A DNA stretch of 64,000 nt, taken from positions 28,325 to 92,324 of the forward strand of contig CAWHBZ010000010.1 in NCBI GenBank assembly GCA_963827645.1. Reading direction: 5' to 3'. The translations under genes and the position numbers were made by a program. Of this stretch, positions 1 to 64,000 are shown one piece after another. Origin of the DNA: an uncultured beta proteobacterium. GTDB lineage: Bacteria; Pseudomonadota; Gammaproteobacteria; Burkholderiales; Burkholderiaceae_C. The notes under the pieces were generated by a model that was given only the letters and a program-made list of their open reading frames with translations, was not told the origin of the DNA and made no database searches. The stretch's first letter is position 1, and each line of letters begins with the position of its first letter.

Positions 1-1249
1 TGCTGCGCGTGCCGGTGGCCTTCGCGCTCGGCCTCGCCTGCCTGCCGATGTACTTCATCGAGCCGCGGCTCGACACCCAGGGCCTGGTGCAGGAGACCTT
101 CAACGCCTTCAACTCCTTCATCCTGCTGGCGGTGCCGTTCTTCCTGCTCACCGCCAACCTGATGAACGTCGGCGGCATCACCGACCGGCTGGTGCGCTTC
201 TCGCGCGCGCTGGTCGGCCATTTCCCGGGCGGGCTGGCGCAGATCAACGTGGTGCTGTCGATCTTCTTCGCCGGCGTCTCGGGCTCGTCCACCGCCGACG
301 CGGCGAGCCAGAGCAAGATCTTCATCGAGGCGCAGACCAAGGAAGGCTACGACGTCAGCTTCTCGGTGGCCATCACCGCGGTGTCGGCGGTGATGGCGGT
401 GATCATCCCGCCGTCGATCCTGATGATCGTCTGGGGCGGCGTGCTACGGTGTCGATCGGCGCGCTGATGCTGGCCGGCATCATCCCGGGCCTGCTGATCG
501 GCCTGGCGCAGATGGCCACCGTGCACGCCTACGCCAAGCGGCGCGGCTACCCGACCTACCCGCGCGCCACGCTGCGCGAGGTGTTCGCCTCGGCCGCTGG
601 TGTCGGTGCCGGCGCTGATGACGCCGTTCATCATCGTCGGCGGCAAGATCTTCGGCTGGTTCACCGCCACCGAGTCGGCCGCCATCGCGGTGCTGTACGC
701 CGGCGCGCTGACGATGCTGGTGTACCGCGAGATGGGCCTGAAGGGCCTGCACCACGCGCTGCTCGATACCGGCAAGCTCGCCGGCGATCGCGCTGTTCTG
801 CGTCGGCACCGCCAGCGCCTTCGGCTGGCTGCTGGCGTACTACCAGATCCCGAAGGCGCTGCTGGCCGGCGTGGCCGCCTGGGGCATGGGGCCGACGACC
901 ACCGGCGTTCTTCATCGCCGGCGTGTTCCTGGTGGTCGGCTGCTTCCTCGACGCGATCCCGGCGATCATCATCGTCGGCACCATCCTGCAGCCGCTGGCG
1001 CAGACGCGCCGGCATGGACCCGGTGCACTTCGCCATCGTCGGCATCGTCTCGCTGGCCTTCGGCCTGGTGACGCCGCCGTACGGCCTGTGCCTGATGGTG
1101 GCCTGCGCGGTGGCCAAGATCCGCATGGTCGACGCGCTGAAGGACACCATGATCATGCTGGTGCCGATGCTGCTGGTGCTGGCGCGATCATCATGTGGCC
1201 CAGCGTGCCGCTGTTCCTGCCGCGGCTGTTCCCGCCCGGCACGTTGTAG
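1..1249 (+). CDS. dctM: TRAP transporter large permease DctM family, 5' end outside the window, split over at least 3 frames
   Basis: ORFs 9..467, 449..1249 and 600..1286 together give DctM-like sequence (MNVGGITDRLVRFSRALVGHFPGGLAQINVV..SGSSTADAA; C-terminal VTPPYGLCLMVACAVAKI). Stop TAG at 1247..1249. Confidence 0.75.
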   Translation, partial: AARAGGLRARPRLPADVLHRAAARHPGPGAGDLQRLQLLHPAGGAVLPAHRQPDERRRHHRPAGALLARAGRPFPGRAGADQRGAVDLLRRRLGLVHRRRGEPEQDLHRGADQGRLRRQLLGGHHRGVGGDGGDHPAVDPDDRLGRRATVSIGALMLAGIIPGLLIGLAQMATVHAYAKRRGYPTYPRATLREVFASAAGVGAGADDAVHHRRRQDLRLVHRHRVGRHRGAVRRRADDAGVPRDGPEGPAPRAARYRQARRRSRCSASAPPAPSAGCWRTTRSRRRCWPAWPPGAWGRRPPAFFIAGVFLVVGCFLDAIPAIIIVGTILQPLAQTRRHGPGALRHRRHRLAGLRPGDAAVRPVPDGGLRGGQDPHGRRAEGHHDHAGADAAGAGAIIMWPSVPLFLPRLFPPGTL

Positions 1250-1250
1250 C

Positions 1251-1585
1251 AAGAAAGGATTTTCAGGGTGTTGGGAAAGGGATTAGAGAAAGGTAAGAGA
1301 GAGATAAAGGAAAAGAGGGAGAAGGAATGGAAGAGAATAGTGAAAGAAGGGAGGATAGGATGGCTGCCCAGAAAGTGAGGCAGAAAATATGAGAGGAAAG
1401 TGAAAGAGAGGGAGAGAGATAAAGAGAGTGTGTAAGAAGAAGAGAGAGAGGAAGAAAGTGGAAATAAGAGGGATGATAGAAAGGAGGAAGAGAAGAGATG
1501 ATGAAGGTGAAGAGATAAGAGTGGATGTGAGAAGGTGTAATCTAGAGAGAAAGGGTGTAAGACTGGGTCGGTAACAAGGGCGATG
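1251..1585. repeat. ~330 bp strand-asymmetric polypurine tract (A+G ~85% on + strand, about 7 C in the 300 nt between 1261 and 1560), GC ~40% in a ~70% GC genome
   Basis: Direct reading of 1251..1585. Dominated by GAGAG, AAGAG and GGAAG motifs. Only low-complexity Ser/Leu/Phe 'ORFs' read across it on the minus strand. Confidence 0.9.
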
Positions 1586-1777
1586 TTCAATCGCAAGGCG
1601 AAGGCGCTGGCTGCTCCGGGCGGCGCGATGAGCGCGGCGAAGGTGACTACGGTTGAGGCGATGTGCTCGCCGCCTGCGACGCGCTGGACGGCAACGCCGA
1701 CGGCGTGGTACGACGCAGAGCGGCCAACGCGAAGAACCCCGCCACGTAGCGCTGCCCCGGTGGCGGCGAGAAAGCAA

Positions 1778-2677
1778 ATGCAAACCATCGGCTTCATCGG
1801 CGCGTCGGGCCTCATGGGCCACGGCATGGCCAAGAACCTGCAAGGCCAAGGGCCACCCGCTGGCGATCACCGCGTTTCGCAACCGCGAACGTGTGGCCGA
1901 CCTGCTGGCCGCCGGCGCCAAGGAGCTGCCCAACCCGGCGGCGATGGCGCGCGAGTGCGGCGTGGTGTTCCTGTGCGTCACCGGCTCGCCGCAGGTCGAG
2001 CAGGTGGTGACCGGCGCCGACGGCCTGCTGTCGGGCGCCGCCAAGGGGCTGATCATCGTCGACACCTCGACCAGCGAGCCCGACTCCACCGCGCGTTTGC
2101 GCGAGGCCTGCGCCGCCAAGGGCGTCAGCTTCATCGACGCGCCGCTGGCGCGCACGCCGGTGGAGGCCGAGGCCGGCAAGCTCAACGTGATGGTCGGCGC
2201 CAGCGCCGGAAGACTTCGCGCGCATCGAGCCGCTGCTGAAGTGTTTCGCCGAGAACGTGTTCCACGTCGGCGGGCCCGGCGCCGGCCACATCATCAAGCT
2301 GCTCAACAACTTCATCGCGCAGGCGATCTGCAACGCCACCGCAGAGGCGTTCGCGGTCGGCCAGCGCGCCGGCATCGACCTGAAGAAGCTGGTGTCGCTG
2401 GTGTCGGCCGGCCTGGTGAACTCCGGGCCTGTTCCAGGTGATGAGCAAGACGCTCGACGGCCAGCTCGACGGCTTGAAGTTCGAGCTCAACAACGCACGC
2501 AAGGACGTGCGCTACTACACCCACATGGCCGAGAACCTGGGCGTGCCCACCGTGATGGGCGAGGCGACGCACCAGTCGCTGGTGTTGGCGTGCGCTCTGG
2601 GCTTCGGCAACAAGCTGGTGCCGTCGCTGGTGGAGGCGCAGGAGAAGCTGGCCAACGTGAAGATCGTGCCGCGTTGA
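1778..2677 (+). CDS. NAD(P)-dependent oxidoreductase, 3-hydroxyisobutyrate dehydrogenase / tartronate-semialdehyde reductase family, frameshifted
   Basis: MQTIGFIGASGLMGHGMAKNL NAD-binding N-terminus, followed by ..LIIVDTSTSEPDST.., GGPGAGHIIKLLNNFIAQ and a C-terminal ..EKLANVKIVPR* spread across 4 frames. Confidence 0.75.
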
Positions 2678-2708
2678 CTGCGCCGATTGCTGCGCCCCGA
2701 GGCAGCAC

Positions 2709-3441
2709 TCAATTGACGACGTTTCTGATCTGATCTTCGCGGCGGCGCTCCACGCCGGCATCCACGAGCAGGCGAACGCGGGCGACGTCGTCCATCTCCC
2801 AGTTCAGGCACAGCAGGCCGAACTGGCTGATCGCCTCGGTGTCGGCGCGCTTCGTGGCCGCGTTGACGCGGGCGATCGCCTGGTGCACCCATTCGACGAC
2901 CAAAGGATCGTCGGGACGCTGCGTCAGCGCCGTCTTGTCGCCATACGGGCCTTCCTCGACCCACGCGCTGGCGGCGCCGGGAATGCCTTCGTCGGCTGCG
3001 CTCGCCGCCAACTCCACACGAAGGTCCAGTTGGCGCGCCGACAGATCGCCGCATGCCGCGGCGATGCGAGCGAAGCCATCACCATAACGCTCGCGCAAGC
3101 GGGTCGATTCCGAGTCGACGGGGAGCGACTTCAGATAACGATCGAAGTCGATCGCGTGTGCGCACTGCGCGAGCACCCCGAAGGCCTGATAACGATCACG
3201 TGGTGTTCCCGGCGACAACAGGCGTTCGACCCACGAGCGCAAGCTGACGGCATCGCTCGACGGTCGGCCGCGCAGCGTCCGGGCGGCCTCGGACGGGATG
3301 CGGTGAGCGCGCGTCTCGCCAACCGCTTTGAGCGACGCCGGGGCCTGACCCGGCTGCGGCTCGTCGTGGCTTGCAGCCCAGCCCTGTCGCGACGAGGGTC
3401 GCGAACGCCAGCACGGCGACGCCGCCAACAAGGGTCTTCAC
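2709..3441 (-). CDS. hypothetical secreted protein, frameshifted near the N-terminus
   Basis: The 240-aa ORF 2709..3431 has no family I recognise. The upstream frame 3196..3441 supplies a signal-peptide-like MKTLVGGVAVLAFATLVATGLG. Confidence 0.4.
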
Positions 3442-3557
3442 ACAACGTTCATCGCGAGCACTCCGACGCCGCGCCGATGCGGCAGCAGCCTGCTCATGGC
3501 TTGCGCCTCAGTGTGTTCCTGCTCGCCAAGCGCGGTCAACCAGCGAGGCAATGCCCG

Positions 3558-4530
3558 TCAGGGACGGTAGGCAACGCCCCTGACCGCACTCAGCCGCGGC
3601 GACGGCTCGGTGACGCCGGCCTCGAACGGGTGGAAGTACGCACCGAACAGATCGACCACCTTGCGCACGTAGGCGCGCGTCTCGGCATACGGCGGCACAC
3701 CGCGGTAGCGGTCGACCGCGCCTTCGCCGGCGTTGTAGGCGGCGGCGGCGAGCGTGACATCGCCCTGGTAGTAGGCGAGCAGCCACTGCAGGTAGGCGGT
3801 GCCGCCGCGCACGTTCTGCTGTGCGTCGTAGGCGTTGCGCACACCGAAGCGCGCGGCCGTCTCGGGGATCAGCTGCATCAGCCCCTTGGCGTTCTTCGGC
3901 GACAGCGCCACGGTGTCGAAATTCGACTCGGTCTGGATCACCGACAGCACCAGTTGCGGGTGCACCTTGTACTCGGGCGCGATGGTCTTGACCATGTTGA
4001 CGATCGGCAGCGGCCACGACGGGCGCGCCAACACCACCGGCGCCGCCGGCGGGCGGTGCGCGCCGCAATGGCGGTTTGGCGGCGGCCACCTTGGGCGGCT
4101 CGGGCTCGCGCATGCAGTCGGGCACATAGGTCGGCGCGCCGCCCACCTGGCTCAGCATGCGTTGCGCCTGCTCGTAGCCCTGCTCGGCCGCCGCATGAAA
4201 GAAGAACGCCGCCCACTGGTCGCTGCGCTCGACGCCGCGGCCGTTGCTGTACATCCAGCCGAGGTTGAATTGCGACGGCGCATCGCCCAGCCGCGCTGCC
4301 TCGCAGTACAGCCTGGCGGCGGCCGTCGGATCGCGCTCGACGCCCTCGCCGTTTTCGAGCGCCAGCGCCTGCACGCGCAGCAGCTCGCGTTTGGCCGCCT
4401 CGACGTTGCCTTCCTCGATCAGCGCGTGCGCAGGCAGCGCGCCCGCGGTGGTCAGCAGCAGGGCCAAACGCAGCACGAGCGCTGCGGCGCGATGGGAGTG
4501 TCCTTGCAGTGTGTTCACGCCGGTGGGCAT
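3558..4530 (-). CDS. Sel1-repeat-containing lytic transglycosylase (SLT domain), one frameshift
   Basis: N-terminal signal peptide plus Sel1-like repeats (..AAKRELLRVQALALENGEGVERDPTAAARLYCEAARLGDAPSQFNLGWMYSNGRGVERSDQWAAFFFHAAAEQGY..). C-terminal SLT motifs (QTESNFDTVALSPKNAKGLMQLIPETAARFG..AYNAGEGAVDRY) lie in ORF 3558..4127. Confidence 0.75.
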
Positions 4531-4569
4531 TCGCGAGTGGGCGATTTCAGCCCGCCGCGCCGGCCGCCG

Positions 4570-5171
4570 TCAATCCCCGATCCGGCGGCCCGCCGCGCAT
4601 TCGGCGATCAGGCGCTCGAGCCGGCGCAGTTGCGTCGCCTCCTGCTTGGCACTTGTCACCCAATGCACCACCTTGCGCTTGAAGCCCGGCGGCAGCGCCT
4701 GCCAGAAGGCCCACGCCGCCTTGTCGGCGCGCAGGCGCTTCTCGAACGCGGTGCCGAAGCGCTCACTCTTGCCGGCCGGCGACTCGTAGCTGTAGCCGCT
4801 GCGCGAGTGCGCGTGGCGGTCCTCGTAGGCGCGCAGGCCGGCGGCGTGCATGCGGCCTTCGGCGATCAGCTCCTCGGCGATGCGGATGTTGATCGCGCTC
4901 CACACGCTGCCGCGGCGCCGCGGCACGAAGCGGATCACGTAGGCCTCGTCGCCGAGCGATTTGCGAATGCCATCGATCCAGCCCACACGCAGCGCCTCGC
5001 GCACCGCCTGCGGCCAGTCGATGCTCGGCTTGCCGGTGCCTTTCTTCCAGAAGCCGACCCACAACTCGGGCGCGCGCTCGTGATGCCGGTCGAGCCAGGC
5101 ACCAAACGACTGCGCCGACGCAAAGTGGCGCGGCTTGATGGCCGGCGCCGCGGCCCTCTTTGCGACGGCGC

Positions 5172-5175
<4 letters not shown>
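4570..5175 (-). CDS. YdeI/OmpD-associated family protein (DUF1801-like)
   Basis: ..[103 protein letters not shown] start overlaps the upstream stop as GTGA. Confidence 0.6.
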
Positions 5176-6690
<1,515 letters not shown>

Positions 6691-6726
6691 GGCGGCGGGT
6701 CGCTGGAAAACCCGGGCTTGCGACTG

Positions 6727-6746
6727 CTGTAATTATAGGATTACAG
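6727..6746. promoter_or_regulatory. perfect 20-bp palindrome CTGTAATTATAGGATTACAG in the divergent intergenic region, candidate GntR/FadR-type operator (GT..AC core)
   Basis: The sequence at 6727..6746 is its own reverse complement. It lies 30 bp upstream of the GntR gene start (6777) and between it and the sigma-54 activator gene. Confidence 0.45.
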
Positions 6747-6776
6747 TGCGCCCAGCACCACTCCGGTGTGCGACCC

Positions 6777-7450
6777 ATGGCCGATCCGATCCCCCTGCAC
6801 GGCACCTCGATGCACGACGGCGTGGCGGCGCGGCTGCGCGCGATGGTGTTCGACGCGCGAGCTCGGCGCCCGGCGACTACATCGACGAGAAGGCGCTGGC
6901 CGCGCGCTGGCAGATCAGCCGCACGCCGCTGCGCGAGGCGCTCAAGGTGCTGGCCGCCGAAGGCCTGGTCGAGCTGGTGCCGCGGCGCGGCTGCCGCGTC
7001 ATCGAGATGACCGACGCCGACGCCGAGGCGCTGTTGCCGGTGATGGCGCTGCTCGAGGGCCGCTGCGCCTACGAGGCGGTGCGCAAGGCCAGCGACGACG
7101 ACATCGCCGAGCTGCAGGCGCCTGCACGACCAGCTCGAGCGCCACGCCGCCGCGCACGCACATCGACGGCTACTACCGCGCCAACCACGCCTTCCACAGC
7201 CGCGTGCAGGCGCTGGCCGACAACCGCTGGCTCGACCGCGTGACCGGCGACCTGCGCAAGTTCGTGCGCCTGTGGCGCGGCCGGCAGCTCGCGCTGCCCG
7301 GGCGCATCGACGCCTCGATCAACGAGCACCGCGTGCTGATCGACGCCATCGAGCAGCGCGACGCGGTGCGCGCCGAACGCGCGATGCACGACCACCTGAT
7401 GGCGCAGCTGGCCGCGCTGAAGGCGCTGCAACGCCAGCTGCGCAAGCGCC
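6777..7450 (+). CDS. GntR-family transcriptional regulator with FCD domain (MatR-like), frameshifted, 3' end approximate
   Basis: MADPIPLHGTSMHDGVAARLRAMVFD.. then GDYIDEKALAARWQISRTPLREALKVLAAEGLVELVPRRGCRV (HTH). FCD-like ..HIDGYYRANHAFHSRVQALADNRWLDRVTGDLRKF..INEHRVLIDAIEQRD. Confidence 0.7.
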
Positions 7451-7469
7451 GCAGCGCAGCGGCGCCGTG

Positions 7470-8814
7470 CGGCGGCGCGCAGCGGCCGGAGGCCGCCGTG
7501 CTGGCTGAGCTGAAACGCAAGGCCGCAGGGCCTGCGCCAGGACCACGCGCTGCGCGGCCTGCTCGCCGAATGCAGGCGCCTGCTGTCCGAGCGCGGCGAG
7601 GCCAACGGCCCGGCGATCGCGCCGGGCATCGTCGAGCGCATCGAGGCGCTGGCCGACGACCAGCCGCTGGCGCTTCTTCGACCACCTGGCGCGCGACTTC
7701 AGCCCCGACCCCGAGGCGGTGCTGGCCAGCGCGCAGGCCTATGCGCGAGCAGCCCGGCGCCGAGCAGCTGATGCGCCTGACGCACGCCACCGAGCCGCCG
7801 CGGCAGGAGCTGTTTCGACGGCTCAACCGCACGCCGGGCGGCACCGCGGCGATCGTGCGCCTGCGCCGCGCGCTGCTCGAGCGGCTGCCGAAGCAACCCG
7901 CAGCTGCAGGCGGTGGAGGCCGACCTGCTGCACCTGCTGTCGAGCTGGTTCAACGCCGGCTTCCTGCAGATGCGCCGCGTCGACTGGAACTCGCCGGCGC
8001 AACTGCTCGAGCAGATCATCCGCCACGAGGCGGTGCACGAGATCGACGGCTGGGACGACCTGCGCCGCCGCCTGCAGCCCGACCGCCGCTGCTTTGCCTT
8101 CTTCCACCCGCAACTGCCCGACGAGCCGCTGATCTTCGTCGAGGTGGCGCTGGTGCGGCGAGATGGCCGGGTGCCATCGCGCCGCTGATCGACAAGAAGT
8201 CGCACGCCGCTGGCCAGCGACCACTTCAAGGTCGCGGTGTTCTATTCGATCAGCAACTGCCAGCCCGGGCTGCGCAACGTGTCGCTCGGCAACTTCCTGA
8301 TCAAGCGCGTGGCCGACGAGCTCAAGCGCGAGCTGCCGCAGCTGAAGACCTTCTGCACGCTGTCGCCGATCCCGACGCTGGTGCCGTGGCTGGCGCGCCT
8401 GCAACGGCTCGACGCGCTGCCCGGCGTCAAGGCGCAGCAGGCCGAGCGCGCGCTGCAATCGCTCGCCGCTGCTGCGCAAGGCGTGCGGCGACGACCTCGC
8501 CGGCCTCACGCACGCCAACACGCTGCACGCGATGCCGACGCGCCGCGCACCAGGCGCTGTGGCGGCTGGCCGCGCTGTACCTGGTGCACGCGTCGCCGAC
8601 GCCGCAGGGCGACCCGGTGGCGCGTTTCCACCTCGACAACGGCGCGCGGCTGGAGCGCCTGAACGCCAGCGCCAACCTGTCGGCCAAGGGCCTCAAGCAG
8701 TCGGCCGGCCTGATGGTCAACTACCTGTACGACCTGTCGCGCATCGAGACTTGCCACGATCGATTCGTGCACGGCCGGGTGGTACATTCGCGCGCCCTTT
8801 CGGCGCTGCTGTAG
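7470..8814 (+). CDS. matA: malonyl-CoA decarboxylase (MatA/MCD), frameshifted, 5' end approximate
   Basis: ..LLSERGEANGPAIA..IEALADDQ.., LLHLLSSWFNAGFLQMRRVDWNSPAQLLEQIIRHEAVHEIDGWDDLRRRL, MFYSISNCQPGLRNVSLGNFLIKRVADELKRELPQLKTFCTLSPIP, and C-terminal ..VARFHLDNGARLERLNASANLSAKGLKQSAGLMVNYLYDLSRIE.. ending at 8814. Confidence 0.8.
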
Positions 8815-8861
8815 CCGCACATTCAACGATGGTGCGCCGCACCGAAAACCGAGGAGACCGC

Positions 8862-9854
8862 ATGACCCCCATTTATCGACCCTCGCGCCGCGTGGTGCTG
8901 CGCGCCGCTGCCGCGGTGGCCGCGCTGGGCAGCGGCGCCGTCAAGGCGCAGGCGTGGCCTAACAAGCCCGTCACGCTGATCGTGCCGTTCCCCGCCGGCG
9001 GCGGCACCGACGCCTTCGCGCGGCCGCTGACCGCGATGCTGAGCAAGAACCTCGGCCGCCAGGTGATCATCGACAACAAGGGCGGCGCCGGCGGCACGGT
9101 GGGCGCCGTCGCTGGCCTCGCGCGCCGCGCCCGACGGCTACACCTTCTTCATGGGCGCCGTGCACCACACGATCGCGCCGTCGATGTACGCCAAGCTCGA
9201 CTACAACATCGAGACCGATTTCGTGCCGGTGGGGCTGGTGTCGAGCGTGCCGCAGGTGATCGTGGTGCACCCGCAGCGCGTGCCGGTGAAGGACCTGAAG
9301 GAGTTTCTCGAGCTACGTGCGCAAGAACCCGGGCAAGCTCAACTACGGCTCGGCCGGCAACGGCACGTCGCACCACCTGGCCGGCGAGCTGTTCAAGCTG
9401 CAGACCAAGACCTTCATCACCCACATCCCGTACCGCGGCGCCGGCCCGGCGCTGCAGGACCTGATCGCCGGCCAGGTCGACATGATGTTCGACGGCATGG
9501 GCTCTTCGTCCGCGCACATCAGGGCCGGCCGCATCAAGGCGCTGGCGGTGGCCGTCGCAAAAGCGCGCACCGGGCTTCGCCGACCTGCCCACCAGCGTCG
9601 AGGCCGGCGGCCCCGACTACCAGGTGTCCACCTGGTACGGCATCTGGGCGCCCAAGGGCACGCCCAAGGAGATCGGCGACCAGTTGCAAGCCGAGATGAA
9701 GAAGGCGTTCGCCGCCGACGAGATCAAGAGCCAGTGGAACGGCATGGGCGCCGAGATACCCAACATCTTCGGCGCCGAGTTCGGCAGGTTCGTCAGCAGC
9801 GAGGTCAAGCGCTGGGCCGAAGTGGTGAAGGCATCGGGCGCGAAGCTGGATTGA
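8862..9854 (+). CDS. Bug-family (TctC-like) tripartite tricarboxylate transporter substrate-binding protein, frameshifted
   Basis: MTPIYRPSRRVVLRAAAAVAALGSGAVKAQAWPNKPVTLIVPFPAGGGTDAFARPLTAMLSKNLGRQVIIDNKGGAGGTVGA.. then ..KLNYGSAGNGTSHHLAGELFKLQTKTFITHIPYRGAGPALQDLIAGQVDMMFDG.. then ..STWYGIWAPKGTPKEIGDQL..FVSSEVKRWAEVVKASGAKLD*. Confidence 0.8.
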
Positions 9855-9908
9855 CGTGTCGCTGCGGCGGGATGGCTGACGGCATGCGTTGCCACTGCTC
9901 TTGCGCAA

Positions 9909-10436
9909 GGCAAAGCCGCGGGCGGGTATGCGCCGGCGCTCGAATGCGGCAGCCCTTCGCTGCGCGAAGGGTCCCCTGCGGTACTCGGTCTCATGGCCCG
10001 TCGCGAAACTCGCTTCGCTCACTTCGTTCGCTGCGCTCGAACAATCGCGACGAGTCAGATCACGAAGCGCGCGCTGCGCGCGCGGCCACGAGCCCTGCGT
10101 TCCTCGGCGCCGCATATGTCGCTGCCGTCGCACACCCACCCACGGCTTTGCCGGCACCACCGTGGCATGTCGTCGAACAGCACGAGCGTTGCTGCGCGGT
10201 GGGCGGTACCCGGTGGGGGCGACTTGTGGGGCGGCGAGAAGCGCAGGTTCGGGGTCGGCACGCGCGCAGCGCGTGCTTCCACTTCTGACTCGCGGCGATT
10301 GTCCGAGCGCAACGACCGCAGTGAGTGAAGCGAGTTTCGCCGCGCGACCCCGAACCGAGCATCGCAGCGGAGTCGGCCTGCAGGGCCGACCGCCACAGTA
10401 GGAGCCCCTGCCGGGTACCGCCCGCCGCGCCGCGCC
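9909..10436. mobile_element. MITE-like palindromic repeat element, copy A (~528 bp), no transposase
   Basis: About 90% identical and colinear with 42843..43380. Long internal inverted arms at 10002..10058 and 10286..10345 (cgcgaaactcgcttcgctcacttcg... pairs with ...cgcagtgagtgaagcgagtttcgccgcg). Only spurious ORFs cross it. Confidence 0.7.
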
Positions 10437-10453
10437 TGCAAACTCAGCATGCA

Positions 10454-11998
10454 ATGACCAACGCCAACGTCTTCGCCGCGCTGCGCGCCGCGTTCCCGGC
10501 CGACCTCGATGCGGTGGCGATCGAAACCGCCGACGGGCCCGGCGCGCCGCTGTTCTACACCTGGCGCGACCTCGAGCGCGGCAGCGCGATGCTGGCCAAC
10601 GTGTTCGCTTCGCTGGCGTTGCCGGCCGGGGCGCGAGTCGCGGTGCAGGTCGACAAGAGTGTCGAGGCGCTTGATGCTGTACCTGGCGGTGCAGCGCGCG
10701 GGGCTGGTGTACCTGCCGCTGAACAACGCCTACCAGCAGGCCGAGATCGAATACTTCATCGGCGATGCCGAGCCGGCGGTGGTGGTGTGCGCGCCGAAGG
10801 ACTTCACCTGGATCTCGCGACTCGCATTCCGGCGCGGCACGAAGAACGTGTTCACGCTCGGTGACGACCGCACCGGCAGCCTGCTCGAGCGCGCCGCGTG
10901 GATGAGCGACGCGCACACGCCGGCGATGAGCAACGCCGACGATCTGGCGGCGATCCTCTACACCAGCGGCACCACCGGGCGCAGCAAGGGCGCGATGCTG
11001 ACGCACGGCAACCTGGTGTCCAACGCGCGCGTGCTGAAAGACTACTGGGGTTGGCAGGCCGGCGACGTGCTGATCCACGCGCTGCCGATCTTCCACGTGC
11101 ACGGCCTGTTCGTCGCCTCGCATGGCGCGCTGCTCAACGGCAGCAGGATGGTCTGGTTCTCGCGCTTCGACCCCAAGGCCACGGTCGCGCGCTTTGCCGA
11201 GGCCACCGTGTTCATGGGCGTGCCGACGCTGTACACGCGCCTGCTGGCCGAGCCCGCCCTCACGCGCGAGGCCTGCGCGCACATGCGCCTGTTCATCTCG
11301 GGTTCGGCGCCGCTGCAGGTGGAGACCTTCGACGCCTGGCGTGAGCGCACCGGCCACACCCTTCTCGAGCGCTACGGCATGAGCGAGACCGTGATGCTGA
11401 CCAGCAACCCGTATCGCGAGCAGCGATGGCGAACGCCGCCGCGGCACGGTGGGCTTCCCGTTGCCCGGCGTGCAGGTGCGCGTGCGCGACGACGCCGGCG
11501 CAGCCGTGCCCGGCCGGCGAGATCGGCGGCATCGAGGTCAAGGGACCCAACGTCTTCGCCGGCTACTGGCGCATGCCGGAGAAGACCCAGGAAGAGTTCA
11601 CCGCCGACGGCTGGTTCAAGACCGGCGACGTCGGCAAGATCGACGCCCTCGGCTACGTCACGATCGTGGGCCGCAGCAAGGACCTGGTGATCACCGGCGG
11701 CTACAACGTCTACCCCGCCGAGGTCGAAGGCTTCATCAACGAGCTGCCCGGCGTCGCGGAGTCGGCGGTGGTGGGCCTGCCGCATCCCGACTTCGGCGAA
11801 GGCGTGGTCGCGATGGTGGTGCCCAAGCCGGGCAGCGAGCTCGACGGCGCGGCGATCGTCGACGCGCTGAAGGGCCGCATCGCCAATTTCAAGGTGCCCA
11901 AGCAGGTGTTCGTCGTCGGCGAGCTGCCGCGCAACACGATGGGCAAGGTGCAGAAGAACCTGCTGCGCCAGCAGCACCAGGGTTTGTTTGGCGGCTGA
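10454..11998 (+). CDS. matB: malonyl-CoA synthetase MatB, frameshifted
   Basis: Near-colinear with rhizobial MatB: MTNANVFAALRAAFP.., AVQVDKSVEAL, AILYTSGTTGRSKGAMLTHGNLVSNA, IHALPIFHVHGLFVA, LFISGSAPLQVETF, IEVKGPNVFAGYWRMPEKTQEEFTADGWFKTGDVG, and ..PRNTMGKVQKNLLRQQHQGLFGG* ending at 11998. Confidence 0.9.
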
Positions 11999-12161
11999 CC
12001 CCGGCACCAGCGCCGCGGCGACGCGTGCGGCGCCGGATGACGCACGCTGCCCGCGCTGCGGCGGCGGCTTCCACTGCGGCCGCGACGATGCGGCGCCGTG
12101 CGCGTGCACCACGCTGCGCCTGAGCCCGGCCACGTTGCGCGACCTGCGCGCTCGTTACTGA
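11988..12161 (+). CDS. small Cys-rich ORF (~57 aa; putative TTG start overlapping the matB stop)
   Basis: In-frame translation ..AADPGTSAAATRAAPDDARCPRCGGGFHCGRDDAAPCACTTLRLSPATLRDLRARY*, stop TGA at 12159..12161. C-x2-C ... C-x-C cysteine spacing. Looks like the cysteine-rich CWC small-protein family. Confidence 0.35.
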   Translation: MAADPGTSAAATRAAPDDARCPRCGGGFHCGRDDAAPCACTTLRLSPATLRDLRARY

Positions 12162-12271
12162 GGGCTGCCTGTGCATGCGGTGCCTGCACGTGCTGGCAGC
12201 CACCGATCCCGCGGGCGCCTGACGCGGCGCCGCAGCCGGCGCGCCCAAGCCGTCGTCGCAGCGCCGGCGCA

Positions 12272-12832
12272 TCACTGCCAGCGCAGCGCCTCGACGTGCA
12301 CGCTGCCCTTGGCGCTGCTCAACGTGAGCGCGCCGTCCTGCACGGTGGCTTGCAGCTGCATGCTGCGTTCGGCCAGTTCGGCCAGCGCCGGCGCGGCCTC
12401 GGCGGGCAGACACCAGACCTGCAGCCTGTCCAGCCGCGCCACCTTGTTGGTGATGCCGCGCCACCAGACGTCGGCGGCGGCGTTGAACGCGAGCACCACC
12501 ACCGCGTCGGCCTGCGCGCTGGCTTTGGTCAGGGCCCGGTCGTCGGGCTGGCCCACCTCGATCCACAGCCGCTTGCGGCCGGTGAAGTCGGTCAGCACCA
12601 CGTCGGGGTCGTCGGGGTCGGACAGGCCGGCGCCGAAGGCCAGCCGGCCGTCGCCGCGGCAGACGTCTTGCAACTGATGCGCGTGCAGCGCCAGCGCGGC
12701 GATGCGCACCATCATGCGTTCGTCGGTCTCGCTCGGGTGGCGTGCCAGCGTCAACGCATGCTCGGCGTAGTAGCCGTGGTCGATGTCGGCGATTTGCAGT
12801 TGCGCCTTGAAGACCGTGGACTTGAGGGCCAT
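12272..12832 (-). CDS. yaeQ: YaeQ family protein
   Basis: MALKSTVFKAQLQIADIDHGYYAEHALTLARHPSETDERMMVRIAALALHA.. is a typical YaeQ N-terminus. Intact. Confidence 0.8.
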   Translation of the reverse strand: MALKSTVFKAQLQIADIDHGYYAEHALTLARHPSETDERMMVRIAALALHAHQLQDVCRGDGRLAFGAGLSDPDDPDVVLTDFTGRKRLWIEVGQPDDRALTKASAQADAVVVLAFNAAADVWWRGITNKVARLDRLQVWCLPAEAAPALAELAERSMQLQATVQDGALTLSSAKGSVHVEALRWQ

Positions 12833-12932
12833 GCGCGATTCTGCACGGGCCGCCGGGGCCATCGACGGCGTGCCGCTGAAAGGCTATCTTTCGACCGTTG
12901 CGTCGAACGAGGGGCCGTCCGGCCGCACCGCC

Positions 12933-13415
12933 ATGATCCGCAAGCTGCATCACAGCGCGTACCGTTGCCGCGACTCCGAACAGACGCGGCACTTCTACGA
13001 AGACTTTCTCGGCCTGCCGCTGGTGCAGACGCTCGAGCTGAGCGAAACCAAGAGCGGGCGGCCGACGCACACGCTGCACACGTTCTACCGACTCGACGAC
13101 GGCTCGCACATCGCGTTCTTCGAGACCAGCGACCTGCCGTTTCAGTTCAAGGAGCAGCACGACTTCGATCTGCACATCGCGCTCGAGGTCGCGCCCGACG
13201 TGCTGCCGGCCATGCTGGCCCGGGGCCGCGCATCGGGCATCGAGACGCGCGGCCCGTCGGACCACGGCATGATCGACTCGATCTACTTTCGCGACCCCAA
13301 CGGCTACGTGATCGAGTTGTGCGCCAAGCGCGACGGTCACGACGCGATGATGGACCCGGCCACCAACGAGGCCCGCGCCCGGCTCGATCGATGGACTCGC
13401 GGCAAGGCCGGCTGA
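12933..13415 (+). CDS. VOC family protein (glyoxalase / extradiol dioxygenase fold)
   Basis: MIRKLHHSAYRCRDSEQTRHFYEDFLGLPLVQT..HIAFFE..HIALEV..SIYFRDPNGYVIEL. Confidence 0.7.
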   Translation: MIRKLHHSAYRCRDSEQTRHFYEDFLGLPLVQTLELSETKSGRPTHTLHTFYRLDDGSHIAFFETSDLPFQFKEQHDFDLHIALEVAPDVLPAMLARGRASGIETRGPSDHGMIDSIYFRDPNGYVIELCAKRDGHDAMMDPATNEARARLDRWTRGKAG

Positions 13416-13429
13416 ACCAGAGGTTGCCC

Positions 13430-14014
13430 ATGCTGAGAGCGTTTCTGGCGTTGCGGGCGGCGTTCAACCTGTTGGCCGGCGTGGCGTTGCTGATCTGGAT
13501 GGCGCGCGAAGGCTCGAGCGGCCTCGCGCGCGGCGGCTGGTACGCGCTGCTCGACGGCGCGTTGACATTGGCGATCGCCGCAGCGCTGCTGCCCGCGCGC
13601 GGCCGTTGGCTGGTGGTGCTGGCGGCGGCCGACGGCGTGCTGCGGCTTTTCGTCGGCGCATTCATCGTGGCCAACCCCGGCTTCGAGCAGATGCCGCTGA
13701 CCACCGCGCTCGTGCTGGTGGTGCTGACCATCGCCTTCATCACGCTGGGTCTCGTCGGCCTGCTCTATGCGTGGCTCGGCCTGCGCCGGCAGGCCGGGGC
13801 AAGCGGCGAGGCGCCGCTGCTGTGGCCGGCGATCGCCCTCAGCCTGTGCACGCTGCTGCTCGGCGTGGGCTTCGCACTGAGCTTCGTCGATCAGCAGTTG
13901 CGTCTGCTGCTGGGCTGGTACGCGATCGCGATCGGCGTCATCCTGGGTGTTGCGGCCTTTCGGCTCGGGCGCGCCACGGTGCGCACGGCTCCGCCGGCCG
14001 GGATCACGGGGTAG
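13430..14014 (+). CDS. DUF308/HdeD-like integral membrane protein
   Basis: 194 aa of hydrophobic helices (LAGVALLIWMA.., LVVLAAADGVLRLFVGAFIV.., LVLVVLTIAFITLGLVGLLYAWLGL). Confidence 0.5.
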   Translation: MLRAFLALRAAFNLLAGVALLIWMAREGSSGLARGGWYALLDGALTLAIAAALLPARGRWLVVLAAADGVLRLFVGAFIVANPGFEQMPLTTALVLVVLTIAFITLGLVGLLYAWLGLRRQAGASGEAPLLWPAIALSLCTLLLGVGFALSFVDQQLRLLLGWYAIAIGVILGVAAFRLGRATVRTAPPAGITG

Positions 14015-14057
14015 CGCGCACGGCGCGCATTCGCATCGCCAGCAACAGCGCCGCCGC

Positions 14058-16797
14058 CTACGGTGCTTTGAAGTCGCCGCCCCACGCGATCGACCAGCGC
14101 GCCGGGTCGGCGTACTTGCGGAACGCCGCGTTCACGTCGGCCAAGGTCAGCCGCTCGATCGCCGCATCGACCCGCTGCGACAGCGCGAACGTGCGCTTCA
14201 GGTGCAGGTTGCCGGCCAGTTGTGCGGCCACTGTGGCGTCCTGCGCGCGCGCGAGGCGGCGCAGCCCGAGCAGGCCGAGCCGGTTCTCGTCGAGCTCGGC
14301 CGGCGTGAAGCCACCGTCGCGGGTGCGCGCGATCTCCTCCTGCACCGCGGTCTCGACCTGCGCGCGGTTGCCCGGCGCGAAGATCGCCGACACCGACCAC
14401 AACGAGTTCGGCGCCTCGTCGTTCCAGTCGATCACCGAGCGCACGTCGTAGCTCAGGCCGCCGCGCTCGCGCACGCGCACCCACAGCCGCGACGCGGTGC
14501 CCTGCCCGAACATGCGGTTGGCCAGCAGCAGCGCCGGGTAGTCCGGGTGGTCGTCGGAGATCGGCAGCTGCAGCGCGGTGCGCAGGTTGGCGTTCTGCAT
14601 GTCCGGCGTCAGCAGCACGAAGCGCTCGGGCTTGGGCGCCAGCAGCGGCTCGGGCACGCGCACGTAGGGTATCGCGCCGCCGGCCGGGGCTCGCCAGCTG
14701 GCGAACGCGGATTCGAGCGCGCGCTTCACCGCCGGCGCGTCGACGTCGCCGACGGCGGCGAACTCCGACACCGCGGCGCTGTAGAAGCGCGCGTGGAAGG
14801 CGCGCAGCCGCTCGACGGTGACGGCGTTGACGTCCTGCACCGCCTCGTCGAACGTGCTCGCGTAGCGCAGGTGGCCGCGCGGGTACGGGTTGCCGTGGCG
14901 CTGCAGCGCGTTGGTGATCACGCCGTCGGGCTCCTTGCGCTGCGTCTCGATGCGCGCCAGCCACTGGCGGCGCGTCTCCTCCAGCGCCGCGGGCGCGAAC
15001 GCCGGCTGTTGCACGAGCCGGCCGACCAGCGTGATCAGTGCCGGCAGGTGCTCGCGCGGGGTGGTCAGCGTGGCCGTCAGCGTCTGCTCGTGCGCGGCGA
15101 ACGACACCTGCGCGCGCAGCCGGTCGAACTCGTCGCTCACCTGCTGGCGCGTGAGGCCGCCGCCGCCCTTGTCGAGCAGGCTGCCGACGAACGCGGCCAC
15201 CGTCTCCTCGCCGAGCAGGCTACTCTCGTCGCCGTAGTGCAGCCGCAACCTCGCCTGCACCACGCGGCCGCGTGTGCCCTTGGGAATCAGGCCCACGCGC
15301 ATGCCGCTGGCCAGCGTGAAGGTCTGCGTGCGCGCGTCGAGGTTGGCCGGCGTGGCGTCGAACGCCTCGGCCTGCGCGGCGGCCGCATCGCCCTTGTAGT
15401 CCTTGACCTGCGCGGCCACGTCGACGCGTGCCGGCGCTGGCGCGCGCTGCGGCTTGTCGGTGGGCAGGTACATGCCGACCGTGCGGTTGTCGCGCACCAG
15501 GCGCTCGTTGGCCACGCGCTGCACGTCGGCCAGCGTGAGCCTGCGCACCTGGTCGCGCTGCAGGAAGTACAGCCGCCAGTCGCCGCGCGCGATCGCGTTG
15601 GAGATCTGCACGCCGATCGTCTCGGGGTCGGTGAAGCCGAGCTCCCAGCCCTTCAGCCACGCCGCGCGCGCGCGCTCGAGCTCCTCGGCGGTGATCGGCT
15701 CGTCGCGCAGGCCGTCGAGCGTGGCCAGCAGCGCGGCGCGCGCCTTGTCGACGTCCTGCCCCGGCGCGAGCTGCAGGCCGAGGAACATCGGCGCCGGCTC
15801 GGCCAGCGACCACGCGAAGCCGAAGCTCGATGCCGCGAGCTGCGGCTCGACCAGCCGCTTGTGCAGCCGGCCGGCCGGCGCGTCGCCGAGGATCGACGCC
15901 AGCAGCTCGGCGGCCGCGAAGTCGGGGTGCGAGCCGGCGCCCATGTGGTGCGCCACGTAGATCATCGGCGAGCCGCCGACGCGGCGCAGCGTGACGCTGC
16001 GCTCGCCGTCCTGCGGCGGGTCGAGCGTGTAGGTGGGCTGCAGCGTGCGCGCAGGCTTGGGGATCGGCCCGAACGCCTCGGCCACCCAGGCCAGCGCGCG
16101 GGCCGGGTCGAAGCGGCCGGCGACGATCAGCGTCGCGTTGTCGGGCTGGTAGTAGGTGCGGTAGAACGCCTGCAGCCGCGCCGATGTCGACGTTCTCGAC
16201 GTCGGCGCGCGCGCCGATCGTGGCCTTGCCGTAGTTGTGCCACCAGTACATCGACGCCATCACCTGCTGCAGCAGCACGCGCGCCGGGTTGTTCTCGCCG
16301 CGCTCCATCTCGTTGCGCACCACCGTCATCTCGGTGTCGAGGTCCTTGCGCGCGATGAACGAGTTGACCATCGCGTCGGCCTGCCAGGCGAGGTACCAGC
16401 GCAGCGTGTCGTCGTTGGCCGAGAAGCTCGCGAAGTAGTTGGTGCGGTCGAACGACGTGGTGCCGTTGGCGCGCAGCCCGCGGCGCGAGAACTCGCCCCA
16501 CACCTCGGGGTGCTTGGGCGTGCCCTTGAACAGCAGGTGCTCCAGCAGGTGCGCCATGCCCGACTCGCCGTAGTTCTCCATGCGCGAGCCGACGTGGTAG
16601 GTGACGTTGACCGTGGTGGTGGGCTTGGAGTCGTCGGGCACCAGCAGCACCTGCAGGCCGTTGGCCAGCCGGTACTCGTGGATGCCTTCGACGCTGGCGC
16701 CGCGGGTGATGCCGCTGGGCAGTGCGGGCGGCGTCTGGGCGAGGGTGGCGCTGCAGACCAGCGCGAGGAAAAGAGACAACAGCGGGCGGTGCGGCAT
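14058..16797 (-). CDS. M16-family zinc metallopeptidase (pitrilysin/insulinase-like, ~910 aa), frameshifted near 16100
   Basis: Signal peptide MPHRPLLSLFLALVCSATLAQT. HxxEH motif in GMAHLLEHLLFKGT. ..VVRNEMERGENNP.. The C-terminal inactive M16 repeats occupy the 675-aa ORF 14058..16085. Confidence 0.8.
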
Positions 16798-16953
16798 GGC
16801 GGGCTCGGGGGCGGGGTGCGGCGCAGTGTAGGCCGGGTGTTCGAGGATCGCATTCAGCATCACGTGTACCCAAGTTGTGTCGAAACCAGGACACCCTGGC
16901 GCGATGGCTCGGGGCGTTCGTCCCCCAAGCACTTGGGGGCACCTTTGGAAGAC

Positions 16954-16973
16954 CGGTAGGAGATCGGTAGGAC
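16954..16973 (+). promoter_or_regulatory. tandem heptamer direct repeat CGGTAGGagatCGGTAGGac (11-bp periodicity), SARP/OmpR-type site 1
   Basis: Seen at 16954..16973, in the divergent intergenic region between the M16 peptidase and the secreted hydrolase gene. Near-identical to 21232..21251. Confidence 0.5.
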
Positions 16974-17139
16974 GGTGCTGTCTACGCTGTGGATGCCGGG
17001 TCGATGACCCGAGTTCAACCACGGAGCACCGCCATGTCCACTCAGTTTCACGCAACGCCACCACTGCGAGCATCGCGCGTCTTGGCGCAACGCCGCAATC
17101 TGCCATCGCGATCGCAGCCCGCTTGCCCGGCTGCCGGCG

Positions 17140-18948
17140 GGCCTTGCACCGATGGCTAGCCGCCGCCTTCTGCATCGCCGCGCCCGTGATGGCGCAGGCG
17201 GCAGGCGGCGTGACCACCGACCCGGTCACGCTGACCCGCACCTACCACGGCTCCGACGGCAGCGCGTTCACGACCCGCGAAGTGGGCAACACCATCGTCG
17301 GTTTCAGCGAAGACCTCAGCGGCCAGCGTGCCTTCGTCTTCAACGGCACGCGCTCGGGCTTCACGATCAGCGGCACCGATTACGCCGTTCCCGCCGGCGC
17401 CAACACGGCCACAGGGCCGCTGGTGCTGACCTACGCCAACGGCGGCTCCACGCTCACGCGCACCGGCGGCGACGATATCGGCGCGCCGTTCTGGCTCGCC
17501 AAGCTGCCGAGCGCGTTCAGCTACCCCAAGGAGCGTGCGGCGCGCTTCCAGTCCATATCGGGCCAGGACCTCGACGGTGTGTTCAAGGGCAGCGACGGCA
17601 GCCGGGCTTACGTGCGGCAGTACGGCTCGCAGGTGGTCTACGTCGCCGAGCGTTTTGCCGACGCCGACGCGACGCGCCCGACCCACTGGACGCTGGTGAT
17701 CGCGCAGCGTGACGGCGCCGGCTTGCTCAACGGCCTGTACTACGACCTGCCCAAGCAGACGGCCCCGCTGCGCGCCGGCAGGATGGGCGGGCAGGCCTAC
17801 AGTAAGCCACGCCAGTTCAGCCAGCGTACTGCTATGGGGCGCCAACACTGCGGTGACGGCGTTCAGCGCCGACTACGCGGTGGACTTCGACCGCTTCGCT
17901 CAGGAAATCCACGACCGGCTCGAACCCTTCGTCGTCGGCTTCAGCTATGCCATCGCGCGCAACGGGCGAGCTGGTGCGCTCGGGCGCCGGCGGCGATCGC
18001 CGCGCGGTGACGGCGACCAACGGGCTGGACGCACCAGTGCCCTACACGGCTTACACCGTCATCGAGACGGCCAGCACCAGCAAGACCGTCACGCTGGTGG
18101 CGGTGCTCAAGGCGCTGCGCCAGCGTGGCATTTCGGTCGATTCGCCGGTTTCGCCGTACCTGCCGGCCAACTGGTCGCGCGGCGCCGGGATGAACACGGT
18201 CACCTTTCGGCAGTTGCTGTCGCACGGGATGAAGCCGGCCGCCGGCAATGGCATGTTCAAGCCCGACGACTGCGACCCCGACTTCTATGGCTGCCTGCGC
18301 GACGCGGTGGCTGTCGGCATGACGCAGCCAGCCGGCTACGACAACATCCACTACGCGGTCTTCCGCGTGATCCTGCCGTTCGTGCTCGACCCGCCGGGGC
18401 GTGGGCGCAACTGTTCGCGACCGAGAGCCGCGAGACGGTGCTCAACGAGTGCTTCAGCGCGGTGTTCCAGGACGCGATGCGCAGCCTGCTGCGCGCAGGC
18501 CGGGGTGACGGCGGACTTCGCCTACCCGTCGGGATCGAACACCGCCTACCGCTACATCTGGGGCACGCCGCCCACCAACGAGCGCGCGCCCACCGGCAGC
18601 GAAGACGATTACCTGCGCGCCGGACCGGGCGGGCTGAAGATGAGCTCGCGCGAGTCCGCGCAGTTCCTCAGCCGGGCTGAAAAAGGCGAGCTGCTGTCCA
18701 CGGCCGACCTGGCCACCGCCAAGGCCATCGGCTTCGGTGAAGACAGGGCACCGAAGAACGGACCTTCCGGCGTCGGGCCGCACCGGTGCAAGAACGGCGG
18801 TGCCGGCGGCGCGGCCACGCAGGCCATGGTCTTCCCGGGCGTGGAGGTCTTCATTTCGCACAATTCGACGGGCAACGCGGCGCAGACCAGCAACGAGACA
18901 ATGTTGATCCAGGCCTGGCAAGCCGCGCTGGTCAACGCGGGGGACTGA
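17140..18948 (+). CDS. secreted serine hydrolase, beta-lactamase family domain with ~280-aa N-terminal unknown domain, frameshifted, start uncertain
   Basis: Signal-like LAAAFCIAAPVMAQA. The N-terminal domain has no family I recognise. SxxK motif in ..TVIETASTSKTVTLVAVLKALRQRGISVDSPVSPYLP.., C-terminus ..TMLIQAWQAALVNAGD*. Confidence 0.55.
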
Positions 18949-19079
18949 GGTTGGCGCTGCACTGCGCCGAGCAATGCAAGCCAGGGCAGCAATCCTCAGC
19001 TGGGCCCATCAGCTCGATACAGACCGCGCCGGGCCAGGGGATGTGTTGACAATCGTGGGCCAGTTCTCACACTGCCGGA

Positions 19080-21209
19080 ATGTCGCGGGTGCGGGAGTCG
19101 AAGGATGCGCCGGCGCAGTGCCTGGCCGAGCATGAACTGGCGGCCTCGTCGCTCAGCCTGTTGGCTCAACCGGCGCTGTGGCCTGCGCTGCGGCTGGGTC
19201 GCGGCGACGCGGCGCACGACCGGCCCTGGACCACCTACTGGTCGACCCGGCTCGACGCCACCCTGCAGGTAGAACAGGCGCGCAGCCGCTTCGAAGCAGC
19301 GTTCGCTGCGTTCGCCGCGCGCGACGACCGTGTCGGTGAGTTGCTCTGCATCGCCGCGATCATCGAGGGCTTCTACGTCGAAGAGGGCCCGCTCGACCCG
19401 CTCGACCGATGGATCGCAGCACTCGGCGAGCGCTTGCCGGTCGACGGTCACTGGCCGTCCGACGAGGTCGAGGCCACGATCATCGCCAGCGGCGTGGCGA
19501 TCCGTCTGCGCAACCCGTCGCACCCGTTGCTGGCGGCCTGGGCCACGCGCGGTGCCTCGCTGATGCGGCGGTTGAAACCGGGCGCCGCCCGGCTCAAGCT
19601 GGCGACCTTTCTGGCCCAGTACCACCTCTGGCGTGGCGAATTCGCCCGTTGCGGCTTGATCGTCGACGCCATGCCGGGGCTGGCGCTGCATGGCGTGCTG
19701 CCCGGCGAGGCGCTGGTCTGGCTGGACGCGGTGTCCACTTACGCGCGCTACACCGCCCAGCATCAGCGCGCCCGCGAGGCCATCGACGCGGCGCTGCTGC
19801 TGGTGCGTGAGCACGGGCTGCGCCAGCGCGCTTACGCGCTGCACGCCTATGGCGCGTCGGTGGCGTTGGCGGCGCACGACCTGACGCGTGCGCAAACCCA
19901 TGTCGATGCGATGCGTCCGCTGCTCGAAAGCGCTCCGCAAGCCGACCAGACGCACTACTGGCACTACCTGGCCGGGCTGACGCTGCTGCGCGGCGACGTG
20001 CCGGGCGCGATCGAACTGGCTCGTACGGCGCTACACAACTCCGGTGAGATCGGCGGGCCGACGCGTTTGGCCACCCACGCCCTGAGCCTTGGCCAGGCGC
20101 TGCTGCGCGCCGGCGACGACAGCGCTGCGCTGGAATGCTTTGTCAGTGCGCTCGAAACGGCCCGGCAGATGGACGCGGCGCTGCTGAGCTTCACGGCATC
20201 GCTGATGAGCAGCGCCTGCTTGCTGCATCTGGGCCGCACCGCGGATGCAACGCAGGCGCTGCACAACGCCTGGTCCGAAGGCTCCAGACGCGACTTCCGC
20301 GTCACCGCAGGGTGGTGGCTGCCCGACGTGGTGGCCGAAGCGGCGCAGGCGGCGATCGAGCGCGGCATCGAAACCACCTATGTGCGCCGCTTCGTGCGCC
20401 TGCACGGGCTGGCCGGCACCGACCCGGCGCTGGCCGACTGGCCCTGGCCGCTGGTGCTGCGTTCCTTCGGCGAGTTTCAAGCCGTCTTGGGCGAGCAGCT
20501 GCTGACGCGCCAAGCCGGCAAGACAGCGCAACGTCCGCTCGACCTGCTGCGCGCACTGCTCGCGCACGGCACCACCCCGCTGCCGGTGGCCACCGCCATG
20601 GACTGGCTGTGGCCCGACGCCGACCCGGCCGCGCAGCGCAAGTCCTTCGACGTGGCGTTGCTGCGGCTGCGGCGAACGCTCGGCGACGCGAGGCTGTTGC
20701 GTCTGGAAAGCGGCAAGCTGACGCTGGACGAACGCTGGTGCTGGAGCGACGTGGCTGCGCTGCAGCGGCTGCTGCATCACATCGACTCGGCGCATGCTGC
20801 AACGCTGGAACGCCTGCAAGACCTGGCGCGCCGCCTGCTCGACCTGATGCGTGGCCCGTTCCTGGCAGCCGAGGACGCCGACTGGGCGGCGGCGGCACGC
20901 TCGCGCTACAGCCGTCGTTTCGTCTTGGCGGCGTCGCAACTGGCCGCGCTGATCGAACCGCTCGACACCTCGGCCGCAATCGAGCTGTACGAGCGCGCAC
21001 TGGATGTCGAACCGCTGGCCGAATCGTTGAGCCGGCGGTTGATCCGTCTGCATGCCACCCGTGGCGACCGCGCCGAAGCGCTGCGCGCCTGGCAGTCGTG
21101 CTGCACGATGTTGCGCGTGGCAGCGGGACTGGGGCCGTCGCGCGAGACCCGCGCCCTGGCTGCGGAACTGAGCCTGCCGGACCCCGGGATTGAGGGAGCT
21201 CGGCGTTAG
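19080..21209 (+). CDS. transcriptional regulator: N-terminal ~460-aa helical/TPR-like domain followed by SARP-type winged-helix plus BTAD domain (intact 709-aa ORF)
   Basis: C-terminal ..RPLDLLRALLAHGTTPLPVATAMDWLWPDADPAAQRKSFDVALLRLRRTL.. (winged helix). ..RGDRAEALRAWQSCCTMLRVAAGLGPSRETRALAAEL (BTAD). The N-terminal region is Ala/Leu-rich and helical. Confidence 0.65.
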   Translation: MSRVRESKDAPAQCLAEHELAASSLSLLAQPALWPALRLGRGDAAHDRPWTTYWSTRLDATLQVEQARSRFEAAFAAFAARDDRVGELLCIAAIIEGFYVEEGPLDPLDRWIAALGERLPVDGHWPSDEVEATIIASGVAIRLRNPSHPLLAAWATRGASLMRRLKPGAARLKLATFLAQYHLWRGEFARCGLIVDAMPGLALHGVLPGEALVWLDAVSTYARYTAQHQRAREAIDAALLLVREHGLRQRAYALHAYGASVALAAHDLTRAQTHVDAMRPLLESAPQADQTHYWHYLAGLTLLRGDVPGAIELARTALHNSGEIGGPTRLATHALSLGQALLRAGDDSAALECFVSALETARQMDAALLSFTASLMSSACLLHLGRTADATQALHNAWSEGSRRDFRVTAGWWLPDVVAEAAQAAIERGIETTYVRRFVRLHGLAGTDPALADWPWPLVLRSFGEFQAVLGEQLLTRQAGKTAQRPLDLLRALLAHGTTPLPVATAMDWLWPDADPAAQRKSFDVALLRLRRTLGDARLLRLESGKLTLDERWCWSDVAALQRLLHHIDSAHAATLERLQDLARRLLDLMRGPFLAAEDADWAAAARSRYSRRFVLAASQLAALIEPLDTSAAIELYERALDVEPLAESLSRRLIRLHATRGDRAEALRAWQSCCTMLRVAAGLGPSRETRALAAELSLPDPGIEGARR

Positions 21210-21231
21210 TTAGGGGGTCGGCGGGTCGATT

Positions 21232-21251
21232 CGGTAGGGCATCGGTAGGAC
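21232..21251 (+). promoter_or_regulatory. tandem heptamer direct repeat CGGTAGGgcatCGGTAGGac, SARP-type site 2
   Basis: Seen at 21232..21251, 23 bp after the regulator stop and ~60 bp upstream of the secreted-protein gene at 21313. Confidence 0.5.
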
Positions 21252-21312
21252 CGGGGGCGGGACATTGCAGTCAGCCCGCAACCGCAGCGACTTCGATGCG
21301 GCGGCGGTTGGA

Positions 21313-21807
21313 ATGACAACCCTGGAGCATCACCCATGTCAACCCTGCCCCGTCAACCTTCTCGTTCGCACTGCATTGCTGGCTGCCTTGATTGGATTGG
21401 CAGGTGCTCACGCGCCCGCTTTCGCTCTGGACCAGGCGTTCATCGCTGAGAGCTGCCCGATGGCCGCAATGGGCCGAGACCCGCCGTCGGCGATGCGCAA
21501 GTCGGTCTGCGGCGTGGTGAACCCGGGCCTGACCAGCGTGCCGGAGTGGGACACCCTGGAGTTGATGGCGATCGACGGCAATGTGAGTGGCGCTGGCGTG
21601 GTCGCCAGGCTGCAATGCATGAGCCGAGCGTCGGGCGCCCTGTCGACCGTGGCAGTGGTCAAGAGCGTGCCCTCTACCAGCCCGAAGAAGGTCGCGGTGC
21701 GCCTGCCGGCGCCGCTGAACTTCAGTCGTTGCGCCTACATGGTCGTCATCGACGTCGACACCGCCCGCGCCGACACAAAGGCGCTGATGGTGGTGCTGCG
21801 CAAGTGA
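21313..21807 (+). CDS. hypothetical small secreted protein (signal peptide)
   Basis: MTTLEHHPCQPCPVNLLVRTALLAALIGLAGAHAPAFALDQAF... No recognisable family. Confidence 0.5.
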   Translation: MTTLEHHPCQPCPVNLLVRTALLAALIGLAGAHAPAFALDQAFIAESCPMAAMGRDPPSAMRKSVCGVVNPGLTSVPEWDTLELMAIDGNVSGAGVVARLQCMSRASGALSTVAVVKSVPSTSPKKVAVRLPAPLNFSRCAYMVVIDVDTARADTKALMVVLRK

Positions 21808-21849
21808 TGCCCGGCCAGCCTGGCCGCCGAAGCCTCAAGGAGTACCACC

Positions 21850-22575
21850 ATGTTCGCCCGTCCCGCACAGTTCATCGCGCATGCCGCCACGGCGGTCGTC
21901 GCGGCAGCGGCCGGCTGGTTCGCACATGAGCCGGCGCCGCCGACGCCGGCGACGGTTGCAACGCAACCGCCCGCGCCGCTGCAGGCGGCCGTTGCGCCAC
22001 CGGCATCCTCGACGCCGTTGATCGCGGTGGCAAGTGACGGCAACGTCACGCTGCGGGTCGAGCAGCAGCCGCTGCAGTGGGTGCTCGACCAGATCGCGGT
22101 TCAAGCCGGCTGGCCGGACCTGCAGCGGCGCGCGTGTCCGGCGGCTGTGCAGGTGGCTGCCAGCGCCCCAGCCACCCCGCCCGCCGGTCCGGCCGCGGCG
22201 GCCCCGACGCCCGTGCTGGCATGCTCGGAATCAGCGGCGCGGCAGGTCGATCCGGCGCGCGTGCTGCAGGCCATCGAATCCGGCACCGAGGCCGAGCGCT
22301 TTCAGGGGCTGATGCTGGCGCGCTCCGCGGACGTCCCGGTCAACGAGGCCACGCTGAAGCACCTGTTCGAAACCGGCGGATCCGAACGGGTGGAGATCGC
22401 GGCCTTCGAGGCTTATCTGGCCCTGCGCGCCGACCGCCCCGACGAGCTGCGCGCGGCGCTCGAAGCAGCGCAGTACGCGCCCACGGCGACCATCCGGCGC
22501 GACGCCGCGCAGCGCCTGCACGAACTGCGCGAAGTCGAGCGGCTGAACGCGTTGCCGCCGCTCGCCGACCCGTAA
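21850..22575 (+). CDS. hypothetical protein, N-terminal hydrophobic anchor, Pro/Ala-rich linker, C-terminal HEAT-like repeats
   Basis: Strong RBS AAGGAG 8 nt upstream. MFARPAQFIAHAATAVVAAAAGWFA.. (membrane anchor?). ..ATIRRDAAQRLHELREVERLNALPP. Intact. Confidence 0.5.
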   Translation: MFARPAQFIAHAATAVVAAAAGWFAHEPAPPTPATVATQPPAPLQAAVAPPASSTPLIAVASDGNVTLRVEQQPLQWVLDQIAVQAGWPDLQRRACPAAVQVAASAPATPPAGPAAAAPTPVLACSESAARQVDPARVLQAIESGTEAERFQGLMLARSADVPVNEATLKHLFETGGSERVEIAAFEAYLALRADRPDELRAALEAAQYAPTATIRRDAAQRLHELREVERLNALPPLADP

Positions 22576-22715
22576 CCCGAAGGTCTTCGCCGCCACGGCA
22601 CGAGCGCATGGCCACGGCCATGCGGTGACGTCGCGGCGTGTCTTTTCATCGGGCGGCGCGGGGGGCAAAGCGCTGCCGGATCCTCAACCCTTGCCCCACT
22701 ACACAGGAGATCATC

Positions 22716-23256
22716 ATGAGTCATTCAACCAACCAGCGCGTCCGCGCCCTTTGCCGTGCCTCCAGTGCGTTGGCCCTTGCCGGCGCAGCGTCGATCGGCC
22801 GCGCATGCCGACGCCGCCGGCCAGGACTGGAAGGGCTACGCGGGCGTGAACTGCATGGCGCAGAGCAACAACGAGTCCGATCCGGCGCAGCGCGGTCAAC
22901 CAGACCGCGCTCGCCAACACCGGCACCAGCACCGATCACGGTGTTCTGCCCGGTGGTGCGCGACGTGTGCCGAGGGCGGTGACAACCGGGTGACGTGCCG
23001 TGCGGGTGCGCTTCCGCAACCGCAACTCGGCGGTGGCCGGCCGTTGCGAGTTCAGCTCGCACGACATCAACGGCATCAGGATCGACTCCAGGTCGGCCGT
23101 GGTGCCGCCCGGTCGCGGCGATCCGGCTGCAACTCGGCCCGGTGGATGCGCACAACTGGGGCAGCTATGTGCTCAGCTGCCAAGCTGCCGGGGCGCGATG
23201 CCGCCACGAACCTGCAGTCGTACATCGTCAACTACCGGGTCGATGAGGCGCTGTAG
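22716..23256 (+). CDS. hypothetical secreted protein, multiple frameshifts
   Basis: RBS AGGAGA. MSHSTNQRVRALCRASSALALAGAASIG.. (signal peptide). Continues ..DWKGYAGVNCMAQSNNESDPA.. ..VRFRNRNSAVAGRCEFSSHDINGIRIDSRSAVVPP.. ..NLQSYIVNYRVDEAL* across 3 frames. Confidence 0.45.
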
Positions 23257-23436
23257 GACTGGCGCGCCCGCTGGTCATTGGGCGCCGGGCGCACTTCGTG
23301 GTGCCGCCCGGCGCCACTTCTCGTGGGTCGTCGAGTCCCTTTGTCATGCGAACGTCGATGCCGCGCAGCGGCGGAGGTGTCGGGCATGTCCCGTCGCGCG
23401 TGCGCGAGAAGAGCTTGCCGCTCCCGTCCCACCCTC

Positions 23437-26351
23437 TCACCCACACGCGCCGATGTAGCCGCACGTGGTGCAGAACTCGCAGCCGTCCTTGTGGATCAGC
23501 GTCGGGTTGCCGCACTCGGGGCAGCGCGCGCCGGCCATCGGCACGGCGCGCGCCGTTGCGCGGCTTGTCGGCGGGCGTCTGCAGGATGCCCATCGCGTTG
23601 AGCGGAAAGCCCGCTGCATCGAGCACGCCGAGCATCGCGTAGCGGTGGATCACCAGCCGCGCGATGTAGGCCACCGTCGACGGCCAGAGCTGCTGGCGGC
23701 GCTCGCCCGGCACCGGCGCCATGAAGTGGCCGAGCGGCTCGCCGCACGTTGAGCAGCTTGCGCAGCTTCATGCCGATCCACGCCGGGTCGATCACCCGCA
23801 TGTCGAGCGACAGCAGGCGCGCCAGGCCGTCGAGCGCGCGCGGGTAGTTGCCCGAGAAGCCGATCGCGCACGGCCGCGTCACGAGCGCGCCGTCGGTCCG
23901 CCGGCAGCTGCACTTCCTTCAGCGTGAGCGGTGAACGCCTCGCCGCTGGCCGGGTTGGACACGTCCACCGCCCACGCCAGCGTGCCCGAGGTGCCGGTGC
24001 GCGGCTCGTCGCGGCTGAACATCGCGTCGAGCACCGGCGTCGAGCCGCCGCTCCTGCAGCGCGCCGAGCTGCTCGCAGCGCCAGCGGATCACCGCCGCGG
24101 TGGCCGCCACCACGCCGGGGAACAGGCGCGGCTCGCCGTGCGGCGGCAACGGCATCTCGAACGAGCGCTCTTCCGACACCGTGGCCAGCGCGTCGAGCTT
24201 GAGGCTGCAGCCACGCGGCGTCGTTGGCGCGCATGTCCATCGACAGCGTCTTGGCCAGCGCCGCCAGGCCGCGCGGCTGCTCGGCGCCGTTGACCCACAC
24301 CTCGAACGGCAGGTTGCGCGCGAACAGGCCCGACTCCGGCCCCGCCTCGGCGGGCAACTCGCCGACGAACAGCGCGAACTCGCCGAGCGGGTGCTGGATC
24401 ATGTAGCTCCACGCCGGGTTGCCGCCGGGCAAGCTCGGGGCGGCTCGGCCAGCGCAGCGACGCCAGCACCGGCGCCGGCAGGCGCTCGAGCGCGCAGGCG
24501 CTGGTTGGCGTCGTCACCGGCCACCGTTGCGGCGGCGCGGCTGCGGCCGCGTCGACGCTGAGCACCGCGCCGAGCACCGCGTTCGGCCGGTAGGTCGCCA
24601 GGCCCTTCAGGCCCGACTTCCACGCGCTGCAGGTACAGGCCCTGGAAGTCGGCGTACGGATAGTCGGCCGGCACGTTGACCGTCTTGCTGATCGAGGTGT
24701 CGATGAACGGCGCCACCGCGGCCACCATCGCGGCGTGGTCCTCGCGCGCTCATCTCCAGCGCGGTGACGAAGGCGTCGCTCAGCGGCGTCGTCGTCGCCC
24801 TTGAGGTGCCGGTACAGGCGCCAGGCGTGGTCTTCGACCGCGTACTCCTTGAAGCGTGCCGTCGGGCTCGCGCTTGCTTGCCGCGTGTAGCTCCAGCTGA
24901 ACGCCGGCTCGATGCCGTTGCTCGCGTTGTCGGCAAACGCCAGGCTGATGGTGCCGGTGGGCGCGATCGACAGCAGGTGCGAGTTGCGGATGCCCTGCGC
25001 GCGGATGCTTGTCCTTCAGCGCCTGCGGCAGGCGCGACGCGAAGCTGCCGCGCGACAAGTACAGGTCGGCGTTGAACAGCGGGAACGCGCCGCGCTCGCG
25101 CGCCAGGTCGACCGACGCGTCGTAGGCGGCGTCGCGCATCACCTCGGCGATGCGCGCGGCCTCGGCGCGCGCGGCGGCGCTGTCGTAGCGCAGGTCCGAG
25201 CATCACCAGCGCGTCGCCGAGCCCGGTGAAGCCGAGGCCGATGCGCCGCTTGGCGCGCGCCTCGTCGTGCTGCTGCGGCAGCGGCCACACGGTGGACGTC
25301 GAGCACGTTGTCGAGCATGCGCACCGCGACCTTCACCACGTCGACGAAGGCGTCGTCGTCGAAAGCGCGCGTTCGGCTCGAACGGGTCGTGCGACGAAGA
25401 GCGTGAGGTCGATCGAGCCGAGGCAGCAGCAGCCGTAGGCGGGAAGCGGTTGCTCACCGCACGGGTTGGTCGCACTCGATGCGTCTCGCAATAGCCGAGG
25501 TTGTTGTCGGCGTTGATGCGGTCGATGAACAGCACGCCCGGCTCGGCGTGGTCGTAGGTCGAGCGCATGATCTGGTCCCACAGGTCGCGCGCGCGCGGGC
25601 GCGCGGTAGACCCACAGGCCGTCGGCGCGCCGCTGCGCGCCGGCGGCCTTCTGCGCCGCGCTCGGCTCGGCGCGGTGCACCAGCTCGACCTCGAGGTCGT
25701 CCTCGACCGCGCGCATGAAGGCATCGGTCACGCCGACCGAGATGTTGAAGTTGGTGAGCTCGCCGGCGTCCTTGGCGTGGATGAACTCTTCGACGTCGGG
25801 GTGGTCGCAGCGCAGCACGCCCATCTGCGCGCCGCGCCGGCTGCCGGCGGACTCCACCGTTTCGCAGGAGCGGTCGAACACCCGCATGTAGCTCACCGGC
25901 CCCGATGCGCTGCTCTGCGTGGTGCCGACCCAGGCGCCCTTGCGGGCGGATGCGCGAGAAGTCGTAGCCCACGCCGCCGCCGCGGCGCATGGTCTCGGCC
26001 GCTTCGGTGAGCGCGATGTAGATGCCGGGATAGCCTTCTTCGGGCTCGGCGATCGAGTCGCCCACCGGCTGCACGAAGCAGTTGATCAGCGTGGCGCCGA
26101 GCGCCGGTGCCGGCCGCCGAGTCGATGCGCCCGGCGGGGATGAAGCCGCTCCTTTGCGCGTCGAAGAAGCGCCCCTCCCACAGCGTGCGCGTCGCCGGCG
26201 CCTCGACCGCGGCCAGCGCACGCGCCACCCGCGCGCGCACGTCGTCGGCGCTGCGCTCGTCGCCCTTGGCGTACTTTTCGAGCAGCACCTCGTGGCTGAT
26301 CGGCTGTTGCGGCAGCGCCAGTGCCTGGTGCTGGATCGTCGAATCGGACAT
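23437..26351 (-). CDS. nrdJ: class II (adenosylcobalamin-dependent) ribonucleotide reductase NrdJ, ~970 aa, many frameshifts
   Basis: N-terminal [32 protein letters not shown].., ..[51 protein letters not shown].., ..[19 protein letters not shown].., C-terminal zinc ribbon ..[28 protein letters not shown]. Confidence 0.85.
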
Positions 26352-26620
26352 CGTCAAATGCTCCGGACAAGGTGGTGGGCGCGCGCAGGGCGCGCACCCT
26401 GCCATCGAGGGACAACCCGATCAGCGGGCCGCACGGAAACTGTATGGAAAATCAGTATCGCGCGACCCCTGCCGGGCCGCAAGAGCCAGCGCCGTTCGCG
26501 GACTTCGCATGGGGTTGTTCCCCGCGGCTTGACGCATGGGCCGAACCGTGGTCGCGCTGCGTGTTGTCTCGTCGTCATAGAGTTCGCTGTCTTGCCACCC
26601 CATCACGCGGAGCCACCCCG

Positions 26621-27037
26621 ATGAGCGCGAGCGACAACAAGCAACTCCTGCAGGCCGTCTTCGAGGCCATGGCCGTCGGCAACACGCGGCCGTTCGGCGA
26701 GCTGATGGCCGATGACTGCCGCTGGGTCACGCCCGGCCAGTCGGTCTGGTCGGGCGTGTGGCACGGCAAGAAGGCGATGAACGAACAACTGTTCGCGCCG
26801 CTGTACAAGCGTTTCGCCGGCAAGTACACCAGCCACGCCAGCCGTTTCGTCGCCGACGGTGATGTGGTCGTCGTCGAGGCCCGTGGCCAGGCCACGCTGA
26901 AGACCGGCGGGAGCTACGACAACACCTACTGCTTCGTCTGCGAGTTTCGCGACGGCAAGCTGATCCAGGTGACCGAGTACATGGACACCGACCTCGCGGT
27001 GCGCGTGTTGGGCGCGCCGGGCGCGATCGCGGCCTGA
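26621..27037 (+). CDS. SnoaL-like / NTF2-like (ketosteroid isomerase fold) protein
   Basis: MSASDNKQLLQAVFEAMAVGNTRPFGELMADDCRWVTPGQS..GKLIQVTEYMDTDLAVRVLG. Confidence 0.65.
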   Translation: MSASDNKQLLQAVFEAMAVGNTRPFGELMADDCRWVTPGQSVWSGVWHGKKAMNEQLFAPLYKRFAGKYTSHASRFVADGDVVVVEARGQATLKTGGSYDNTYCFVCEFRDGKLIQVTEYMDTDLAVRVLGAPGAIAA

Positions 27038-27117
27038 CGGCGTACGCAATCCTGCCAATCGCACGGAAGCAGCGTCGCGTCTACAACAATGCATCACCAC
27101 ATCGATCGGAGGTTGCC

Positions 27118-27504
27118 ATGGCCGCGCTCACGCAAACGCAAGTCACCTGCATGCTGCCGGTGAAGGATCTCGCCCGCGCACGCCGCTTCTACGAGCAGCA
27201 GCTCGGCCTCGAGCCGGGCGCGGCCAAACCCGACGGCAAGTTCGTCTACCGCTGTGGCGGCACCGAGCTGGCACTGTTCCCGAAGGCCGAGGGCACGAAG
27301 GCCGAGCACACGGCCCTGAGCTTCCGGGTGGCCGACATCGGCCGCGCCGTCGCCGAACTCAAGGGGCGCGGCGTGCGCTTCGCCGACTACGATTTCCCGG
27401 GCCTGAAGACCGTCGAACACGTGTGTGTGCTCGGCTCCGAGAAGGCGGCCTGGTTCGAGGATCCGGAAGGCAATATCCTGTGCCTGCACGAAGACATCGC
27501 CTGA
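27118..27504 (+). CDS. VOC family protein (glyoxalase-like)
   Basis: MAALTQTQVTCMLPVKDLARARRFYEQQLGLEP..TELALFP..WFEDPEGNILCLHE. Intact. Confidence 0.7.
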   Translation: MAALTQTQVTCMLPVKDLARARRFYEQQLGLEPGAAKPDGKFVYRCGGTELALFPKAEGTKAEHTALSFRVADIGRAVAELKGRGVRFADYDFPGLKTVEHVCVLGSEKAAWFEDPEGNILCLHEDIA

Positions 27505-27559
27505 AGCGCGCCGGGATTCAATGCCCGCGCGCACGGCCGCGCGCACGGAGGGCAACGGC

Positions 27560-27953
27560 ATGGAGAACTTGAACTGGTGGGCGATCGTGCTCGCCGCGGT
27601 GTGCTCGTTTCTGCTCGGAGGTCCCTGGTACCGTCGGCGTTGTTCGGCAAGGCCTGGAACCGCGAGGCCAAGAGCAGCCAGCCGGCAGGATCGGGCCACC
27701 GGCCAAGGTGTTCGGCCTGAGCTTCGTGTTTTCGCTGATCGCCGCGGCGGCATTCGCCTGGTGGCTGGGGCCGAAACCGCCGCTGCAAGGCGCGCTGGGC
27801 AGCGGGCTGCTGGTGGGCGCGTGTTTCGTGGCCACCAGCTTCGGCATCAACTACCAGTTCGCCAACCGCAGCACGTTGATGTGGCTGATCGACGGCGGTT
27901 ATCACGTCGCGCAGTTCGTGTTGTTCGGTCTGGTGCTCGGCTTGTGGCACTGA
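27560..27953 (+). CDS. DUF1761-like small membrane protein, one frameshift
   Basis: MENLNWWAIVLAAVCSFLLGGPWY.. then ..FGLSFVFSLIAAAAFAWWLGPK..GINYQFANRSTLMWLIDGGYHVAQFVLFGLVLGLWH*. Confidence 0.55.
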
Positions 27954-27970
27954 GCAGCCCGCAGCCACGG

Positions 27971-28742
27971 CTATTGCGCGAGATAGCCGCCGTCCACCGC
28001 CAGCACATGCCCGGTGATCATCGCCGCCGCCGGGCTGGCGAGGAACAACACGGCCGATGCCACTTCGTGCGGCTCGGCCAGCCGGCCGAGCGGCGTGACG
28101 CTGCGGATGCGCGCCATCAGCTCGGGCGAATCCTGCAATTGGCCGATGAAGCCGGTCTTGGTCCAGCTCGGCGCCACCGCGTTGACGCGGATGCCGCGCG
28201 ACGCCCACTCCACCGCCAGCGCGCGCGTCATCGTGACCAGCCCGCCCTTGGTGACGTGGTACGAGATGTTGGGGTACAGGCCACCGCCCGACAGGCCCAT
28301 GATCGATGCCGTGTTGACGATGCTGCCGCCGCTCGCGGGCATGTGACGCGCCGCTGTGCGCGCGCACACGAACGCAGCCGTCAGGTTGACCGCCACCACG
28401 GCATCCCACTCGGCCAGCGGCAACTCCAGCGAGGCCTTGCGGATCGCGCGGCCGGCGTTGTTGACCAGCACGTCGATGCGCCCGTGTTCGGCCGCGATGG
28501 CGGCGAACATGCGTTCGACGGCCGCTTCATCGGTGACGTCGAGCGTGTGCACCTGCGCGCTGCGGCAGTTGCGCCCGCGCCGCCTGCAACGCCGCGGCAT
28601 CACGATCGAGCAGCACCACCAACGCGCCGGCCTCGGCCATCAACGTGGCGCAGGCCAGCCCGATGCCCTGCGCGCCGCCGGTGATCGCGGCCACACGATC
28701 GTCGAGGCGAAATGCGCGCAGCCCGGCGGCGGACGCCGTCAC
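27971..28742 (-). CDS. SDR-family oxidoreductase (short-chain dehydrogenase), one frameshift
   Basis: N-terminal ..RLDDRVAAITGGAQGIGLACATLMAEAGALVVLLD.. (Rossmann fold). ..IDVLVNNAGRA.. ..NTASIMGLSGGGLYPNISYHVTKGGLVTMTRALAVEWASRGIRVNAVAPSW.. ..ITGHVLAVDGGYLAQ*. GTG start overlaps the upstream stop (GTGA). Confidence 0.8.
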
Positions 28743-29120
28743 AACGACTCCGACGGATCGAAGTCGAGCTCGACCTTGGCGCCGTTGGGGTCGAACGTGA
28801 ACAGCTGCCAGGTGCCCGCGCCGGCCTGCTTGCGCAGGTCGTACTTCAGGCCGCGCTCGTCGAAGCGCGCCTTCACCGCTTTCAGGTCGCTGCCGGTGAA
28901 GGCCATGTGGTCGATCACGCCGGTGCGCGTGGCCGGCATCGGGCGGTCCCAGTAGATGTGCAGCACCGCCTGCTTGCCGCCCGGCGGGTACAGCCACGCG
29001 CCGGGGAAGCCGAGGTCGGGCCGGTGGCCTTCGTCCAGGCCGAGCAGGCCGCAATAGAAGTCGAGCGTGGCCTCGCGGTCTCTCGGCGGTGATGGTGAAG
29101 TGGTTCATGCCGTGGATCAT
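28739..29120 (-). CDS. VOC family protein (glyoxalase-like), frameshifted
   Basis: MIHGMNHFTITAE.. then ..LHIYWDRPMPATRTGVIDHMAFTGSDLKAVKARFDERGLKYDLRKQAGAGTWQLFTFDPNGAKVELDF*. Confidence 0.65.
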
Positions 29121-29139
29121 CGGGATCCTCCTCGGTGTC

Positions 29140-30125
29140 TCAGGCCACCAGCACCAGCGCGCCGACGGTGGCGCGCGATTCCAGGCGCGCATGCGCTTGC
29201 GCCGGCGGCATCGAGCGCGTGGCGTTCGATCGGCGGCGGCTTGATCGTGCCGTCGGCCAGCGCCTGCCACAGGCTCGTCGGCGCGCGCCGCGAGCGCCTG
29301 GCGCGTGGCGATGTAGGCAAACACCACCGGCCGCGAGAAGCTCAGCGACTTGTGCACCAGCAGGTTCGGGTCGAGCGCGCGCAGCGGGCCGCTGGCCTGG
29401 CCCAGGCTGATCCAGTGGCCGCGCGGCGCGAGCGCGGCCAGGTTCTCGTCGAACGCGGCGTCGCCGAGGCCGTCGATCACCACGTCGGCGCCGCCGCAGG
29501 CGCCCTGCACCGCATCGGCAAAGCGGTAGTCGCGCGCTGACGATCACGTGCTCGCAGCCGTGCTCGCGCGCGAGGCGCGCCTTGGCCTCGCTCGACACGG
29601 TGCCGATCACCGTGGCGCCCAGACGCCGCGCCCAGGCGCACACCAGCAGGCCCACGCCGCCGGCGGCCGCATGCACCAGCAGCCGCGTGCCGCGGCTGAC
29701 GCGGCCGAGGTCGTGCAGCAGGTAGTGCGCGGTCAGGCCCTTGAGCAGCAGCGCCGCGGCGATGTCGTCTTCCACGGCGGGCGGCAGCCGCACCACCCAG
29801 TCGGCGGGCACCGTGCGCACGCTGCGCGTAGGCGCCGGGCACCGGGCCGACGTAGGCCACGCGGTCGCCGGGCAGCAGGCCGGTCACTCCGGCGCCGACA
29901 TCGAGCACGCTGCCGGCGGCCTCCATGCCCGGTGTGCCGCCGGGCTGCAGCATCGGCGGGATCCAGCCGCGGCGCAGGTAGACATCGATGAAGTTGACGC
30001 CGATGGCGCGCTGGCGGATGCGCACTTCGCCGGGGCCGGGCGGCGGGGCCATGGCGTCTTGCGGCCACCAGCTGTTCGGCGCCGCCGTAGCCGCGCAGCA
30101 CGATACGCCGCGTCGGCAGCGGCAA
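29140..30125 (-). CDS. NADPH:quinone oxidoreductase (zinc-type ADH/MDR superfamily, Qor-like), multiple frameshifts
   Basis: MPLPTRRIVLRGYGGAEQL.., ..PGPGEVRIRQRAIGVNFIDVYLRRG..PGMEAAGSV..VGAGVTGLLPGDRVAY.., ..LLVHAAAGGVGLLVCAWARRLGATVIGTVSSEAKARLAREHGCEHV.., ..ADVVIDGLGDAAFDENLAALAPRGHWISLGQASG... Confidence 0.75.
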
Positions 30126-30149
30126 CGCGGTGGGCAGCGGTGCGCTGCG

Positions 30150-30610
30150 CCGGCGCTACGCAGGTCGGCGCCTTGCTGCAGGTGGCGGCGCAGGTTGGCG
30201 AAGCCCGCTTCGTAGACATCGCGCGCCACCATCTCGCGCAACTCGCGCTCGCGGCCGGGCGGCGTGGCGAAGCTCGACTCCCAATGCCAGAACGTGCGGT
30301 TGCCGTCGGTCACCGGCTTCAGCGTGACGGTGGCCACGTAGCGCTGCAGCGGCACCGTGGCCTCGACGATGCAGTAGGTGCTCTTGTGCTCGCGGTCGTC
30401 GAGCGTCAGCAGCTGCTCGCGGATGCGGTTGCCGTCATTCAGCGAGAAGTTGCGCACGCAGCCGACCTGCGACGAGGCTTCGTTGGCCTCGATGCGGCTG
30501 GTCTCGACCACGTCGTGCCACTGGTCGTGGCTGTTGAAATCGCGGATGACCGCCCAGACGCGCTCGATCGGCGCGTCGATGACGGTGGAGCGGACGACCT
30601 TCTGCAGCAT
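30150..30610 (-). CDS. SRPBCC (Bet v1 / polyketide-cyclase-like) family protein, 3' end approximate
   Basis: MLQKVVRSTVIDAPIERVWAVIRDFNSHDQWHDVVETSRIE..VGCVRNF..VATVTLKPVTDGNRTFWHWESSF.. Paralogous to the next gene. Confidence 0.6.
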
Positions 30611-30714
30611 GGCTCGGGCCTCACTGGGCCATCAGCGCCGCGCGGCCTTCCGCCGGGCCGCCCCAAGGAAGGCCAGCCCCCTCGGGGGGCAGCGAGCGAA
30701 GCGAGCGTGGGGGC

Positions 30715-31149
30715 TCACCGGAAGTGCTGCTTCAACGCCGTGAAGCCGCCCTGGAACACGCCGTTGCCGATCAGCTCGGTCAACTCGCGCTCGCGGCCTT
30801 CGTCGCAATCGAACTCGGCGCTCCACTCGGCGAAGCTGCGCGCGCCATCGGTGACCGGCGTCAGCTTCAACGTCGCCACGTAGTTGGCCACGCCCATCGG
30901 GCTTTCGAGGATCTCGTAGCTGCACGAGTAGTCGTAGTCGCTCAACGCCAGCAGCCGCTCGCGGATCATGCCGCCGTCGCGCGTATGGAAGTGGCGGATG
31001 CAGCCCACCTTGTCGGCGGGCTCGTTGTTCTCGATGCGGCTGTCGGCGATCGCCGGGTGCCACAGCGGCAGGCCGTTGAAGTCGCGGATGCGCGACCACA
31101 CGCTGTCGGCGCTGGCGTCGATGACGCTGGAGACGTAGATGCGGATCAA
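30715..31149 (-). CDS. SRPBCC (Bet v1 / polyketide-cyclase-like) family protein
   Basis: MIRIYVSSVIDASADSVWSRIRDFNGLPLWHPAIADSRIEN..VGCIRHF..VATLKLTPVTDGARSFAEWSAEF.. Intact 144 aa. Confidence 0.65.
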   Translation of the reverse strand: MIRIYVSSVIDASADSVWSRIRDFNGLPLWHPAIADSRIENNEPADKVGCIRHFHTRDGGMIRERLLALSDYDYSCSYEILESPMGVANYVATLKLTPVTDGARSFAEWSAEFDCDEGRERELTELIGNGVFQGGFTALKQHFR

Positions 31150-31159
31150 GTCTGCGCCC

Positions 31160-32855
31160 CTATTCCTTGGTCGTCGGCGCCGGGGACGCCGGCGGCAACG
31201 CGGCGGTGCCCGACACGCCGGCCGTCAGCCGCTGGATGTCGCCCGACTCCAGGCCGATCTCGCGCAGCAACTGGTCGACGATCGGCGCCTGCGCGCGAAA
31301 ACGCAGCGCCGAGTTGACGACGCTGTCGGCGAAGCCGCCGTTGCTGCCGTCGCCGCCACCGCCGCCGCCGCCGGCCAGACCATCGACGTGCAGGATCTTG
31401 ATGCCCTCGATGCGCTCCATCGGCCGCACCGCCTCGCGGATGATCGCCTCGGCCTTGTCCACCAGCGCCAGGCGCAGCGCCGACGCCCTGGCCTCCGGCG
31501 ACAGCACGTTCTGCGCCTCGTTCATCAGGCGCATCGCGTCGGCCTCGATCTCGGCGCGCACCTTGGTGGCCAGCGACTTGATCTTGTCGGCGTCGGCATC
31601 GGCCTCGGCCTGCGCGCGGATCGCCGCGCCGCGGTCGGCGCTGGCCAGCTTCTCGGCCTTGGCCGCCGACGTGAGCCGCAGCGACTTCGCGCTCGGCCGC
31701 CTGCGCAGCGCCGATCAGGTCGATCGCCTTCTTGCGCTCGGCCATCTCGACTTCGCGCGCGGTGAACACCTTTTCTTCGGCCGATACGGTTAGCGCGCGT
31801 GCTTCTTCGGCCAACGTTTGCGCCTCACTCTGCGCCTTGCTCTCGCGCGCCACCGCGATCGCGCGCTGCTGCTCGGCCAGCTCCAGCGCCTGGCGGCGCG
31901 CCACTTCGGCGGCCTGCACCGCGCGCTCTTTCTGGATGCGCTCTTGCTCGACGCTCAGGTCGCTGCGGATGCGCGCCGCCTCGATGGTCTGCTTGGCGGT
32001 GATCTGCGCCTGCTCGGAGTCCTGCTCGCGCTGCGCGCGCTCGGTGGCCACCTCGGCACGCTGGCGGGCGCGCGCGACCTCCACCTCGCGCTGCTGGGTG
32101 AGGCGCGCGTATTCGCTTTCGCGGTCGATGTCGAGCGACAGCTTCTCGGCCTCGAGGTTCTTGTTGCGGATCGCGATCAGCGTGTCCTGCTCGACGTCGT
32201 TGCGCTGCTTCTTGCGGTGCTCGATCTGCTCGGTCAGCCGCGTCAGGCCCTCGGCGTCGAACGCATTGCTCGGGTTGAAGAACTCCATCGCGGTCTGGTC
32301 GAGCTGGGTCAGCGAGGCCGACTCGAGCTCCAGGCCGTTCTTGATCAGGTCGCCGGCCACCGTCTCGCGCACGCGCTTGACGTAGCTGCCGCGTTTTTCG
32401 TGCAGCTCTTCCATCGTCATCTCGGCCGCGGCGGTGCGCAGCGCGTCGACGAACTTGCCCTCGACCAGCTCCTTCAGCTGCTCGGGCTCGAGCGTGCGCT
32501 GGCCGAGCGTCTGCGCCGCCGCCGCCACCGCGCTCGGCTCGGCCGCCACGCGCACGTAGAACTCGGCGATCACGTCCACGCGCATGCGGTCCTTGGTGAT
32601 CAGCGCCTTGTCGCGGCCGCGTGCCACCTCCAGGCGCAACGTGTTCATGTTGACCGGGATCACCTCGTGCACGATCGGCAGCACCAGCGCGCCGCCGTCG
32701 AGCACCACCTTCTGGCCGCCCAGGCCCGTGCGCACGAAAGCGCGCTCCTTGCTCGAGCGCAGGTACAGCCAGTGCAGCAGCCAGACCACGATCGCGACGA
32801 CGATCGCCGCGACGATCAGGCCGAGGATGAAGGTTCCGAATTGGGCGCCTGTCAT
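31160..32855 (-). CDS. flotillin-like SPFH/band-7 domain protein (YqiK family), one frameshift
   Basis: N-terminal TM helix (FILGLIVAAIVVAIVVWLL), SPFH domain, and a long coiled-coil rich in E/A/R/Q. The C-terminal piece lies in frame 31160..31561. Confidence 0.75.
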
Positions 32856-32873
32856 GTGCGTCTCCTTGAATCT

Positions 32874-33705
32874 CTATCGCTTGATCTGCGTGAAGCGGCG
32901 CGTCGTCTCGGTCAGCGCCACCTCGGTGGGCAGCCGCTCCATCGAGCTCGCGCCGTAGAAGCCGTGGCAATCAGGGCAGCGCGCGAGGATGAAGCTCGCG
33001 TCCTGCGGCGTGGCGATCGGCCCGCCGTGGCACAGCACGATCACATCGGATCTCACCGCCTTGGCGGCCGCCGCGTAGGCGTTGATCGGCGCCACGCAAT
33101 CGGCCAGCTTCAGTGCCGTCGCGGCGCCGATGGCGCCGCCGGTGGTCAGGCCCATGTGCGCGACGATGACGTCGGCGCCGGCCCGGGCCATGTCGCGCGC
33201 CTCCTGCTCGCTGAAGACATAGGGCGTGGTCAGCAGGTCCAGCTGCGTGCGCACGCGCGATCAGCTCGACCTCCAGGCCGTAGCCCATGCCGGTTTCTTC
33301 GAGGTTGGCGCGGAAGGTGCCGTCGATCAGGCCGACGGTCGGGAAGTTCTGGATGCCCGAGAAGCCGAGCGCGATCAGCCGCTGCAGCAACTCGTCGGCA
33401 ATCATGAACGGGTCGGTGCCGTTGACGCCGGCGAGCACCGGCGTGGATTTGACCACCGGCAGCACCTCGTGCGCCATCTCGCAGACGATGTCGTTGGCGT
33501 TGCCGTAGGCCAGCAATCCGGCCAGCGAGCCGCGCCCGGCCATGCGGTAGCGGCCCGAGTTGTAGATGACGATCAGGTCGATGCCGCCGGCCTCTTCGCA
33601 CTTGGCCGACAGGCCGGTGCCGGCGCCGCCACCGATGATCGGGGTGCCGGCGGCGATCTTGCGGCGCAAGCGGTCGAGGATGGTCTGGCGGGCGATGCGG
33701 GGCAT
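32874..33705 (-). CDS. phosphoenolpyruvate-hydrolase-like TIM-barrel protein (Tm-1 C-terminal-domain homologue), one frameshift
   Basis: [83 protein letters not shown].. then C-terminal ..[26 protein letters not shown]... Confidence 0.7.
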
Positions 33706-33721
33706 GGCGGTCTCGTCGGAT

Positions 33722-34942
33722 TCAACGCACCGCACGCACGGCGGACGGCGTGCTGGTGATTTCGCGCCAGGCCGCCACCAGCGCGTCGGCGAACGCTTCG
33801 TCGTTGATGTGCAGCGGCAGGCGCTTCAGCAAGCGGTTGGCGCCGCCGCGAAAGTGGCGCTCGATGGTTTCGAACAACACGCGGTCGGCCTCCGGGTCGT
33901 GGAACGCCTGTCCTGCGCGGTCGATCTGCGACACGCCACCTTCGGGGATCAGGAAGCGCACCGGCCCGCTCATCGCGTTGAGCTTGCGCGCGATGAATTC
34001 GCCGATCGCGCGGTTCTCGTCGACCGTGGTGCGCATCAGCGTCACCGTCGGGTTGTGGCGGTGCAGCTTGCGCCCCTTGAACCGCTCGGGCACCGAATCC
34101 CAGGGCCCGAAGTTCACCATGTCGAGCGCGCCGCACGAGCCCACGTAGGGCAGCGGGTGGCGCGCGAACACGTCCATGCGCAGCGGCCCGGCCGACAGCA
34201 CGCCGCCGACGATCTCGTCGGCGACCTCGGTGGTGGAGACGTCGATCACGCCGGCCAGCAGCCCGGAGTCGGCCAGTTTCTCCATCGACTGGCCCCCTAC
34301 GCCCGTGGCATGGAACACCAGGCAGTCGTAGTCGGCTTCGAGCCGCTTGGTCACCATCTGCACGCAGGTGGTGGTGACGCCGAACATCGTCAGGCCCAGC
34401 GCCGGCTTGCTGGCGCTGTCGCCGACCATCGGGTGCGCGATCATGCCGGCCAGCGCGTGCGCGGCGTTGGCGAGCACCTTCTCGCTGATGCGGTTGATGC
34501 CCGACACGTCGGTGATCGAATACATCATGCAGATGTCGCTCGGGCCCACGTAGGGCCGCGTGTCGCCCGAGGCCATGGTCGACACCATCACCTTCGGGCA
34601 GCCGATCGGCAGCGCACGCATCGCCTGCGTCGCCAGCGTGGTGCCGCCCGAGCCGCCGGCCGAAACGAGGCCGCCGACGTCGCGCCGGCTGAGCATGAAA
34701 CGCTCGAACGCGATCGCCATCGCGCTCACCGCGCTGCCGCGGTCGTTGGTGAACACCGCGGATTCGCCGTCGGGATGGTGGCGCGCCACCTCGCGCGGGT
34801 GCACGCTGGCCGGCGACGGCTTGCCCGACGTCGCGAGGTCCACCGTCACCACGCGCAGGCCGAGCTTCTCCAGGCACTGGCGCATGTAGAACAGCTCGCG
34901 GCCCTTGGTGTCGAAGGTGCCGGCCACGTAGGCAGCACGCAC
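33722..34942 (-). CDS. UPF0261 / Tm-1-like ATP-binding domain protein; start uncertain because the frame is open into livF
   Basis: ..[157 protein letters not shown].. ends at 33722. Confidence 0.7.
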
Positions 34943-35226
34943 GCTGCCGGTGGCGACGGGGAAGGCCAGCAGCTGCGCAGCCGGCCTGGCCGGCGGCGCG
35001 GCCGCAGGGGCGGCTGCGGAGAACGCCGGCTCGCGCGTGATGTCCGCCAACGGGGCTGCCGCGTCGCCGCTGTTCCAGCGGTTGAAGCCGCGCACCGTGC
35101 GCGGCGCCGCATCGTCGAGCGTCGGCGCGCCGTTGCCGAAGGCCCGCCGCACCGTCAGCACGCGCACGGTGTCGGGCGCCGCGGGCGGCGGCGCGGCGGC
35201 CTCGGCGTCCTCGTCGTCGTTGGCGC

Positions 35227-35960
35227 GCACGCCGAGCAGGCGCTCCTGCAGCTCGCGGTCGGCCGCCAGCGCCTGCGCCGGCATCTCGTGGGCGATGCGG
35301 CCGTTGACCATCACGCCGATGCGGTCGGCCACGTCGATCGCCACGCCGAGGTTCTGCTCGATCAGCAGCACCGCGATCTCGCCGCCGGCCAGCTCGCGCA
35401 GCGCCTGCACCACCTGCTCGACGATCAGCGGCGCCAGGCCCTCGGTGGGCTCGTCCATCACCAGCAGGCGCGGGTTCGAGCAGCAGCGCGCGGCCGATGG
35501 CCAGCATCTGCTGCTCGCCACCCGACAACTGCGCGCCGCCGTGGCCCTTGCGTTCGGCCAGCCGCGGGAACATCGTGTAGACGCGGTCGAGGTCGCGCCG
35601 GCGCCTGGCCACCAGGCGCAGCGTTTCGTCGACCGTCAGCGACGGCCAGACGCGGCGGCCCTGCGGCACGTAGGCGATGCCGCGCCGCGTGATCTCGTGC
35701 GGCGCCAGGCCGAGGAGCTCGTCACCGGCCAGCTTGACGCTGCCGGTGCCGTGCACGAGACCGGTGATCGCGTTGCACAGCGTGGTCTTGCCCATGCCGT
35801 TGCGGCCGACGATGGCGAGCACGCCGCGCTCGAGCGTCAGGCTGACGCCCTGCAGCGCGTGGCCGCGGCCGTAGTAGACGTCGAGGCCCTCCACCACAAG
35901 CATCGGGCCGCCCGGCTTGCTGCCGTCGTCGTTGCGATCGCGGGAGAACCAAGCCATCAA
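35227..35960 (-). CDS. livF: ABC transporter ATP-binding protein, LivF-like; frameshifted, no in-frame stop before the UPF0261 gene
   Basis: [50 protein letters not shown].. [15 protein letters not shown].. then [64 protein letters not shown], then about 95 aa of Ala/Pro-rich read-through. Confidence 0.7.
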
Positions 35961-36781
35961 TGCTTGCCCCCCATGTAGATCGCCTGCACCTGCGCGTCGC
36001 CCTCGATCTCGCCGGGCGAGCCGGTCTTCAGCACGCGGCCGTTGTGCATCACGGTCACGCGATCGGCCACGCGCAGCGCGATGTCAAGGTCGTGCTCGAT
36101 CAGCACGAAGCTCATGTGCGCCGGCAACGAGGTCAACAGCGCCACCAGCTCGCGCCGCTCGGCGGGCGACAGCCCGGCGGCCGGCTCGTCGAACAGGATC
36201 AAGCGCGGCGCGCCGGCCAGCGCCATGCCGATCTCGAGCTGGCGCTGCTGGCCATGCGCGAGGTTGGCGACCCGCTCGTCGGCGATGTGGCTCAGGCGCG
36301 CGCGCTCCAGCAGATCGCGGGTTTGCGCTTGCGACGCATGGCCTTCGCGCGGCCGCCAGAAACTGAAGCGGCCACTGGCCACGCCGCGCACCGCGAGGAA
36401 CAGGTTGTCGCGCACGCTCAGCTCGCGAAACAGCAGCGACGACTGGTAGGTGCGGCGCAGGCCCTTGCGGATGCGCTCGTGCGGCGGCAGCTCGGTGATG
36501 TCTTCGCCGAAGAAATGGATCCGCCCCGCAGTGGGCGGGAAGTCGCCGGTGACGGTGTTGAACAGCGTGGTCTTGCCGGCGCCGTTGGAGCCCAGGATCG
36601 CGTACTTCTGCCCCGCGGCCACCGCGAGCGACACGTCGTCGACCGCCCGCAGCGCGCCGAAGGCGCGCGTCACGTTGCTGAGCACGAGCGCCTCGTTGGC
36701 CGCCAGCGGCGCGTGCGCGCCGGCGGCCCGCGGCGACGCTGCGGCTCGACGCGACGCAGTGGGCGGCATCAATGTGGCCAT
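35957..36781 (-). CDS. livG: ABC transporter ATP-binding protein, LivG-like (intact)
   Basis: ..ILGSNGAGKTTLFNTVTGDF..LSVRDNL..LAHGQQRQLEIGMALAGAPRLILFDEPAAGLSPAE..IEHDLDIALRVADRVTVMHNGRVL... Confidence 0.85.
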   Translation of the reverse strand: MATLMPPTASRRAAASPRAAGAHAPLAANEALVLSNVTRAFGALRAVDDVSLAVAAGQKYAILGSNGAGKTTLFNTVTGDFPPTAGRIHFFGEDITELPPHERIRKGLRRTYQSSLLFRELSVRDNLFLAVRGVASGRFSFWRPREGHASQAQTRDLLERARLSHIADERVANLAHGQQRQLEIGMALAGAPRLILFDEPAAGLSPAERRELVALLTSLPAHMSFVLIEHDLDIALRVADRVTVMHNGRVLKTGSPGEIEGDAQVQAIYMGGKH

Positions 36782-36842
36782 GCGGTACTCGAATGACTCA
36801 TATGGACACCGAGGCGGCCGCCAGGCCGCCTCGGAAGTCGGG

Positions 36843-38073
36843 TCAGGGGCACGCCGGGACGTCGCGCGAGCCCATCTGGAACTCCTCTTTCTTCATGCCC
36901 AGCATCTGGTCGATGTTGTCGACCTTGCGGTGCACCTTGTTGAAGAGGTTGCCTTGCGAATCCTTCACCACCTCGGTGACGAACGTGGTGCCGATGGCCT
37001 GGCGGTTGCCGTCGAGCTGCACGTCGCCGGTGGGCGTCTTGAGCACCATCTTCGACAGCGCTTCGCGGTACTTGGCCTGGCCGCCGGAGAGGTCGCCCTT
37101 CACCGCATCGAGGCCGTCGAGCGCGGCCTTCATGTTGACGTAGTACACGTAGGCAAACAGGCTCGGGCTCGGAAAGCCGCCGGCCGACACCGGATAGCTC
37201 TTCTGGTAGTCGGCGACGAAGGCCTTCCATTCGGCGCCGTCATAGGCATCGGCCACCGGGCCGGCCGACAGCGTGCCCACCAGCGAGTCGCGGCGCTTGC
37301 CGCGGTAGTTCAGGATGTCCTGGCTGACCGTGATCGAGCCGCCGACGATCGGCTTGTCGCCGCCCGCGGCCTCGTACTGGTTGAGGAAGTTCACCGCGTC
37401 GGCGCCGCCCAGCACCACCAGCATCGCGTCGACATCCTTCGGGATCTTGGCGATCACCGAGGCGTAGTCCTTGCCGCCCAGCGGCACCCAGGCCTTCTCG
37501 GGCACCTTGCCGCCGAGGCGGCAGTACTCGGCCATGAAGCCCTGCACCTGCGAATACGGGAACGCGTAGTCCTCGGCGATCACCATCATGCGCTTGTAGC
37601 CCTTATCGAGCGCCGCCTTGCCCAGGCCGACCATCCACTGCGCACCCTCCATGTTGAAGCGGAAGAAGTTGGGGCTCGGGTTGACCAGCGTGGTCGCCTG
37701 TGCGCCCGAGCTGCCGTTGATGAAGGTGATGTTGGGCTGTGTCTTCGAATAGTCCTTGACCGCGATGCCTTCGCCGCCGGACAGCGGGCCGACCATGATG
37801 TCGACCTTGTCCTGCTCGACCAGCTTGCGCGTGGCGTTCACTGCAACATCGGGCTTGGCATCGGACGACGGCCTTGATGATCTCGATCTTGCGGCCGGCC
37901 ACCACGCCGCCGCGCTGCTTGACGGCCAGCTCGGCGCCGCGCATGCCGTCGGCACCGCCGGCGGCGAACGGCCCTTCGAGCGTGGCCAGCAGGCCGATCT
38001 TCACCGGCTGGCCCTGCGCCCAGGCGCCACCCATCAACGCGGTGGCGGCCGCGGCGCCGAGTATCGAACGCAT
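36843..38073 (-). CDS. ABC transporter substrate-binding protein, branched-chain amino acid (LivK/LivJ)-type periplasmic binding fold; frameshift near 37870
   Basis: Signal peptide MRSILGAAAATALMGGAWAQGQPVKIGLLATLEGPFAAGGADGMRGAELAV.. then ..KLVEQDKVDIMVGPLSGGEGIAVKDYSKTQPNITFINGSSGAQ..MVIAEDYAFPY..MLVVLGGADAVNFLNQYEAAG... Confidence 0.8.
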
Positions 38074-38093
38074 CCACACTCTCTTGGTCACTC

Positions 38094-39229
38094 TCACGGT
38101 TGTCTCCTTTGTTGGGAAGTCATGGCCTGGTTCGGCCCGAAGCGCGAGCGAAGCTTCGCCCACAGTCCGAGCAGGCCGTCGGGGGAAAACAGCACGATGG
38201 CGAGGAACACGCCGCCGATCACGAGGTTGAAGCGCTCGCGGTCGATCAGGTCGATGGCGAAGGTCTGCAGCAGCACGAAGGCGACGGCGCCGAGAAACGC
38301 GCCGATCGGATGCCGCATGCCGCCGAGCACGGCAACCACCAGGATGTTGATCAGCCACGAGGTGCTCGACCGATCCCGGCGTGATGAGGCCGTTGTACCA
38401 GACCAGCAGCACGCCGCCGACCGCGGCGATCAGCCCGGCCAGCGCATAGGCCGCGACGCGGTGCGCGACGACGTGGAAGCCCAGCGCCGCCATGCGCCGC
38501 GGGTTGTCGCGGATGCCCTGCATGGCGATGCCGAACGGCGCGCGCACCACCCAGCGCACGCAGCGAAGTAGCCGGCCAGCGCGCACGACCAGGCTCGAGG
38601 AAGTAAAACGGCAGCGGGTCGCGCCAGGCGACGCCCAGCACCTTGGGCGGATACACCTCGCGCAGGCCCTGGAAGCCGTTGAACACGCTGTAGTTCTGCA
38701 GCACCAGGTAGTAGAAGGCCACGCCGATGGCCAGCGTGATCATGATCGTGTAGATGCCCTCGGTGCGCACCGACAGCCAGCCGATCAGCGTGGCGCACAC
38801 GGTGGCGATGGCGATCGCGAACGGCACCGCCACCCACCACGGCCAGTCGAGGCTGATCTCGGTGCCGCTGCTGGTGCCGAGAATCGCCACCGCATAACCG
38901 GCCATGCCGGCCACCGTCATCTGCGCCAGCGACACCATGCCGCCGTAGCCGCCGAGAAAGGTGAGCGACAGCGCGATCAGGCCCAGCACCAGCGACTGCG
39001 CCGCCACCTGGAAGGTGAAGAACGGCGTGGCGACGAACGGAAAAAGCAGCACGAAGGCGAGCACGAACACGTGGCGCGGCTCGAGCGTGCGCCACAGGTA
39101 TTTCAACCAGCGCGGGGCGCCGCTGTCGGCGTACGGATCGGTCGGCGCGTCGGCGGCGCCACGGCGCGGCGCGCTCGGCGCACGGCGCAGCGCGCGCAGC
39201 GCGCGCATGCGCCGGCCGCGGTCGTTCAT
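38094..39229 (-). CDS. livM: ABC transporter permease, LivM-like, one frameshift
   Basis: ..SLVLGLIALSLTFLGGYGGMVSLAQMTVAGMAGYAVAIL.. and C-terminal ..AFVLLQTFAIDLIDRERFNLVIGGVFLAIVLFSPDGLLGLWAKL... Confidence 0.8.
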
Positions 39230-39257
39230 CGGCAGCGACCGCCAGTAGCGGCCGCGC

Positions 39258-40152
39258 TCATGCCGCCCTCCCCATGATCCCGCGCGGCCGAAACGCCAGC
39301 ACCAGGATCAGGATCACGAAGGTGAACACCACGCTGTAGGTCGGCGCATAGGCCAGGCCGTAGGTTTCGGCCAGCCCGAGGATCACCGAGCCGATGGCCG
39401 CGCCGACCACGCTGCCCATGCCGCCGACGATCACCACGATCAGCGAGGCCAGCAGCAGCCGCGTGTCTTCGCCCGGCACCATCGACAGCTCCACCGCGCC
39501 GATGACGCCGCCGAAGCCGGCCAGGCCGGCGCCGAGCATGAAGGTGATCGCGAACACGCAGGTTCACGTTGACGCCGGCGGCGGCGAGCATGCCGCGGTC
39601 GTCGACGCCGGCGCGGATCATCATGCCCACGCGCGTGCGGTTGAGCAGCCACCACAGGCCGATGCCGATGGCGATGCCGAAGCCGAGCAGGCTCAGCCGG
39701 TAGGCCGAGTACGCATTGATCAGCGGGATGCCGCGGATCGGGCCCTGCAGCCACTCCGGCGCCTCCATCTGATGCACCTGGCCGGTGAAGACCCACAGCA
39801 GCAGGTCGGCGATGACGATCGACAGGCCGATCGTCACCAGCGTCTGGCGCAGGTCCTCGCCCTGCATGTGGCGCAGCACCAGCAGCTGGATCAACAGCCC
39901 CGCCAGCGCAGCCGCGGCGAAGCCCGCGGCCAGCGCCAGCAGCCACCAGCCGGTGCGCTCGGCGACGATGAACGCGACGTAGCCGCCCAGCAGGTACAGC
40001 GAACCGTGCGCCAGGTTGACGTTGCGCATCAGGCCGAACACCAGCGTGAAGCCGCTGGCGACGATGAAGTACAGCGACGCCAGCGTCAGGCTGTTGAGCA
40101 GCGTCACCAGGTACAGGCGCGTGTTGTCGACCAGCGCCCACAGCGAGAACAC
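39258..40152 (-). CDS. livH: ABC transporter permease, LivH-like, one frameshift
   Basis: MFSLWALVDNTRLYLVTLLNSLTLASLYFIVASGFTLVFGLMRNVNLAHGSLYLLGGYVAF.. and C-terminal ..FAITFMLGAGLAGFGGVIGAVELSMVPGEDTRLLLASLIVVIVGGMGSVVGA... Confidence 0.8.
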
Positions 40153-40203
40153 GGCCAGCGGGCCGCCGATCAGCAGCCACAGCGCGATGCGCTGCGTTTC
40201 GGC

Positions 40204-41490
40204 TCACGCGGCGCGCTTCCCCAGGCCCGCTCGGCCGCGATGTCGGGCTGCTTGGCGAACACGCCGTCCTTCATCACCGCGAGCAAACGTTTCGGGTCGC
40301 GCAGGATCGCGAGGTTGGCCATCGGGTCGCCATCGACCAGCAGCAGGTCGGCGAGGTAAGCCTTCCTTGATCTGCCCCAGCTCGCCCGGCTTCATCATGA
40401 TCTGGCCGCCGTACAGCGTGGCGCAGCGGATCGCCTCGCCCGGCGTGAAGCCCAGGTACTTGACGAAGAACTCGAGGTCGCGCGCGTTCTGGCAGTGCGG
40501 CGTCATCGCGAAGCCGTAGTCACCGCCGAACAGGATGCGCACGCCGCGCTTGTGCATCGCCTTCAGCGATTCGACGGCGTGATCCCACTCGTGCTGGTAG
40601 CCCATGGCCACCGCCTGGGCGTGCGTGACGCCCCACTGCTCGGCCTCGTGCAGCATCGCGTACAGGATCGCGATGCCCGGCGCGACGAACACGCGGTCGC
40701 GCGCGGCTTCGAGCATGTCGAGCGTCTCGTCGTCGGTGTAGCTGGCGTGGTAGATCACGTCGATGCCGTGGCGCAGCGCCTGCTTGACGCTGGCCGCCGA
40801 GCGCGCGTGCGCGGTGCCGCGCTTGCCGCGCATGCGCACCTCTTCCATCGCGGCGGCCACCTCGGCATCGGTCATCCAGTTGGTGTCGGCCGGCGACTGC
40901 GGCGTGAAGTTGTCGCCCGACAGGTTGAGCTTGATCGAATCGACGCCGTACTTGAGAAACAGGCGCACGGCCTTGCGCATCTCTTCGGCGCCGCTGACGT
41001 TGACGCCGAAGCTGAACTCGGGAAACGGCAGGTGCGGCAACGTCTCGTCGCCGAGCGCCCCCAGCACCGTGATCTCCTGGCTGGCGGCGAGGTAACGCGG
41101 GCCCGGGATCTGCCCGGCATCGATGGCGTTGCGGATCACCACGTCGAGCCGCGGCTTGGCGCACGCGGCGCCGACGCACGACGTGAAGCCCGCTTCCAGA
41201 TAGCGCCTGGCGACCTTGGCGCACCACAACACGTGCTCTTCGAGCGGCATCGTCTGGATGCCGGCCAGCGTGGCCGCGTCGTTCCACGAGAAGTGCGTGT
41301 GGGCCTCGCACATGCCGGGCATCAGCGTGGCGCCGGCGCCGTCGATGATCGTGGCACCGGCCGGCGAGATCGCCGCGTTGCTGCGCCCGACCGCCTTGAT
41401 GCGGTTGCCCTGCACCAGCACGCTGCCGGGCACCGGGTTGCCGCCGCTGCCGTCGAGGATGCGCACGTTGGTGAACAGCGTATTGGCCAT
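40204..41490 (-). CDS. amidohydrolase-family metallo-hydrolase (paralogue 1), C-terminal frameshift
   Basis: MANTLFTNVRILDGSGGNPVPGSVLVQGNRIKAVG..IDGAGATLMPGMCEAHTHFSWND..PRLDVVIRNAIDAGQIPGPRYLAAS.. About 55% identical to the next gene. Confidence 0.8.
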   Translation of the reverse strand: MANTLFTNVRILDGSGGNPVPGSVLVQGNRIKAVGRSNAAISPAGATIIDGAGATLMPGMCEAHTHFSWNDAATLAGIQTMPLEEHVLWCAKVARRYLEAGFTSCVGAACAKPRLDVVIRNAIDAGQIPGPRYLAASQEITVLGALGDETLPHLPFPEFSFGVNVSGAEEMRKAVRLFLKYGVDSIKLNLSGDNFTPQSPADTNWMTDAEVAAAMEEVRMRGKRGTAHARSAASVKQALRHGIDVIYHASYTDDETLDMLEAARDRVFVAPGIAILYAMLHEAEQWGVTHAQAVAMGYQHEWDHAVESLKAMHKRGVRILFGGDYGFAMTPHCQNARDLEFFVKYLGFTPGEAIRCATLYGGQIMMKPGELGQIKEGLPRRPAAGRWRPDGQPRDPARPETFARGDEGRRVRQAARHRGRAGLGKRAA

Positions 41491-41500
41491 CGTCGTCTCC

Positions 41501-42802
41501 TCAGGCGGCCCAGCGTGTAGCCGTTGTCGTGCGTGACGCGGCGCGCACCGGCGGCGCGCGGTGGAACTCGCCGTCCTTCATCACCGCGAGGATGCGGTTC
41601 TTGTCCTGCAGCACCGTGATGTCGGCCAGCGGGTCGCCATCGATCAGCAGGATGTCGGCCAGGCAGCCTTCGCGGATGTAGCCGAGCTGCTTGCCCATCT
41701 TCATCATCGGCCCGCCCCACGCGGTGGCCGACAGCAGCGCCTCCATCGTGCTCATGCCGACGTGCTTGACGAAGTACTCCAGGTCCTTCGCATTGGTGCC
41801 GTGCGGCGTCCACGCGAAGCCGTAGTCGCCGCCGGGCAGGATGCGGATGCCGCGCTTGCGCATCGCCTTCATGCTCTCGATCGCGCATTCGAGCTCGCGG
41901 TGGTAGCCCATCTTGCGCGTCACTTCGGGCGTGAGGCCCCACTGCGACGCGTGGTGGCAGGTGTTGATCAGCCACGCCAGGCCGGGGGCGACGAAGTGCT
42001 CGAACTTGTGCTGCTCCAGCAGGTCGAGCGCCTCCTCGTCGGCGAAGCTGGCGTGGTAGATCACCTCGATGCCCTGCTTGACGCATTGCTTGATCGACCA
42101 GGTCGAGCGCGCGTGCGCGGCAACGCGCTTGCCCCAGGCCTTGGCCTCCTGCACGCAGACGGTGATCTCCTCTTCGGTGAACTGGCTGGCCTCGCTGGGC
42201 ATGCCGGTGATCGATTCGCCGGACAGGTTGATCTTCAGCGTGTCGACCCCGTACTTGGCGAACATGCGCACGCAGCGCCGCATCTCGTGCGGGCCGCTGA
42301 CGATGGCGCCGAATGCGAACTCGGGTTGCGGCAGATGCGGCTGCGTGGTGTCGCCCAGGCCGCCGGGCACCGTGATCTCCTGGCTCGCCGCCAGGTATCG
42401 CGGCCCGATGATGGTGCCGTCGTTGATCGCGTTGCGGATCACCACGTCGAGCCGCGGCTTGGCGGCCGCGGCGCCGACGCAGCTGGTCCAGCCCATGTCG
42501 AGGTAGCGCTTGGCGACCTCGGCGCACCACAGGATGTGCTCTTCCGGCGGCATGCGCTGGATCGCATCGAGGCTCGGCTGGTCGTTCCACGAGAAGTGCG
42601 TGTGCGCCTCGACCATGCCGGGCATCAGGAAGGCGCCGGCGCCGTCGATCATCTGCGCGCCGGCGATCGGCTGGCTGCGCTGGCCATAGCCGGTCTTGAC
42701 GACGCGGCTGATCTTGTTGCCCTGCACCAGCACGTCGCCGGTGAACGGCGCTTCGCCACCGCCGTCGAAGACCCGCACGTTGGTGAAGAGAACGTCGGCC
42801 AT
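41501..42802 (-). CDS. amidohydrolase-family metallo-hydrolase (paralogue 2, intact)
   Basis: MADVLFTNVRVFDGGGEAPFTGDVLVQGNKISRVV..IDGAGAFLMPGMVEAHTHFSWND..PRLDVVIRNAINDGTIIGPRYLAAS..HARS..ILPGGDYGF... Confidence 0.85.
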   Translation of the reverse strand: MADVLFTNVRVFDGGGEAPFTGDVLVQGNKISRVVKTGYGQRSQPIAGAQMIDGAGAFLMPGMVEAHTHFSWNDQPSLDAIQRMPPEEHILWCAEVAKRYLDMGWTSCVGAAAAKPRLDVVIRNAINDGTIIGPRYLAASQEITVPGGLGDTTQPHLPQPEFAFGAIVSGPHEMRRCVRMFAKYGVDTLKINLSGESITGMPSEASQFTEEEITVCVQEAKAWGKRVAAHARSTWSIKQCVKQGIEVIYHASFADEEALDLLEQHKFEHFVAPGLAWLINTCHHASQWGLTPEVTRKMGYHRELECAIESMKAMRKRGIRILPGGDYGFAWTPHGTNAKDLEYFVKHVGMSTMEALLSATAWGGPMMKMGKQLGYIREGCLADILLIDGDPLADITVLQDKNRILAVMKDGEFHRAPPVRAASRTTTATRWAA

Positions 42803-42842
42803 GTCAGTTGCTCCTGTCCTGTGCACTGCTGAGACCGAGCGG

Positions 42843-43380
42843 GGCAAAGCCGCGGGCGGGTATGCGCCGGCGCTCGAATGCGGCAGCCCCTCGCTGCGCG
42901 ACGGGTGCCCTGCGCTGCTCGGTCTCGTGGCCCGCCGAGAAACTCGCTATCGCTCGCTTCGGTCGCTGCGCTCAGACAATCTCGGCGAGTCAGAGGACGA
43001 AGCGCGCGCTGCGCGCGCGCGGCCACGAAGCTCCTGCGCTCGCTCGGCGCCGCACGATGTCGCTGCCGTCGCACACCCACCCACGGCTTTGCCGGCACCA
43101 CCGTGGCATGCGTCGTCGAACAGCAACGAGCGTTGCTGCGCGGTGGGCGGTGCCCGGTGGGGGCGACTTGTGGGGCGGCGAGAAGCGCAGGGCCGGGGTC
43201 GGCGCGCGCGAGCGCGCGCTTCCACTTCTGACTCGCGGCGATTGTCCGAGCGGAACGACCGCAGGGAGTGAAGCGAGTTTCGCCGCGCGACCCCGGCCCG
43301 AGCATCGCAGCGGAGTCGGCCTGCAAGGCCGACCGCCACAGTCAGGAGCCCCTGCCGGGTACCGCCCGCCGCGCCGCGCC
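42843..43380. mobile_element. MITE-like palindromic repeat element, copy B (~538 bp)
   Basis: Colinear and ~90% identical with 9909..10436 in the same orientation. Sits between the amidohydrolase start and the alpha/beta-hydrolase stop. Confidence 0.7.
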
Positions 43381-43408
43381 CACACCTCGCGCAAAGAGAA
43401 CATCCACA

Positions 43409-44206
43409 TCACCGCTGCGCCTCCAAGAACCCGCGCAACTCGCGCGCGCACTCCTCGGGCCGCTCCACCGGCGTCCAGTGGCCGCAGCTGCGGCAGCACC
43501 ACGACGCGCACCGAGCGCGCGCGGTGCAGCTTCTCGGCCATCGCGCGCACCGCCTGCGGCGGCGCGACGACGTCTTCGTCGCCGGTGACCAGCAGCACCG
43601 GCGCCTCGATCTGTTCCACCGCCGCTGCCGGCGCATCGGCCAGCGCGAAGCAGCTGCGCGCATAGCCATCGGGGTCCTGCCGCATCAGGCTCTCGCGCAC
43701 GAAGGCCACCGCCAGCGGCAGCCGCGTGCGGGTGTCGGCCGAGATCGACGCGTTGAGCAGCGCCAGCGTGATCTCGTGCATGCCGGCCGCGCCCTCGTGC
43801 TTCGCCTTCTCTCCGCGCGCGCGGATCGCGCTGCGCGCCGCATCGGGCGGCACGATCAGCGGGCCGAACAGCGCCAGGCTCGCCACCAGCTTGGGCGCGG
43901 CCACCGCCACGTGCTGCAGCACGATGTTGCCCATCGAGTGGCCGACCATGTGGGCGCGGCTGACGTTCAAGCCGCGCGCACGTCGACATCACGCAGCTCG
44001 GCATAACGCGCCATCGACAGCGGCCCCTCGGCGCGGTGCGAGCGGCCGCTGCCGGGCAGATCGATGCGCACCACGCGGTGCCGCGCCAGCGCCGGCATCA
44101 GCGGCGTGAAGGTGTTGGAGCTGCCGCCCAGCCCGTGCACGCAGACGACAGCAGGCCCCTCGCCTTCGTCTTCGACCGCGCAACGCTCGATGAATGTCAA
44201 TGCCAT
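43409..44206 (-). CDS. alpha/beta-fold hydrolase, multiple frameshifts
   Basis: MALTFIERCAVEDEGEGPAVVCVHGLGGSSNTFTPLMPALARHRVVRIDLPGSGRS.., nucleophile elbow in ..AHMVGHSMGNIVLQHVA.., C-terminal ..CGHWTPVERPEECARELRGFLEAQR*. Confidence 0.75.
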
Positions 44207-44214
44207 GGCGTTGC

Positions 44215-45096
44215 CTATTCGAACCGGTTCTCGATCGCCCCGATGCCGTCGATCTCGATGCGCACCACGTCGCCCGGGCCCAGCCATTTTGGTGGCGAGA
44301 AACCCATGCCGACGCCGGCCGGCGTGCCGGTGGCGATGATGTCGCCGGGCAGCAGCGTGATGCCGCGCGACAGGGTCTCGATCAGCGTCGGGATGTCGAA
44401 GATCATGTCGCGCGTCATTGCGCTCTGCCGCAGCTCGGGCGCGCCGCCGGCCGGCGTGACCCAGCCGCGCACGCGCGTGTCGCGGCCGTCGAGCTCGTCG
44501 GCGGTCACGATCCATGGGCCCATCGGGCAGAAGGTGTCGCAGTTCTTGCCGAGCAGCCACTGCTGGTGGCGCACCTGCACGTCGCGCGCGCTGACATCGT
44601 TGACGATGGTGTAGCCGAGCACGTGGTCCATCGCGCGCGCCTTCGTGATGTCGCGCCCGCCGCGGCCGACGATCACCGCCAGCTCGCTCTCGTAGTCGAT
44701 CTGCTCGGAGACCGCCTTGCCCGGCAGCCGCACGGTGTCGTGCGGGCCGATCACGGTCTCCGGGAACTTGCTGAACACCATCGGCCACTGGTGCTCCTTG
44801 GGCAGGCTGTCGCGGAACACGCTGCCCGACAGCTCTTGCGCGTGCGAGTGGTAGTTGCGGCCCACGCACCACAGGTTGCGCCGCGGGCGCGGAATCGGCG
44901 CGCGCAGCGTGATCGCATCCACCGCCACCCGCGGGCCGGTGGCCGCTGGCAGCGCCTCGCCCAGCGCGAGCGCCTCGATCAAGCGCAGCGCCGCGCCGCC
45001 GGCATAGTCCACCAGCAGCGGCGTGGCCTCGCGACCATCGGCCGACACGGTGCCCACATGCTGACGGCCGCCCCAGCTCCAGCTGGCGATGCGCAT
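44215..45096 (-). CDS. fumarylacetoacetate hydrolase (FAH) family protein (intact)
   Basis: MRIASWSWGGRQHVGTVSADG.. ..NLWCVGRNYHSHAQE.. ..IDYESELAVIVGRGGRDI.. ..GYTIVNDVSARDVQ..GKNCDTFCPMGPWIVT.. ..GDIIATGTPAGVG... Confidence 0.85.
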   Translation of the reverse strand: MRIASWSWGGRQHVGTVSADGREATPLLVDYAGGAALRLIEALALGEALPAATGPRVAVDAITLRAPIPRPRRNLWCVGRNYHSHAQELSGSVFRDSLPKEHQWPMVFSKFPETVIGPHDTVRLPGKAVSEQIDYESELAVIVGRGGRDITKARAMDHVLGYTIVNDVSARDVQVRHQQWLLGKNCDTFCPMGPWIVTADELDGRDTRVRGWVTPAGGAPELRQSAMTRDMIFDIPTLIETLSRGITLLPGDIIATGTPAGVGMGFSPPKWLGPGDVVRIEIDGIGAIENRFE

Positions 45097-45192
45097 GCTG
45101 CTGTCTCCGTGGTGCCCCGCAGTCGGGCCGGGCTTCGAGGCCGCCTCGCCGCAGGATCGGGGATTGAACTCCGACGCGATCTCGATCAAGAA

Positions 45193-45208
45193 TGAGACGT
45201 GCGTCTCA
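45193..45208. promoter_or_regulatory. inverted repeat TGAGACG-tg-CGTCTCA in the FAH/TetR divergent intergenic region, candidate TetR operator
   Basis: 7-bp perfect arms separated by 2 bp. Lies ~80 bp upstream of the TetR start and ~100 bp upstream of the FAH start. Confidence 0.4.
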
Positions 45209-45288
45209 ATTCGGGATCGGCGCATCATACGGTCGCCTGCGCGACAGCCGCAACCCAAAACACAACGGCACACGCCCGGACTTACCCG

Positions 45289-45975
45289 CATGGCGAAGCT
45301 GAAGCTCAAGCTCACCGAGCCGCCCCGGCCGCCCGAGCGCGGCGTGCGCGCGGCCACCTTCCGGCTGCTGCTGGACACCGCCATCGAGATCATCCGCGAG
45401 GCCGGCCACGTGCCGTCGGTGGCCGAGGTGGCGGTGCGCTCGCAGGTGTCGCGCGCCACCGCCTACCGCTACTTTCCGAGCCGCAGCGTGCTGATCACCG
45501 CGGTGATCGACAGTTCGCTCGGTCCCGGTGCGCAGCTTCCGCACGCGCGCCACCGACGGCCGCGAGCGCGTGCGCGAGCTGTTTCGGCAGACCTTTCCGC
45601 GCTTCAAGGAGTTCGAAGCGCAAATGCGCGCGGCGCTGCAGCTCGCGCTGGAGCAGTGGGCGCTCGAGCGCGCCGGCCTGCTCGAAGAAGAGCCCTACCG
45701 GCGCGGCCACCGCGTGCGCATCCTGCAAGACGCCATCGCGCCGCTGGCCACCGACATGCCGGCTGCGGTGCGCGACCGCCTGCACCACGCGCTGTCGGTG
45801 ATCTACGGCATCGAGCCGTGGGTGGTGCTGAAAGACATCTGGGGCCTGCCCGACCGCGAGGTCGAACGGGTCGCGCTGTGGATGGCCGATGCGCTGATCG
45901 ACGCGGCGCTGCGCGAGGCGCAGCAACGGCACGCTCGCCGCGGGTCAAGCGATGACCCGCGCGCGCCGCGGCCGC
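45289..45975 (+). CDS. TetR/AcrR-family transcriptional regulator, 3' end approximate (no in-frame stop, frameshift inferred)
   Basis: MAKLKLKLTEPPRPPERGVRAATFRLLLDTAIEIIREAGHVPSVAEVAVRSQVSRATAYRYFPSRSVLITAVI.. (HTH), then a ligand-binding-domain-like continuation in frame 45528. Confidence 0.7.
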
Positions 45976-46020
45976 TGAGCAAGACCCGGCGGCGTGCGGC
46001 CACGGCAGAATCACCGGCCG

Positions 46021-49000
46021 ATGGATCCACCCGGGGCGACGACCCGCATTCACATCCTCGGCGCGCCGCTGGTGGTGAAGGACGGCGCGCCGCAGCGCCT
46101 GCCGATCAAGAAGTCGATCGCGCTGCTCGCCGTGCTGGCCATCGAGGGCGCATGCACGCGCGCCAAGCTGGCCACGCTTGTTGTGGGACACGCTCGATGA
46201 CGAGGCCGCGCGGCGCAACCTGCGCCGCGAGTTGCACCGTCTGCGCGAGGCCGGCCTGCACGATGCGCTGGCCAGCAGCGACGACCAGGTGGCGCTGGCC
46301 CGCCACGTCGGCAGCGATGCCGGCGAGTTCGCGGCCGCGTTGGCGCGCGACGATCTCGAGGCCGCGGTGCGCCTGCACGCAGCGCCACTGCTCGATGGCT
46401 TCGACCTCGGCGAGTCGGAGAGCTTCAACGATTGGCTGGCCGCGGCGCGCGAGCGACTGGCGCGGCAGTGGCGCCAGGCGGCGGCCACCCAGGCGATGCG
46501 GCTCGAAGCCGCCGGCGACGTGCGCGCCGCGCTGCAGGTGCGCGACCGCCTGATCGCCGACGACCCGCTGCAGGAGTCGCAGGTGGTCGACGCGATGCGG
46601 CTGCACGCCACGCTCGGCGACCGCGCTGCCGCACTCGACCGCTTCGAGCGCTTGCGCAGCACGCTGCGCCGCGAGCTGGGCCTGGAGCCGCTGCCGCAGA
46701 CCGCCGCCTTTGCCGAGCGCATCCGCGCCGCCGAGCAATTGGCGCCGCTGGTGGCGCGCGGCGGCTCGGCCGGGCTGGCCCGCTTCGAGCCGCCGCTGAT
46801 CGCGCGCGAAGCCGAGCTGCAGCGGCTGCGCGAGAGCACCGCTGCGCTGACCTTGATCGTCGGCGAGCCGGGAGTGGGCAAGACGCGGCTGGCCGATGCG
46901 GCCACCGCCGACGCGCCCGCGCGCATGGTGCTGCGCATCGATGCGCTGGCGCGCGGCGCGCCGCTGCAGGCGGTGGCGGCGGCCTTGCGCCGCGCCCACG
47001 ATGAGCCGGCGGCGCGGCAACGCCTCGCTGCATTGCCGAGCGCCACGCAGCGCGAGCTGGCGCGGCTGCTGCCGGACATCGTCGGCGCCGGCGCGGGGGC
47101 AGCGACGATGCCGATCGCCGGCATTGCGCAGCCGCTTCTTCGACGCGCTCACCACCGCCTGGCGCGCCGCCGCCGACGGCGCCGCGATCTGGATCGACGA
47201 CCTGCACTGGGCCGACGACGCCACGCTCGAGTTGATCGAAGCGCTGGTGCACCGCATCGGCCGCGAGCGCGCCGCGGCCGGCGGCGCCCAGCGGTCGTGG
47301 CCGCGGCTGGTGGCGACGGCGCGCCGCCACGAACTCGCCGACCATGCGCCGCGCGCGCGAGGCGCTGCGCCGGCTCGAGCGCGCGCGGGCTGGTCGAGCG
47401 CATCGAGCTGCAGCCGCTTCGACCCCGGCGCCGACGCTGCAACTGGTGCGCACGTTGTCGGGTTCGCCGCGGGGTGCCAAGTTCGCCGAGCGGCTGCAGC
47501 GCGCGACCCAGGGCAACCCGTACTTCCTGCTGGAGACGCTGCGTTTCCTGTTCGACAGCGGCGAGCTCACGATCGACGCCCATGGCGCGTGGACCACGCG
47601 TTACGACGACGACACCGCCGACTATGCCGAGCTGCCGGTGCCGCCGACCGTGCAGCAGGCGATCGTCGAGCGCGTCGAGCGGCTCGGCCCGGCCGCGCAG
47701 CGCGTGCTCGAGACCGCGGCGCTGGCCGGCGACCCGTTCACGCTCGACGACGTGCAAGGCGCCACCGCGTTGTCCGAGTGGGAGGCGGTCGATGGCCTCG
47801 AGCGTGCGGCGCGTGGCGCAGGTGCTGGCCGCGGCGGCCGTCGCGCCGCGCAGCGCCTACCGCTTCGCGCACGACCTCGCGCGCCAGGCCCTCGAGCAGC
47901 GCCTGGGCGGCGAGCGCCGGCGCCTGATCCACCGGCGGCTGGCGGCGTCGATCGAAGCGCAGCGCGGCCGCCCCGACCGCATCGCGCACCATCTGCAAAG
48001 CGCCGGCGACGTGGCCGCCGCGGTGCCTTGGTGGTGGGCCGCTGCGCGCGCCGCCGAGCGCCTGTTCGCATGGCGCGAGGCACTCGCGCACTACCGTGCG
48101 GCGCTGGCGGCGGACAGCGACGTCGCGCGCCGCGTCGCCGCGCACCGCGCCTGTTATCTGCTGCACAAGCATCTGTACGCGACCCACGACATCCTGGCCG
48201 AGGCCGACGCGCTGCAGGCGCTGGCGCCGCGGCACGCGGCCGAGCCGCTGGCGCTCGAAGCGCTGCTGTGGCGCATCCGCGCGCACAACCTGGCGGAGCA
48301 CTTCGCACCGGCAGTCGCCGCCGCCGATGAGGCAATGGCGTTGCTCGGCCCTGCGACACCGCCGGCGTTGCGCCACGAGCTCAACCTGGCGATCGCGCAG
48401 ACGCGCCACGGCCTGGGCGAACTCGACGAGGCGGCGACGCGGCTCGACGCCGAGGCCGCGCACGGCAACGCGCTCGACGCGCCGCAGCGGCTGGAGCTGC
48501 ACCTGCAGCGCGCCAGCCTGGGCATGACGCGCGGCGACCTCGAGAGCGTGCACGCCGACGCACTCGAGGCGATGCAGCTGGCGCAGGCGCTGCACCGCAT
48601 CGACATGCACGGGCAGGCCGCCAACGTCATGGCCTACGTGCTGCACCTGCGGGGCGACACCGCCGCCGCGCTGGCCACGCTGACCGCTGCGCAGACACAG
48701 GCCGAACACAGCGCACTGGTCACCGTGCAGCGCTCGCTGCTGACCAACCTGGTCAAGCTGCACGTCGTGCTCGGCCACGGTGACGCGGCACGCCGGCGGC
48801 TGCAGCAGGCGATGCAGCTGTTCGCCGACGTCGACGACCCGTCGACACACGCGCGGCTGCGCAGCCGCGAGGTCGAGGTGGCCCTGCTCAACGGCGACAT
48901 CGGCGCCGCGTTGCGCGCCGCGCGCGCCGCGGTGGCGTTGCTCGAGGGCATCGGCAGCGCGGCCGGCACGTTCTGGCCGTGGTACCAACTGGCGCGCCTG

Positions 49001-49575
49001 CTGTGGCAGTGCGGCGACAGCGCGGCTGCGGTGGCGGTGTACGAAGCGCTGCCGCGTTCACCGGCCTGGAGCGAACTGGCGCGCCCGGCGGTGGACTTCT
49101 TCAGTCAGGCGTTTCGGCTGCCGCACGATGCCACAGCCGTGGCCGGTGCACTCGAGGCCTTGCCGCACGAGGGCCCTCACAGCCACTACGACGCACGCGA
49201 CAGCGGCTACTGGCGCGCGCTGGCCTGGCTGCACGCCGGCGCGGCGCGAGCGGCCTGGGCGCTGGCCGAGCCGCTGCAGGCGCCACCCTTCACATTGCAC
49301 CCCGCCGCCGTGCTGGCCCTGCGTCTGCGCACCGCGTGCGCCGCCGGCGTCAACACCGCGGCGCTGGTGGCGGCCGCAAGTGACGCGCTGCCGCAGGCGT
49401 TGCCGTTGGAGGCTGTCGAACTGCTGGCCGCGTTGGGCCGGCGCTGGCCGATGGCGGCGACGCGGCCCTGAAGGCCGAGGCGCGCGCGCGTTTGCACGCG
49501 CTGGCCGCCACCGTCGACGACGCCGCGCTGCGCGATCGTTTCGTGGCCCGCCACGACGCGTTGATCGGCGGCTGA
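46021..49575 (+). CDS. AfsR/SARP-family STAND regulator: N-terminal winged-helix plus BTAD, central NB-ARC-like P-loop NTPase, C-terminal TPR region (~1180 aa), frameshifted
   Basis: MDPPGATTRIHILGAPLVVKDGAPQRLPIKKSIALLAVLAIEG.. ..RRELHRLREAGLHD.. BTAD ..RLHATLGDRAAALDRFERLRSTLRRELGLEPLPQTAAFAERI. P-loop LTLIVGEPGVGKTRLAD. ..IWIDDLHWADDATLELIEAL.. Long TPR-like C-terminus. Last ~40 aa lie in another frame and end near 49575. Confidence 0.75.
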
Positions 49576-49613
49576 CCCCCCGGTTTCGGCGGGTCGCGCG
49601 ACGGCGCCCAAGC

Positions 49614-49634
49614 GCCGCAACGCTGCCGCAACGC
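49614..49634 (+). promoter_or_regulatory. tandem 11-bp direct repeat GCCGCAACGCt GCCGCAACGCc just downstream of the AfsR-like regulator and upstream of the small ORF and lipoprotein genes
   Basis: Seen at 49614..49634. It is 39 bp after the regulator stop and ~55 bp before the ATG at 49690. The 11-bp periodicity is typical of SARP/OmpR-type sites. Confidence 0.45.
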
Positions 49635-49689
49635 CCCCTCGCGCTCAATCGCGGCCAACCCGGATTTGCACGCCGGGAGCGAGGTGCAC

Positions 49690-49893
49690 ATGAACGACGA
49701 CGCCACCCCCGAAACGCCGGCGCGCGTGCGCCTGCAGATCGAACTGCAGCCCGAAACCGCCACGCAACGCTGGCACGCCGTCGTGCGCGACAGCGACGGC
49801 CGCACCACCTTCGTTTCCGACAGCCCACTCGCACTGGTGCGCCACCTGGCGCAGTGGAGTTGCCACGAACCCCATGCGCACGGATTGCGCTGA
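49690..49893 (+). CDS. hypothetical small protein (67 aa)
   Basis: MNDDATPETPARVRLQIELQPETATQRWHAVVRDSDGRTTFVSDSPLALVRHLAQWSCHEPHAHGLR*. A possible alternative start lies at 49666. AGGT/GGAG-like RBS upstream. Confidence 0.4.
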   Translation: MNDDATPETPARVRLQIELQPETATQRWHAVVRDSDGRTTFVSDSPLALVRHLAQWSCHEPHAHGLR

Positions 49894-49911
49894 CCCGAAC
49901 GGGAGAACCGC

Positions 49912-52900
49912 CATGACCCCCAGCAACCTGCTTCGCACGGCGCTTGGCGCCGCCTCACGCGGCAGCGCCGCCTTGCGCCTGTTCGCGCTTGCCGTCGCGG
50001 CGAGCGCCATCACCGCTTGCGGCGGTGGCGACGGCGCCAACACCTCGGCAGCGCCGGCCGCCAACAGCCGACCCGCAAGCCAGCTTCGCGGCGCCGGCCA
50101 GCGGCGGCGCTGGCCAGGCGCTGGCGTTCGATGCCAGTGCGTCGGCCGACGCCGACGGCGACGCACTCGCGTTCAGCTGGGATTTCGGTGACGGCAGCCA
50201 CGGCGGCGGCGCGCAACTCGCGCACGTGTTCCCCAGCGGCGGCAACTTCACGGTGACGCTCACGGTGGCCGATGGGCGCGGCGGCAGCGCCAGCGCCACG
50301 CGCAACATCACGGTCAGTGCGCCGCCGCCGCTGTCGGCCGCGGCGACGTCGGTGGCGCTGGTCAGCGATGCCGCCGGCCCGCTGCAAGGCGTGCGCGTCA
50401 CGGTGCTCGAAACCAGCGCCAACGCCACCACCGGCGGCGACGGCAAGGCCAACATCGCGATTGCCACCGGCGCGCCGGTGACGCTGAAGTTCAGCAAGGG
50501 CGGCTACGCTGACCAGTTCAAGAGCGTGCGACTGCAAAGTGGCGCCAGCGGCCTGCAAGTGGCGGTGCGCATGCTGGCGCGCGAAGACGCGCTGACGCTG
50601 GCCGACGCCGCTGCCGGCGGCACGCTCAGCGGCAAGCAAGGCGCCACGCTGGTGGTGCCGGCCGGCGCGCTGGTCGACGCCGCCGGCAACGCCGTCAGCG
50701 GCGCGGTTCAGGTGGCGATCACGCCGGTCGACGTGGCGGCCGACGTGCGCGCCTTCCCCGGCTTGTTCCAGGGCCTGCGCGCCAGCGGTGCGCGCGGGCT
50801 GATCGAGTCGTACGGCACGGTGGAATACGTGCTGACGAACAACGGCGCGCCGCTGCAGGTGGCGCCCGGCCAGAAGGTGACGATCGAGATCCCGATCTAC
50901 ACCGGCCTGCATCGCGACGGCAGCGCGGTGGCCGCCGGCCAGGTGATCCCGCTGTGGTCGCTCGACGAGCGCACCGTGGCGTGGGTGCAGGAGGGCACCG
51001 GCACGGTGGTGGCCAGCGCGGCGTCGCCCAGCGGCTTTGCGCTGCGCGCGCAAGTGAGCCACCTGTCGTGGTGGAACTGCGACCAGTGGCTCGGCTCGAT
51101 CCCCGACGGCTCGTACAACCCCGACGTGCGCTGCTGCATCCGCGACACGCCCAACGGCCCGTGCAAGGAGAACTCGGGCGACATCTGCGAGCACACCGGC
51201 AGCGGCCCGTCGTCGGGCGGCAACGCCGGCGGCAATGCCGGTGGTCGTGCCGGCGCGGCGCTGCAACGCGCGCTGCGCGAGCAGCCTCGGCAAGCGCCCG
51301 GCGCGCAGCGTGTGCCCGCGGTGGCGGCCTTCGCCACCGCGCCGGCACTCACCGGCGCGGTGCTGCCGATGCCGGCCGACATGGACATCACGCTGCAATC
51401 CAGCGCGCGCAACGGCACCTACCGCGGCACGCGCGTGCTGCGCGGCGGCGCCGGCGTCAGCGAAGTGGTCACCGTGTCGGTGCTGCCAGTGGCCAGCGGC
51501 GGCAACGACGACCCGATCACCTTGCCGTGGTCGCAGAACTATGCGATGCAGAACAACGGCGAGGTCGACCGCTACAAGCTGACGATGCCGGCTGGCCCCG
51601 GCTTCGAGGTCACCGTGTCGCGCGCCGGCTCCAACCTCGGCGGCACGCTGAAGGTCACGCGCCCCGACGGCAGCGTGGTCGCGACGCAGAACTTCGGCGC
51701 CAGCGCGGCCTACGTCGCCGAGGCCACGGTGGCCAGCGCCGGTGTCTACACGATCGAGGTCAGCGCCGGCAGCAACGCGCCGGGGGCCTACAAGCTCGAG
51801 GCGGCGAGCTTCGGCAACTGCAGCAGCGTGCAGGCGCTGACGCTGCCGTTCGACGGCATGGTCGACCTCGCGCCCAATCAGTCGCGCTGCTTCGACGTCT
51901 CGCTGGCGGCCGACGAGGTGATCCGCATTGACCCAATCGGCCCGCACAACAACGTGGCGGGCTCGGTGTCGCTGTCGACAGCGCTTGGCGTGCAGCAAAT
52001 CGTCGCGGGCGCGTACCCGGGCTCAGGGCCGATGGTCAGCGGCGTCGCGGTTGCCGGCAGCTACCGCCTGCGGGTGACCAACACGTCGTTGAACACCGGC
52101 AAGCTGGAGATGACCATCACCAAGCCCGCGGTGCAGGGCGTGCTCGCGGTGCCGGGCACAGCGCACGGTGACCGGCCTCGGCCCCGGCTCGGCGGACCAG
52201 CTGTTCCTGCTGAAGCCGCCTGCCGACGGCCTGTACCAGGTGTCGCTCGGCGCCGGCAACCTGCAGGCCGGCGTGCGCATCGATCCCGCGGGCACAGCCT
52301 TCACCACCGGCTGCGCGTGCGGCAGTGCGAACGTGACCACCGAGGCGCGCGCACTGCGCCACGCAGGGCCGGGATTGCCGGTGGCCATGGTGTTCCACAA
52401 CGCCGGCAGCGGCGACACGGTCGAGTTGTCCACCGGCGTGCCGACGCTGATCAACCGCGATGTCGACATCGACGGGGCACCCGGCAGCGGGCTGCGGGTG
52501 TACGCGTTCGATGCCAACGCCGGCGACGTCATCGCGTACCGACTCGCTCAACCGGCGGCGGCAGCCGACCAGGCCACGCTGTCGCTGAAGCGGCCGTCGG
52601 GAGACACGGTCCCCAGCGCCGGTGCGGTCACGTTGCCCGAAGACGGCCTCTACAGCGCGATGGTCGGCCAGTCGCTCGGCGGCGCGTTCGGCGCGCACAC
52701 GCTGCGTTTCAACACCGCGCCGCCGGTGCAGCCGCTGCCACTCGGCGCTGCCACGACGACGGTGCCGTTCGACCTGCCGCTCGGCCAGGTGCTGCGCTAC
52801 AGCGTCGACCTGACGCAAGGCGAACTGGTCGGCCTGTCGTTGGCCACGCCCGGGAACCTGCACGTTCAGGCGTCGTTGGCCAACCCGGTGGTCGACGGTC

Positions 52901-53748
52901 ACGTCAGCACGCCCGACAGCGGCAGCGGCCCGTTCGACGTGGCGTCGCCGCCGTCGTTCGTGCGCGCCAGCGGCAGCGTGATCCTGACCGTGCGCGGCGT
53001 CGGCGGCCCGCTCGAACGCTCGCGCGGCAACGGCAACACGCTGCGCGTGCACAAGCCCACGCCCGCCACGGCCGCGGTCAACGTCACGCAGACAGGCAAC
53101 CTCGCGGTCGGCGGCTGGACCAGCTACCGCTACACGGTGCCCGCGAGCGGACACTTTCTGCTGTACCTCGCATCGACCGCGCCGGCGCCCTACAGCCTGG
53201 CGGCCACCGTGTGGGCGGCGAGTTCGGTGTTCAGCAACTACAGCGGCGAGCTCACATCGAGCGCGGCGTTGAGTTCCTACGACTTCGAAGACCTCGGGCC
53301 GCTGCCCGCCGGCACCTACACGGTGACGGTGCGCAACAGCCACGTCGCGGCGGCCGCGTCGTACGCGGTGGGGCTGGTCGACCTGGAAGCGCCGACCGCG
53401 CTGGCCGTCAACGGCGCGCAACTGAGCGGCACCATCGACAGCGCCGGCGAGCGCGACTACGCCACCTTCGATGCCACGGCCGGACAGGCCTTCACGTTGC
53501 GCACCACGCCCAGCGTTCGCCGGCACGTTGCGCGTGCGCCGCCTCACCGCAGCCGGCGACTGGGCCAGCCGCAGCCTCCACTTCAACATCCCCGGCACGC
53601 CGCTGGCGCTGACGGCGGGTGCGCAGTCGGTGTTCGGGTTCACGATCCCGAGCGACTTGAACTTCGGCAGCGGCACCTACGTGGTCGAGGTGGCGCCCGA
53701 CGGCAGCCGGCTACCGGCAGCTACACGATGCAGCTGTCGTCGCCGTGA
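49912..53748 (+). CDS. very large secreted lipoprotein (~1280 aa) with PKD domain, carboxypeptidase-regulatory-like domain, Cys-rich segment and multiple pre-peptidase C-terminal (PPC)-like repeats; frameshifts near 49990, 52150 and 53500
   Basis: Lipoprotein signal ..LRLFALAVAASAITACGGG. PKD motif AFSWDFGDGSHGGGAQLAHVFPSGGNFTVTLTVADGRGG. ..GVRVTVLETSANATTGGDGKANIAIATGAPVTLKFSKGGYAD.. ..WWNCDQWLGSIPDGSYNPDVRCCIRDTPNGPCKENSGDICEH.. Repeated ..GEVDRYKLTMPAGPGFEVTV..GGTLKVTRPDGSVVATQNFGASAAYVAEATVASAGVYTIEVSAGSNAPGAYKLEA-type modules. Confidence 0.75.
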
Positions 53749-53755
53749 CCAAGAC

Positions 53756-53786
53756 GCGGTGGTGCGGCCAGGCACCGCACCACCGC
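53756..53786 (+). terminator. GC-rich hairpin (12-bp perfect stem GCGGTGGTGCGG / CCGCACCACCGC, 7-nt loop) right after the lipoprotein stop, with a TTTT run 14 nt downstream
   Basis: Seen at 53756..53786. The T-run at 53801..53804 is not adjacent to the stem, so intrinsic-terminator status is uncertain. Confidence 0.4.
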
Positions 53787-53805
53787 AGGCGGCGTGTGGC
53801 TTTTA

Positions 53806-53821
53806 GTTGACCGTTACGTCA
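53806..53821. promoter_or_regulatory. inverted repeat TTGAC-N6-GTCAA upstream of the VOC-ArsR-AHSA1 genes (possible -35 overlap or ArsR-type operator)
   Basis: ttgaccgttacgtcaa seen at 53806..53821, ~45 bp upstream of the VOC gene start. Confidence 0.3.
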
Positions 53822-53865
53822 AATATCGACAGGATGCGCAACCACTGTCGAAGCGGGAGCGCCCG

Positions 53866-54312
53866 ATGAAACCCACACCCCCCGGCTGGCCGCGCCTGTC
53901 GTCCAGCGCCTACTACCAGGATCCGGCCCGCATGATCGACTGGTTGTGCGAGGCTTTCGGCTTTGCGCTGCAGCTCAAGGTCGAGGGCGAAGGCGGCCGC
54001 ATCGAGCACAGCGAGCTCACCTACGGCGAGGCGCTGCTGATGGTCGGCGGCGAGCGGCGCGACAGCCGCTGGGGCGTGCACATGCTGAGCCCCAGGTCGG
54101 TCGAGGGCGCCAACACGCAGGGCCTGATGCTCTACGTCGACGACGTCGACGCGCATTGCGCGCGGGCGCGCGCCGCCGGCGCGCGCATCGTCGACGAGCC
54201 GTCGGTGCACGACTACGGCGAAGACTACTGGGCCGACCGCGGCTACGGCGCGCTCGACCCCGAAGGCCACTTCTGGTGGTTCTCGCAGCGGCTGCGCAGC
54301 AAGGCGGGTTGA
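53866..54312 (+). CDS. VOC family protein (glyoxalase/bleomycin-resistance fold)
   Basis: MKPTPPGWPRLSSSAYYQDPARMIDWLCEAFGFALQLKVEGEGGRIEHSELTYGEALLMVGGE..GLMLYVDDVDAHCARARAAGARIVDEPSVHDYG..YGALDPEGHFWWF. Confidence 0.7.
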   Translation: MKPTPPGWPRLSSSAYYQDPARMIDWLCEAFGFALQLKVEGEGGRIEHSELTYGEALLMVGGERRDSRWGVHMLSPRSVEGANTQGLMLYVDDVDAHCARARAAGARIVDEPSVHDYGEDYWADRGYGALDPEGHFWWFSQRLRSKAG

Positions 54313-54316
54313 GCCG

Positions 54317-54679
54317 TTGGTTGCCGCACCGGCCGAGCCCGCCGACGCCGCGTTGGCGCGCGCCTTCGCTGCATTGGCCGACCCCACCCGCTGCGCGGTG
54401 GTCGAGCTGCTGCGCGAGCGCCCGCAGCGGGCGAGCGACCTTGCCGCCGCGCTCCAGCTCGCGCCCGCGGGCCTGAGCCGCCACCTGCGCCTGCTCGAGC
54501 GCAGCGGCCTGGTGGCCGCCGACGGCGTGACCCACGATGCCCGTGTGCGCCTGTATCGGCTCGAGCCCCACGTGTTCGCGACGCTCAGCGACTGGGCGGC
54601 GGCGATGCAGGTGCAGTGGAGCGAACAGCTGCAGGCGTTCAAGGCGCACGCCGAACGCAGCGCGTCGCGGCGGCGCTGA
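54317..54679 (+). CDS. ArsR/SmtB-family transcriptional regulator (alternative TTG start)
   Basis: ..ARAFAALADPTRCAVVELLRERPQRASDLAAALQLAPAGLSRHLRLLERSGLV.. is a winged HTH of ArsR type. Confidence 0.7.
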   Translation: MVAAPAEPADAALARAFAALADPTRCAVVELLRERPQRASDLAAALQLAPAGLSRHLRLLERSGLVAADGVTHDARVRLYRLEPHVFATLSDWAAAMQVQWSEQLQAFKAHAERSASRRR

Positions 54680-54683
54680 CAGG

Positions 54684-55194
54684 CATGGCCGCCACCGCGC
54701 CGGGCGATCGAGCACGCGTCACCGTCGGCGTCGCGGTGCCGCCGGCGCAGGCGTTTCGCATCTTCACCGAGGAGATCGAGCTGTGGTGGCGGCGCGGGCC
54801 GCGTTTTCGCTGCGCGCCGGGCGACGCCGGGCTGATCGCGCTGGAGCCGCGGGTCGGCGGCCGCGTCTTCGAGTCGTATACGGTGGGGTCGCGCGAGAGG
54901 GTGGTCGAGATCGGCCGCATCCGCGTCTGGGAACCGCCGCACCGCCTGCTATTCGACTGGCGCGCAGCAAATTTCGCGCCGGCCGAACGCACCGAGGTCG
55001 AGGTGGTGTTCGAGCCGAGCGCGAACGGCACGCTGGTCACCGTCACGCACAGCGGCTGGGCCGCCATCCGCGACGATCACCCGGTGCGCCACGGCAAGAC
55101 AGGCGCCGACTTCAGCCGCGAGATCGGGCTGTGGTGGGGCGGCCTGCTGAGCGCGCTGCGGGTGCGCTGCACGCCGCGTGGAGAGCAGCGATAG
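54684..55194 (+). CDS. SRPBCC / AHSA1-domain protein (activator-of-Hsp90-ATPase-like), commonly paired with ArsR
   Basis: ..VTVGVAVPPAQAFRIFTEEIELWW..IALEPRVGGRVFESYTVGSRERVVEIGRIRVWEPPHRLLFDWRAANFAPAERTEVEVVFEPSANGTLVTVTHSGW... Confidence 0.65.
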
Positions 55195-55201
55195 GCGCCG
55201 G

Positions 55202-55716
55202 CTACGGAAACGCCGGCACGTTGGGCTCGCGCCCCTCGTCGTGGCCTTCCTTGTGCTTGGCGTGCAGCATGGCCTCGATCTCGTTGACGCGCAGCGCCGG
55301 CACGTCGGCCATCAGCAGGATCTCGCCGCGCGCCAGCGCCGGCTCGAAACGCCGCAACCGCCGGCTCGGCGTCGAGGCGCCGATCATGCTGGCCGACCAG
55401 GCGCCGAAGCCCGCGCCGAGCGCCGCCAGCGCGGCCACCAGCGCCGGCTTGGACACCATGTCGCCGATCGACGAGAAGGTGATCGTCGCCCCGGCGGCGG
55501 CGCCGAGCGCGGCCCCCAGCACCATGCCCATCTGCGCCGAGCGCACGAAGTCGGTCGCCTGCAGCAGGTTGGCCTCGTGCAGCCCGGAGAGGTCGACACC
55601 CTCGCGGGCCATGAAGTGGATGTGGCTGTTCTCGATGCGCGCCAACAGCAGGTCGTCCATCACCTGACGGGCGCTTTGCAGATCGGGCAGCAGCCAATAG
55701 ATGCGTCTGCGCATAC
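55202..55716 (-). CDS. hypothetical protein with Gly/Ala-zipper membrane segment
   Basis: MRRRIYWLLPDLQSARQVMDDLLLARIENSHIHFMAREGVDLSGLHEANLLQATDFVRSAQMGMVLGAALGAAAGATITFSSIGDMVSKPALVAALAALGAGFGAWSASMIG... Confidence 0.45.
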
Positions 55717-55820
55717 CGCCTCCTTCGGTGCCGCATGCAGCCGGCACCTGACGCCTTCTACACCCGGCGCAAGCCCCTGCGCAGGACGCCGTTATTGCCG
55801 CGGCCGGCCCTCGTACGCCC

Positions 55821-56632
55821 TCACCGGCAGCCCTCGGCGCCGCGGCTGAAGACCACGCCGCGAAGCGCCGACCAGACGCCGCCGGCCGCCTCGACCCGCA
55901 GTTGTGCATCGTGCAGGGCCAGCCGCGCGCGGCCATCGGGCCGCACCAGCTGCACGACGCCACCCTGAACGCGCGACTCGATGGCGGTGGGCGCCGACGA
56001 GCCGTGCGTCCACTCGCCGCGCAGCTTCCTGATACGTCTGCTCCAGTCGCAGCGCATGGCCGGCAGCGCACCAGGCACCGCTCCAGCGACGCCGGCACGA
56101 CCCACAGGTGCACGCGGCTCTTCTTTTCGAGCCCGACCGGCTTGTCGGGCGCGTCGACCACCCACGTGCGGTCGGGTTGCCAATCGCCCATGTCCCAGTC
56201 GTGCGACACGATGCGCGTGCCGGCGCGCAGCGCCAGCAGCTTCGGGCGCAACCGCAGGTTGACCTCGGGCAGCAGGTACATCGTGATGACGCTGGCCTGC
56301 GCGAGGTCGGTCTCGAACAGGTCCTGCACGATGAACTGCGTGCGCCCGGCCACGCCGGCGCGCACCGCGTTGTCGCGGCTGGTCTGCACCAGTTGAGGCG
56401 ACAGCTCGACGCCGACGCCGCGGGCGCCGAACTGCCGGGCGGCCGCAATCACGATGCGGCCGTCGCCGGAGCCCAGGTCGAGCACGACATCGGACGCCTG
56501 CACGCGCGCCAGCTTCAGCATGGCCATCGTCACGGGGTGCGGCGAGGTGACGAAAGGCACTTCGTCTTGCGCGTGCGCCGTCGTCGAGGCCAGCGCGGCT
56601 GTCAAGAAAAGCAGGGCACGCCGGCGCCCCAT
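55821..56632 (-). CDS. class I SAM-dependent methyltransferase with N-terminal signal peptide (predicted periplasmic), one frameshift
   Basis: MGRRRALLFLTAALASTTAHAQDEVPFVTSPHPVTMAMLKLARVQASDVVLDLGSGDGRIVIAAARQFGARGVGVELSPQLVQTSRDNAVRAG..VTMYLLPEVNLRLRPKLLALRAGTRIVSHDWDMGDW.., and the C-terminal piece lies in frame 55821..56183. Confidence 0.65.
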
Positions 56633-57081
56633 CGCGGCACCTTGGACGGCGCGACGCTCGAGGTTGGGGCGCGGTGGCGGCATGGAGTGCACGAGCCTAT
56701 CAGCACCCCCTAAAAACTCGCCTACCCGTGTGCGGGCAACCCGACTGTTTTGCCGCCAGCAATCCGGCGTATAAGGACAGTCCGCGGCGCCCCGCCAATG
56801 CGCCGCCAATCGCGGTAAACAAAATGGCCACAATTCGTTTTGTCTACAAGGGGCTGCAAACCAGCCCCGTTACCGGCAGTCATCAATGCCAGTGGCGCCG
56901 ACGCGACAACGCCCAGCGAGTTGAAGCCGGTCAAGGTCGACCGCTGGTGGCGTGAGTCGTCGTTCGATCTCTGGCAGGGCCTCGAGGTGCGCGAAGACCC
57001 GCCCGACACCATGCCGGCGCAGTGGCTCGACGAGGACCAGCCGCGCGACAAGCGCTGACGCGCCGCGTCAGAGGTACTGTC

Positions 57082-59777
<2,696 letters not shown>

Positions 59778-60158
59778 GGCACGGGCGATCTTGCGGCTGC
59801 AGCGCACTACCGGGATGAAACGACGCCGCCGCAGCGCGGCGCCGGGCAGCCGGGCCGCGGAGCGCCGCATGAAGCCATCGGTCTCCTGCGAGGCCCGCAG
59901 CAACAGCGCGCGCAGCGACGGCAGCAACGCACGGTGGGGCGGCGGCAGCGCCTGCAACCATGCTTCGCGCCGGCTTCGGGCAGCGCAAGTGCGGCTTCGA
60001 GCAGCAGGTTGATCTGCTGAAGCTCTGCCGTGTCGCGCTTGTGGACGGTTGCTCATCGCTGCAGCCCTCGGGCCGCGCACGTCCGAGGAGGGATGCCGAG
60101 TACCACGCATCACACGTCAAGCGAGCGGACACGCAGGCCGCTGCTCGCAAGCCCCGGT

Positions 60159-60695
60159 TCAGCGACCGAGCATCTCGGCCAGCAGCAGGCGCGCACGCTC
60201 CCAGTCGCGCCGCACGGTGCGGTCGCTCAAGCCGAGCGCGGCGGCGATCTCGGCGTCGGACAAGCCGGCGAAGTAGCGCATCTCGACCACCGAGACCAGC
60301 CGCGCATCGACTCGCGCCAGCGTTTCGAGCGCCTCGTGCACCGCCAGGATCTCGTCGTCGGTGGCGCCGATCTCCTCGGCGGTGCGGGTGTCCAGCGTGA
60401 CGTGTTCGGCGCCGCCGCCGCGGCGGTCGGCGTTGCGCCGGCGCACGAAGTCGATCACCACCGATCGCATCGTGGTGGCCGCATAGGCGAGGAAGTGCTC
60501 GCGGTCGTTGACGGTGACGCCGCCGTCGCGCTGCATGCGCAGGAACGCCTCGTGCACCAGCGACGCGGTGTCGAGCAGCGTGTGGCGGCCGCCGCCGGCC
60601 AGCCGCAAGCGCGCCAGCCGTCGCAGCTCGTTGTACAGCGACGGGAACAACGCCTGCACCGACGGCCGTTCGGCCGGGGGCGCAGGGCGTGGCAC
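60159..60695 (-). CDS. ECF-type RNA polymerase sigma factor (kinase-associated ECF subgroup)
   Basis: ..LFPSLYNELRRLARLRLAGGGRHTLLDTASLVHEAFLRM.. (region 2) and ..VEMRYFAGLSDAEIAAALGLSDRTVRRDWERARLLLAEML (region 4). Intact 178 aa. Confidence 0.8.
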   Translation of the reverse strand: MPRPAPPAERPSVQALFPSLYNELRRLARLRLAGGGRHTLLDTASLVHEAFLRMQRDGGVTVNDREHFLAYAATTMRSVVIDFVRRRNADRRGGGAEHVTLDTRTAEEIGATDDEILAVHEALETLARVDARLVSVVEMRYFAGLSDAEIAAALGLSDRTVRRDWERARLLLAEMLGR

Positions 60696-60840
60696 CTTTC
60701 ATCGCGTCGAGCATAACAACCTCGGGCGGGGTCGTGCACACCGCGCCGCCGGTGCGGGCATCGCCGCGCGCGCGAGCGTTGCACCCGACGGGGGCGAGGG
60801 TGGAGGCGCGCGCGTCACGAGCCGCAGGCCTGCGCCTGCC

Positions 60841-61723
60841 TCAGGCCGCCGCCCGCATCGAGCGGCCTTCGAGCATCGTCATGATCTGCGGCAACTGGGC
60901 TCGCGCGGCGCGGCGTCCGGCCTCGTAGAGATAACGCAGCGCGCCGGTCTCCCACAGGCCGACGCGCCGCTCGAGCGCGAGCTCGATGTGCAGCACCCGC
61001 TGGCCGGCCGCGCGTGCCGCCGCATTGCGGGCCTGCATCAGGTTGTTGATCAGCGCGGTGCTCACCTGGGCCACCAGGCGAGAAGCACGGTCGACGCGGC
61101 GCGGCATCGCGCCCTGGAAGCCGAGCGCGATGACCGTGCGCGCGTCGGCCGCGGCGGCCAGCGGCAACGGATCGGAGATGACGCCATCGATCAGCCGACG
61201 GCCGTCGATCGTCACCGCCGGAAAGAGAAACGGCACCGCGATGCTGGCGCGCAGCGCGTCGACCATGCGGCCTTGCGTCAGCACCACCGCCTCGCCGCTG
61301 GCGGCGTCGGTGGCCGCGACGCGCAGCGCGGTGGGCGTGTCTTCGAGCCGCCGCTGGCCGAAGGCGTCGCGGATGCGGCGCTCGATCAGCCCGGCATCGC
61401 GCAATGCGAAATCGTCGCCGAAGCCGGCCAGGCGCGGCGCCAGCAACTGCAGCCACGCGCGCCAGCGATGCTGGCGTGTCAGCTCGCTGCGACCACAACT
61501 CGGTGGCCGTCTGCAGCGACTGCTCGGGCGACATGCGCAGCGCGACCGTGGCGCCGAACAGCGCACCGGAGCTGCAGCCCACCACCAGGTCGGGCAACAC
61601 GCCCTCGCGCGCCAGCACTTCGGCGATGCCCACCGCGGCGATGCTGCGCACGCCGCCGCTGCCCAGGACGAGGGCCAGGCGCGGCGGCCGGTGGCCGGGC
61701 GAGGGCTGGGATGGGGTCGGCAT
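60841..61723 (-). CDS. patatin-like phospholipase family protein, frameshifted
   Basis: ..RLALVLGSGGVRSIAAVGIAEVLAREGVLPDLVVGCSSGALFGATVAL.. (GxGxxG plus GxSxG nucleophile). C-terminal half ..LRVAATDAASGEAVVLTQGRMVDALRASIAVPFLFPAVTIDGRRLIDGVISDPLP.. (catalytic Asp). Confidence 0.75.
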
Positions 61724-62056
61724 CGGATGCGGCTTTCGTCGGGCGGCAGGAGCTCGCGACGGGCGGGGCGGGTGAGTGGTCGAATCACGTACCACGCGAG
61801 AATCTGGCCGCCCGCGGGCAATGGCGGCCGGAAGTGCCGAACCATACACGCAGCCGGCGACGCCGCCATCGCGACATCCGCGGGCGCGCAACGCTGCAGC
61901 CTGCCCCCGGCTGGCGACCGCCGGTCGCATGCCCGCGGCGAAAGCCCGCCAATCGGTGAGAGACTTCCGCCTTCGCGCCGCGCCGGCGCTCGCCCGGTTA
62001 CCCCCGGGCCCGCTCGCCGTCGCCGGCTCAACTCCACGATCCCCGGAGCCTCGTGC

Positions 62057-63202
62057 ATGTCGTTGTGTCGCCTCGTCGTCGCCCTGGTCGCGGCCACCCT
62101 GCTGATGGCCGCCTGCGGCAAGGCCGGCGCGCCGGCCGCGGCCACCGGCCGGCAGCACGACGCTGCTGCTGGCGCCCGAAGACGTGCGCACGATCGCCTT
62201 CAGCGCGCGCTCCGAGGGCCCGGTGGTCACCGGCTCGGTGCAGCCCGAGCGGCGCGCCGACCTGCGCGCCGAGGTGTCGTCGGTGGTGCTGCAGGTGCTC
62301 AAGGACAACGGCGAGCCGGTGCAAGCGCGGCGACCTGCTGGTGCGGCTGGACGACACCTCGATCCGCGACGGCCTGGGTTCGGCCGACGAGGCGGTGCGC
62401 GCCATCGCGCAGGCGTTCGACCAGGCCGAGCGCCAGGTGCAGCGCCTGAAGACGCTGCAGGCCCAGGGCATGACGTCGATGCAGGCGCTCGAGGACGCCG
62501 AGGTGCGGCGCAACAACGCGCAGAGCGAGCTCGCCGCGGCGCGCGCGCGCCTGGTGTCGGCGCGCCAGATGCTGCAGCGCACCGAGGTGCGCGCGCCGTT
62601 CGACGGCGTGGTCAGCGACCGCAAGGTCTCGTCGGGCGACACCGCGCAGGTGGGCAAGGAGCTGCTCAAGGTGATCGATCCGCGCACCATGCGCTTCGAG
62701 GGCCTGGTGTCGGCCGACCGCATGAGCGAGCTGAAGATCGGCCAGCGCGTGAGCTTTCGCGTCAACGGCTATGCCGCCGACCGACTTTGCCGGCACGATC
62801 AAGCGCATCGACGCCGCCGCCAATGCGACGACGCGCCAGGTCGAGGTGGTGGTCGCCTTCGCCGGCGGCGAGATGCCGCGCGTGGCCGGCCTGTACGCCG
62901 AGGGCCGCATCGAGACCGGCACGACGCAGGTGCTGAGCGTGCCCGAGGCCGCCGTGGTGCGCGCCGGCGACGCCACCCACGTGTGGCGCGTCAACGGCCA
63001 GACGCTGCAGAAGGTGGCCGTGCATCTGGGCGAGCGCGATGCGCGGCGCGGCGACTTCCCGGTGATCAGCGGCCTGGCCGCCGGCGACCGCATCCTGCGC
63101 GCGCCCGGCAGCACGCTGGTCGATGGCCAGAAGGTCGAGTTCGCGGCGGCCGCGGCAGCAGCCGGCGGCAGCGCAAGCCCGCCGCTGGCGGCCAAGCCCT
63201 GA
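62057..63202 (+). CDS. efflux RND transporter periplasmic adaptor (membrane fusion protein), frameshifted
   Basis: Lipoprotein-like MSLCRLVVALVAATLLMAACGKAG. ..RTIAFSARSEGPVVTGSVQPERRADLRAEVSSVVLQVLKDNGEPV.. C-terminal ..GTIKRIDAAANATTRQVEVVVAFAGGEMPRVAGLYAEGRIETGTTQVLSVPEAAVVRAGDATHVWRVNG... Confidence 0.75.
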
Positions 63203-63218
63203 CGCAGCAGGAGGCCGC

Positions 63219-64000
63219 CATGTTCCTGTCCGACTTCAGCATCAAGCGCCCGATCGCGATGGTCGTGATCGTCATCGCGCTGATGGGCGCTGGGCCTGCT
63301 GGCGCTGACCAAGCTGCGCGTCAACCAGATCCCCGACGTCGAGCAGCCGGTGCTGGTGGTGACGATCCCCTACCCGGGCGCCTCGCCCGAGACGGTGGAG
63401 CGCGAGCTGATCAACCGCATCGAGAAGTCGATGCAGACGATCTCGCGGCGTCGACAAGCTGCGCTCCACCGCCAAGGAAGGCAGCGCGCGAGATCGTGCT
63501 GTTCTTCAACTTCGACAAGAACATGGTCGAGGCGGCCGACGAGGTGCGCAACGCCATCGGCGCGGTGCGCCACAAGCTGCCGATCGAGATGCGCGAGCCG
63601 GTGCTGACGCGCATGGACCCCGGCGCGCAGCCGATCATGGACATGGCGCTGTCGAGCACGACGCAGAGCCATGCCGAGATCTCGCGCCTGGCCGAGGACG
63701 ACCTGGCCGACCGCTTCCGCGCCATCCCCGGCGTGGCGATCGTCAACGTCAGCGGCGCGCTGCGGCGCGAGCTGTCGGTGCTGCTGCGCGCCGAGAAGCT
63801 GCGCGAGTTCACGATCTCGGTGACCGAAGTGGTGAACGCGCTGCGCGCGCAGAACACCACCGCGCCGGTGGGCAAGGTGCGCGGCACGCTGGAGGACCAG
63901 AGCATCCGGCTGGTGGGCCGCATCGAGTCGCCCAGCCGAGTTCGAGCAGATCGTGGTGCGCCGCCGCGGCGAGCGAGATCGTGCGCCTGGGCCAGGTGGC
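63219..64000 (+). CDS. efflux RND transporter permease (AcrB/CzcA family), 3' end outside the window, frameshifted
   Basis: MFLSDFSIKRPIAMVVIVIALMG.. ..LVVTIPYPGASPETVERELINRIEKSMQTIS.. ..IVLFFNFDKNMVEAADEVRNAIGAVRHKLPIEMREPVLTRMDPGAQPIMDMALSS... Confidence 0.8.

What the first reader, a model, noticed from the sequence alone, without database searches (positions are those of the whole stretch)
1251..1585. A 330-bp purine-only low-GC tract sits between dctM and a dehydrogenase gene in a 70% GC genome
The + strand from 1251 to about 1585 is about 85% A+G, with roughly 7 cytosines in the 300 nt between 1261 and 1560 and a GC content near 40%. It is built from degenerate GAGAG, AAGAG and GGAAG units with no exact periodicity. 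Nothing else in the 64 kb resembles it, and no plausible protein reads across it (only low-complexity Ser/Leu/Phe translations). Homopurine/homopyrimidine mirror-like tracts of this length can form H-DNA or triplexes, act as nucleoid-protein (H-NS-like) binding islands, or block replication forks. It could also be the remnant of a foreign insertion or an assembly artefact.
Basis: seen in the sequence. Interest (0 to 1): 0.8.

Follow-up and report, generated by a model that had tools for sequence, protein, structure and literature searches.

The report
Purine-converted tannase gene fragment, probably artefact
The odd purine-rich stretch is a piece of an ordinary esterase gene in which nearly every C and many T on one strand read as A or G; this is most likely a sequencing or assembly fault in an error-rich contig, not a designed DNA element.

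Summary
Window 1250-1585 has 3% C, 83% purine and 43% GC in a 71% GC window, and no other block in the 64 kb resembles it. It is not a low-complexity element of its own kind.

The 528-nt spacer between the dctM stop (1247-1249) and the dehydrogenase start (ATG 1778) is 12-19 nt in four related contigs. The extra ~510 nt is an internal fragment of a tannase/feruloyl-esterase gene. Its right part (1586-1770) is ordinary high-GC DNA. Its left part is the purine tract.

When window A/G may pair with homologue C/T, the tract aligns end to end with the upstream codons of the same gene (score 274.5; controls 139-144, maxima 176-188). At columns invariant in six homologues:
- A is kept at 29/31 and G at 60/65.
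- T is kept at 21/35.
- C is kept at 2/70 (48 to A, 17 to G).

The right edge of the block is sharp, at about 1563-1590. The contig carries about one single-base insertion per 150-400 nt.

Best reading (about 0.6): a pyrimidine-blind base-calling or consensus fault over a poorly supported pseudogene insertion. Rival (about 0.2): real strand-specific hypermutation, which would be unprecedented. H-DNA, H-NS-island, sRNA and vector readings find no support.

The parts
1..1249 (+). 3' part of a dctM-like TRAP-transporter large permease gene, split over three frames by single-base indels; stop codon TAG at 1247-1249. Normal composition up to the stop.
   Evidence: ORFs. 89-93% nt identity to L001, L009, L010 and L011 up to the stop. 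Indels are listed.
1250..1270 (+). Probable remnant of the native dctM-dehydrogenase spacer. 1258-1270 GATTTTCAGGGTG resembles L001's GCTTTTCACGGAG, which contains the ribosome-binding site. It already lies inside the C-depleted block (1 C in 21 nt).
   Evidence: Alignments, read by eye. The match is short, so this is suggestive only.
1250..1585 (+). The pyrimidine-depleted ('purinised') block, which is the finding itself. C reads as A (about 69%) or G (about 24%). T reads as A or G in about 40% of cases. A and G are kept at about 93%. There are 8 one-base insertions and no deletions relative to homologues.
   Evidence: Composition. Substitution tables. Shuffle controls. Context dependence.
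1264..1770 (+). Internal fragment (about aa 155-322 of a 520-550-aa protein) of a tannase/feruloyl-esterase family gene, without start or stop and with frameshifts. It is a pseudogene fragment inserted between the native ribosome-binding site and the dehydrogenase start codon.
   Evidence: Pfam PF07519, E 2.6e-5. blastn of 1562-1769 against L014, E 1e-28. Annotated tannase genes on Variovorax replicons. Tolerant alignment of 1266-1560 to the upstream codons. tblastn.
1586..1770 (+). Unconverted part of the fragment, with normal high-GC composition. It encodes ..FNRKAKALAAPGGAMSAAKVTTVEA / VLAACDALDGNADGVV.. with a frameshift. C is kept at 37/52 invariant columns. Small patches such as about 1728-1740 again show pyrimidine-to-purine changes.
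1778..2677 (+). 3-hydroxyisobutyrate-dehydrogenase-like gene (NAD_binding_2 / NAD_binding_11), broken by three single-base insertions. In relatives it starts 12-19 nt after the dctM stop.
   Evidence: (best hit 93% identity).

Best explanation
The tract is ordinary high-GC coding DNA whose pyrimidines on the + strand are written as purines. It is not a sequence element in its own right.

Shown:
1. A ~510-nt internal fragment of a tannase/feruloyl-esterase gene lies between dctM and the dehydrogenase. Relatives have only 12-19 nt there.
2. The left ~310 nt of that fragment, and probably the ~20 nt of native spacer before it, keep A and G in register with homologues. They have C replaced by A or G, and about 40% of T replaced.
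3. The contig is riddled with single-base insertions, so its consensus is of low quality.

Inferred:
- The insertion itself is probably real. Truncated copies of this gene occur in related genomes. It would be poorly covered as a repeat or a minority variant.
- The conversion is a record-level fault. One or a few single-molecule reads, or a consensus step, failed to distinguish pyrimidines over a contiguous ~335-nt interval, and no other read corrected it.
- On this reading the tract has no biological function.

If the sequence were real, it would separate the dehydrogenase start codon from its native ribosome-binding site by about 510 nt.
For: Insertion:
- Four related contigs (89-93% nt identity) have dctM and the dehydrogenase 12-19 nt apart. 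The window has 528 nt.

Origin of the sequence:
- The right part is a tannase-family fragment.
- The tract aligns with the upstream codons of the same gene only when A/G may stand for C/T. The tolerant score is 274.5, against 138.9 +/- 8.0 (max 176) for shuffles and 143.9 +/- 9.9 (max 188) for random genomic segments. Plain scoring sees nothing.
- At homologue-invariant columns A is kept at 29/31, G at 60/65, T at 21/35 and C at 2/70. Kept purines versus kept pyrimidines give p = 2e-26.
- In a C-to-A reduced alphabet the tract has the same mono- and dinucleotide statistics as the rest of the genome.

Signs of a call-level fault:
- The right edge is sharp: C is kept at 2/12 columns in 1546-1585 and at 11/13 in 1586-1625.
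- The base written for C depends on its neighbour. After G it is A 32 and G 4; after C it is A 10 and G 14; p = 1.5e-4. This fits a context-reading caller better than a base-specific chemistry.
- Insertions are about 5 times denser in the block (8 in ~295 nt) than in the flanks.
- Contig quality is low. There are about 26 one-base insertions against about 6 deletions relative to relatives. Against a same-species contig of 97.45% identity there are 6 insertions and 2 deletions in 2278 nt.

No independent sighting:
- A 31-mer of the tract has no exact match in 185,579 species genomes or in JGI metagenome contigs.

From established knowledge: no known mutational process converts about 97% of C to A/G on one strand over 300 nt while leaving G and A untouched.
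Against: - No raw reads could be examined, so the artefact is inferred and not seen.
- Ordinary long-read noise looks different. Nanopore errors are mostly deletions, and transitions outnumber transversions (PMC8486125). Outside the block the window's substitutions against a same-species contig are ordinary, with 31 of 50 being transitions. Some unusual failure mode must therefore be assumed, and I cannot name a documented one.
- Purine positions are read accurately inside the block (about 93%). That is not what a generally noisy read gives.
- The left edge of the block coincides, within about 20 nt, with the left junction of the insertion. This hints that conversion and insertion are linked, which a random glitch would not predict. 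Poor coverage confined to a repeated fragment could explain it.
- An insertion that returns exactly to the next native base is hard to produce by chimeric reads, so at least the insertion is probably real DNA.
Confidence: 0.6

Rival explanations
1. The sequence is real. A tannase gene fragment was inserted between dctM and the dehydrogenase, and its first ~310 nt were synthesised or mutated in vivo by a strand-specific process. That process replaced + strand pyrimidines with purines, equivalent to G-to-T/C and A-to-T on the - strand. One candidate is error-prone fill-in synthesis starting at the left junction during break repair, possibly with a purine-biased nucleotide pool. Another is copying of a template strand whose guanines were oxidised or lost; the known rule is A first, then G, inserted opposite abasic or hyperoxidised guanine sites.
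For: - The conversion starts at or near the left insertion junction and stops abruptly inside the insert.
- Purines are kept in register at about 93%, as expected of a templated, base-specific process.
- The order C-to-A (69%) > C-to-G (24%) >> C-to-T (4%) matches the order known for bypass of abasic or oxidised guanine sites. That comparison rests on my own knowledge and was not tested here.
- The pattern does not match ordinary sequencing noise.
- The insertion returns precisely to native sequence.
- Truncated tannase copies exist naturally in relatives.
Against: - No known bacterial process gives about 97% conversion of one base on one strand over 300 nt. Lesion densities of that order would break or block the template.
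- The base chosen depends on the neighbouring base.
- The contig is demonstrably error-rich.
- There is no second example in 64 kb of window or 398 kb of related loci.
- A 31-mer of the tract has no exact match in the public genome or metagenome collections scanned.
- The insertion would uncouple the dehydrogenase from its ribosome-binding site, so it should be selected against.
Confidence: 0.2
2. One reading: an evolved homopurine/homopyrimidine element that forms H-DNA or a triplex, binds H-NS-like nucleoid proteins or blocks forks, maintained between the two genes.
For: - The low-GC, purine-rich block is unique in the window.
- Purine runs of 18-25 nt exist, and one 23-nt imperfect mirror repeat lies at 1434-1456. 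If the DNA is real, these could form short triplexes incidentally.
Against: - The tract is absent from four relatives with the same gene pair.
- It is derived base by base from a coding sequence, so its sequence was not shaped for structure.
- T interrupts it about every 7 nt. Mirror arms are at most 11 nt with a mismatch.
- There is no periodic unit.
- At 43% GC it is not AT-rich in the way H-NS targets usually are (my own knowledge).
Confidence: 0.04
3. A regulatory RNA: a CsrA/RsmA sponge with many GGA motifs, or an Hfq sponge with A-R-N repeats, transcribed with the operon.
For: Many GGA and AAG/AGA triplets are visible by eye.
Against: - GGA occurs 18 times against 22.7 +/- 3.1 in shuffles. 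ARN-triplet runs occur 10 times against 14.6 +/- 4.1.
- There is no folding signal on either strand, z -0.8 and -1.2.
- There is no Rfam match even at E up to 10 and no promoter or terminator.
- The tract is not conserved.
Confidence: 0.02
4. Foreign or synthetic DNA: a cloning-vector piece (for example a G-less cassette on the - strand), eukaryotic contaminant DNA or a mobile element.
For: The - strand is almost free of G, like a G-less cassette (from memory). The GC content is foreign to the genome.
Against: - The tract is collinear with a Burkholderiales tannase gene.
- Searching 72,556 plasmid records finds only tannase genes, and only for the right part.
- There are no terminal inverted repeats or target duplication.
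- The apparent 8-nt direct repeat, CAAGAAAG at 1250-1257 and CGAGAAAG at 1767-1774, does not flank the junctions.
Confidence: 0.02

Closest known systems
Truncated tannase/feruloyl-esterase pseudogene copies in related Burkholderiales (L012; L019/L020)
   Same: They belong to the same gene family and clade. L012 begins at about the same codon (aa ~155) and is collinear with window 1264-1770. L019 and L020 begin at aa 208. All carry in-frame stops.
   Different: Those copies have normal base composition. None shows pyrimidine loss, and none lies between dctM and the dehydrogenase.
H-DNA-forming homopurine/homopyrimidine mirror repeats
   Same: Purine-rich on one strand, with runs up to 25 nt.
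   Different: The tract is not uninterrupted, has no mirror symmetry over more than ~11-nt arms, is not conserved, and its sequence is dictated by a gene template.
Strand-coordinated hypermutation: APOBEC kataegis, DddA/SsdA deaminase toxins, fungal RIP, diversity-generating retroelements
   Same: Clustered, base-specific, strand-biased changes in a copy of a gene.
   Different: Deaminases and RIP give C-to-T; here C-to-T is 4%. Diversity-generating retroelements alter only template adenines; here A is kept at 29/31 and C and T are altered. None reaches about 97% of sites. The properties of these systems are from my own knowledge.
Mutation signature of oxidised or lost guanine (8-oxoG, hydantoins, abasic 'A rule')
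   Same: On the opposite strand the changes are G-to-T > G-to-C and A-to-T, the order expected for such lesions (my own knowledge; spectrum).
   Different: The density is orders of magnitude beyond anything known. It is confined to one strand and one 335-nt block, and the replacement depends on neighbouring bases.
Ordinary long-read sequencing errors
   Same: The surrounding contig shows scattered one-base insertions typical of uncorrected single-molecule consensus.
   Different: Documented nanopore noise is deletion-rich and transition-biased (PMC8486125). The block is a near-complete pyrimidine-to-purine transversion with good register.

Membership tests
H-DNA / intramolecular triplex-forming tract | Uninterrupted homopurine/homopyrimidine run of about 15-20 bp or more per arm | tested here: not met
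   For the 335-nt tract as a unit, T is 14% and the longest pure purine runs are 25, 22, 21 and 18 nt.
H-DNA / intramolecular triplex-forming tract | Mirror symmetry of the purine run | tested here: not met
   The best mirror repeats have arms of 11, 9 and 9 nt, each with one mismatch.
H-DNA / intramolecular triplex-forming tract | S1-nuclease or chemical sensitivity under supercoiling | not testable with these tools
   Needs an experiment.
Tannase / feruloyl esterase family gene (PF07519) | Sequence match to the family | tested here: met
   Pfam E 2.6e-5 over profile positions 175-209; the 23.7 bits are below the 29.8-bit whole-protein cut-off because only ~35 aa are readable. blastn E 1e-28 to L014. 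Annotated tannase genes lie under the plasmid hits. Tolerant alignment through the GCSNGG serine-motif region.
Tannase / feruloyl esterase family gene (PF07519) | Complete open reading frame with signal peptide, catalytic Ser-His-Asp and C-terminal half | tested here: not met
   Only about aa 155-322 of 520-550 are present, with frameshifts and no start or stop. It is a fragment or pseudogene, not a gene.
CsrB/RsmZ-type CsrA-sequestering sRNA | Excess of GGA motifs presented in hairpin loops; conserved; own promoter and terminator | tested here: not met
   GGA occurs 18 times against 22.7 expected. Folding z is -0.8. No Rfam hit, no promoter or terminator, absent from relatives.
Diversity-generating retroelement repeat (TR/VR) | Differences between the two repeats confined to adenines of the template repeat | tested here: not met
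   Homologue A is kept at 29/31 while C (68/70) and T (14/35) are changed. 17 C-to-G changes are incompatible with either direction.
Diversity-generating retroelement repeat (TR/VR) | Reverse transcriptase and accessory gene nearby | not tested
   The flanking genes are dctM and a dehydrogenase. The rest of the window was not screened for reverse transcriptases.
Insertion sequence / MITE | Terminal inverted repeats and target-site duplication at the insertion ends; multiple copies | tested here: not met
   No inverted repeats at the ends. No other copy in the window. The 8-nt direct repeat is not at the junctions.
Cloning vector / synthetic G-less cassette | High-identity match to vector sequence | tested here: not met
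   No match of the tract in 72,556 plasmid records, though dedicated vector libraries were not available. The tract is collinear with a bacterial gene.

The most novel reading that the evidence does not exclude
The tract is real DNA. A copied fragment of the organism's tannase gene was inserted at a break between dctM and the dehydrogenase. Its first ~310 nt were laid down, or later rewritten, by a processive, strand-specific process that replaces pyrimidines with purines at nearly every site while keeping register. That would be a kind of localised transversion hypermutation not described in bacteria.
Probability: 0.15. Interest if true: 0.85.

Novelty: not a real feature. Interest (0 to 1): 0.22.

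Why it matters
If it is an artefact, the value is practical. A striking 'homopurine island' in a public contig is a miscalled gene fragment, and the reduced-alphabet test used here is a quick way to unmask such blocks before anyone builds H-DNA or nucleoid-protein hypotheses on them. That test treats A/G as possible stand-ins for C/T and compares with homologues.

It also flags that this contig carries about one indel per 150-400 nt, so gene calls on it are unreliable.

If the sequence proves real, it would document an unknown strand-specific, near-saturating pyrimidine-to-purine mutagenesis tied to a templated insertion. That would interest DNA-repair and mutagenesis research.

Tried and rejected
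- Rfam scan of 1000-2000 at E up to 10: nothing relevant.
- Search for a source of the tract inside the window, by plain and by C-to-A reduced-alphabet blast: only background hits of about 68-70% identity.
- Three-base periodicity in the tract: none. Eight one-base insertions would blur it.
- Exact 31-mer of the tract in genome contigs and metagenome contigs: no hits.
- A 26-mer from the unconverted part: only an unrelated 28-nt motif match, L045.
- Search for the donor gene or a closer homologue: nothing above about 84% identity.
- Retrieval of the window's own record. Exact look-up shows its proteins on a 146,921-bp NCBI/ENA contig, but the locus could not be fetched. Sequencing technology and reads therefore remain unknown.
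- Target-site duplication idea, CAAGAAAG at 1250-1257 and CGAGAAAG at 1767-1774: rejected, because the left copy is about 15 nt from the junction and there are no inverted repeats.
- Other 'extra' regions relative to L002, at 4627-5127 and 6845-7448: ordinary genes, the latter GntR-like.
- The purine-rich 60-mer at 39008-39071: ordinary coding sequence.
- C-poor stretches in L025 and L026: unrelated short GTAGAG-type repeats.
- Literature search for a documented purine-only long-read artefact: none found.

Full report
**1. The observation**

Window 1251-1585 holds A 145, G 133, T 46 and C 11. Positions 1261-1560 hold 7 C. The window as a whole is 35.6% C and 70.8% GC.

In 200-nt windows the C fraction falls to 0.02 here, against 0.358 +/- 0.031 elsewhere (minimum 0.25). 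This is the only stretch below 55% GC. Scans with 40-100-nt windows find no second C- or G-depleted block.

Two refinements are needed:
- T is at its normal genomic level (14%), so the tract is 'C-less', not 'purine-only'. The longest uninterrupted purine run is 25 nt.
- The dehydrogenase starts at ATG 1778, so the whole spacer is 1250-1777 (528 nt). Its right-hand 190 nt have normal composition.

**2. The surroundings**

Both flanking genes are recognisable but broken by single-base indels. Upstream is a dctM-like TRAP permease. Downstream is a 3-hydroxyisobutyrate-dehydrogenase-like gene, whose best database hit is 93% identical.

Four related metagenome contigs (L001, L009, L010, L011; 89-93% nt identity) carry the same gene pair. 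In them only 12-19 nt separate the dctM stop from the dehydrogenase start. The window therefore carries about 510 extra bases there. More distant relatives (L002-L008) place the dehydrogenase after other genes.

**3. What the extra DNA is**

*The normal-composition part (1586-1770).*
- It reads ..FNRKAKALAAPGGAMSAAKVTTVEA / VLAACDALDGNADGVV.. with a frameshift.
- It hits Pfam Tannase (PF07519) at E 2.6e-5.
- It aligns with a short ENA contig, L012.
- It aligns with full-length tannase-family genes of Methylibium and other Burkholderiales MAGs, with blastn E down to 1e-28.
- It aligns with annotated tannase/feruloyl-esterase genes on Variovorax replicons.
- The window has no other tannase gene.

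*The tract (1250-1585).*
- A first clue: after turning every C into A, the rest of the window has the same base composition and dinucleotide odds as the tract. The values (tract / genome) are AA 0.84/0.87, AG 1.19/1.19, GA 1.24/1.25 and GG 0.70/0.66.
- When window A is allowed to pair with homologue C, the alignment with L012 runs leftwards through the entire tract.
- Against the consensus of six full-length homologues, window 1266-1560 aligns with the codons just upstream. These encode ..ALQKGFAQVSSDSGHQG...YFEGCSNGGRE...DGVISRAPAYNWVG, including the serine-motif region.
- The tolerant alignment score is 274.5. Shuffled tracts give 138.9 +/- 8.0 (max 176) and random genomic segments give 143.9 +/- 9.9 (max 188). 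With plain scoring nothing is detectable.

*What happened to each base, at columns invariant in the six homologues.*

| Homologue base | Kept in the tract | Changed to |
|---|---|---|
| A | 29/31 | - |
| G | 60/65 | - |
| T | 21/35 | A 11, G 3 |
| C | 2/70 | A 48, G 17, T 3 |

- Kept purines versus kept pyrimidines give p = 2e-26.
- The tract has eight one-base insertions and no deletions relative to the homologues.
- The right edge is sharp. C is kept at 4/74 columns up to 1585 and at 11/13 in 1586-1625.
- The left edge lies between the C-rich end of dctM (about 1243) and 1260.
- Positions 1258-1270, GATTTTCAGGGTG, resemble the native spacer of L001, GCTTTTCACGGAG. The block probably begins in native sequence just before the insertion junction at about 1264-1271 (by eye).

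The tract is therefore not a low-complexity element. It is a tannase gene fragment with its + strand pyrimidines written as purines.

**4. Is the fragment itself natural?**

Probably yes.
- Truncated, stop-containing copies of this gene occur in related, short-read-assembled genomes. L012 begins at about the same codon (aa ~155). L019 and L020 begin at aa 208. None of them is base-converted.
- The window's insertion returns exactly to the dehydrogenase start, which chimeric reads would not do.
- It has no inverted terminal repeats or target duplication.

**5. How did the conversion arise?**

*For an artefact.*
- The contig is of low consensus quality. Against relatives it shows about 26 one-base insertions and about 6 deletions, many not in homopolymers.
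- Against a same-species contig (L046, GCA_035476735.1, 97.45% identity) it shows 6 insertions and 2 deletions in 2278 nt.
- Insertions are about five times denser inside the block.
- The base written for C depends on the preceding base. After G it is A 32 and G 4; after C it is A 10 and G 14; p = 1.5e-4. That suits a context-reading caller.
- A 31-mer of the tract has no exact match in the genome or metagenome collections scanned.
- No known biology converts about 97% of one base on one strand over 300 nt (my own knowledge).

*Against an artefact.*
- I could not see the reads. The window's own record, a 146,921-bp NCBI/ENA contig, could not be fetched.
- Ordinary nanopore noise is deletion-rich and transition-biased (PMC8486125).
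- Outside the block the window's substitutions are ordinary.
- Purines inside the block are read accurately.
- The left edge of the block coincides with the insertion junction.

I therefore put a pyrimidine-blind call or consensus fault over a poorly covered insertion at about 0.6. I put real strand-specific hypermutation, or error-prone templated synthesis from the left junction, at about 0.2. The spectrum C-to-A > C-to-G >> C-to-T, plus T-to-A, is formally that of bypass of lost or oxidised purines on the opposite strand (my own knowledge). The density, however, is implausible.

**6.

- Triplex potential is limited to short imperfect mirror repeats, with arms of at most 11 nt.
- The internal 'repeats' are 70-76% alike and follow from the two-letter composition.
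- RNA folding shows nothing on either strand, z -0.8 and -1.2.
- GGA and A-R-N motifs are slightly below expectation.
- Rfam, promoter and terminator scans are empty.
- No vector or plasmid matches the tract.
- Above all, the sequence is dictated position by position by a gene template and is missing from relatives.

**7. Verdict**

It is most likely not a real feature of the genome. Reads across 1000-2000 would settle the question. Interest is low unless the reads confirm the sequence. In that case it would be a new kind of localised transversion hypermutation.

Noticed in passing
window 1-9000 and 25458-27733: The contig carries frequent single-base indels, mostly insertions and often outside homopolymers, at about 1 per 150-400 nt. 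They split dctM, the dehydrogenase, a sigma-54 activator, a malonyl-CoA decarboxylase-like gene and a GntR-like gene into several frames. Some stretches, such as the genes at 40204-42802, are intact.
   Followed up: partly
window 1778-6845 compared with L002-L008: Gene order differs between relatives. In L002-L004 the dehydrogenase follows a Sel1/SLT gene, and in L005-L008 a sigma-54 activator, on the same strand. In the window and in L001 and L009-L011 it follows dctM. The window has the SLT and activator genes downstream on the opposite strand, which implies an inversion or rearrangement next to the dehydrogenase.
   Followed up: partly
L012 32-88: A 57-nt near-perfect palindrome (88% self-complementary) directly abuts the 5' end of the truncated tannase copy on this 612-bp contig. 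It could be a terminator-like hairpin, a repeat-element end or a short-read assembly artefact.
   Followed up: no
L012 512-514; L019 ~555-560; L020 ~1240-1245: Truncated tannase-family copies in related genomes carry stop codons exactly at conserved cysteine codons: TGA for the Cys of CDxxDG in L012, and a stop in G-C-S-N-G-G in L019 and L020. This indicates recurrent pseudogenisation of this gene in the clade.
   Followed up: partly
window ~25458 compared with L046 1-956: The same-species contig L046 (97.45% identity) stops matching the window at 25458, inside a ribonucleotide-reductase gene. On L046 that gene carries a LAGLIDADG (intein or homing-endonuclease) domain hit. This may be a presence/absence polymorphism.
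   Followed up: no
window 6778-7450: A GntR/FCD-type regulator gene, frameshifted, lies between the sigma-54 activator and the malonyl-CoA decarboxylase-like gene. It is absent at that position in L002 and L005.
   Followed up: partly
L025 4660-4700; L026 4000-4046: Acidobacterial loci have short C-poor tandem motifs, GTAGAGT and GTGAGTA types, just downstream of a sucD-like gene. They are unrelated to the finding.
   Followed up: no

Follow-up and report, generated by a model that had tools for sequence, protein, structure and literature searches.

Two similar stretches of non-coding DNA lie between genes in the window, by which we mean the whole 64-kb stretch of DNA that was scanned. The first, copy A, begins 47 nt 3' of the stop codon (9852-9854) of a TctC/Bug-family receptor gene and has its right end 17 nt upstream of the start codon (ATG, 10454) of a malonyl-CoA-synthetase-like gene. 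Both flanking genes are on the + strand and the cluster around them also encodes a GntR/FCD regulator and a malonyl-CoA decarboxylase. The second, copy B, is located between an alpha/beta-hydrolase gene (probable stop codon 43409-43411) and an amidohydrolase gene (ATG at 42802), both on the - strand, and ends 33 nt from the amidohydrolase start codon. This arrangement agrees with an earlier note on this DNA, which had placed one copy in a + strand malonate cluster and the other between co-oriented hydrolase genes on the - strand. Frame changes are present in several window genes, namely those for TctC, the synthetase and the hydrolase, and are suggestive of either indel errors or pseudogenes.

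Regions 9809-10536 and 42743-43480, each including 100-nt flanks, were aligned. Colinear identity began at 9909/42843 and ended at 10436/43380, and the flanking sequences were unrelated. BLAST comparison indicated that the two copies are 92.6% identical over 528/539 nt, and the claim of the earlier note that the two regions are colinear and about 90% identical is therefore borne out at approximately 93%. A family profile built from 34 copies produced slightly wider limits (9902-10440 for copy A and 42835-43385 for copy B) owing to a semi-conserved GAGCGA-like motif immediately before GGCAAAGCC. With boundaries taken from the alignment of flanks of the 34 copies, copy A corresponds to positions 9902-10437 on the + strand (profile E value 2.6e-165), and copy B, in the same absolute orientation, to positions 42836-43381 (+ strand, profile E value 1.8e-150). 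Both are full-length elements of the form referred to below as type I, an inverted dimer of two foldback units. A 25-nt arm pattern, GCTCNNACAATCNCNNCGAGTCAGA, retained in all four arms, had exactly 4 matches in the 64-kb window, two in each copy and on opposite strands, against 0 matches expected from shuffled sequence.

A number of observations indicate that the element does not encode protein. ORFs crossing the copies gave no credible Pfam match, 201/218 indels relative to copy A among 32 copies were not multiples of 3, and substitutions among these 32 copies displayed no codon periodicity. A protein-coding element was rejected on these grounds, in line with the view that the ORFs crossing the element are artefacts, and for annotation purposes long GC-rich ORFs across these regions are spurious. 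No coding capacity was found in either copy, in keeping with the description of the element as non-autonomous and lacking a transposase. A search of the whole window against Rfam produced 0 matches at gathering thresholds, and a permissive local search only two chance-level matches (E values 5.5 and 7.5). The possibility of an rRNA- or tRNA-derived repeat, raised in the earlier note, was rejected along with that of any other known RNA, as no curated Rfam family was matched. No sigma-70 promoter-like or intrinsic-terminator-like site was found in the element. Similarly, there was no match to the element among PLSDB plasmids or IMG/VR viral contigs, and a plasmid- or phage-borne element was rejected. 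Full-text literature searches revealed no repeat family described for this Burkholderiaceae clade. The repeat family is real, absent from Rfam, PLSDB and the searchable literature, and apparently undescribed.

Modules of the element were defined by internal inverted repeats and by the family alignment, and are given here with the + strand coordinates of copy A. The element, of approximately 540 bp in total, is an inverted dimer of two foldback units of approximately 245-285 bp, each closed by a near-invariant pair of inverted motifs of approximately 30-45 bp, T1:T2 in the left unit and T3:T4 in the right. The claim that the copies are palindromic is upheld, as each copy has arms that are 77% complementary (9972-10089 and 10254-10371 in copy A, 118 nt) together with two further inverted pairs (9909-9937/10124-10152 and 10191-10234/10390-10433). 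The left terminal motif T1 (GGCAAAGCCGCGGGCGGGTATGCGCCGGC, 9909-9937) pairs with T2 at 86% complementarity, is nearly invariant in 33 copies and forms helices 1-2 of the consensus fold described below. A small hairpin, H1 (9953-9971; CCCTTCGC-TGC-GCGAAGGG), has a stem that is variable but compensated, differing between copies with complementarity kept, and double changes were seen in 10 copies at pair 52/69 and in 8 at pair 58/64. Core B of the left unit (9972-10089) constitutes the left arm of the large palindrome, as evident from the pairing of the arms, the presence of the scan pattern at 10035-10059 and the covariation of helices 5-10. The left unit is closed by T2 (10124-10152), the reverse complement of T1, and it is at T2 that solo left units found elsewhere (L052, L089 and L099; T1 to T2, approximately 245 bp) also end. 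The central junction of the two units (10153-10190) is conserved and colinear in full-length copies and unpaired in the consensus fold.

The right unit begins with its left closing motif T3 (10191-10234; GCGCGGTGGGCGGTACCCGGTGGGGGCGAC...), which forms an inverted pair with 10390-10433 at 80% complementarity and corresponds to helix 11 of the consensus fold (26 pairs, 96.7% paired). Core B' (10254-10371) is the reverse complement of core B and represents the type I cassette. The small hairpin H1' that follows (10372-10390; GTCGGCC-TGCAG-GGCCGAC) again has a covarying stem, with variants including GTCGATGC/GCATCGAC and GTCTCCGC/GCGGAGAC among others, and double changes at pairs 529/541 and 530/540 in 15 and 10 copies, respectively. 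The right terminal motif T4 (10390-10436; ...CCGGGTACCGCCCGCCGCGCCGCGCC), recognized from the inverted repeats, the flank alignment and the consensus fold, pairs with T3. In copy B, on the + strand, the left foldback unit occupies 42843-43093 (T1 at 42843-42871 to T2 at 43065-43093) and the right unit 43135-43380 (T3 from 43135, T4 to 43380), as placed by register against copy A with spacings of 32934-32941 and 32943-32944, respectively. The outer ends of the element are also related, with T1 and T4 sharing GCCGCGGGCGG/CCGCCCGCCGC (11 nt at 91%) and mirror symmetry reaching the GAGCGA/TCGC-like flanks, although pairing is stronger internally, in T1:T2 and T3:T4, than between these outer ends.

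Several variant forms of the element were observed. In approximately 15 of 33 copies, referred to as type II, an unrelated hairpin-rich cassette occupies the place of B' and its surroundings are conserved; both window copies are type I. In addition to the solo left units, solo right units were present at eight loci (L008, L017, L042, L057, L067, L073, L080 and L097). These keep the outermost GAGCGAGGCAAAGCCG and are fused to the centre at differing points, and consequently look like independent internal deletions. Minis of approximately 190-210 bp, seen in L112 and at eight metagenomic loci, retain only positions of approximately 5-100 and 440-548 of the profile, with breakpoints that are variable and roughly symmetric.

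The family extends well beyond the window. Species-representative genomes were scanned with the arm pattern and metagenomes with the T1 motif, and the copy number among genomes and relatives that the earlier note had proposed to obtain proved to be large: at least 105 genome stretches and at least 120 metagenome stretches carry the family, with at least 200 copies found across the two scans. The statement that there are two copies consequently holds within this window but not beyond it. Almost all of the genome stretches are from Burkholderiaceae/Burkholderiales metagenome-assembled genomes (MAGs), some named Ideonella or Rubrivivax, with three others titled Binatia, delta-proteobacterium and Steroidobacteraceae; among the matches listed, the family is present in about 20 species-level Burkholderiaceae MAGs (Ideonella/Rubrivivax-like). 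The metagenome stretches are mostly from soil and rhizosphere samples. The hosts as a group are uncultured soil and freshwater Burkholderiaceae, all of them MAGs and some with frameshift-rich sequence, and the family is scattered through their genomes, at least 14 loci being present in MFD05942.bin.2.95 alone. Copies are often located near contig ends. Profile mapping identified 33 clean full-length colinear copies in genomes and 38 in metagenomes, beside partial forms. Other mobile DNA has inserted into copies of the element. An IS110 was present as a single nested insertion within the copy at L075 and is not a partner of the family. A small double-hairpin repeat, absent from the 64-kb window, was found nested in other copies.

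Comparison with relatives demonstrated that the element was inserted at both window loci, since close relatives have empty sites at each. At the locus of copy B (site B), amidohydrolase homologs with 86-91% amino acid identity were identified, including one in the isolate Aquincola sp. S2. The site was empty in all four contigs of relatives inspected (L106-L109), where the hydrolase stop codon lies 4-11 nt from the amidohydrolase ATG, as compared with 606 nt in the window. The insert at site B is flanked on both sides by a duplicated junction of 27-39 nt, consisting of the 3' end of the hydrolase gene, the embedded ribosome-binding site and the first approximately 17 nt of the amidohydrolase gene. 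One copy of this duplication retains the stop codon and the other retains AGGAG and the ATG. The first half (43394-43411, - strand), recognized by comparison with the empty sites L106-L109, contains the hydrolase stop codon TGA (43411-43409), which overlaps what is left of a decayed amidohydrolase start, ATGTGGATGTTCTCTT. The other half (42786-42835, - strand) consists of a copy of the hydrolase 3' end with the AGGAG ribosome-binding site, ...GCACAGGACAGGAGCAACTGAC, followed by the intact start ATGGCCGACGTTCTCTT (ATG at 42802), and is homologous to GCACAGAGGAGCTGAACCGATGGCCAACGTGCTCTT of the empty site in L108. This duplication hints at a mode of insertion able to split overlapping operon junctions without killing either gene. 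At the locus of copy A (site A), the GcL4-2 MAG (L111) has an empty site with a 37-nt spacer and carries the family elsewhere, and L112 contains a mini in the opposite orientation flanked by GAACGGAT / GAACGAGGAT. A further locus, L010, represents an empty counterpart of L049, although too diverged for the junction to be read. These data show that the element inserted into very short spacers between genes. A segmental duplication, in which the copies would have been carried along with their flanks, had been put forward as an alternative and is rejected given the unrelated flanks, the hundreds of copies elsewhere and the empty sites in relatives.

A consensus fold of 33 copies was obtained with RNAalifold. 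The left arm was not paired with the right arm; instead, each unit folded back on itself as a separate domain, one closed by T1:T2 and the other by T3:T4, and of the 141 pairs in the fold 51 showed double compensatory changes. The proportion of cells paired was 96.3% as compared with 88.5% in shuffles, with 0/500 shuffles reaching the observed value, and the covariation score was 0.241 as compared with 0.104 in shuffles and no more than 0.048 with slid partners. In H1 and H1' the sequence of the stem changes freely and complementarity stays. When folded alone as single-stranded DNA, copy A formed one giant hairpin (-197 kcal/mol, z = -9.9), and type I copies therefore have two alternative conformations. 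The single giant hairpin was rejected as the conserved structure of the family, however, as type II copies swap the core of the right arm and the consensus consists of two domains. Both strands folded equally well (alifold -191 vs -204), and over the union of pairs G.U was not in excess of A.C (183 vs 260). The structure is consequently not tied to one transcript strand. It fits DNA hairpins, or RNA from either strand, and points to DNA over a strand-specific RNA structure, which is not supported by these data.

This bears on the suggestion that the units are selected as RNA structures within operon transcripts, where they would stabilise mRNA, serve as sites of processing or modulate translation in the manner of ERIC and REP sequences, or that they are ncRNA genes. 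In favour of such a role, co-transcription with the neighbouring genes would be expected for both window copies and for 22 of 30 classified copies, each of which has co-directional genes on either side; the window copies end only 17 and 33 nt from downstream start codons, and secondary structure is strongly conserved with covariation. However, besides the equivalence of the two strands and the lack of preference for G.U over A.C, copies occur in both orientations relative to transcription and the remainder of those classified include some in divergent and convergent spacers, confirming the earlier remark that orientation is not tied to transcription. Furthermore, searches for a sigma-70 promoter, an intrinsic terminator and an Rfam match were negative, overall divergence is similar to that of third codon positions, a given site tolerates extensive internal deletion and exchange of the cassette, and close relatives exist without the element at the same junction. 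Selection at the RNA level is therefore considered very improbable.

The fate of copies after insertion was apparent from the many sites that are orthologous across species, with copy A matching L101 and L079 and copy B matching L029. Orthologous copies were on average 83.9% identical by BLAST, and their flanking genes 88.0% identical overall and 82.6% identical at the most variable codon phase, indicating that the element as a whole drifts at a roughly synonymous rate. Paralogs within a genome were 85.4% identical as compared with 75.5% for copies at the same site in other genomes. In 8/9 orthologous pairs each copy with a sampled paralog had a closer paralog (0.87-0.93) than its positional ortholog, and in the case of L088 paralog and positional ortholog were about equal (0.76). 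The window copies are likewise 93% identical to each other and 79-88% identical to their own orthologs, and the type of right-core cassette tracks the genome and not the site. The T motifs displayed 83-94% identity in all comparisons, far above the interior in comparisons of both paralogs and orthologs. Full and deleted forms were found at the same orthologous sites (L103 vs L008; L023 vs L067 and L094). These data show that copies are inherited vertically after insertion, that they decay by internal deletions to solo units and to minis of approximately 200 bp with only the ends, and that they undergo concerted evolution within each genome. The latter could occur via gene conversion between dispersed copies or via continued replacement from genome-specific masters.

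Such a pattern could also be left by an ancient burst of insertion, the copies being immobile fossils that now change only by gene conversion and by palindrome-driven deletion and inversion, and their structure and ends being conserved incidentally through mismatch repair of hairpins. Orthology of most sites across species, concerted evolution, the roughly symmetric deletions, an overall rate near neutral and the failure to find a partner enzyme in DNA around the elements (see below) are all consistent with this interpretation, which is nevertheless judged to be quite improbable. The T motifs are far more conserved than the interior, and arm-to-arm conversion alone does not explain this. Moreover, insertion at site B postdates the split from a lineage with 91% amino acid identity, and GcL4-2, a carrier of the family at other loci, has no copy at site A, both of which indicate relatively recent gain.

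The earlier note had proposed a non-autonomous, MITE-like repeat of approximately 530 bp, for which target-site duplications (TSDs) and an IS with matching terminal inverted repeats should be sought. TSDs were examined by two tests covering 42-44 copies. In a fixed-register test the best diagonal had a match rate of 0.42 against a background of 0.26, a value attributable to conserved flank motifs, and per-copy flank repeats within 70 nt measured 7.8 as compared with 8.1 in mismatched controls. No regular TSD was therefore present, and flanking duplications were seen only site-specifically, at site B and in L112. T motifs were not found outside mapped elements in 675 kb of DNA around elements, and all copies at T1 matches in 449 kb of metagenome DNA were a full element, a solo unit, a partial copy or a copy cut by a contig end. 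A tblastn search with a RAYT-like probe (an approximate query) gave no match in 779 kb plus 449 kb around elements, and an IS110 protein probe detected nothing further in DNA around elements. Thus, in approximately 1.2 Mb around elements there was no RAYT-like, IS110 or other partner gene next to T motifs, no longer element with T1/T4 ends and no IS with matching terminal inverted repeats. The absence of a partner constitutes weak evidence, the sample being only DNA around elements.

These results weigh on whether the element is a classical MITE, that is, an internally deleted IS derivative mobilised in trans by the DDE transposase of that IS, which would bind the terminal inverted repeats and act by a cut-and-paste or copy-paste mechanism. 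The element is indeed small, non-coding and multi-copy with inverted termini, its occupancy varies between species, the minis keep only the two outer ends as if these sufficed, and the GAACGGAT / GAACGAGGAT flanks of the L112 mini and the duplication flanking site B would suit such an origin. It is, however, rather unlikely to be correct, given the lack of a fixed-length TSD over 42-44 copies and of any longer element with the same ends, or of a T motif outside mapped copies, in the DNA around elements. In addition, the strongest inverted pairs are internal (T1:T2 and T3:T4) and not T1:T4, the interior stems show extensive compensatory change not required by a DDE transposase, and copies persist vertically as genome-specific populations. 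The description of a MITE-like repeat is thus partly supported. In a broad sense it is right, the repeat being real, non-coding, non-autonomous, palindromic, multi-copy and intergenic. In the narrow sense it is unsupported by the MITE hallmarks tested, as this is not a simple MITE of approximately 530 bp but an inverted dimer of foldback units of approximately 245-285 bp, each also occurring alone, without a regular TSD and without an IS with matching ends in approximately 1.2 Mb around elements.

The interpretation that we consider on balance probable is that the two window stretches belong to a family of foldback repeats that is non-coding, non-autonomous and mobile either now or in the past, and that acts at the DNA level and is mobilised in trans via DNA hairpins. 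A recombinase or transposase whose gene lies at another place in the genome would recognise the invariant T motifs in trans, presumably on extruded hairpins of single-stranded DNA, in the way that RAYT acts on REPINs or IS200/IS605 TnpA on its own ends. Such a hairpin-acting enzyme would explain both why structure and end sequence are kept and why there is no regular TSD. The similarity of copies within a genome would be due either to masters specific to that genome, from which slow copying continues, or to gene conversion among the copies. The window copies themselves are most likely passengers, any effect on expression of the malonate or hydrolase operons probably being a side effect of a very stable structure of approximately 540 nt located 17-33 nt upstream of a start codon. 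Against mobilisation via hairpins count the fact that no mobilising enzyme was seen in approximately 1.2 Mb around elements and the 27-39-nt junction duplication at site B, which HUH-type insertion does not predict. In addition, gene conversion between arms and between copies could produce both the compensatory changes and the similarity within genomes without selection for mobility. Further points against it are the length of the units, 2.5-5 times that of described REPINs, the lack of a recognised GTAG-type REP head and the restriction of the known hosts to MAGs, some with frameshift-rich sequence. More tentatively, the family may represent a vertically inherited population of intragenomic, REPIN-like replicators with giant foldback units of approximately 250 nt, in which a dedicated single-copy host recombinase would maintain the family across this uncultured Burkholderiaceae clade and read the four invariant T motifs on extruded DNA hairpins. 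Were this so, long-term element-host associations of the REPIN/RAYT type would be known from a further lineage and in a size class not seen before, and might involve an enzyme family that is also new.

The intergenic space of bacteria is shaped by dispersed palindromic repeats, which also interrupt assembly from short reads and can change the expression of operons, and few such families have been characterised outside enterobacteria, pseudomonads and neisseriae. The present family is a well-defined example from uncultured Burkholderiaceae: empty and filled sites are clearly distinguished, the two-domain DNA foldback is conserved and has cassettes that can be swapped, decay can be followed from dimer to solo unit to mini, and dispersed copies evolve in concert. 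It could serve as a system for studying how such repeats are copied and kept in the long term.

Among known repeats, MITEs such as Correia/NEMIS and the Tn3-derived TIMEs are small, non-coding and multi-copy with inverted ends. The element described here shares these features and a site occupancy that varies between relatives, but no fixed TSD was found, nor a cognate IS in the DNA around elements, and it consists of two foldbacks joined as a dimer, in which the end motif is present four times. ERIC/IRU sequences are 127-bp imperfect palindromes located in transcribed intergenic regions in either orientation and with size variants. The element resembles them in being an imperfect palindrome found in transcribed intergenic regions in either orientation, with size variants produced by internal insertions and deletions; it differs in its unrelated sequence, a length approximately four times greater and the absence of any sign of selection at the RNA level. 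IS200/IS605-derived PATEs have subterminal hairpins, lack a TIR and a TSD and are inserted 3' of a short fixed target. In the present element there are hairpins near both ends and no regular TSD. A semi-conserved GAGCGA abuts its left end, but mirrors the TCGC-like motif on the right and so may belong to the element, and neither TnpA nor TnpB was seen in the DNA around elements searched with the RAYT-like and IS110 probes.

Closer similarities exist with the bacterial interspersed mosaic elements (BIMEs) reportedly described from enterobacteria by Gilson, Bachellier and colleagues. BIMEs consist of palindromic modules in alternating orientation, are intergenic within operons, have a species-specific consensus and are a landing site for IS1397. 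Mosaic palindromic modules in alternating orientation, location in operon spacers, species-specific consensus sequences and use as a landing site for an IS (here the single IS110 in L075) are common to both. However, the sequences are unrelated, the modules of the present element greatly exceed those of BIMEs in length, and copying involves the entire 540-bp arrangement as one colinear unit.

REPINs are REP doublets of approximately 100 bp that form hairpins and are associated with the RAYT transposase. Their ends are conserved and inverted, the spacer between these folds into a hairpin in which compensatory changes are common, they are extragenic and inherited vertically, and singlets represent their remnants (Bertels & Rainey 2011, PMC3116915; bioRxiv 10.1101/2021.07.10.451892). 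At the level of the unit, the inverted ends T1:T2 and T3:T4 close a covarying hairpin interior just as REPIN ends enclose their spacer, and both types of repeat are extragenic and vertically inherited, form genome-specific populations, leave remnants from decay and are without a regular TSD. In contrast to REPINs, the units are 245-285 bp, 2.5-5 times longer, and usually form an inverted dimer of approximately 540 bp; they have a multi-helix interior with swappable cassettes and no recognised GTAG-like REP head, and no RAYT, in REPIN systems a single-copy Y1 HUH gene flanked by the repeats, was found in approximately 1.2 Mb around elements. In its behaviour the element is closer to REPIN/BIME-type repeats than to a MITE derived by deletion of a transposase: its ends are invariant, changes in the hairpin spacer are compensated, copies persist vertically and each genome has its own population. 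The family, for which no published description was found, behaves like a giant counterpart of REPIN/BIME/MITE-type repeats.

A few matches to the ~540-bp foldback repeat (loci L014, L056 and L058) come from MAGs whose labels read Binatia, delta-proteobacterium and Steroidobacteraceae. Because the flanks of such oddly labelled loci match those of Burkholderiaceae loci at 97-100% (e.g. L014, L007 and L058), these matches probably represent binning contaminants rather than a wider host range. Repeat copies themselves contain other elements. In L075, a locus from MAG SMAG_U16386 (DATIFD010000562.1), the right core of the repeat is interrupted by an IS110-family insertion sequence of ~1.2 kb (L075:1067-2278), with edges reading ...GCTTCACT on one side and CCCTGCGG... 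on the other. Its 325 aa ORF (1266-2243) matches PF01548 and PF02371, and it is the sole insertion sequence of its kind within the ~1.2 Mb examined around copies of the repeat. A second repeat of ~70-87 bp, built from two near-perfect hairpins (GGCCCGGCCTGCAGGCCGGGCC and GCGAGCGAGAGTCCGCAGGGACTCTCGCTCG), sits inside copies of the large repeat at three different positions and was found at L002:4609-4681, L095:6876-6944, L044:~360-432, L027:1700-1787, L037:~940-1026 and L047:~335-418; it is absent from the 64-kb window.

Several genes in the vicinity of the repeats in the window exhibit reading-frame shifts (6766-8814, 9018-9854, 10454-11690 and 43400-44230). Pfam TctC matches are spread over four different ORFs or frames, the malonyl-CoA-synthetase-like gene passes from the frame of ORF 10325-10864, where it begins, into that of ORF 10509-11690, a single ORF joins FCD-regulator and malonyl-CoA-decarboxylase pieces, and the alpha/beta-hydrolase is broken across two or three frames. 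These changes resemble indel errors in a long-read MAG, or alternatively the marks of pseudogenes. Beside copy B (42836-43381) lie two tandem paralogous amidohydrolase genes on the minus strand (40204-41490 and 41501-42802), sharing several blocks of 72-87% nucleotide identity at a spacing of ~1306 nt. The pair is kept in relatives, where branched-chain ABC-type permease genes (PF02653) come next.

Adjoining the left end of the repeat, the initiation region of the neighbouring gene (AGGAGCA(A)CTGAC-ATG, reading CATGTCAGT...CTCCT on the plus strand) is very similar at three unrelated sites, namely the left flanks of copy B (window 42803-42835), L005 (~6325-6356) and L028 (~5905-5944). This similarity may have arisen by chance, reflect a local RBS context that is common, or come from sequence that travels with the element. 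Where copy A (9902-10437) sits in the window, the orthologous site of a relative (L112; ERZ27256474 k141_1181883) holds a ~185-bp mini (L112:1793-1977) comprising only both outer ends, flanked by GAACGGAT and GAACGAGGAT and opposite in orientation to copy A. Either this palindrome was flipped at its site, or two insertions occurred in one and the same spacer. Beyond copy A, on the side away from the synthetase gene, window 9871-9886 may be a degraded duplicate of that gene's start (GGGATGGCTGACGGCA compared with ATGACCAACGCCAACG at 10454-10469, about 11/17 matches), a sequence match too weak for a call. This possible duplicate resembles the junction duplication at copy B, which is the clearer of the two.

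Follow-up and report, generated by a model that had tools for sequence, protein, structure and literature searches.

Repeat Sites and Genes of the Locus

The window analysed here (i.e., the whole 64 kb stretch of DNA) contains a regulator gene (19080–21209, + strand) encoding a protein of 709 aa and exactly two copies of the tandem repeat CGGTAGG-N4-CGGTAGG, which start at 16954 and 21232, both on the + strand. Site 1 (CGGTAGGAGATCGGTAGGAC, 16954–16973, + strand) is located between the ATG of a minus-strand M16 peptidase gene (16860) and an ATG at 17035; site 2 (CGGTAGGGCATCGGTAGGAC, 21232–21251, + strand) begins 22 nt past the stop codon of the regulator gene (TAG, 21207–21209). The flanking start and stop codons place both sites outside genes, as the original prediction had it.

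The gene downstream of site 1 (17035–18948, + strand) encodes a secreted protein in which an N-terminal domain of unknown type is joined to a β-lactamase-fold (serine hydrolase) domain, the latter matching Pfam PF00144 at 17947–18948 (E = 5.6e-19). While site 1 was correctly placed ahead of a secreted β-lactamase-family gene in the original prediction, the gene most likely starts at the ATG at 17035 rather than at 17140, the start proposed there; this ATG is preceded by GGAG and is equivalent to the start of the 87% identical orthologue in locus L072. In the window, this gene carries a 1-nt insertion shortly past ATG 17035 and is frameshifted, with visible frame switches. Site 2 is followed, on the + strand, by g1 (21337–21807), g2 (21850–22575), and g3 (22716–23256). 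The small secreted protein encoded by g1 is the signature target of the family, with homologues after the box in most loci; its AF2 model (pLDDT 78) is a β-sandwich with weak similarity to carbohydrate-binding modules, and the gene shows a 1-nt insertion near its start as compared to locus L001. The g2 product, which is 86% identical to its L001 homologue, has a hydrophobic stretch at its N-terminus resembling a membrane anchor and is without a known domain, and g3, which encodes a small secreted Cys-containing protein, is broken by at least six single-base insertions relative to L001, with fragments of the protein found in all three frames. Gene starts and open reading frames in the window are unreliable owing to the many frameshifts in its sequence. 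The proteins encoded downstream of the boxes have signal peptides, in agreement with the expectation that the sites precede secreted-protein genes. A weight-matrix scan of the window found no separate box for g2, the homologue of which in L005 has one; g2 is probably co-transcribed with g1. No terminator was found between the regulator gene and g1.

The claim that the repeat core occurs only twice was borne out by scans allowing mismatches and by a weight matrix. With up to two mismatches, the 18-mer pattern still matched the window only twice (0.12 matches expected), and none of 100 shuffled windows contained two or more matches. A weight matrix trained on 42 sites from other organisms, with the window sites left out, gave 46.0 bits for site 2 and 39.3 bits for site 1, the next-best position in the window reaching 4.5 bits. 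The single heptamer CGGTAGG, taken alone, is over-represented (13 copies versus 2.7 expected), which could point to a chance match, a dispersed repeat, or a mobile-element end without a regulatory role. This reading was rejected as having practically no probability; the other nine CGGTAGG copies are codon-driven, lying within coding DNA, where the codon context is ..TAC-CG.. (Tyr-Arg), and none of them has a partner heptamer 11 bp away in the window, while the sequences flanking the two sites are unrelated to each other and the boxes are kept at orthologous promoter positions over dozens of loci.

Proposed Promoter Architecture

The conserved unit is a 22-bp box composed of two 11-bp direct repeats with the consensus aTCGGTAGGrc-ATCGGTAGGAC, in which the GTAGG core is invariant; the heptamer periodicity of 11 bp described originally thus stood, but the bare heptamer as the unit did not. 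Box 1 (16952–16973, + strand) reads ACCGGTAGGAG ATCGGTAGGAC and box 2 (21230–21251, + strand) reads TTCGGTAGGGC ATCGGTAGGAC. A weak −10-like hexamer, nAnnCT, starts exactly 9 nt downstream of the box. In the window, the hexamers assigned by this fixed-offset A/T rule are TACGCT (16983–16988, + strand) after box 1 and GACATT (21261–21266, + strand) after box 2; the closest relatives (L001 and L031–L034) show GACATT, GACACT, or GAGACT in the place of the latter. In a count made without circularity, 28 of the 29 zero-mismatch sites had an A at position 2 and a T at position 6 of the hexamer at the fixed offset, compared with a background of 2.1%, the sole exception being the inner register of a four-unit array. 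The logo built from 42 non-redundant sites is a two-unit 11-bp repeat followed by nine nearly information-free spacer positions and a hexamer with invariant A and T. Some loci (L006, L038, L043, L044, and L017) carry arrays of three to four units.

The boxes occupy the place of a −35 element, at a fixed 9 nt from a nAnnnT hexamer, which upholds the proposed overlap of the repeats with the −35 region. Going by the position of the hexamers, transcription would start near 16995 from the box 1 promoter and near 21273 from the box 2 promoter. In this geometry, the box would span about −43 to −22 without a −35 element, mirroring the afs box of AfsR. No σ70 consensus promoter was found in 16700–21500, consistent with activator dependence.

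The Regulator and Its Relatives

The N-terminus of the regulator is an all-helical, TPR-like superhelix (about residues 17–442) in the AF2 model (pLDDT 91.9, pTM 0.87), and the C-terminus is a SARP module consisting of an OmpR-type winged helix (residues 458–549) and a BTAD domain (residues 557–696). The winged helix comprises a β-sheet (458–475), three helices (485–496, 503–510, and 516–534), the last of which is the recognition helix, and a wing (540–549). The Pfam BTAD profile (PF03704) matched residues 557–697 with E = 4.2e-10 and 40.6 bits (cutoff 22.1), while the match to Trans_reg_C was below threshold (15.8 versus 26.2 bits). A family profile of the C-terminal 260 aa matched the SARP domain of AfsR (AfsR residues 45–280; E = 1.2e-8) and EmbR (E = 1.9e-6), and was weakly similar to OmpR DNA-binding domains (E about 0.04). 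In Foldseek comparisons, the regulator model superposed on AfsR SARP chains from transcription-initiation complexes with TM scores of 0.66–0.68 at 23–24% identity. R529 is invariant in the family and aligns, in the family profile, with AfsR R92, a base-contacting residue (PMC10936776). The Pfam BTAD match, the AfsR profile match, and the AF2 and Foldseek results agree with the original assignment of the C-terminus to a SARP-type winged helix plus BTAD domain.

Neither Pfam nor the AF2 model revealed an NTPase domain in the 709-aa protein, no match to a Response_reg (receiver) domain was obtained, and no GerE/LuxR-type helix-turn-helix was found at the C-terminus, which is formed by the winged helix and BTAD domain instead. 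Orthologues of 683–726 aa likewise have no NTPase domain; the closest larger relatives (about 1040–1090 aa) combine AAA_16, MalT-like TPR, Trans_reg_C, and BTAD domains. The JGI automatic annotation labels these proteins as MalT-like.

Conservation and Linkage of Box and Regulator Gene

Boxes orthologous to box 2 are found at the same position in L001–L010 and L031–L057, and L072 has an identical copy of box 1 in its orthologous M16/bla-like intergenic region. The box and hexamer directly follow the regulator stop codon in orthologues with identities ranging from 93% to about 43%, the repeat in this position being GTAGG-N6-GTA(G/A)G, while the intergenic sequence and the upstream genes (ABC-F, IclR, yebC-purD, and others) vary between loci. 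Besides the 42 non-redundant sites, several more were found ahead of non-homologous genes for other secreted proteins, in each case no more than a few kb away from the regulator gene; among these are a gene for an M23-like peptidase (L011), one for a 766-aa protein (L008), and second small genes (L005, L006, L035–38, and L043). A search of 596 Gb of genomes for exact matches to the pattern CSGTAGGNNATCSGTAGGAC gave only 20 hits. A homologue of the window regulator is encoded within 8 kb of four of them, namely those in Chitinimonas lacunae, Azohydromonas sediminis, a Rhodocyclaceae MAG, and a Burkholderiaceae MAG. The named relatives (Ideonella, Azohydromonas, Chitinimonas, Rhodocyclaceae, and Burkholderiaceae) are Betaproteobacteria.

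The co-occurrence of regulator and box at 43–93% identity amid differing neighbourhoods, together with these four exact matches, favours the compact regulon that had been proposed, a regulon seen within the window and the few-kb loci of relatives. Against it, no box was found in the few kb searched around regulator homologues of 41% identity or less, despite their shared recognition-helix peptide FD[VA]ALLRLR, and L017 carries three perfect tandem units with no hexamer and no regulator within the 5.6 kb examined. The regulator loci are surrounded by genes for small secreted proteins and by housekeeping genes, with no biosynthetic cluster seen beside them.

Proposed Mechanism and Alternative Explanations

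Because all checkable parts of the original interpretation held, we consider it supported in silico. The sequence makes it quite probable that the repeats are operator/promoter cores of two activator-dependent promoters and are most likely bound by the SARP-module protein encoded at 19080–21209. Two copies of the regulator would bind side by side, one for each 11-bp repeat, with the 22-bp box taking the place of the −35 element 9 bp upstream of the weak −10 hexamer; the bound regulator would then recruit or adapt the RNA polymerase holoenzyme, presumably containing σ70, just as AfsR does when bound to the afs box. The promoter at box 2 would serve a g1-g2-g3 operon encoding small exported proteins, and that at box 1 the gene encoding the secreted β-lactamase-fold hydrolase, from which transcription may run on into the regulator gene. 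Signal sensing or autoinhibition would presumably fall to the TPR superhelix at the N-terminus. What the analysis establishes is the anatomy of the sequence, its conservation and linkage to the regulator gene, and the fold of the regulator; we infer DNA binding by this protein, activation over repression, the transcription start sites, the σ factor, and the signal.

Since the adjacency of regulator gene and box could just reflect an old regulator–g1 pair with a promoter read by another factor, we considered whether the boxes are genuine activator promoters bound by another winged-helix protein encoded elsewhere, with the BTAD regulator merely a syntenic neighbour of g1. A member of the OmpR/PhoB family of response regulators would be an example; in the pho-box style of these proteins, 11-bp direct repeats replace the −35 element about 10 bp upstream of the −10 element, a geometry also seen here, and the distant homologues that share the recognition-helix peptide without having nearby boxes fit this explanation as well. 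It is nonetheless unlikely, given that no response-regulator gene is conserved as a neighbour in any locus, that the boxes of unrelated targets, too, group no more than a few kb away from the BTAD regulator gene, and that a fifth of the exact matches in the whole collection adjoin a homologue of the window regulator.

Even with the regulator as the binding protein, the boxes might serve repression or act as a roadblock, which at site 2 might occlude read-through from the regulator's own gene; the short distance of site 2 from the stop codon and the lack of a terminator ahead of g1 would suit such a role, and sequence alone does not give the direction of regulation. We nevertheless regard repression as improbable, more so than binding by another protein, because a box that stands in for a missing −35 element and keeps a rigid spacing to a weak −10 hexamer is the anatomy of an activator-dependent promoter and because those BTAD/SARP modules that have been characterised act as activators (PMC10936776, PMC10972967). 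An activator would be dispensable if the repeats represented the −35 and −10 parts of a promoter read by an alternative σ factor of the ECF type. The box, as a short and conserved G/C-rich motif ahead of secreted-protein genes, bears a superficial resemblance to promoters of this type; however, tandem duplication with an exact 11-bp periodicity and sometimes three to four units, a hexamer located 9 nt from the end of unit 2 and 20 nt from the end of unit 1 (where a σ factor expects 16–18 nt), and the absence of a σ or anti-σ gene as conserved neighbour leave this the least probable of the regulatory alternatives, with very little in its favour.

Comparison with Known Regulatory Systems

The regulator that we propose as activator resembles AfsR and other SARPs (ActII-ORF4, DnrI, RedD) in that an OmpR-type winged helix is directly followed by a BTAD domain and in that its gene lies beside its putative target genes. 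The site bound by AfsR, at −40 to −19, is a pair of 11-bp direct repeats in a promoter whose −35 is poor and whose −10 element, CACTGT, is weak (PMC10936776). The box described here likewise has direct repeats with an 11-bp period (two, sometimes three or four) that cover the −35 region and keep a short, constant spacing to a weak −10 element (nAnnCT here, CACTGT at afsS; PMC10936776), but its repeat is TCGGTAGGAC, while SARP repeats are TCGAG-type, and it lies 1–3 bp further from the −10 element than the 8-bp rule would place it, depending on the repeat register. SARPs are described in reviews as exclusive to Actinobacteria, and in the described small, medium, and large architectures the SARP module is N-terminal, with any additional domains (NOD/NB-ARC, TPR) on its C-terminal side (PMC10972967). 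In contrast, the host of the window is a betaproteobacterium, the SARP module is C-terminal (residues ~455–700 of 709) and located behind the TPR domain, a NOD/NB-ARC domain is lacking, and the putative targets are small secreted proteins and hydrolases rather than a biosynthetic gene cluster. What is new, judging from the sequence, is that a putative promoter system of the SARP type, with the domains in reverse order, occurs in Betaproteobacteria.

MalT/LAL STAND regulators likewise place a sensor TPR domain ahead of a C-terminal DNA-binding output; the window regulator and its ~700-aa orthologues differ from them in having no STAND NTPase (AAA_16, Walker A/B), and the window regulator also in having a SARP module instead of a LuxR-type helix-turn-helix as output. 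The winged-helix fold is common to PhoB/OmpR proteins (the profile similarity noted above, E about 0.04), but a receiver domain and a partner kinase gene are absent, a BTAD domain follows the winged helix, and the N-terminus is a TPR domain. The TPR superhelix superposes on that of RRNPP/Rap receptors (TM 0.62–0.70 over about 380 columns at 11–12% identity), although Rap proteins do not have a SARP output domain; because sequence identity is just 11–12%, the match may reflect generic TPR similarity. No pheromone-like small peptide gene was seen.

Biological Significance

SARPs are textbook regulators of actinomycetes, and recent cryo-EM work reportedly reveals how they make up for poor −35 elements. 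A wider reading, which we put forward tentatively and which may well prove incorrect, is that SARP-type "sigma adaptation" extends beyond Actinobacteria to a widespread proteobacterial lineage combining a MalT-like sensor with a C-terminal SARP module and made up of ~1060-aa STAND-TPR-SARP proteins and a ~700-aa branch without the NTPase. The ~700-aa branch would represent a self-contained one-component switch in which a Rap-like TPR domain senses a signal, possibly a peptide or an envelope-derived compound, and a SARP dimer drives a mini-secretome from σ70 promoters without a −35 element. The mini-secretome, so read, includes a β-sandwich protein and peptidoglycan-type hydrolases.

If the system of the window works as proposed, the SARP mechanism would be extended to Betaproteobacteria, to proteins with the order of domains reversed (sensor first, SARP last), and to a regulon not related to antibiotics. 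The system would also be a clean one for testing, with one regulator, a defined 22-bp box, rigid spacing to the −10 element, and a handful of target promoters per genome, and it is carried by culturable hosts (i.e., Ideonella sp. DXS29W, Azohydromonas sediminis, and Chitinimonas lacunae). The box would provide a ready weight matrix for regulon annotation and a first functional handle on three secreted-protein families without a known domain.

The Window Holds Two Direct-Repeat Boxes on Either Side of a Regulator Gene

The original prediction that two near-identical direct repeats are present in the window was confirmed: CGGTAGGAGATCGGTAGGAC is located at positions 16954–16973 and CGGTAGGGCATCGGTAGGAC at positions 21232–21251, both on the plus strand, and the pattern was found nowhere else in the window even with two mismatches. 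A search for the 18-mer pattern with ≤2 mismatches gave two matches in the 64-kb window versus 0.12 expected; none of 100 shuffles gave two. The heptamer CGGTAGG alone is present in 13 copies in the window (2.7 expected); nine further copies are found within coding DNA, in a Tyr-Arg codon context and without a partner 11 bp away, and the single-heptamer excess was ruled out as additional sites and attributed to a codon effect. In a window scan with a matrix trained without the window, the two sites scored 46.0 and 39.3 bits, and everything else scored ≤4.5; as only two positions score high, the window holds exactly two 22-bp boxes (box 1, 16952–16973; box 2, 21230–21251). For the source genome, the putative regulon described here covers the 64-kb window.

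Both sites are in intergenic DNA, as had been proposed. Site 1 is located in the gap between a minus-strand M16 peptidase gene (ATG at 16860; Pfam M16 and M16_C) and a divergent plus-strand gene encoding a beta-lactamase-family hydrolase (bla-like gene, 17035–18948), whose N-terminal part matches no known domain and is followed by a PF00144 domain (E = 5.6e-19). While this arrangement was predicted correctly, the proposed start of the bla-like gene at 17140 was not; the site-1 target almost certainly begins at the ATG at 17035, which is preceded by GGAG, since an 87%-identical orthologue (locus L072) is called from the equivalent start and the window carries one extra base just downstream of this ATG relative to L072. 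Site 2 begins 22 nt past the stop codon of the regulator gene (19080–21209, plus strand, 709 aa), and lies, also as predicted, ahead of a run of small genes; these are three in number, g1 (21337–21807), g2 (21850–22575), and g3 (22716–23256). A σ70 consensus scan identified no promoter in 16700–21500, and Rfam yielded nothing in 16000–24000.

Because the window has a G+C content of ~70% and many spurious ORFs, coding frames were assigned by third-position GC. The coding signal on one strand switches frame every 150–600 nt across the whole window (e.g., in 422–1211, 5686–6676, 8889–9851, 17035–18948, 21296–23185, and 23513–26369). Compared to a relative 92% identical in protein, ten single-base insertions were found in 21296–23185 and none in the 2.1-kb regulator gene; seven single-base insertions, plus a 4-nt one, are in or near g3. 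These frame changes and insertions make ORF boundaries in the window unreliable. Frameshifted target genes could represent decay of the regulon; this explanation was rejected because the frame flips are spread over the whole window, and the frame jumps look less like gene decay than like the product of an error-prone assembly. The window also contains two copies of a ~500-bp repeat (9909–10430 and 42843–43370; 89–95% identity) with internal inverted arms of 118 nt (9972–10089 and 10254–10371; 77% complementary), which may represent a dispersed non-coding or mobile element, as well as two tandem paralogous genes on the minus strand (40257–41600 and 41564–42900), which show 72–87% nucleotide identity over several blocks ~1306 bp apart.

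The Regulator Combines a TPR-Like Superhelix with a C-Terminal SARP Module

The gene bracketed by the two repeats encodes, as proposed, a regulator with a SARP-type C-terminus; Pfam identified a BTAD domain at residues 557–697 (E = 4e-10) and TPR repeats at approximately residues 294–363, while Trans_reg_C matched residues 484–536 with a score below threshold. A profile built from the last 260 residues of twelve homologues matched, over nearly its full length, the solved structures of the AfsR SARP domain (8hvr_I; E = 1.2e-8) and EmbR (E = 1.9e-6), and matched OmpR DNA-binding domains more weakly. In the profile alignment, the invariant R529, located in the helix FDVALLRLRR, aligns with AfsR R92, which is one of two base-contacting residues in the AfsR-DNA structure (PMC10936776). 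The AlphaFold2 model of the regulator, built with 47 homologues (pLDDT 91.9, pTM 0.87), comprises an all-helical TPR-like superhelix (residues 17–442), a winged helix with a beta-sheet (458–475), a recognition helix (516–534), and a wing (540–549), and BTAD helices (557–696). Foldseek matched the C-terminal module to AfsR SARP chains of transcription-initiation complexes (TM 0.66–0.68, 23–24% identity) and to EmbR, and the N-terminal part to TPR superhelices, including Rap receptors (TM 0.62–0.70). No significant NCBIfam match was obtained for the regulator, g1, g2, g3, or the bla-like hydrolase; the sole match to g2 (16.6 bits versus a cutoff of 554) was dismissed as chance.

Boxes Are Linked to the Regulator Gene across Genomes

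Regulator homologues, ~700 aa in length, were found in Burkholderiales-type bacteria and in metagenomes; we compared the loci of orthologues with 92, 77, 71, 62, 59, 53, 47, and 43% identity as well as 41 metagenome loci. Loci L006, L011, and L030 stem from the culturable carriers Ideonella sp. DXS29W, Chitinimonas lacunae LMG 29894, and Azohydromonas sediminis SYSU G00088, respectively. Upstream neighbours of the regulator gene vary by locus (ABC-F, IclR, and, most often, yebC-purD-hemF). Nearly every orthologue with at least ~43% identity has GTAGG-N6-GTA(G/A)G within ~100 bp past the regulator stop codon, and these boxes stand ahead of a g1-family gene encoding a small protein with a signal peptide. 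Some loci have boxes elsewhere, including a second box before the next small gene (L005, L006, L035–38, and L043) or 280 bp from the first (L030), a box upstream of the regulator gene (L026 and L044), and a box before genes for unrelated secreted proteins (an M23-like peptidase in L011 and a 766-aa protein in L008). Among homologues with ≤41% identity, no different 11-bp-periodic repeat co-varying with the protein was found.

A search of ~572 kb of locus DNA with ≤1 mismatch gave 64 matches, which were reduced to 42 non-redundant sites by dropping the inner registers of longer arrays and six chance-looking matches (five without and one with the hexamer described below), including three inside genes (window 36446, L001 5844, and L007 11328). 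The logo from the 42 sites reads aTCGGTAGGrc ATCGGTAGGAC, i.e., two 11-bp units, nine positions of almost no information content, and lastly the −10-like hexamer nAnnCT, of which the A and T are present in all 42 sites. As these exclusions partly used the hexamer, the count was redone on all zero-mismatch occurrences; here, the A and T were present in 28 of 29 non-redundant sites, versus a background of 2.1%, the one exception being an inner register of a four-unit array.

A genome-wide motif search had been suggested with the original prediction, and in a 596-Gb genome collection the exact pattern CSGTAGGNNATCSGTAGGAC proved rare (20 matches, none of them from the window's own genome). Sixteen of these are scattered across unrelated phyla, as chance predicts, and four have a regulator homologue within 8 kb (in Chitinimonas lacunae, Azohydromonas sediminis, a Rhodocyclaceae MAG, and a Burkholderiaceae MAG); across its entire length, one of these homologues shares just 28% identity, and all four matches obey the hexamer rule. 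Box and regulator gene are here linked independently of g1, and this linkage is the main ground on which we assign the box to this regulator rather than to an unlinked factor. Three perfect tandem units (CGGTAGGGCAT CGGTAGGGCAT CGGTAGGAC) were observed in a Pseudomonadota MAG (JAUXTN010000192; L017 740–781), with no regulator homologue in the 5.6 kb of sequence covered and no nAnnnT hexamer at +9; the array may belong to the regulon despite its distance from the regulator, or it may be unrelated.

Neither the bla-like gene nor the M16 peptidase gene was a conserved neighbour of the regulator in the locus comparison. The 87% orthologue, L072, retains the box ahead of the bla-like gene, but a 58% homologue on a lower-GC contig (L073) lacks it. 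Upstream of the regulator start, only the last 55 nt are conserved (91–98% identity; window 19025–19080, L033 1474–1528, and L001 9947–10001), and sequences beyond these differ between the window and close relatives; this conserved stretch probably harbours the ribosome-binding site or promoter of the regulator gene itself. In many genomes (L005–L010), the regulator gene occupies a conserved chromosomal position, divergent from yebC-purD-hemF-nadD-rsfS-rlmH-maf-rng, with a HerA_C/DUF87 ATPase gene after the small target gene(s). The neighbourhood in the window differs from this arrangement and is common only to the close relative L072, a 3.1-kb contig that ends short of where a regulator gene would lie.

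Putative Target Genes

The signature target is g1 (~160 aa), which was modelled as a beta-sandwich; fold searches gave carbohydrate-binding-module-like beta-sandwich matches (TM 0.37–0.45) that are too weak for assigning a function. The N-terminal hydrophobic segment of g2 is read as a membrane anchor, and g3 encodes a small Cys-containing secreted protein; no Pfam family matched g1, g2, or g3. The matrix scan of the window found no box for g2 or g3, and both are probably co-transcribed with g1. Further genes behind boxes encode a beta-lactamase-fold hydrolase (window and L072) and an M23-like peptidase (L011); the box targets might act at the cell envelope or in extracellular lysis, although this is speculative. 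One further protein, L005_y, was considered as a beta-lactamase relative due to an S-x-x-K motif and was dropped because neither Pfam nor BLAST supported this. In the most distant box-carrying orthologues (43–47% identity; L009 12337–13897 and L010 12163–14012), the first target belongs to a different lipoprotein family rather than to g1, and a patatin-like phospholipase gene is found downstream, directly after the lipoprotein gene in L009 and after one more small gene in L010.

Promoter Architecture and Proposed Mechanism

If the hexamer represents a −10 element (−12 to −7), the 22-bp box would span approximately −43 to −22; the proposal that direct repeats spaced 11 bp apart overlap the −35 region would fit this arrangement. 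The −35 position reads GRCATC and, therefore, there is no −35 element. This resembles the afsS promoter, whose pair of 11-bp repeats (−40 to −19) covers a poor −35 element and whose −10 element (CACTGT) is weak. At afsS, two SARP protomers are bound side by side, contact the first 8 bp of each repeat, and replace the −35 contact, a mechanism named "sigma adaptation" (PMC10936776). In general, SARPs bind heptameric direct repeats that recur every 11 bp, with the 3′ copy placed 8 bp from the −10 element (PMC7040171, PMC10936776); here, the conserved block ends 9–10 bp from the hexamer, which is 1–3 bp further than for AfsR, depending on the register. Most likely, a dimer of the regulator's SARP module would bind the two repeats and activate transcription by the housekeeping holoenzyme, with the TPR domain possibly serving as a sensing or autoinhibitory part. 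With AfsR, sigma region 4 is displaced from the −35 position. As far as sequence analysis goes, the reading of the locus as a SARP-like activator with direct-repeat boxes is supported.

Relation to Described SARPs

Reviews describe SARPs as exclusive to Actinobacteria and as carrying the module N-terminally (PMC10972967), and a survey found the HTH or BTAD domain to be missing from most proteobacterial matches to the SARP profile (PMC7040171). The regulator described here, by contrast, has both domains, although they are C-terminal, its hosts are Betaproteobacteria, and its gene is not part of a biosynthetic cluster. In an exhaustive HMM search, the ~700-aa family proved to be a branch of a far larger group (3764 representatives at E ≤ 1e-30), whose best-scoring members outside the family are mostly ~1040–1090 aa and combine AAA_16 (STAND NTPase), MalT-like TPR, and C-terminal Trans_reg_C and BTAD domains. 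This longer architecture, found in thousands of proteins outside the window (e.g., P0160–P0303), is that of a MalT-like regulator with a SARP output, and the ~700-aa family either lost or never had the NTPase. Our literature searches found no description of the ~700-aa proteobacterial TPR-SARP form or of the ~1040–1090-aa form. The system is best described as one that would work like a SARP with its direct-repeat box, yet departs from described SARPs in domain architecture and host taxonomy.

Follow-up and report, generated by a model that had tools for sequence, protein, structure and literature searches.

A hydrolase-type version of a conserved importer–UPF0261 operon in an unclassified Burkholderiales bacterium

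Do genes for hydrolases, an ABC importer and the UPF0261/PEP-hydrolase-like (Tm-1-like) pair that lie side by side on one strand serve a common function, and if so, on what substrate? This question is raised by positions 32874–45096 of a stretch of 64,000 nucleotides (the window). The initial annotation proposed an array for uptake and hydrolysis of an amino-acid-like or cyclic-amide substrate. We show here that the locus is one form, the 'hydrolase-type', of an operon that is widely conserved but experimentally uncharacterised; its host is an unclassified Burkholderiales bacterium. The genes are co-oriented and tightly spaced in a conserved array, flanked by a divergent TetR gene and a palindrome that is also conserved. 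Among the papers that could be searched, none describes this pathway, in agreement with the earlier statement that no characterised pathway is known to have exactly this gene set.

Gene content and order of the array

Pfam scans of stop-to-stop translations, combined with tblastn searches using intact orthologues from the related locus L001 as queries, recovered every claimed gene family, in the claimed order on the minus strand. Reading down from 45 kb, a TetR gene on the plus strand is followed by genes for a FAH-family protein, an alpha/beta hydrolase, amidohydrolases 1 and 2, two BPD_transp_2 permeases, a Peripla_BP_6 binding protein, a LivG-like ABC_tran ATPase, an ABC_tran plus UPF0261 protein, a PEP_hydrolase protein and then flotillin. 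Overall, however, the initial description of the array is only partly confirmed: it made no mention of frame breaks, of the fusion of LivF to UPF0261 or of a repeat element inside the array. At least 10 clear single-base insertions lie within 32874–45096, where tblastn and an indel map show 7 of 11 genes to be broken; only the FAH, amidohydrolase 1 and LivG genes are intact.

The TetR-family regulator (about 45290–45960, plus strand; TetR_N HTH) is divergent from the operon and 70–85% identical to its L001 and L050 orthologues (tblastn). Its gene carries a +1 insertion at 45521, with a tblastn frame change at 45525, and its 3' end is uncertain. Direct reading of the 193-bp FAH/TetR intergenic region identifies the palindrome TGAGAC-GTGC-GTCTCA (45193–45208), which is also called as a hairpin by a terminator scan. 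Across the window, L001 and L003, the arms are invariant and the 4-nt centre is variable. The regulator and palindrome described previously are thus both present, with TGAGAC-N4-GTCTCA kept in relatives as a candidate TetR operator.

All remaining genes lie on the minus strand. Operon gene 1 (44215–45096) encodes an intact FAH-family protein of 293 aa (PF01557, 235 bits), 88% identical to its L001 orthologue across 293 aa (tblastn). It is followed by a frame-broken alpha/beta-fold hydrolase gene (43409–44206; about 264 aa, PcaD enol-lactonase-like; Abhydrolase_1, Hydrolase_4 and tblastn), with +1 insertions at 43993, 43969 and 43491, Pfam hits divided between frames and a tblastn match spread over three frames. 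Amidohydrolase 1 (41501–42802; 433 aa, PF01979) is intact and 94% identical to its L001 counterpart, and amidohydrolase 2 (about 40170–41490; Pfam and tblastn) is broken by a +1 insertion at 40357. Described as paralogues with ∼55% identity, the two are 58% identical by our computation.

The importer is an ABC system of the hydrophobic-amino-acid/urea (HAAT) family, comprising two permeases, a binding protein, and LivG-type and LivF-type ATPases. In the LivH/UrtB-like permease gene (39258–40190), a +1 insertion at 39560 leaves PF02653 profile positions 2–176 and 179–269 in separate frames; in the LivM/UrtC-like gene (38094–39250), with frame breaks near 38590 and at 38368, PF02653 fragments occupy three frames. 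The binding-protein gene (36843–38097; about 417 aa, Peripla_BP_6 and tblastn) has a +1 insertion at 37870. The LivG/UrtD-like ATPase (35957–36781; 274 aa, PF00005, 109 bits) is intact and 86% identical to that of L001. All components of the importer, previously called complete, are therefore detectable, but the genes for LivH, LivM, the binding protein and LivF-UPF0261 are frame-broken as written.

At the downstream end, the gene for the PEP-hydrolase-like TIM-barrel protein (32874–33705; 276 aa) carries a +1 insertion at 33244 that splits PF09370 between profile positions 2–149 and 146–267. The protein is 89–94% identical to its L001 orthologue (tblastn), and the orthologue matches Mll9387 (2p10) at 1.6e-120. 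Beyond it lie a frame-broken flotillin gene (31160–32855; about 565 aa, Band_7 and Flot, tblastn; +1 insertion at 31687), an intact gene for an SRPBCC (Polyketide_cyc2) protein (30715–31149; 144 aa, Pfam and tblastn) and a gene for an SRPBCC-zinc alcohol dehydrogenase fusion (SRPBCC-ADH; 29140–30610; about 487 aa, Pfam and tblastn) with several +1 insertions. Flotillin falls outside the interval first annotated, yet it is part of the conserved core.

The LivF-UPF0261 fusion and its conserved partners

UPF0261 had been taken for a gene separate from LivF. The two are instead one gene (33722–35957, minus strand; about 745 aa; Pfam and homologues), comprising the LivF/UrtE-like ATPase (about 35231–35957), a 95-aa linker (about 34942–35230) and the UPF0261 domain (33725–34941). 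A single +1 insertion, at 35471, falls in the ABC_tran part; downstream of it, ABC_tran, UPF0261 and UPF0261_C share one continuous frame. Nearly all of the best 120 homologues (75–86% identity) are 737–761 aa long and share the same three domains, one HSP covers both fusion domains in 50 loci, and intact orthologues are present in L001 and L003. The linker is predicted to be disordered and has conserved motifs, and domain packing in a structure model is not confident (pTM 0.40). In Actinomycetes and Thermomicrobia, LivF, UPF0261 and PEP_hydrolase are neighbours but unfused, and in plants UPF0261 is fused to a TIM barrel (P0141; PMC5028733). Given that UPF0261 is joined to the barrel in plants and to the ATPase here, it follows by Rosetta-stone reasoning that the three should form one complex.

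Conservation was counted over 34 well-flanked fused loci, drawn from Burkholderiales, Alphaproteobacteria and Gammaproteobacteria. Both permeases, the binding protein, LivG, the LivF-UPF0261 fusion, flotillin and SRPBCC are found in all 34, and the PEP-hydrolase-like gene in 32. Hence flotillin is not the bystander it was taken for; the invariant partners of UPF0261 are the importer (physically fused), flotillin and SRPBCC. The hydrolases are an accessory set rather than defining partners, with FAH, alpha/beta hydrolase and amidohydrolase genes in just 12–13 of the 34 loci. Twenty-one have the Tm-1-like pair and importer without any hydrolase, and an XDH-family molybdenum hydroxylase takes the place of the hydrolases in 20–21. 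SRPBCC-ADH is present in 13 loci, 12 of which also have hydrolase genes. The accessories of the hydrolase type, seen in about a third of lineages, are FAH, SRPBCC-ADH, an alpha/beta hydrolase resembling enol-lactonases, and carboxypeptidase-type amidohydrolases, of which there are one or two.

Synteny of the full set, from FAH to flotillin, extends over beta-, alpha- and gammaproteobacteria, which makes a functional link likely. Genes of the intact syntenic orthologues overlap by 1–4 nt or are separated by gaps of about 10–140 bp. The array is thus probably a functionally linked unit, but one in which the hydrolases are optional. The initial annotation held that finding the Tm-1-like pair without hydrolase or transporter neighbours would count against its interpretation. 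Such cases exist: besides the 21 loci devoid of hydrolases, there are stand-alone UPF0261, PEP_hydrolase and SRPBCC triads with neither importer nor hydrolases adjacent (L051–L054), SRPBCC also following stand-alone UPF0261/PEP_hydrolase pairs. On the whole, that interpretation is partly supported.

Substrate and role of the UPF0261 domain

UPF0261, described as functionally uncharacterised, includes one protein of known activity, MarK (2025), an ATP-dependent phenol kinase that yields ADP (PMC12624787). The window domain retains the D-T-K lysine equivalent to MarK K16 and Tm-1 K20, and counterparts of MarK Gly195, His219 (which contacts the phenol oxygen) and His304. Three pocket residues differ (His348 to Ile, Phe283 to Met, Ile285 to Asn). 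Moreover, MarK acts alone, without a TIM barrel or transporter, whereas the window domain is fused to an importer ATPase.

Among solved structures, the binding protein matches 4zpj best, for which we know of no ligand, followed by 4evq, 4ey3, 4evs and 4f06; urea binders score lower. We take at least 4evq and 4ey3 to be benzoate/4-hydroxybenzoate binders of R. palustris. Ligands of RPA0668 and RPA0985 have been confirmed (PMC6079105). The binding protein is nearer to the benzoate type than to Leu/Ile/Val or urea binders. The best solved relatives of FAH are 8sky, 6iym and HpaG/HpcE, although FAH scores under every cut-off of the NCBIfam equivalog models, and the alpha/beta hydrolase lies nearest PcaD and 2xua. 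HpaG/HpcE and PcaD are enzymes of aromatic ring-fission products. For the amidohydrolases, the nearest group is Xaa-Pro dipeptidase/Cc2672/ochratoxinase, including ochratoxin amidases. The substrates of Cc2672-type enzymes are N-acyl or C-terminal amino-acid amides. Models of the dihydroorotase and chlorohydrolase type give weak, partial, N-terminal matches only, and no hydantoinase/dihydropyrimidinase model is among the matches listed. By these relationships, the amidohydrolases are of a linear-amide or carboxypeptidase type rather than cyclic amidases. The relatives of the binding protein, FAH, alpha/beta hydrolase and amidohydrolases, together with the constant SRPBCC partners and the alternative molybdenum hydroxylase, point to an aromatic or hydrophobic substrate. 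One caveat here is that the permeases and ATPases score highest against urea (Urt) models, which would indicate small amides rather than aromatics.

We tentatively favour, with somewhat less than even confidence, an operon in which a hydroxylated aromatic or hydrophobic compound is taken up and, in a coupled step, phosphorylated, the insertions being errors. The importer would bring in such a compound, probably as an amide or ester conjugate in the hydrolase-type variant, and the transporter-tethered UPF0261 domain would transfer phosphate from ATP to the incoming molecule or to a product, trapping or activating it. The phosphorylated form would be the substrate of the TIM barrel. The amidohydrolases, alpha/beta hydrolase and FAH may carry out amide, ester/lactone and beta-diketo-acid (C–C) cleavage or decarboxylation, with TetR keeping the operon repressed until substrate appears. 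The altered pocket residues, the solitary action of MarK, the Urt-type matches and the unconfident domain packing count against this reading.

Alternatively, UPF0261 and the barrel could sense a ligand or ATP and gate the importer by trans-inhibition or activation instead of serving as pathway enzymes, a possible but doubtful reading. Extra C-terminal domains on importer ATPases are usually regulatory (MalK, MetN, OpuA), and the domain here sits C-terminally behind a long flexible linker. The core also stays constant while catabolic enzymes are swapped between loci. Bosea caraganae encodes, beside a UPF0261/PEP_hydrolase/SRPBCC triad, a sigma-54 enhancer-binding protein whose N-terminal domain is a PEP_hydrolase barrel, which suggests sensing, not catalysis, and the family was formerly named 'TIM-barrel signal transduction protein' (PMC5028733). 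Against this, MarK proves kinase catalysis for the fold, the domain here keeps the lysine for ATP binding and two histidines that contact substrate, and the transporter-free triads imply a transport-independent role for the pair.

We consider it unlikely that the hydrolases define a dedicated pathway for an amino-acid-like substrate or cyclic amide (lactam, hydantoin or pyrimidine), with the Tm-1-like pair as one chemical step. Tight packing of two amidohydrolases, an alpha/beta hydrolase and FAH with a Liv/Urt-type importer, synteny of the full set and the Urt-type matches fit such a pathway; the hydrolase-free loci with molybdenum hydroxylase instead, the linear-amide affinities of the amidohydrolases and the leaning of the binding protein do not. 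The proposed substrate class thus finds no positive support.

Less probable still are N-acyl amino acids or ring-opened N-acyl-homoserine lactones as substrates. Here lactone opening would fall to the alpha/beta hydrolase, removal of the acyl chain to the amidohydrolases and phosphorylation of the free hydroxyl to the kinase domain, with SRPBCC and flotillin, both suggestive of an amphipathic ligand, handling the lipid-like part. The specificity of Cc2672-type enzymes is compatible with this scheme, and Variovorax paradoxus VAI-C, a strain isolated because it grows on acyl-homoserine lactones (PMC8142574), carries an identical cluster on its chromid. However, the AHL acylases and lactonases known so far are members of other families, and many Burkholderiales and Alphaproteobacteria not known to degrade such signals also have the cluster; VAI-C may therefore carry it by coincidence.

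Single-base insertions and a repeat element

The coding sequence from 27.9 to 46 kb contains about 20 frame-breaking events. All are +1 and outside homopolymers, with no deletions or in-frame stops among them, and amino acid identity to relatives is 80–96% on either side of the breaks. In a nearby class II ribonucleotide reductase gene there are about 17 further +1 insertions (about 6 per kb), likewise outside homopolymers, making it very probable that these are sequence errors, introduced in sequencing or assembly. That the frameshifts are genuine and the array a decaying pseudogene set, its pathway dead in this organism, is highly improbable: seven broken genes would fit, but the exclusively +1 pattern, the equally high identity flanking every break and the worse-affected reductase gene are what read or assembly errors of the insertion type leave behind.

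A 540-bp non-coding, MITE-like repeat (42843–43380), recognised by sequence comparison with relatives, sits between the alpha/beta hydrolase and amidohydrolase 1 genes. It has no Rfam match and is absent from L001 and L003, where the same gap is 14–18 bp. The element has long inverted arms (42895–43010 and 43211–43325), and a second copy, 92.6% identical, lies at 9909–10436. In this genome, the repeat could break co-transcription of the operon.

Gene content and frame breaks of the array

The window has a GC content of about 70% and, as a result, plain ORF lists are swamped by spurious frames. We therefore called coding frames from third-position GC plots and then ran Pfam scans on the stop-to-stop translations. 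On the minus strand, these scans identified genes for a FAH-family protein (44215-45096), an alpha/beta hydrolase (43409-44206) and two Amidohydro_1 proteins (amidohydrolase 1, 41501-42802; amidohydrolase 2, about 40170-41490), with two BPD_transp_2 permeases and then a Peripla_BP_6 binding protein downstream of the amidohydrolases. These are followed by a LivG-like ABC ATPase (35957-36781), a second ABC ATPase that runs on into a UPF0261 domain, and a PEP_hydrolase protein (32874-33705), 3' of which lie, on the same strand, genes for a flotillin, an SRPBCC protein, an SRPBCC-alcohol-dehydrogenase fusion, a glyoxalase-fold protein and an SDR. The flotillin (SPFH) gene matches both PF01145 (Band_7) and PF15975 (Flot), the match being split by an insertion at 31687. 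A TetR gene begins at about 45290 on the plus strand, opposite to the array. A class II (B12-dependent type) ribonucleotide reductase, 976 aa long in relatives and colinear with the related metagenomic locus L001, occupies 23429-26352 on the minus strand. Every gene family named in the initial annotation was found, in the order given there, and the amidohydrolases are paralogous as claimed, with 58% identity to each other (against an estimate of ~55%).

The array had been termed an island. Its GC content is flat across the region (0.68-0.72), synteny with L001 goes on through the SDR, glyoxalase and ribonucleotide reductase genes, and no integrase was seen. We rejected a mobile, horizontally acquired element on the grounds of this flat composition and of synteny extending past the cluster; the word island fits only if it is taken to mean a gene cluster. 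Large regulators of the BTAD/AAA/TPR type and a Ser/Thr protein kinase flank the region (46079-49468 and 19050-21206 on the plus strand, 58588-60840 on the minus strand) and also contain frame changes. The remainder of the window resembles ordinary chromosome, with genes for a peptidase M16, a sigma-54 activator, an AMP-binding enzyme, YaeQ and RND efflux.

Within most genes of the array the coding frame shifts, and Pfam domains are divided between frames. Two metagenomic relatives, L001 (a 51.5-kb contig; fusion protein 85% identical) and L003 (a 543-kb contig; 81% identical), carry the same genes, in the same order and intact. We mapped the breaks by tblastn of the L001 proteins against the window and by DNA alignment. 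Roughly 20 frame-breaking events lie in coding DNA between 27.9 and 46 kb, and all are single-base insertions in the window, none of them in a homopolymer run. At least 10 fall within the interval originally delimited (32874-45096), where 7 of 11 genes are broken; four of the five importer genes are interrupted in this way. Amino-acid identity to L001 is 80-96% on either side of each break, and in-frame stops are absent. The ribonucleotide reductase gene (23.4-26.35 kb), which is normally indispensable, contains about 17 further +1 insertions. Over the colinear stretch 23429-46000, then, the window has about 37 single-base insertions relative to L001, to which it is 85-89% identical. Their density is uneven, at about 6 per kb in the ribonucleotide reductase gene and about 1 per kb in the cluster, with none in the FAH, amidohydrolase 1 or LivG genes.

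Decay should produce deletions and stop codons as well, and should spare ribonucleotide reductase. Neither pattern is seen, and we therefore infer that the +1 insertions are the signature of insertion-type sequencing or assembly error and take the genes to be functional in the living organism. The pattern points to an insertion-prone read technology or to an assembly left unpolished. That the array consists of real pseudogenes is highly improbable, since every break is a +1 insertion and ribonucleotide reductase is hit even harder. The window copy is of poor sequence quality and is unsuited as a reference for the family.

A fused ATPase and its conserved neighbourhood

Past the insertion at 35471, the frame of the LivF-type ATPase continues stop-free, and with strong coding signal, through a 95-residue linker (about 34942-35230) into UPF0261. 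The separate LivF and UPF0261 proteins of the initial annotation are thus a single gene (33722-35957). The ATPase part retains Walker A (GRNGMGKTT), the signature (LSGGEQQ) and Walker B ([10 protein letters not shown]). When the linker and UPF0261 were used as the query, the best 120 homologues showed 75-86% identity; almost all are 737-761 aa long and almost all contain ABC_tran, UPF0261 and UPF0261_C. The JGI label for them is 'UPF0261 family/ABC-type branched-chain amino acid transport ATPase', and in Variovorax paradoxus VAI-C the 750-aa fusion is misannotated as 'ABC transporter permease'; the architecture can already be found in databases, where it bears automatic names. After clustering of a library at 50% identity, the fusion is present in at least six separate clusters, while most UPF0261 proteins stand alone (about 400-415 aa) and a few are fused to a TIM barrel, plant-style. 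One divergent fusion lineage (library protein P0124) has lost Walker A (GLDASQATELC) and scores 34 bits for ABC_tran, with the UPF0261 part fully conserved.

The linker keeps invariant residues in the close family, V..TVR..., P..D...P..VRG..RW (..[21 protein letters not shown]..), and its R-W/PTRW motif recurs in distant fusions. This conserved motif may serve in docking. An AlphaFold2 model, built from 34 sequences that are all at least 77% identical, predicts the linker to be disordered; the model is poor (pLDDT 66, pTM 0.40) and uninformative on domain packing.

A neighbourhood scan limited to a single genome for each species yielded 80 loci, which we searched with the proteins of L001 and of a Bradyrhizobium locus. 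We counted a locus as fused when a single alignment spanned both domains (50 loci, so that UPF0261 is physically joined to an importer ATPase in at least 50 bacterial genomes), and 34 of these have sufficiently long flanks. Genes for LivH, LivM, the binding protein, LivG, flotillin and SRPBCC are present in 34 of 34. PEP_hydrolase occurs in 32 and adjoins the fusion there, unfused to UPF0261. FAH, alpha/beta hydrolase and amidohydrolase genes are found in 12-13 of the 34, the SRPBCC-alcohol-dehydrogenase in 13 (12 of which also have hydrolase genes) and an AraC regulator in 19. In 20-21 loci, a second SRPBCC gene and a four-gene molybdenum hydroxylase of the XDH/CO-dehydrogenase family are present without the hydrolase set. 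This alternative cluster, seen in L027 (17187-21554) and 20 other loci (e.g. L022, L026 and L037), has the same core and AraC, with the molybdenum hydroxylase replacing the hydrolases, and its flotillin is about 975 aa long; Bradyrhizobium offers an example of this type. To an invariant core the cluster adds either of two alternative sets of enzymes. The proposed cluster is a real conserved unit, then, but a composite one, in which hydrolases accompany the fusion in only a minority of loci. Flotillin, previously listed as following the array, is together with SRPBCC part of the core.

The closest named loci are from Burkholderiales: a Burkholderiaceae MAG (85%), Rhizobacter (78%), and Caldimonas and Pseudorhodoferax sp. 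Leaf265 (about 75%), which places the source of the window in this order. Many Alphaproteobacteria (Bradyrhizobium, Bosea, Mesorhizobium, Reyranella, Fodinicurvata and roseobacters) have the fusion too, as do Gammaproteobacteria (Arenicellales, Granulosicoccus), and hydrolase-type loci were found in beta-, alpha- and gammaproteobacteria. A complete hydrolase-type cluster lies on the chromid of V. paradoxus VAI-C (CP063167.1, 1989366-2004824; INQ48_40485 to INQ48_40425), where the binding protein is QRF61639.1. In an Actinomycetes MAG (L065) and Thermomicrobium roseum, LivF-type and UPF0261 genes are adjacent yet separate; in L065, a gene for a PD40/WD40-like beta-propeller (10724-11650) sits between them. 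Triads of UPF0261, PEP_hydrolase and SRPBCC genes without a Liv-type importer are present in Saccharopolyspora, Prauserella, Actinopolyspora and Bosea caraganae. Such triads, and the fused loci that have no hydrolase set, argue in part against tying the UPF0261/PEP_hydrolase pair to hydrolase or transporter neighbours.

The relevant literature that we found on UPF0261, Tm-1-like, PF09370 and Mll9387 proteins comprises a paper on the kinase MarK and a 2016 paper on plant origins, neither of which mentions an ABC fusion. No description of the fusion, the conserved core or its two variants was found in this literature, in agreement with the earlier statement that no characterised pathway has exactly such a gene set.

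Protein relatives and candidate function

The importer has the composition of the HAAT family (Liv/Urt), with two BPD_transp_2, two ABC_tran and one Peripla_BP_6 protein in one operon and intact orthologues. It shares this subunit set with LivHMGF/LivJ and UrtABCDE, and both ATPases keep Walker A, signature and Walker B; unlike in Liv/Urt importers, one ATPase bears a 500-aa extension. Urea-transporter (Urt) models score highest, followed by Liv, but all fall under the curated NCBIfam cut-offs (UrtA 80 vs 493, UrtB 196 vs 250, UrtC 118 vs 296, UrtD 207 vs 304, UrtE 208 vs 286; Liv models lower still). The best solved relative of the binding protein is 4zpj, followed by 4evq, 4ey3, 4evs and 4f06, with urea and Leu/Ile/Val binders scoring lower. 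At least 4evq and 4ey3 are benzoate-derivative binders of Rhodopseudomonas palustris. RPA0668 and RPA0985 bind benzoate and 4-hydroxybenzoate (PMC6079105).

Among the enzymes, the FAH-family protein (PF01557, 235 bits) is closest to HpaG/HpcE-type decarboxylase-isomerases and diketo-acid hydrolases but lies under every equivalog cut-off (LRA6 167 vs 500, HpaG-C 159 vs 276), and the alpha/beta hydrolase is closest to the 3-oxoadipate enol-lactonase PcaD. For the amidohydrolases, the best solved relatives are PDB 3MTW, 3BE7, 8IHQ and 4C5Y (E 1e-30 to 1e-42), and the nearest group to both is that of the Cc2672/Sgx9260 carboxypeptidase-type amidohydrolases and ochratoxin amidases. Both contain the Amidohydro_1 domain, and their best NCBIfam model, NF051886 (the Cc2672/Xaa-Pro dipeptidase equivalog), gives 225 and 232 bits, far under the cut-off of 500. 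As no catabolic or transporter protein of the array reaches an NCBIfam equivalog cut-off, no specific enzyme names can be assigned.

The UPF0261 domain is a clear family member (PF06792 N-domain, 203 bits; PF23189 C-domain, 299 bits), and the L001 orthologue scores 603 bits on NF002673 (cut-off 520). Among solved structures, the domain is closest to tomato Tm-1 (318 bits), followed by MarK (215 bits, E 1e-62). MarK (Saro_1862 of Novosphingobium aromaticivorans, PDB 9MPY) uses ATP to phosphorylate acetovanillone and further phenolics, releasing ADP, and is the first and so far only UPF0261 protein with an assigned activity (PMC12624787). The Tm-1-like pair had been called functionally uncharacterised; for UPF0261 this no longer wholly applies, stand-alone MarK being a known kinase, whereas the description stands for Mll9387, a relative of the barrel.

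Like MarK, the domain has the two-domain UPF0261 fold and the native lysine of the D-T-K ATP motif, and it keeps equivalents of Gly195, His219 (which hydrogen-bonds the phenol oxygen) and His304 (stacking). In the alignment to 9MPY, TFDTKGRE stands against TQDTKEEE and VFHATG against VFHSSG, so that both the D-T-K lysine and His219 are matched. The acetovanillone pocket is different, with His348 replaced by Ile, Phe283 by Met and Ile285 by Asn. MarK is a homodimer that stands alone, its gene lying with the acvCDEF carboxylase and phosphatase genes, and has neither a TIM-barrel partner nor a transporter, whereas the domain in the window is joined to an ABC ATPase and has such a partner. Neither in the array nor in the DNA flanking it did the Pfam scans reveal carboxylase or phosphatase genes of the acvCDEF type. 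Because of these differences, we do not regard the domain as a MarK orthologue.

Tm-1 and plant Tm-1-like proteins (PDB 3WRV-3WRY) provide the closer parallel in pairing UPF0261 with a PEP-hydrolase-like TIM barrel. In plants the two are fused, an architecture also seen in library protein P0141; here the barrel (PF09370) is a separate gene, starting 16 nt past the stop of the fusion gene, and UPF0261 is attached to the transporter ATPase. The known role of plant Tm-1 is binding of a viral replicase. The orthologue of the barrel protein matches Mll9387 of Mesorhizobium japonicum (PDB 2P10) over its full length (E 1.6e-120), although there the UPF0261 partner stands alone. In Bosea caraganae, a sigma-54 enhancer-binding protein (L058, 12669-14543, minus strand) has a PEP_hydrolase TIM barrel as its N-terminal domain; the gene adjoins a stand-alone UPF0261/PEP_hydrolase/SRPBCC triad, a sugar-type ABC transporter and ThuA.

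Because the fusion partner of UPF0261 is the barrel in plants and the ATPase in this array, the three probably function as a single complex. Retention of the MarK ATP-site lysine and of two substrate-contact histidines, along with the occurrence of the pair in loci without a transporter, makes it more likely that the UPF0261 domain is an enzyme than a pure regulator. Our best overall reading, tentative and a little less likely than not, is that uptake is coupled to phosphorylation of an aromatic or otherwise hydrophobic hydroxylated compound. Directly after uptake, a hydroxyl of the substrate or of a product would be phosphorylated at the expense of ATP, and the TIM barrel would handle the phosphorylated species. 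Indications of such a compound come from the relatives of the binding protein, the SRPBCC partners, the molybdenum hydroxylase of the alternative set and the enzymes resembling HpaG and PcaD; in the hydrolase-type variant it might be an amide conjugate, as the amidohydrolases suggest. The description of architecture and conservation is much firmer than this chemistry.

The main competing explanation, which we consider doubtful, makes the UPF0261/barrel module a ligand sensor that gates the transporter. Importer ATPases such as MalK, MetN, OpuAA and ModC carry small C-terminal ligand-binding folds (TOBE, ACT-like, CBS), and C-terminal additions of this type are usually regulatory; a PEP_hydrolase barrel, moreover, is the N-terminal domain of a sigma-54 activator beside one triad. 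The position of the extra domain is the same here, at the C-terminus of the nucleotide-binding subunit. Unlike the MalK-type additions, it is a 400-aa ATP-binding domain of the kinase type, joined by a 95-aa tether, predicted to be disordered, to one of two ATPases. An amino-acid or cyclic-amide pathway, as initially proposed, appears unlikely; the group of Cc2672 arginine carboxypeptidase, Xaa-Pro dipeptidase and ochratoxin amidase cleaves linear amides beside a C-terminal amino acid. Still less probable is an N-acyl-homoserine or N-acyl-amino-acid substrate, a guess prompted by the cluster's presence in V. paradoxus VAI-C, a quorum-quenching strain isolated for growth on acyl-homoserine lactones (PMC8142574).

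A more specific version of the phosphorylation reading can be put forward, although we think it rather unlikely in full: the fusion would mark out a class of ABC importers that carry their own small-molecule kinase, in which the substrate is phosphorylated as it leaves the translocation pathway, the barrel processes the phospho-intermediate, and a dedicated flotillin and SRPBCC proteins organise the membrane assembly. Such an importer would be an ABC-type equivalent of group translocation, and the bacterial system would show what plant Tm-1 did biochemically in its ancestral form. Coupling of the kinase to transport would represent a new substrate-trapping route for ABC importers, and the flotillin would be one of the few that have a defined partner in their operon. 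What the Tm-1-type pair does, a long-standing question since the cloning of Tm-1, becomes testable in culturable bacteria: V. paradoxus VAI-C, Pseudorhodoferax sp. Leaf265, and Bradyrhizobium, Bosea, Mesorhizobium and Phaeobacter species.

Operon structure, putative operator and a repeat element

In the intact relatives, neighbouring genes from FAH to SRPBCC-alcohol-dehydrogenase share 1-4 nt or lie about 10-140 bp apart. Terminator-like hairpins in the array are at chance level (8 vs 6.4 expected), and one of them is the operator palindrome. A promoter scan of the array detected no sigma-70-like sites, and there were no Rfam matches between 27 and 47 kb.

The initial annotation placed a divergent TetR gene next to a palindromic operator; the gene and the palindrome are both present. 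The gene has TetR_N (25 bits, cut-off 24), divergent orientation and orthologues, and the palindrome TGAGAC-GTGC-GTCTCA (45193-45208) lies in the intergenic region that it shares with FAH. The palindrome arms are identical in the window, L001 and L003, with differences at the four central bases, and a TATGAT-containing block upstream is also kept in the relatives. Conservation of the arms and of this block fits a candidate TetR operator that overlaps the operon promoter. In V. paradoxus VAI-C, no TetR gene is annotated upstream of the cluster. Judged by its sequence, the array is a regulated catabolic operon built around an ABC importer, unusual in its kinase-type fusion and with a flotillin as partner.

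A 540-bp non-coding element (42843-43380) with long, imperfect internal inverted repeats, MITE-like in appearance, separates the alpha/beta hydrolase gene from that of amidohydrolase 1. It is absent from all 84 loci compared and has no Rfam match. A second copy, 92.6% identical over 539 bp, is present in the window at 9909-10436. The copy within the array may affect read-through of the operon.
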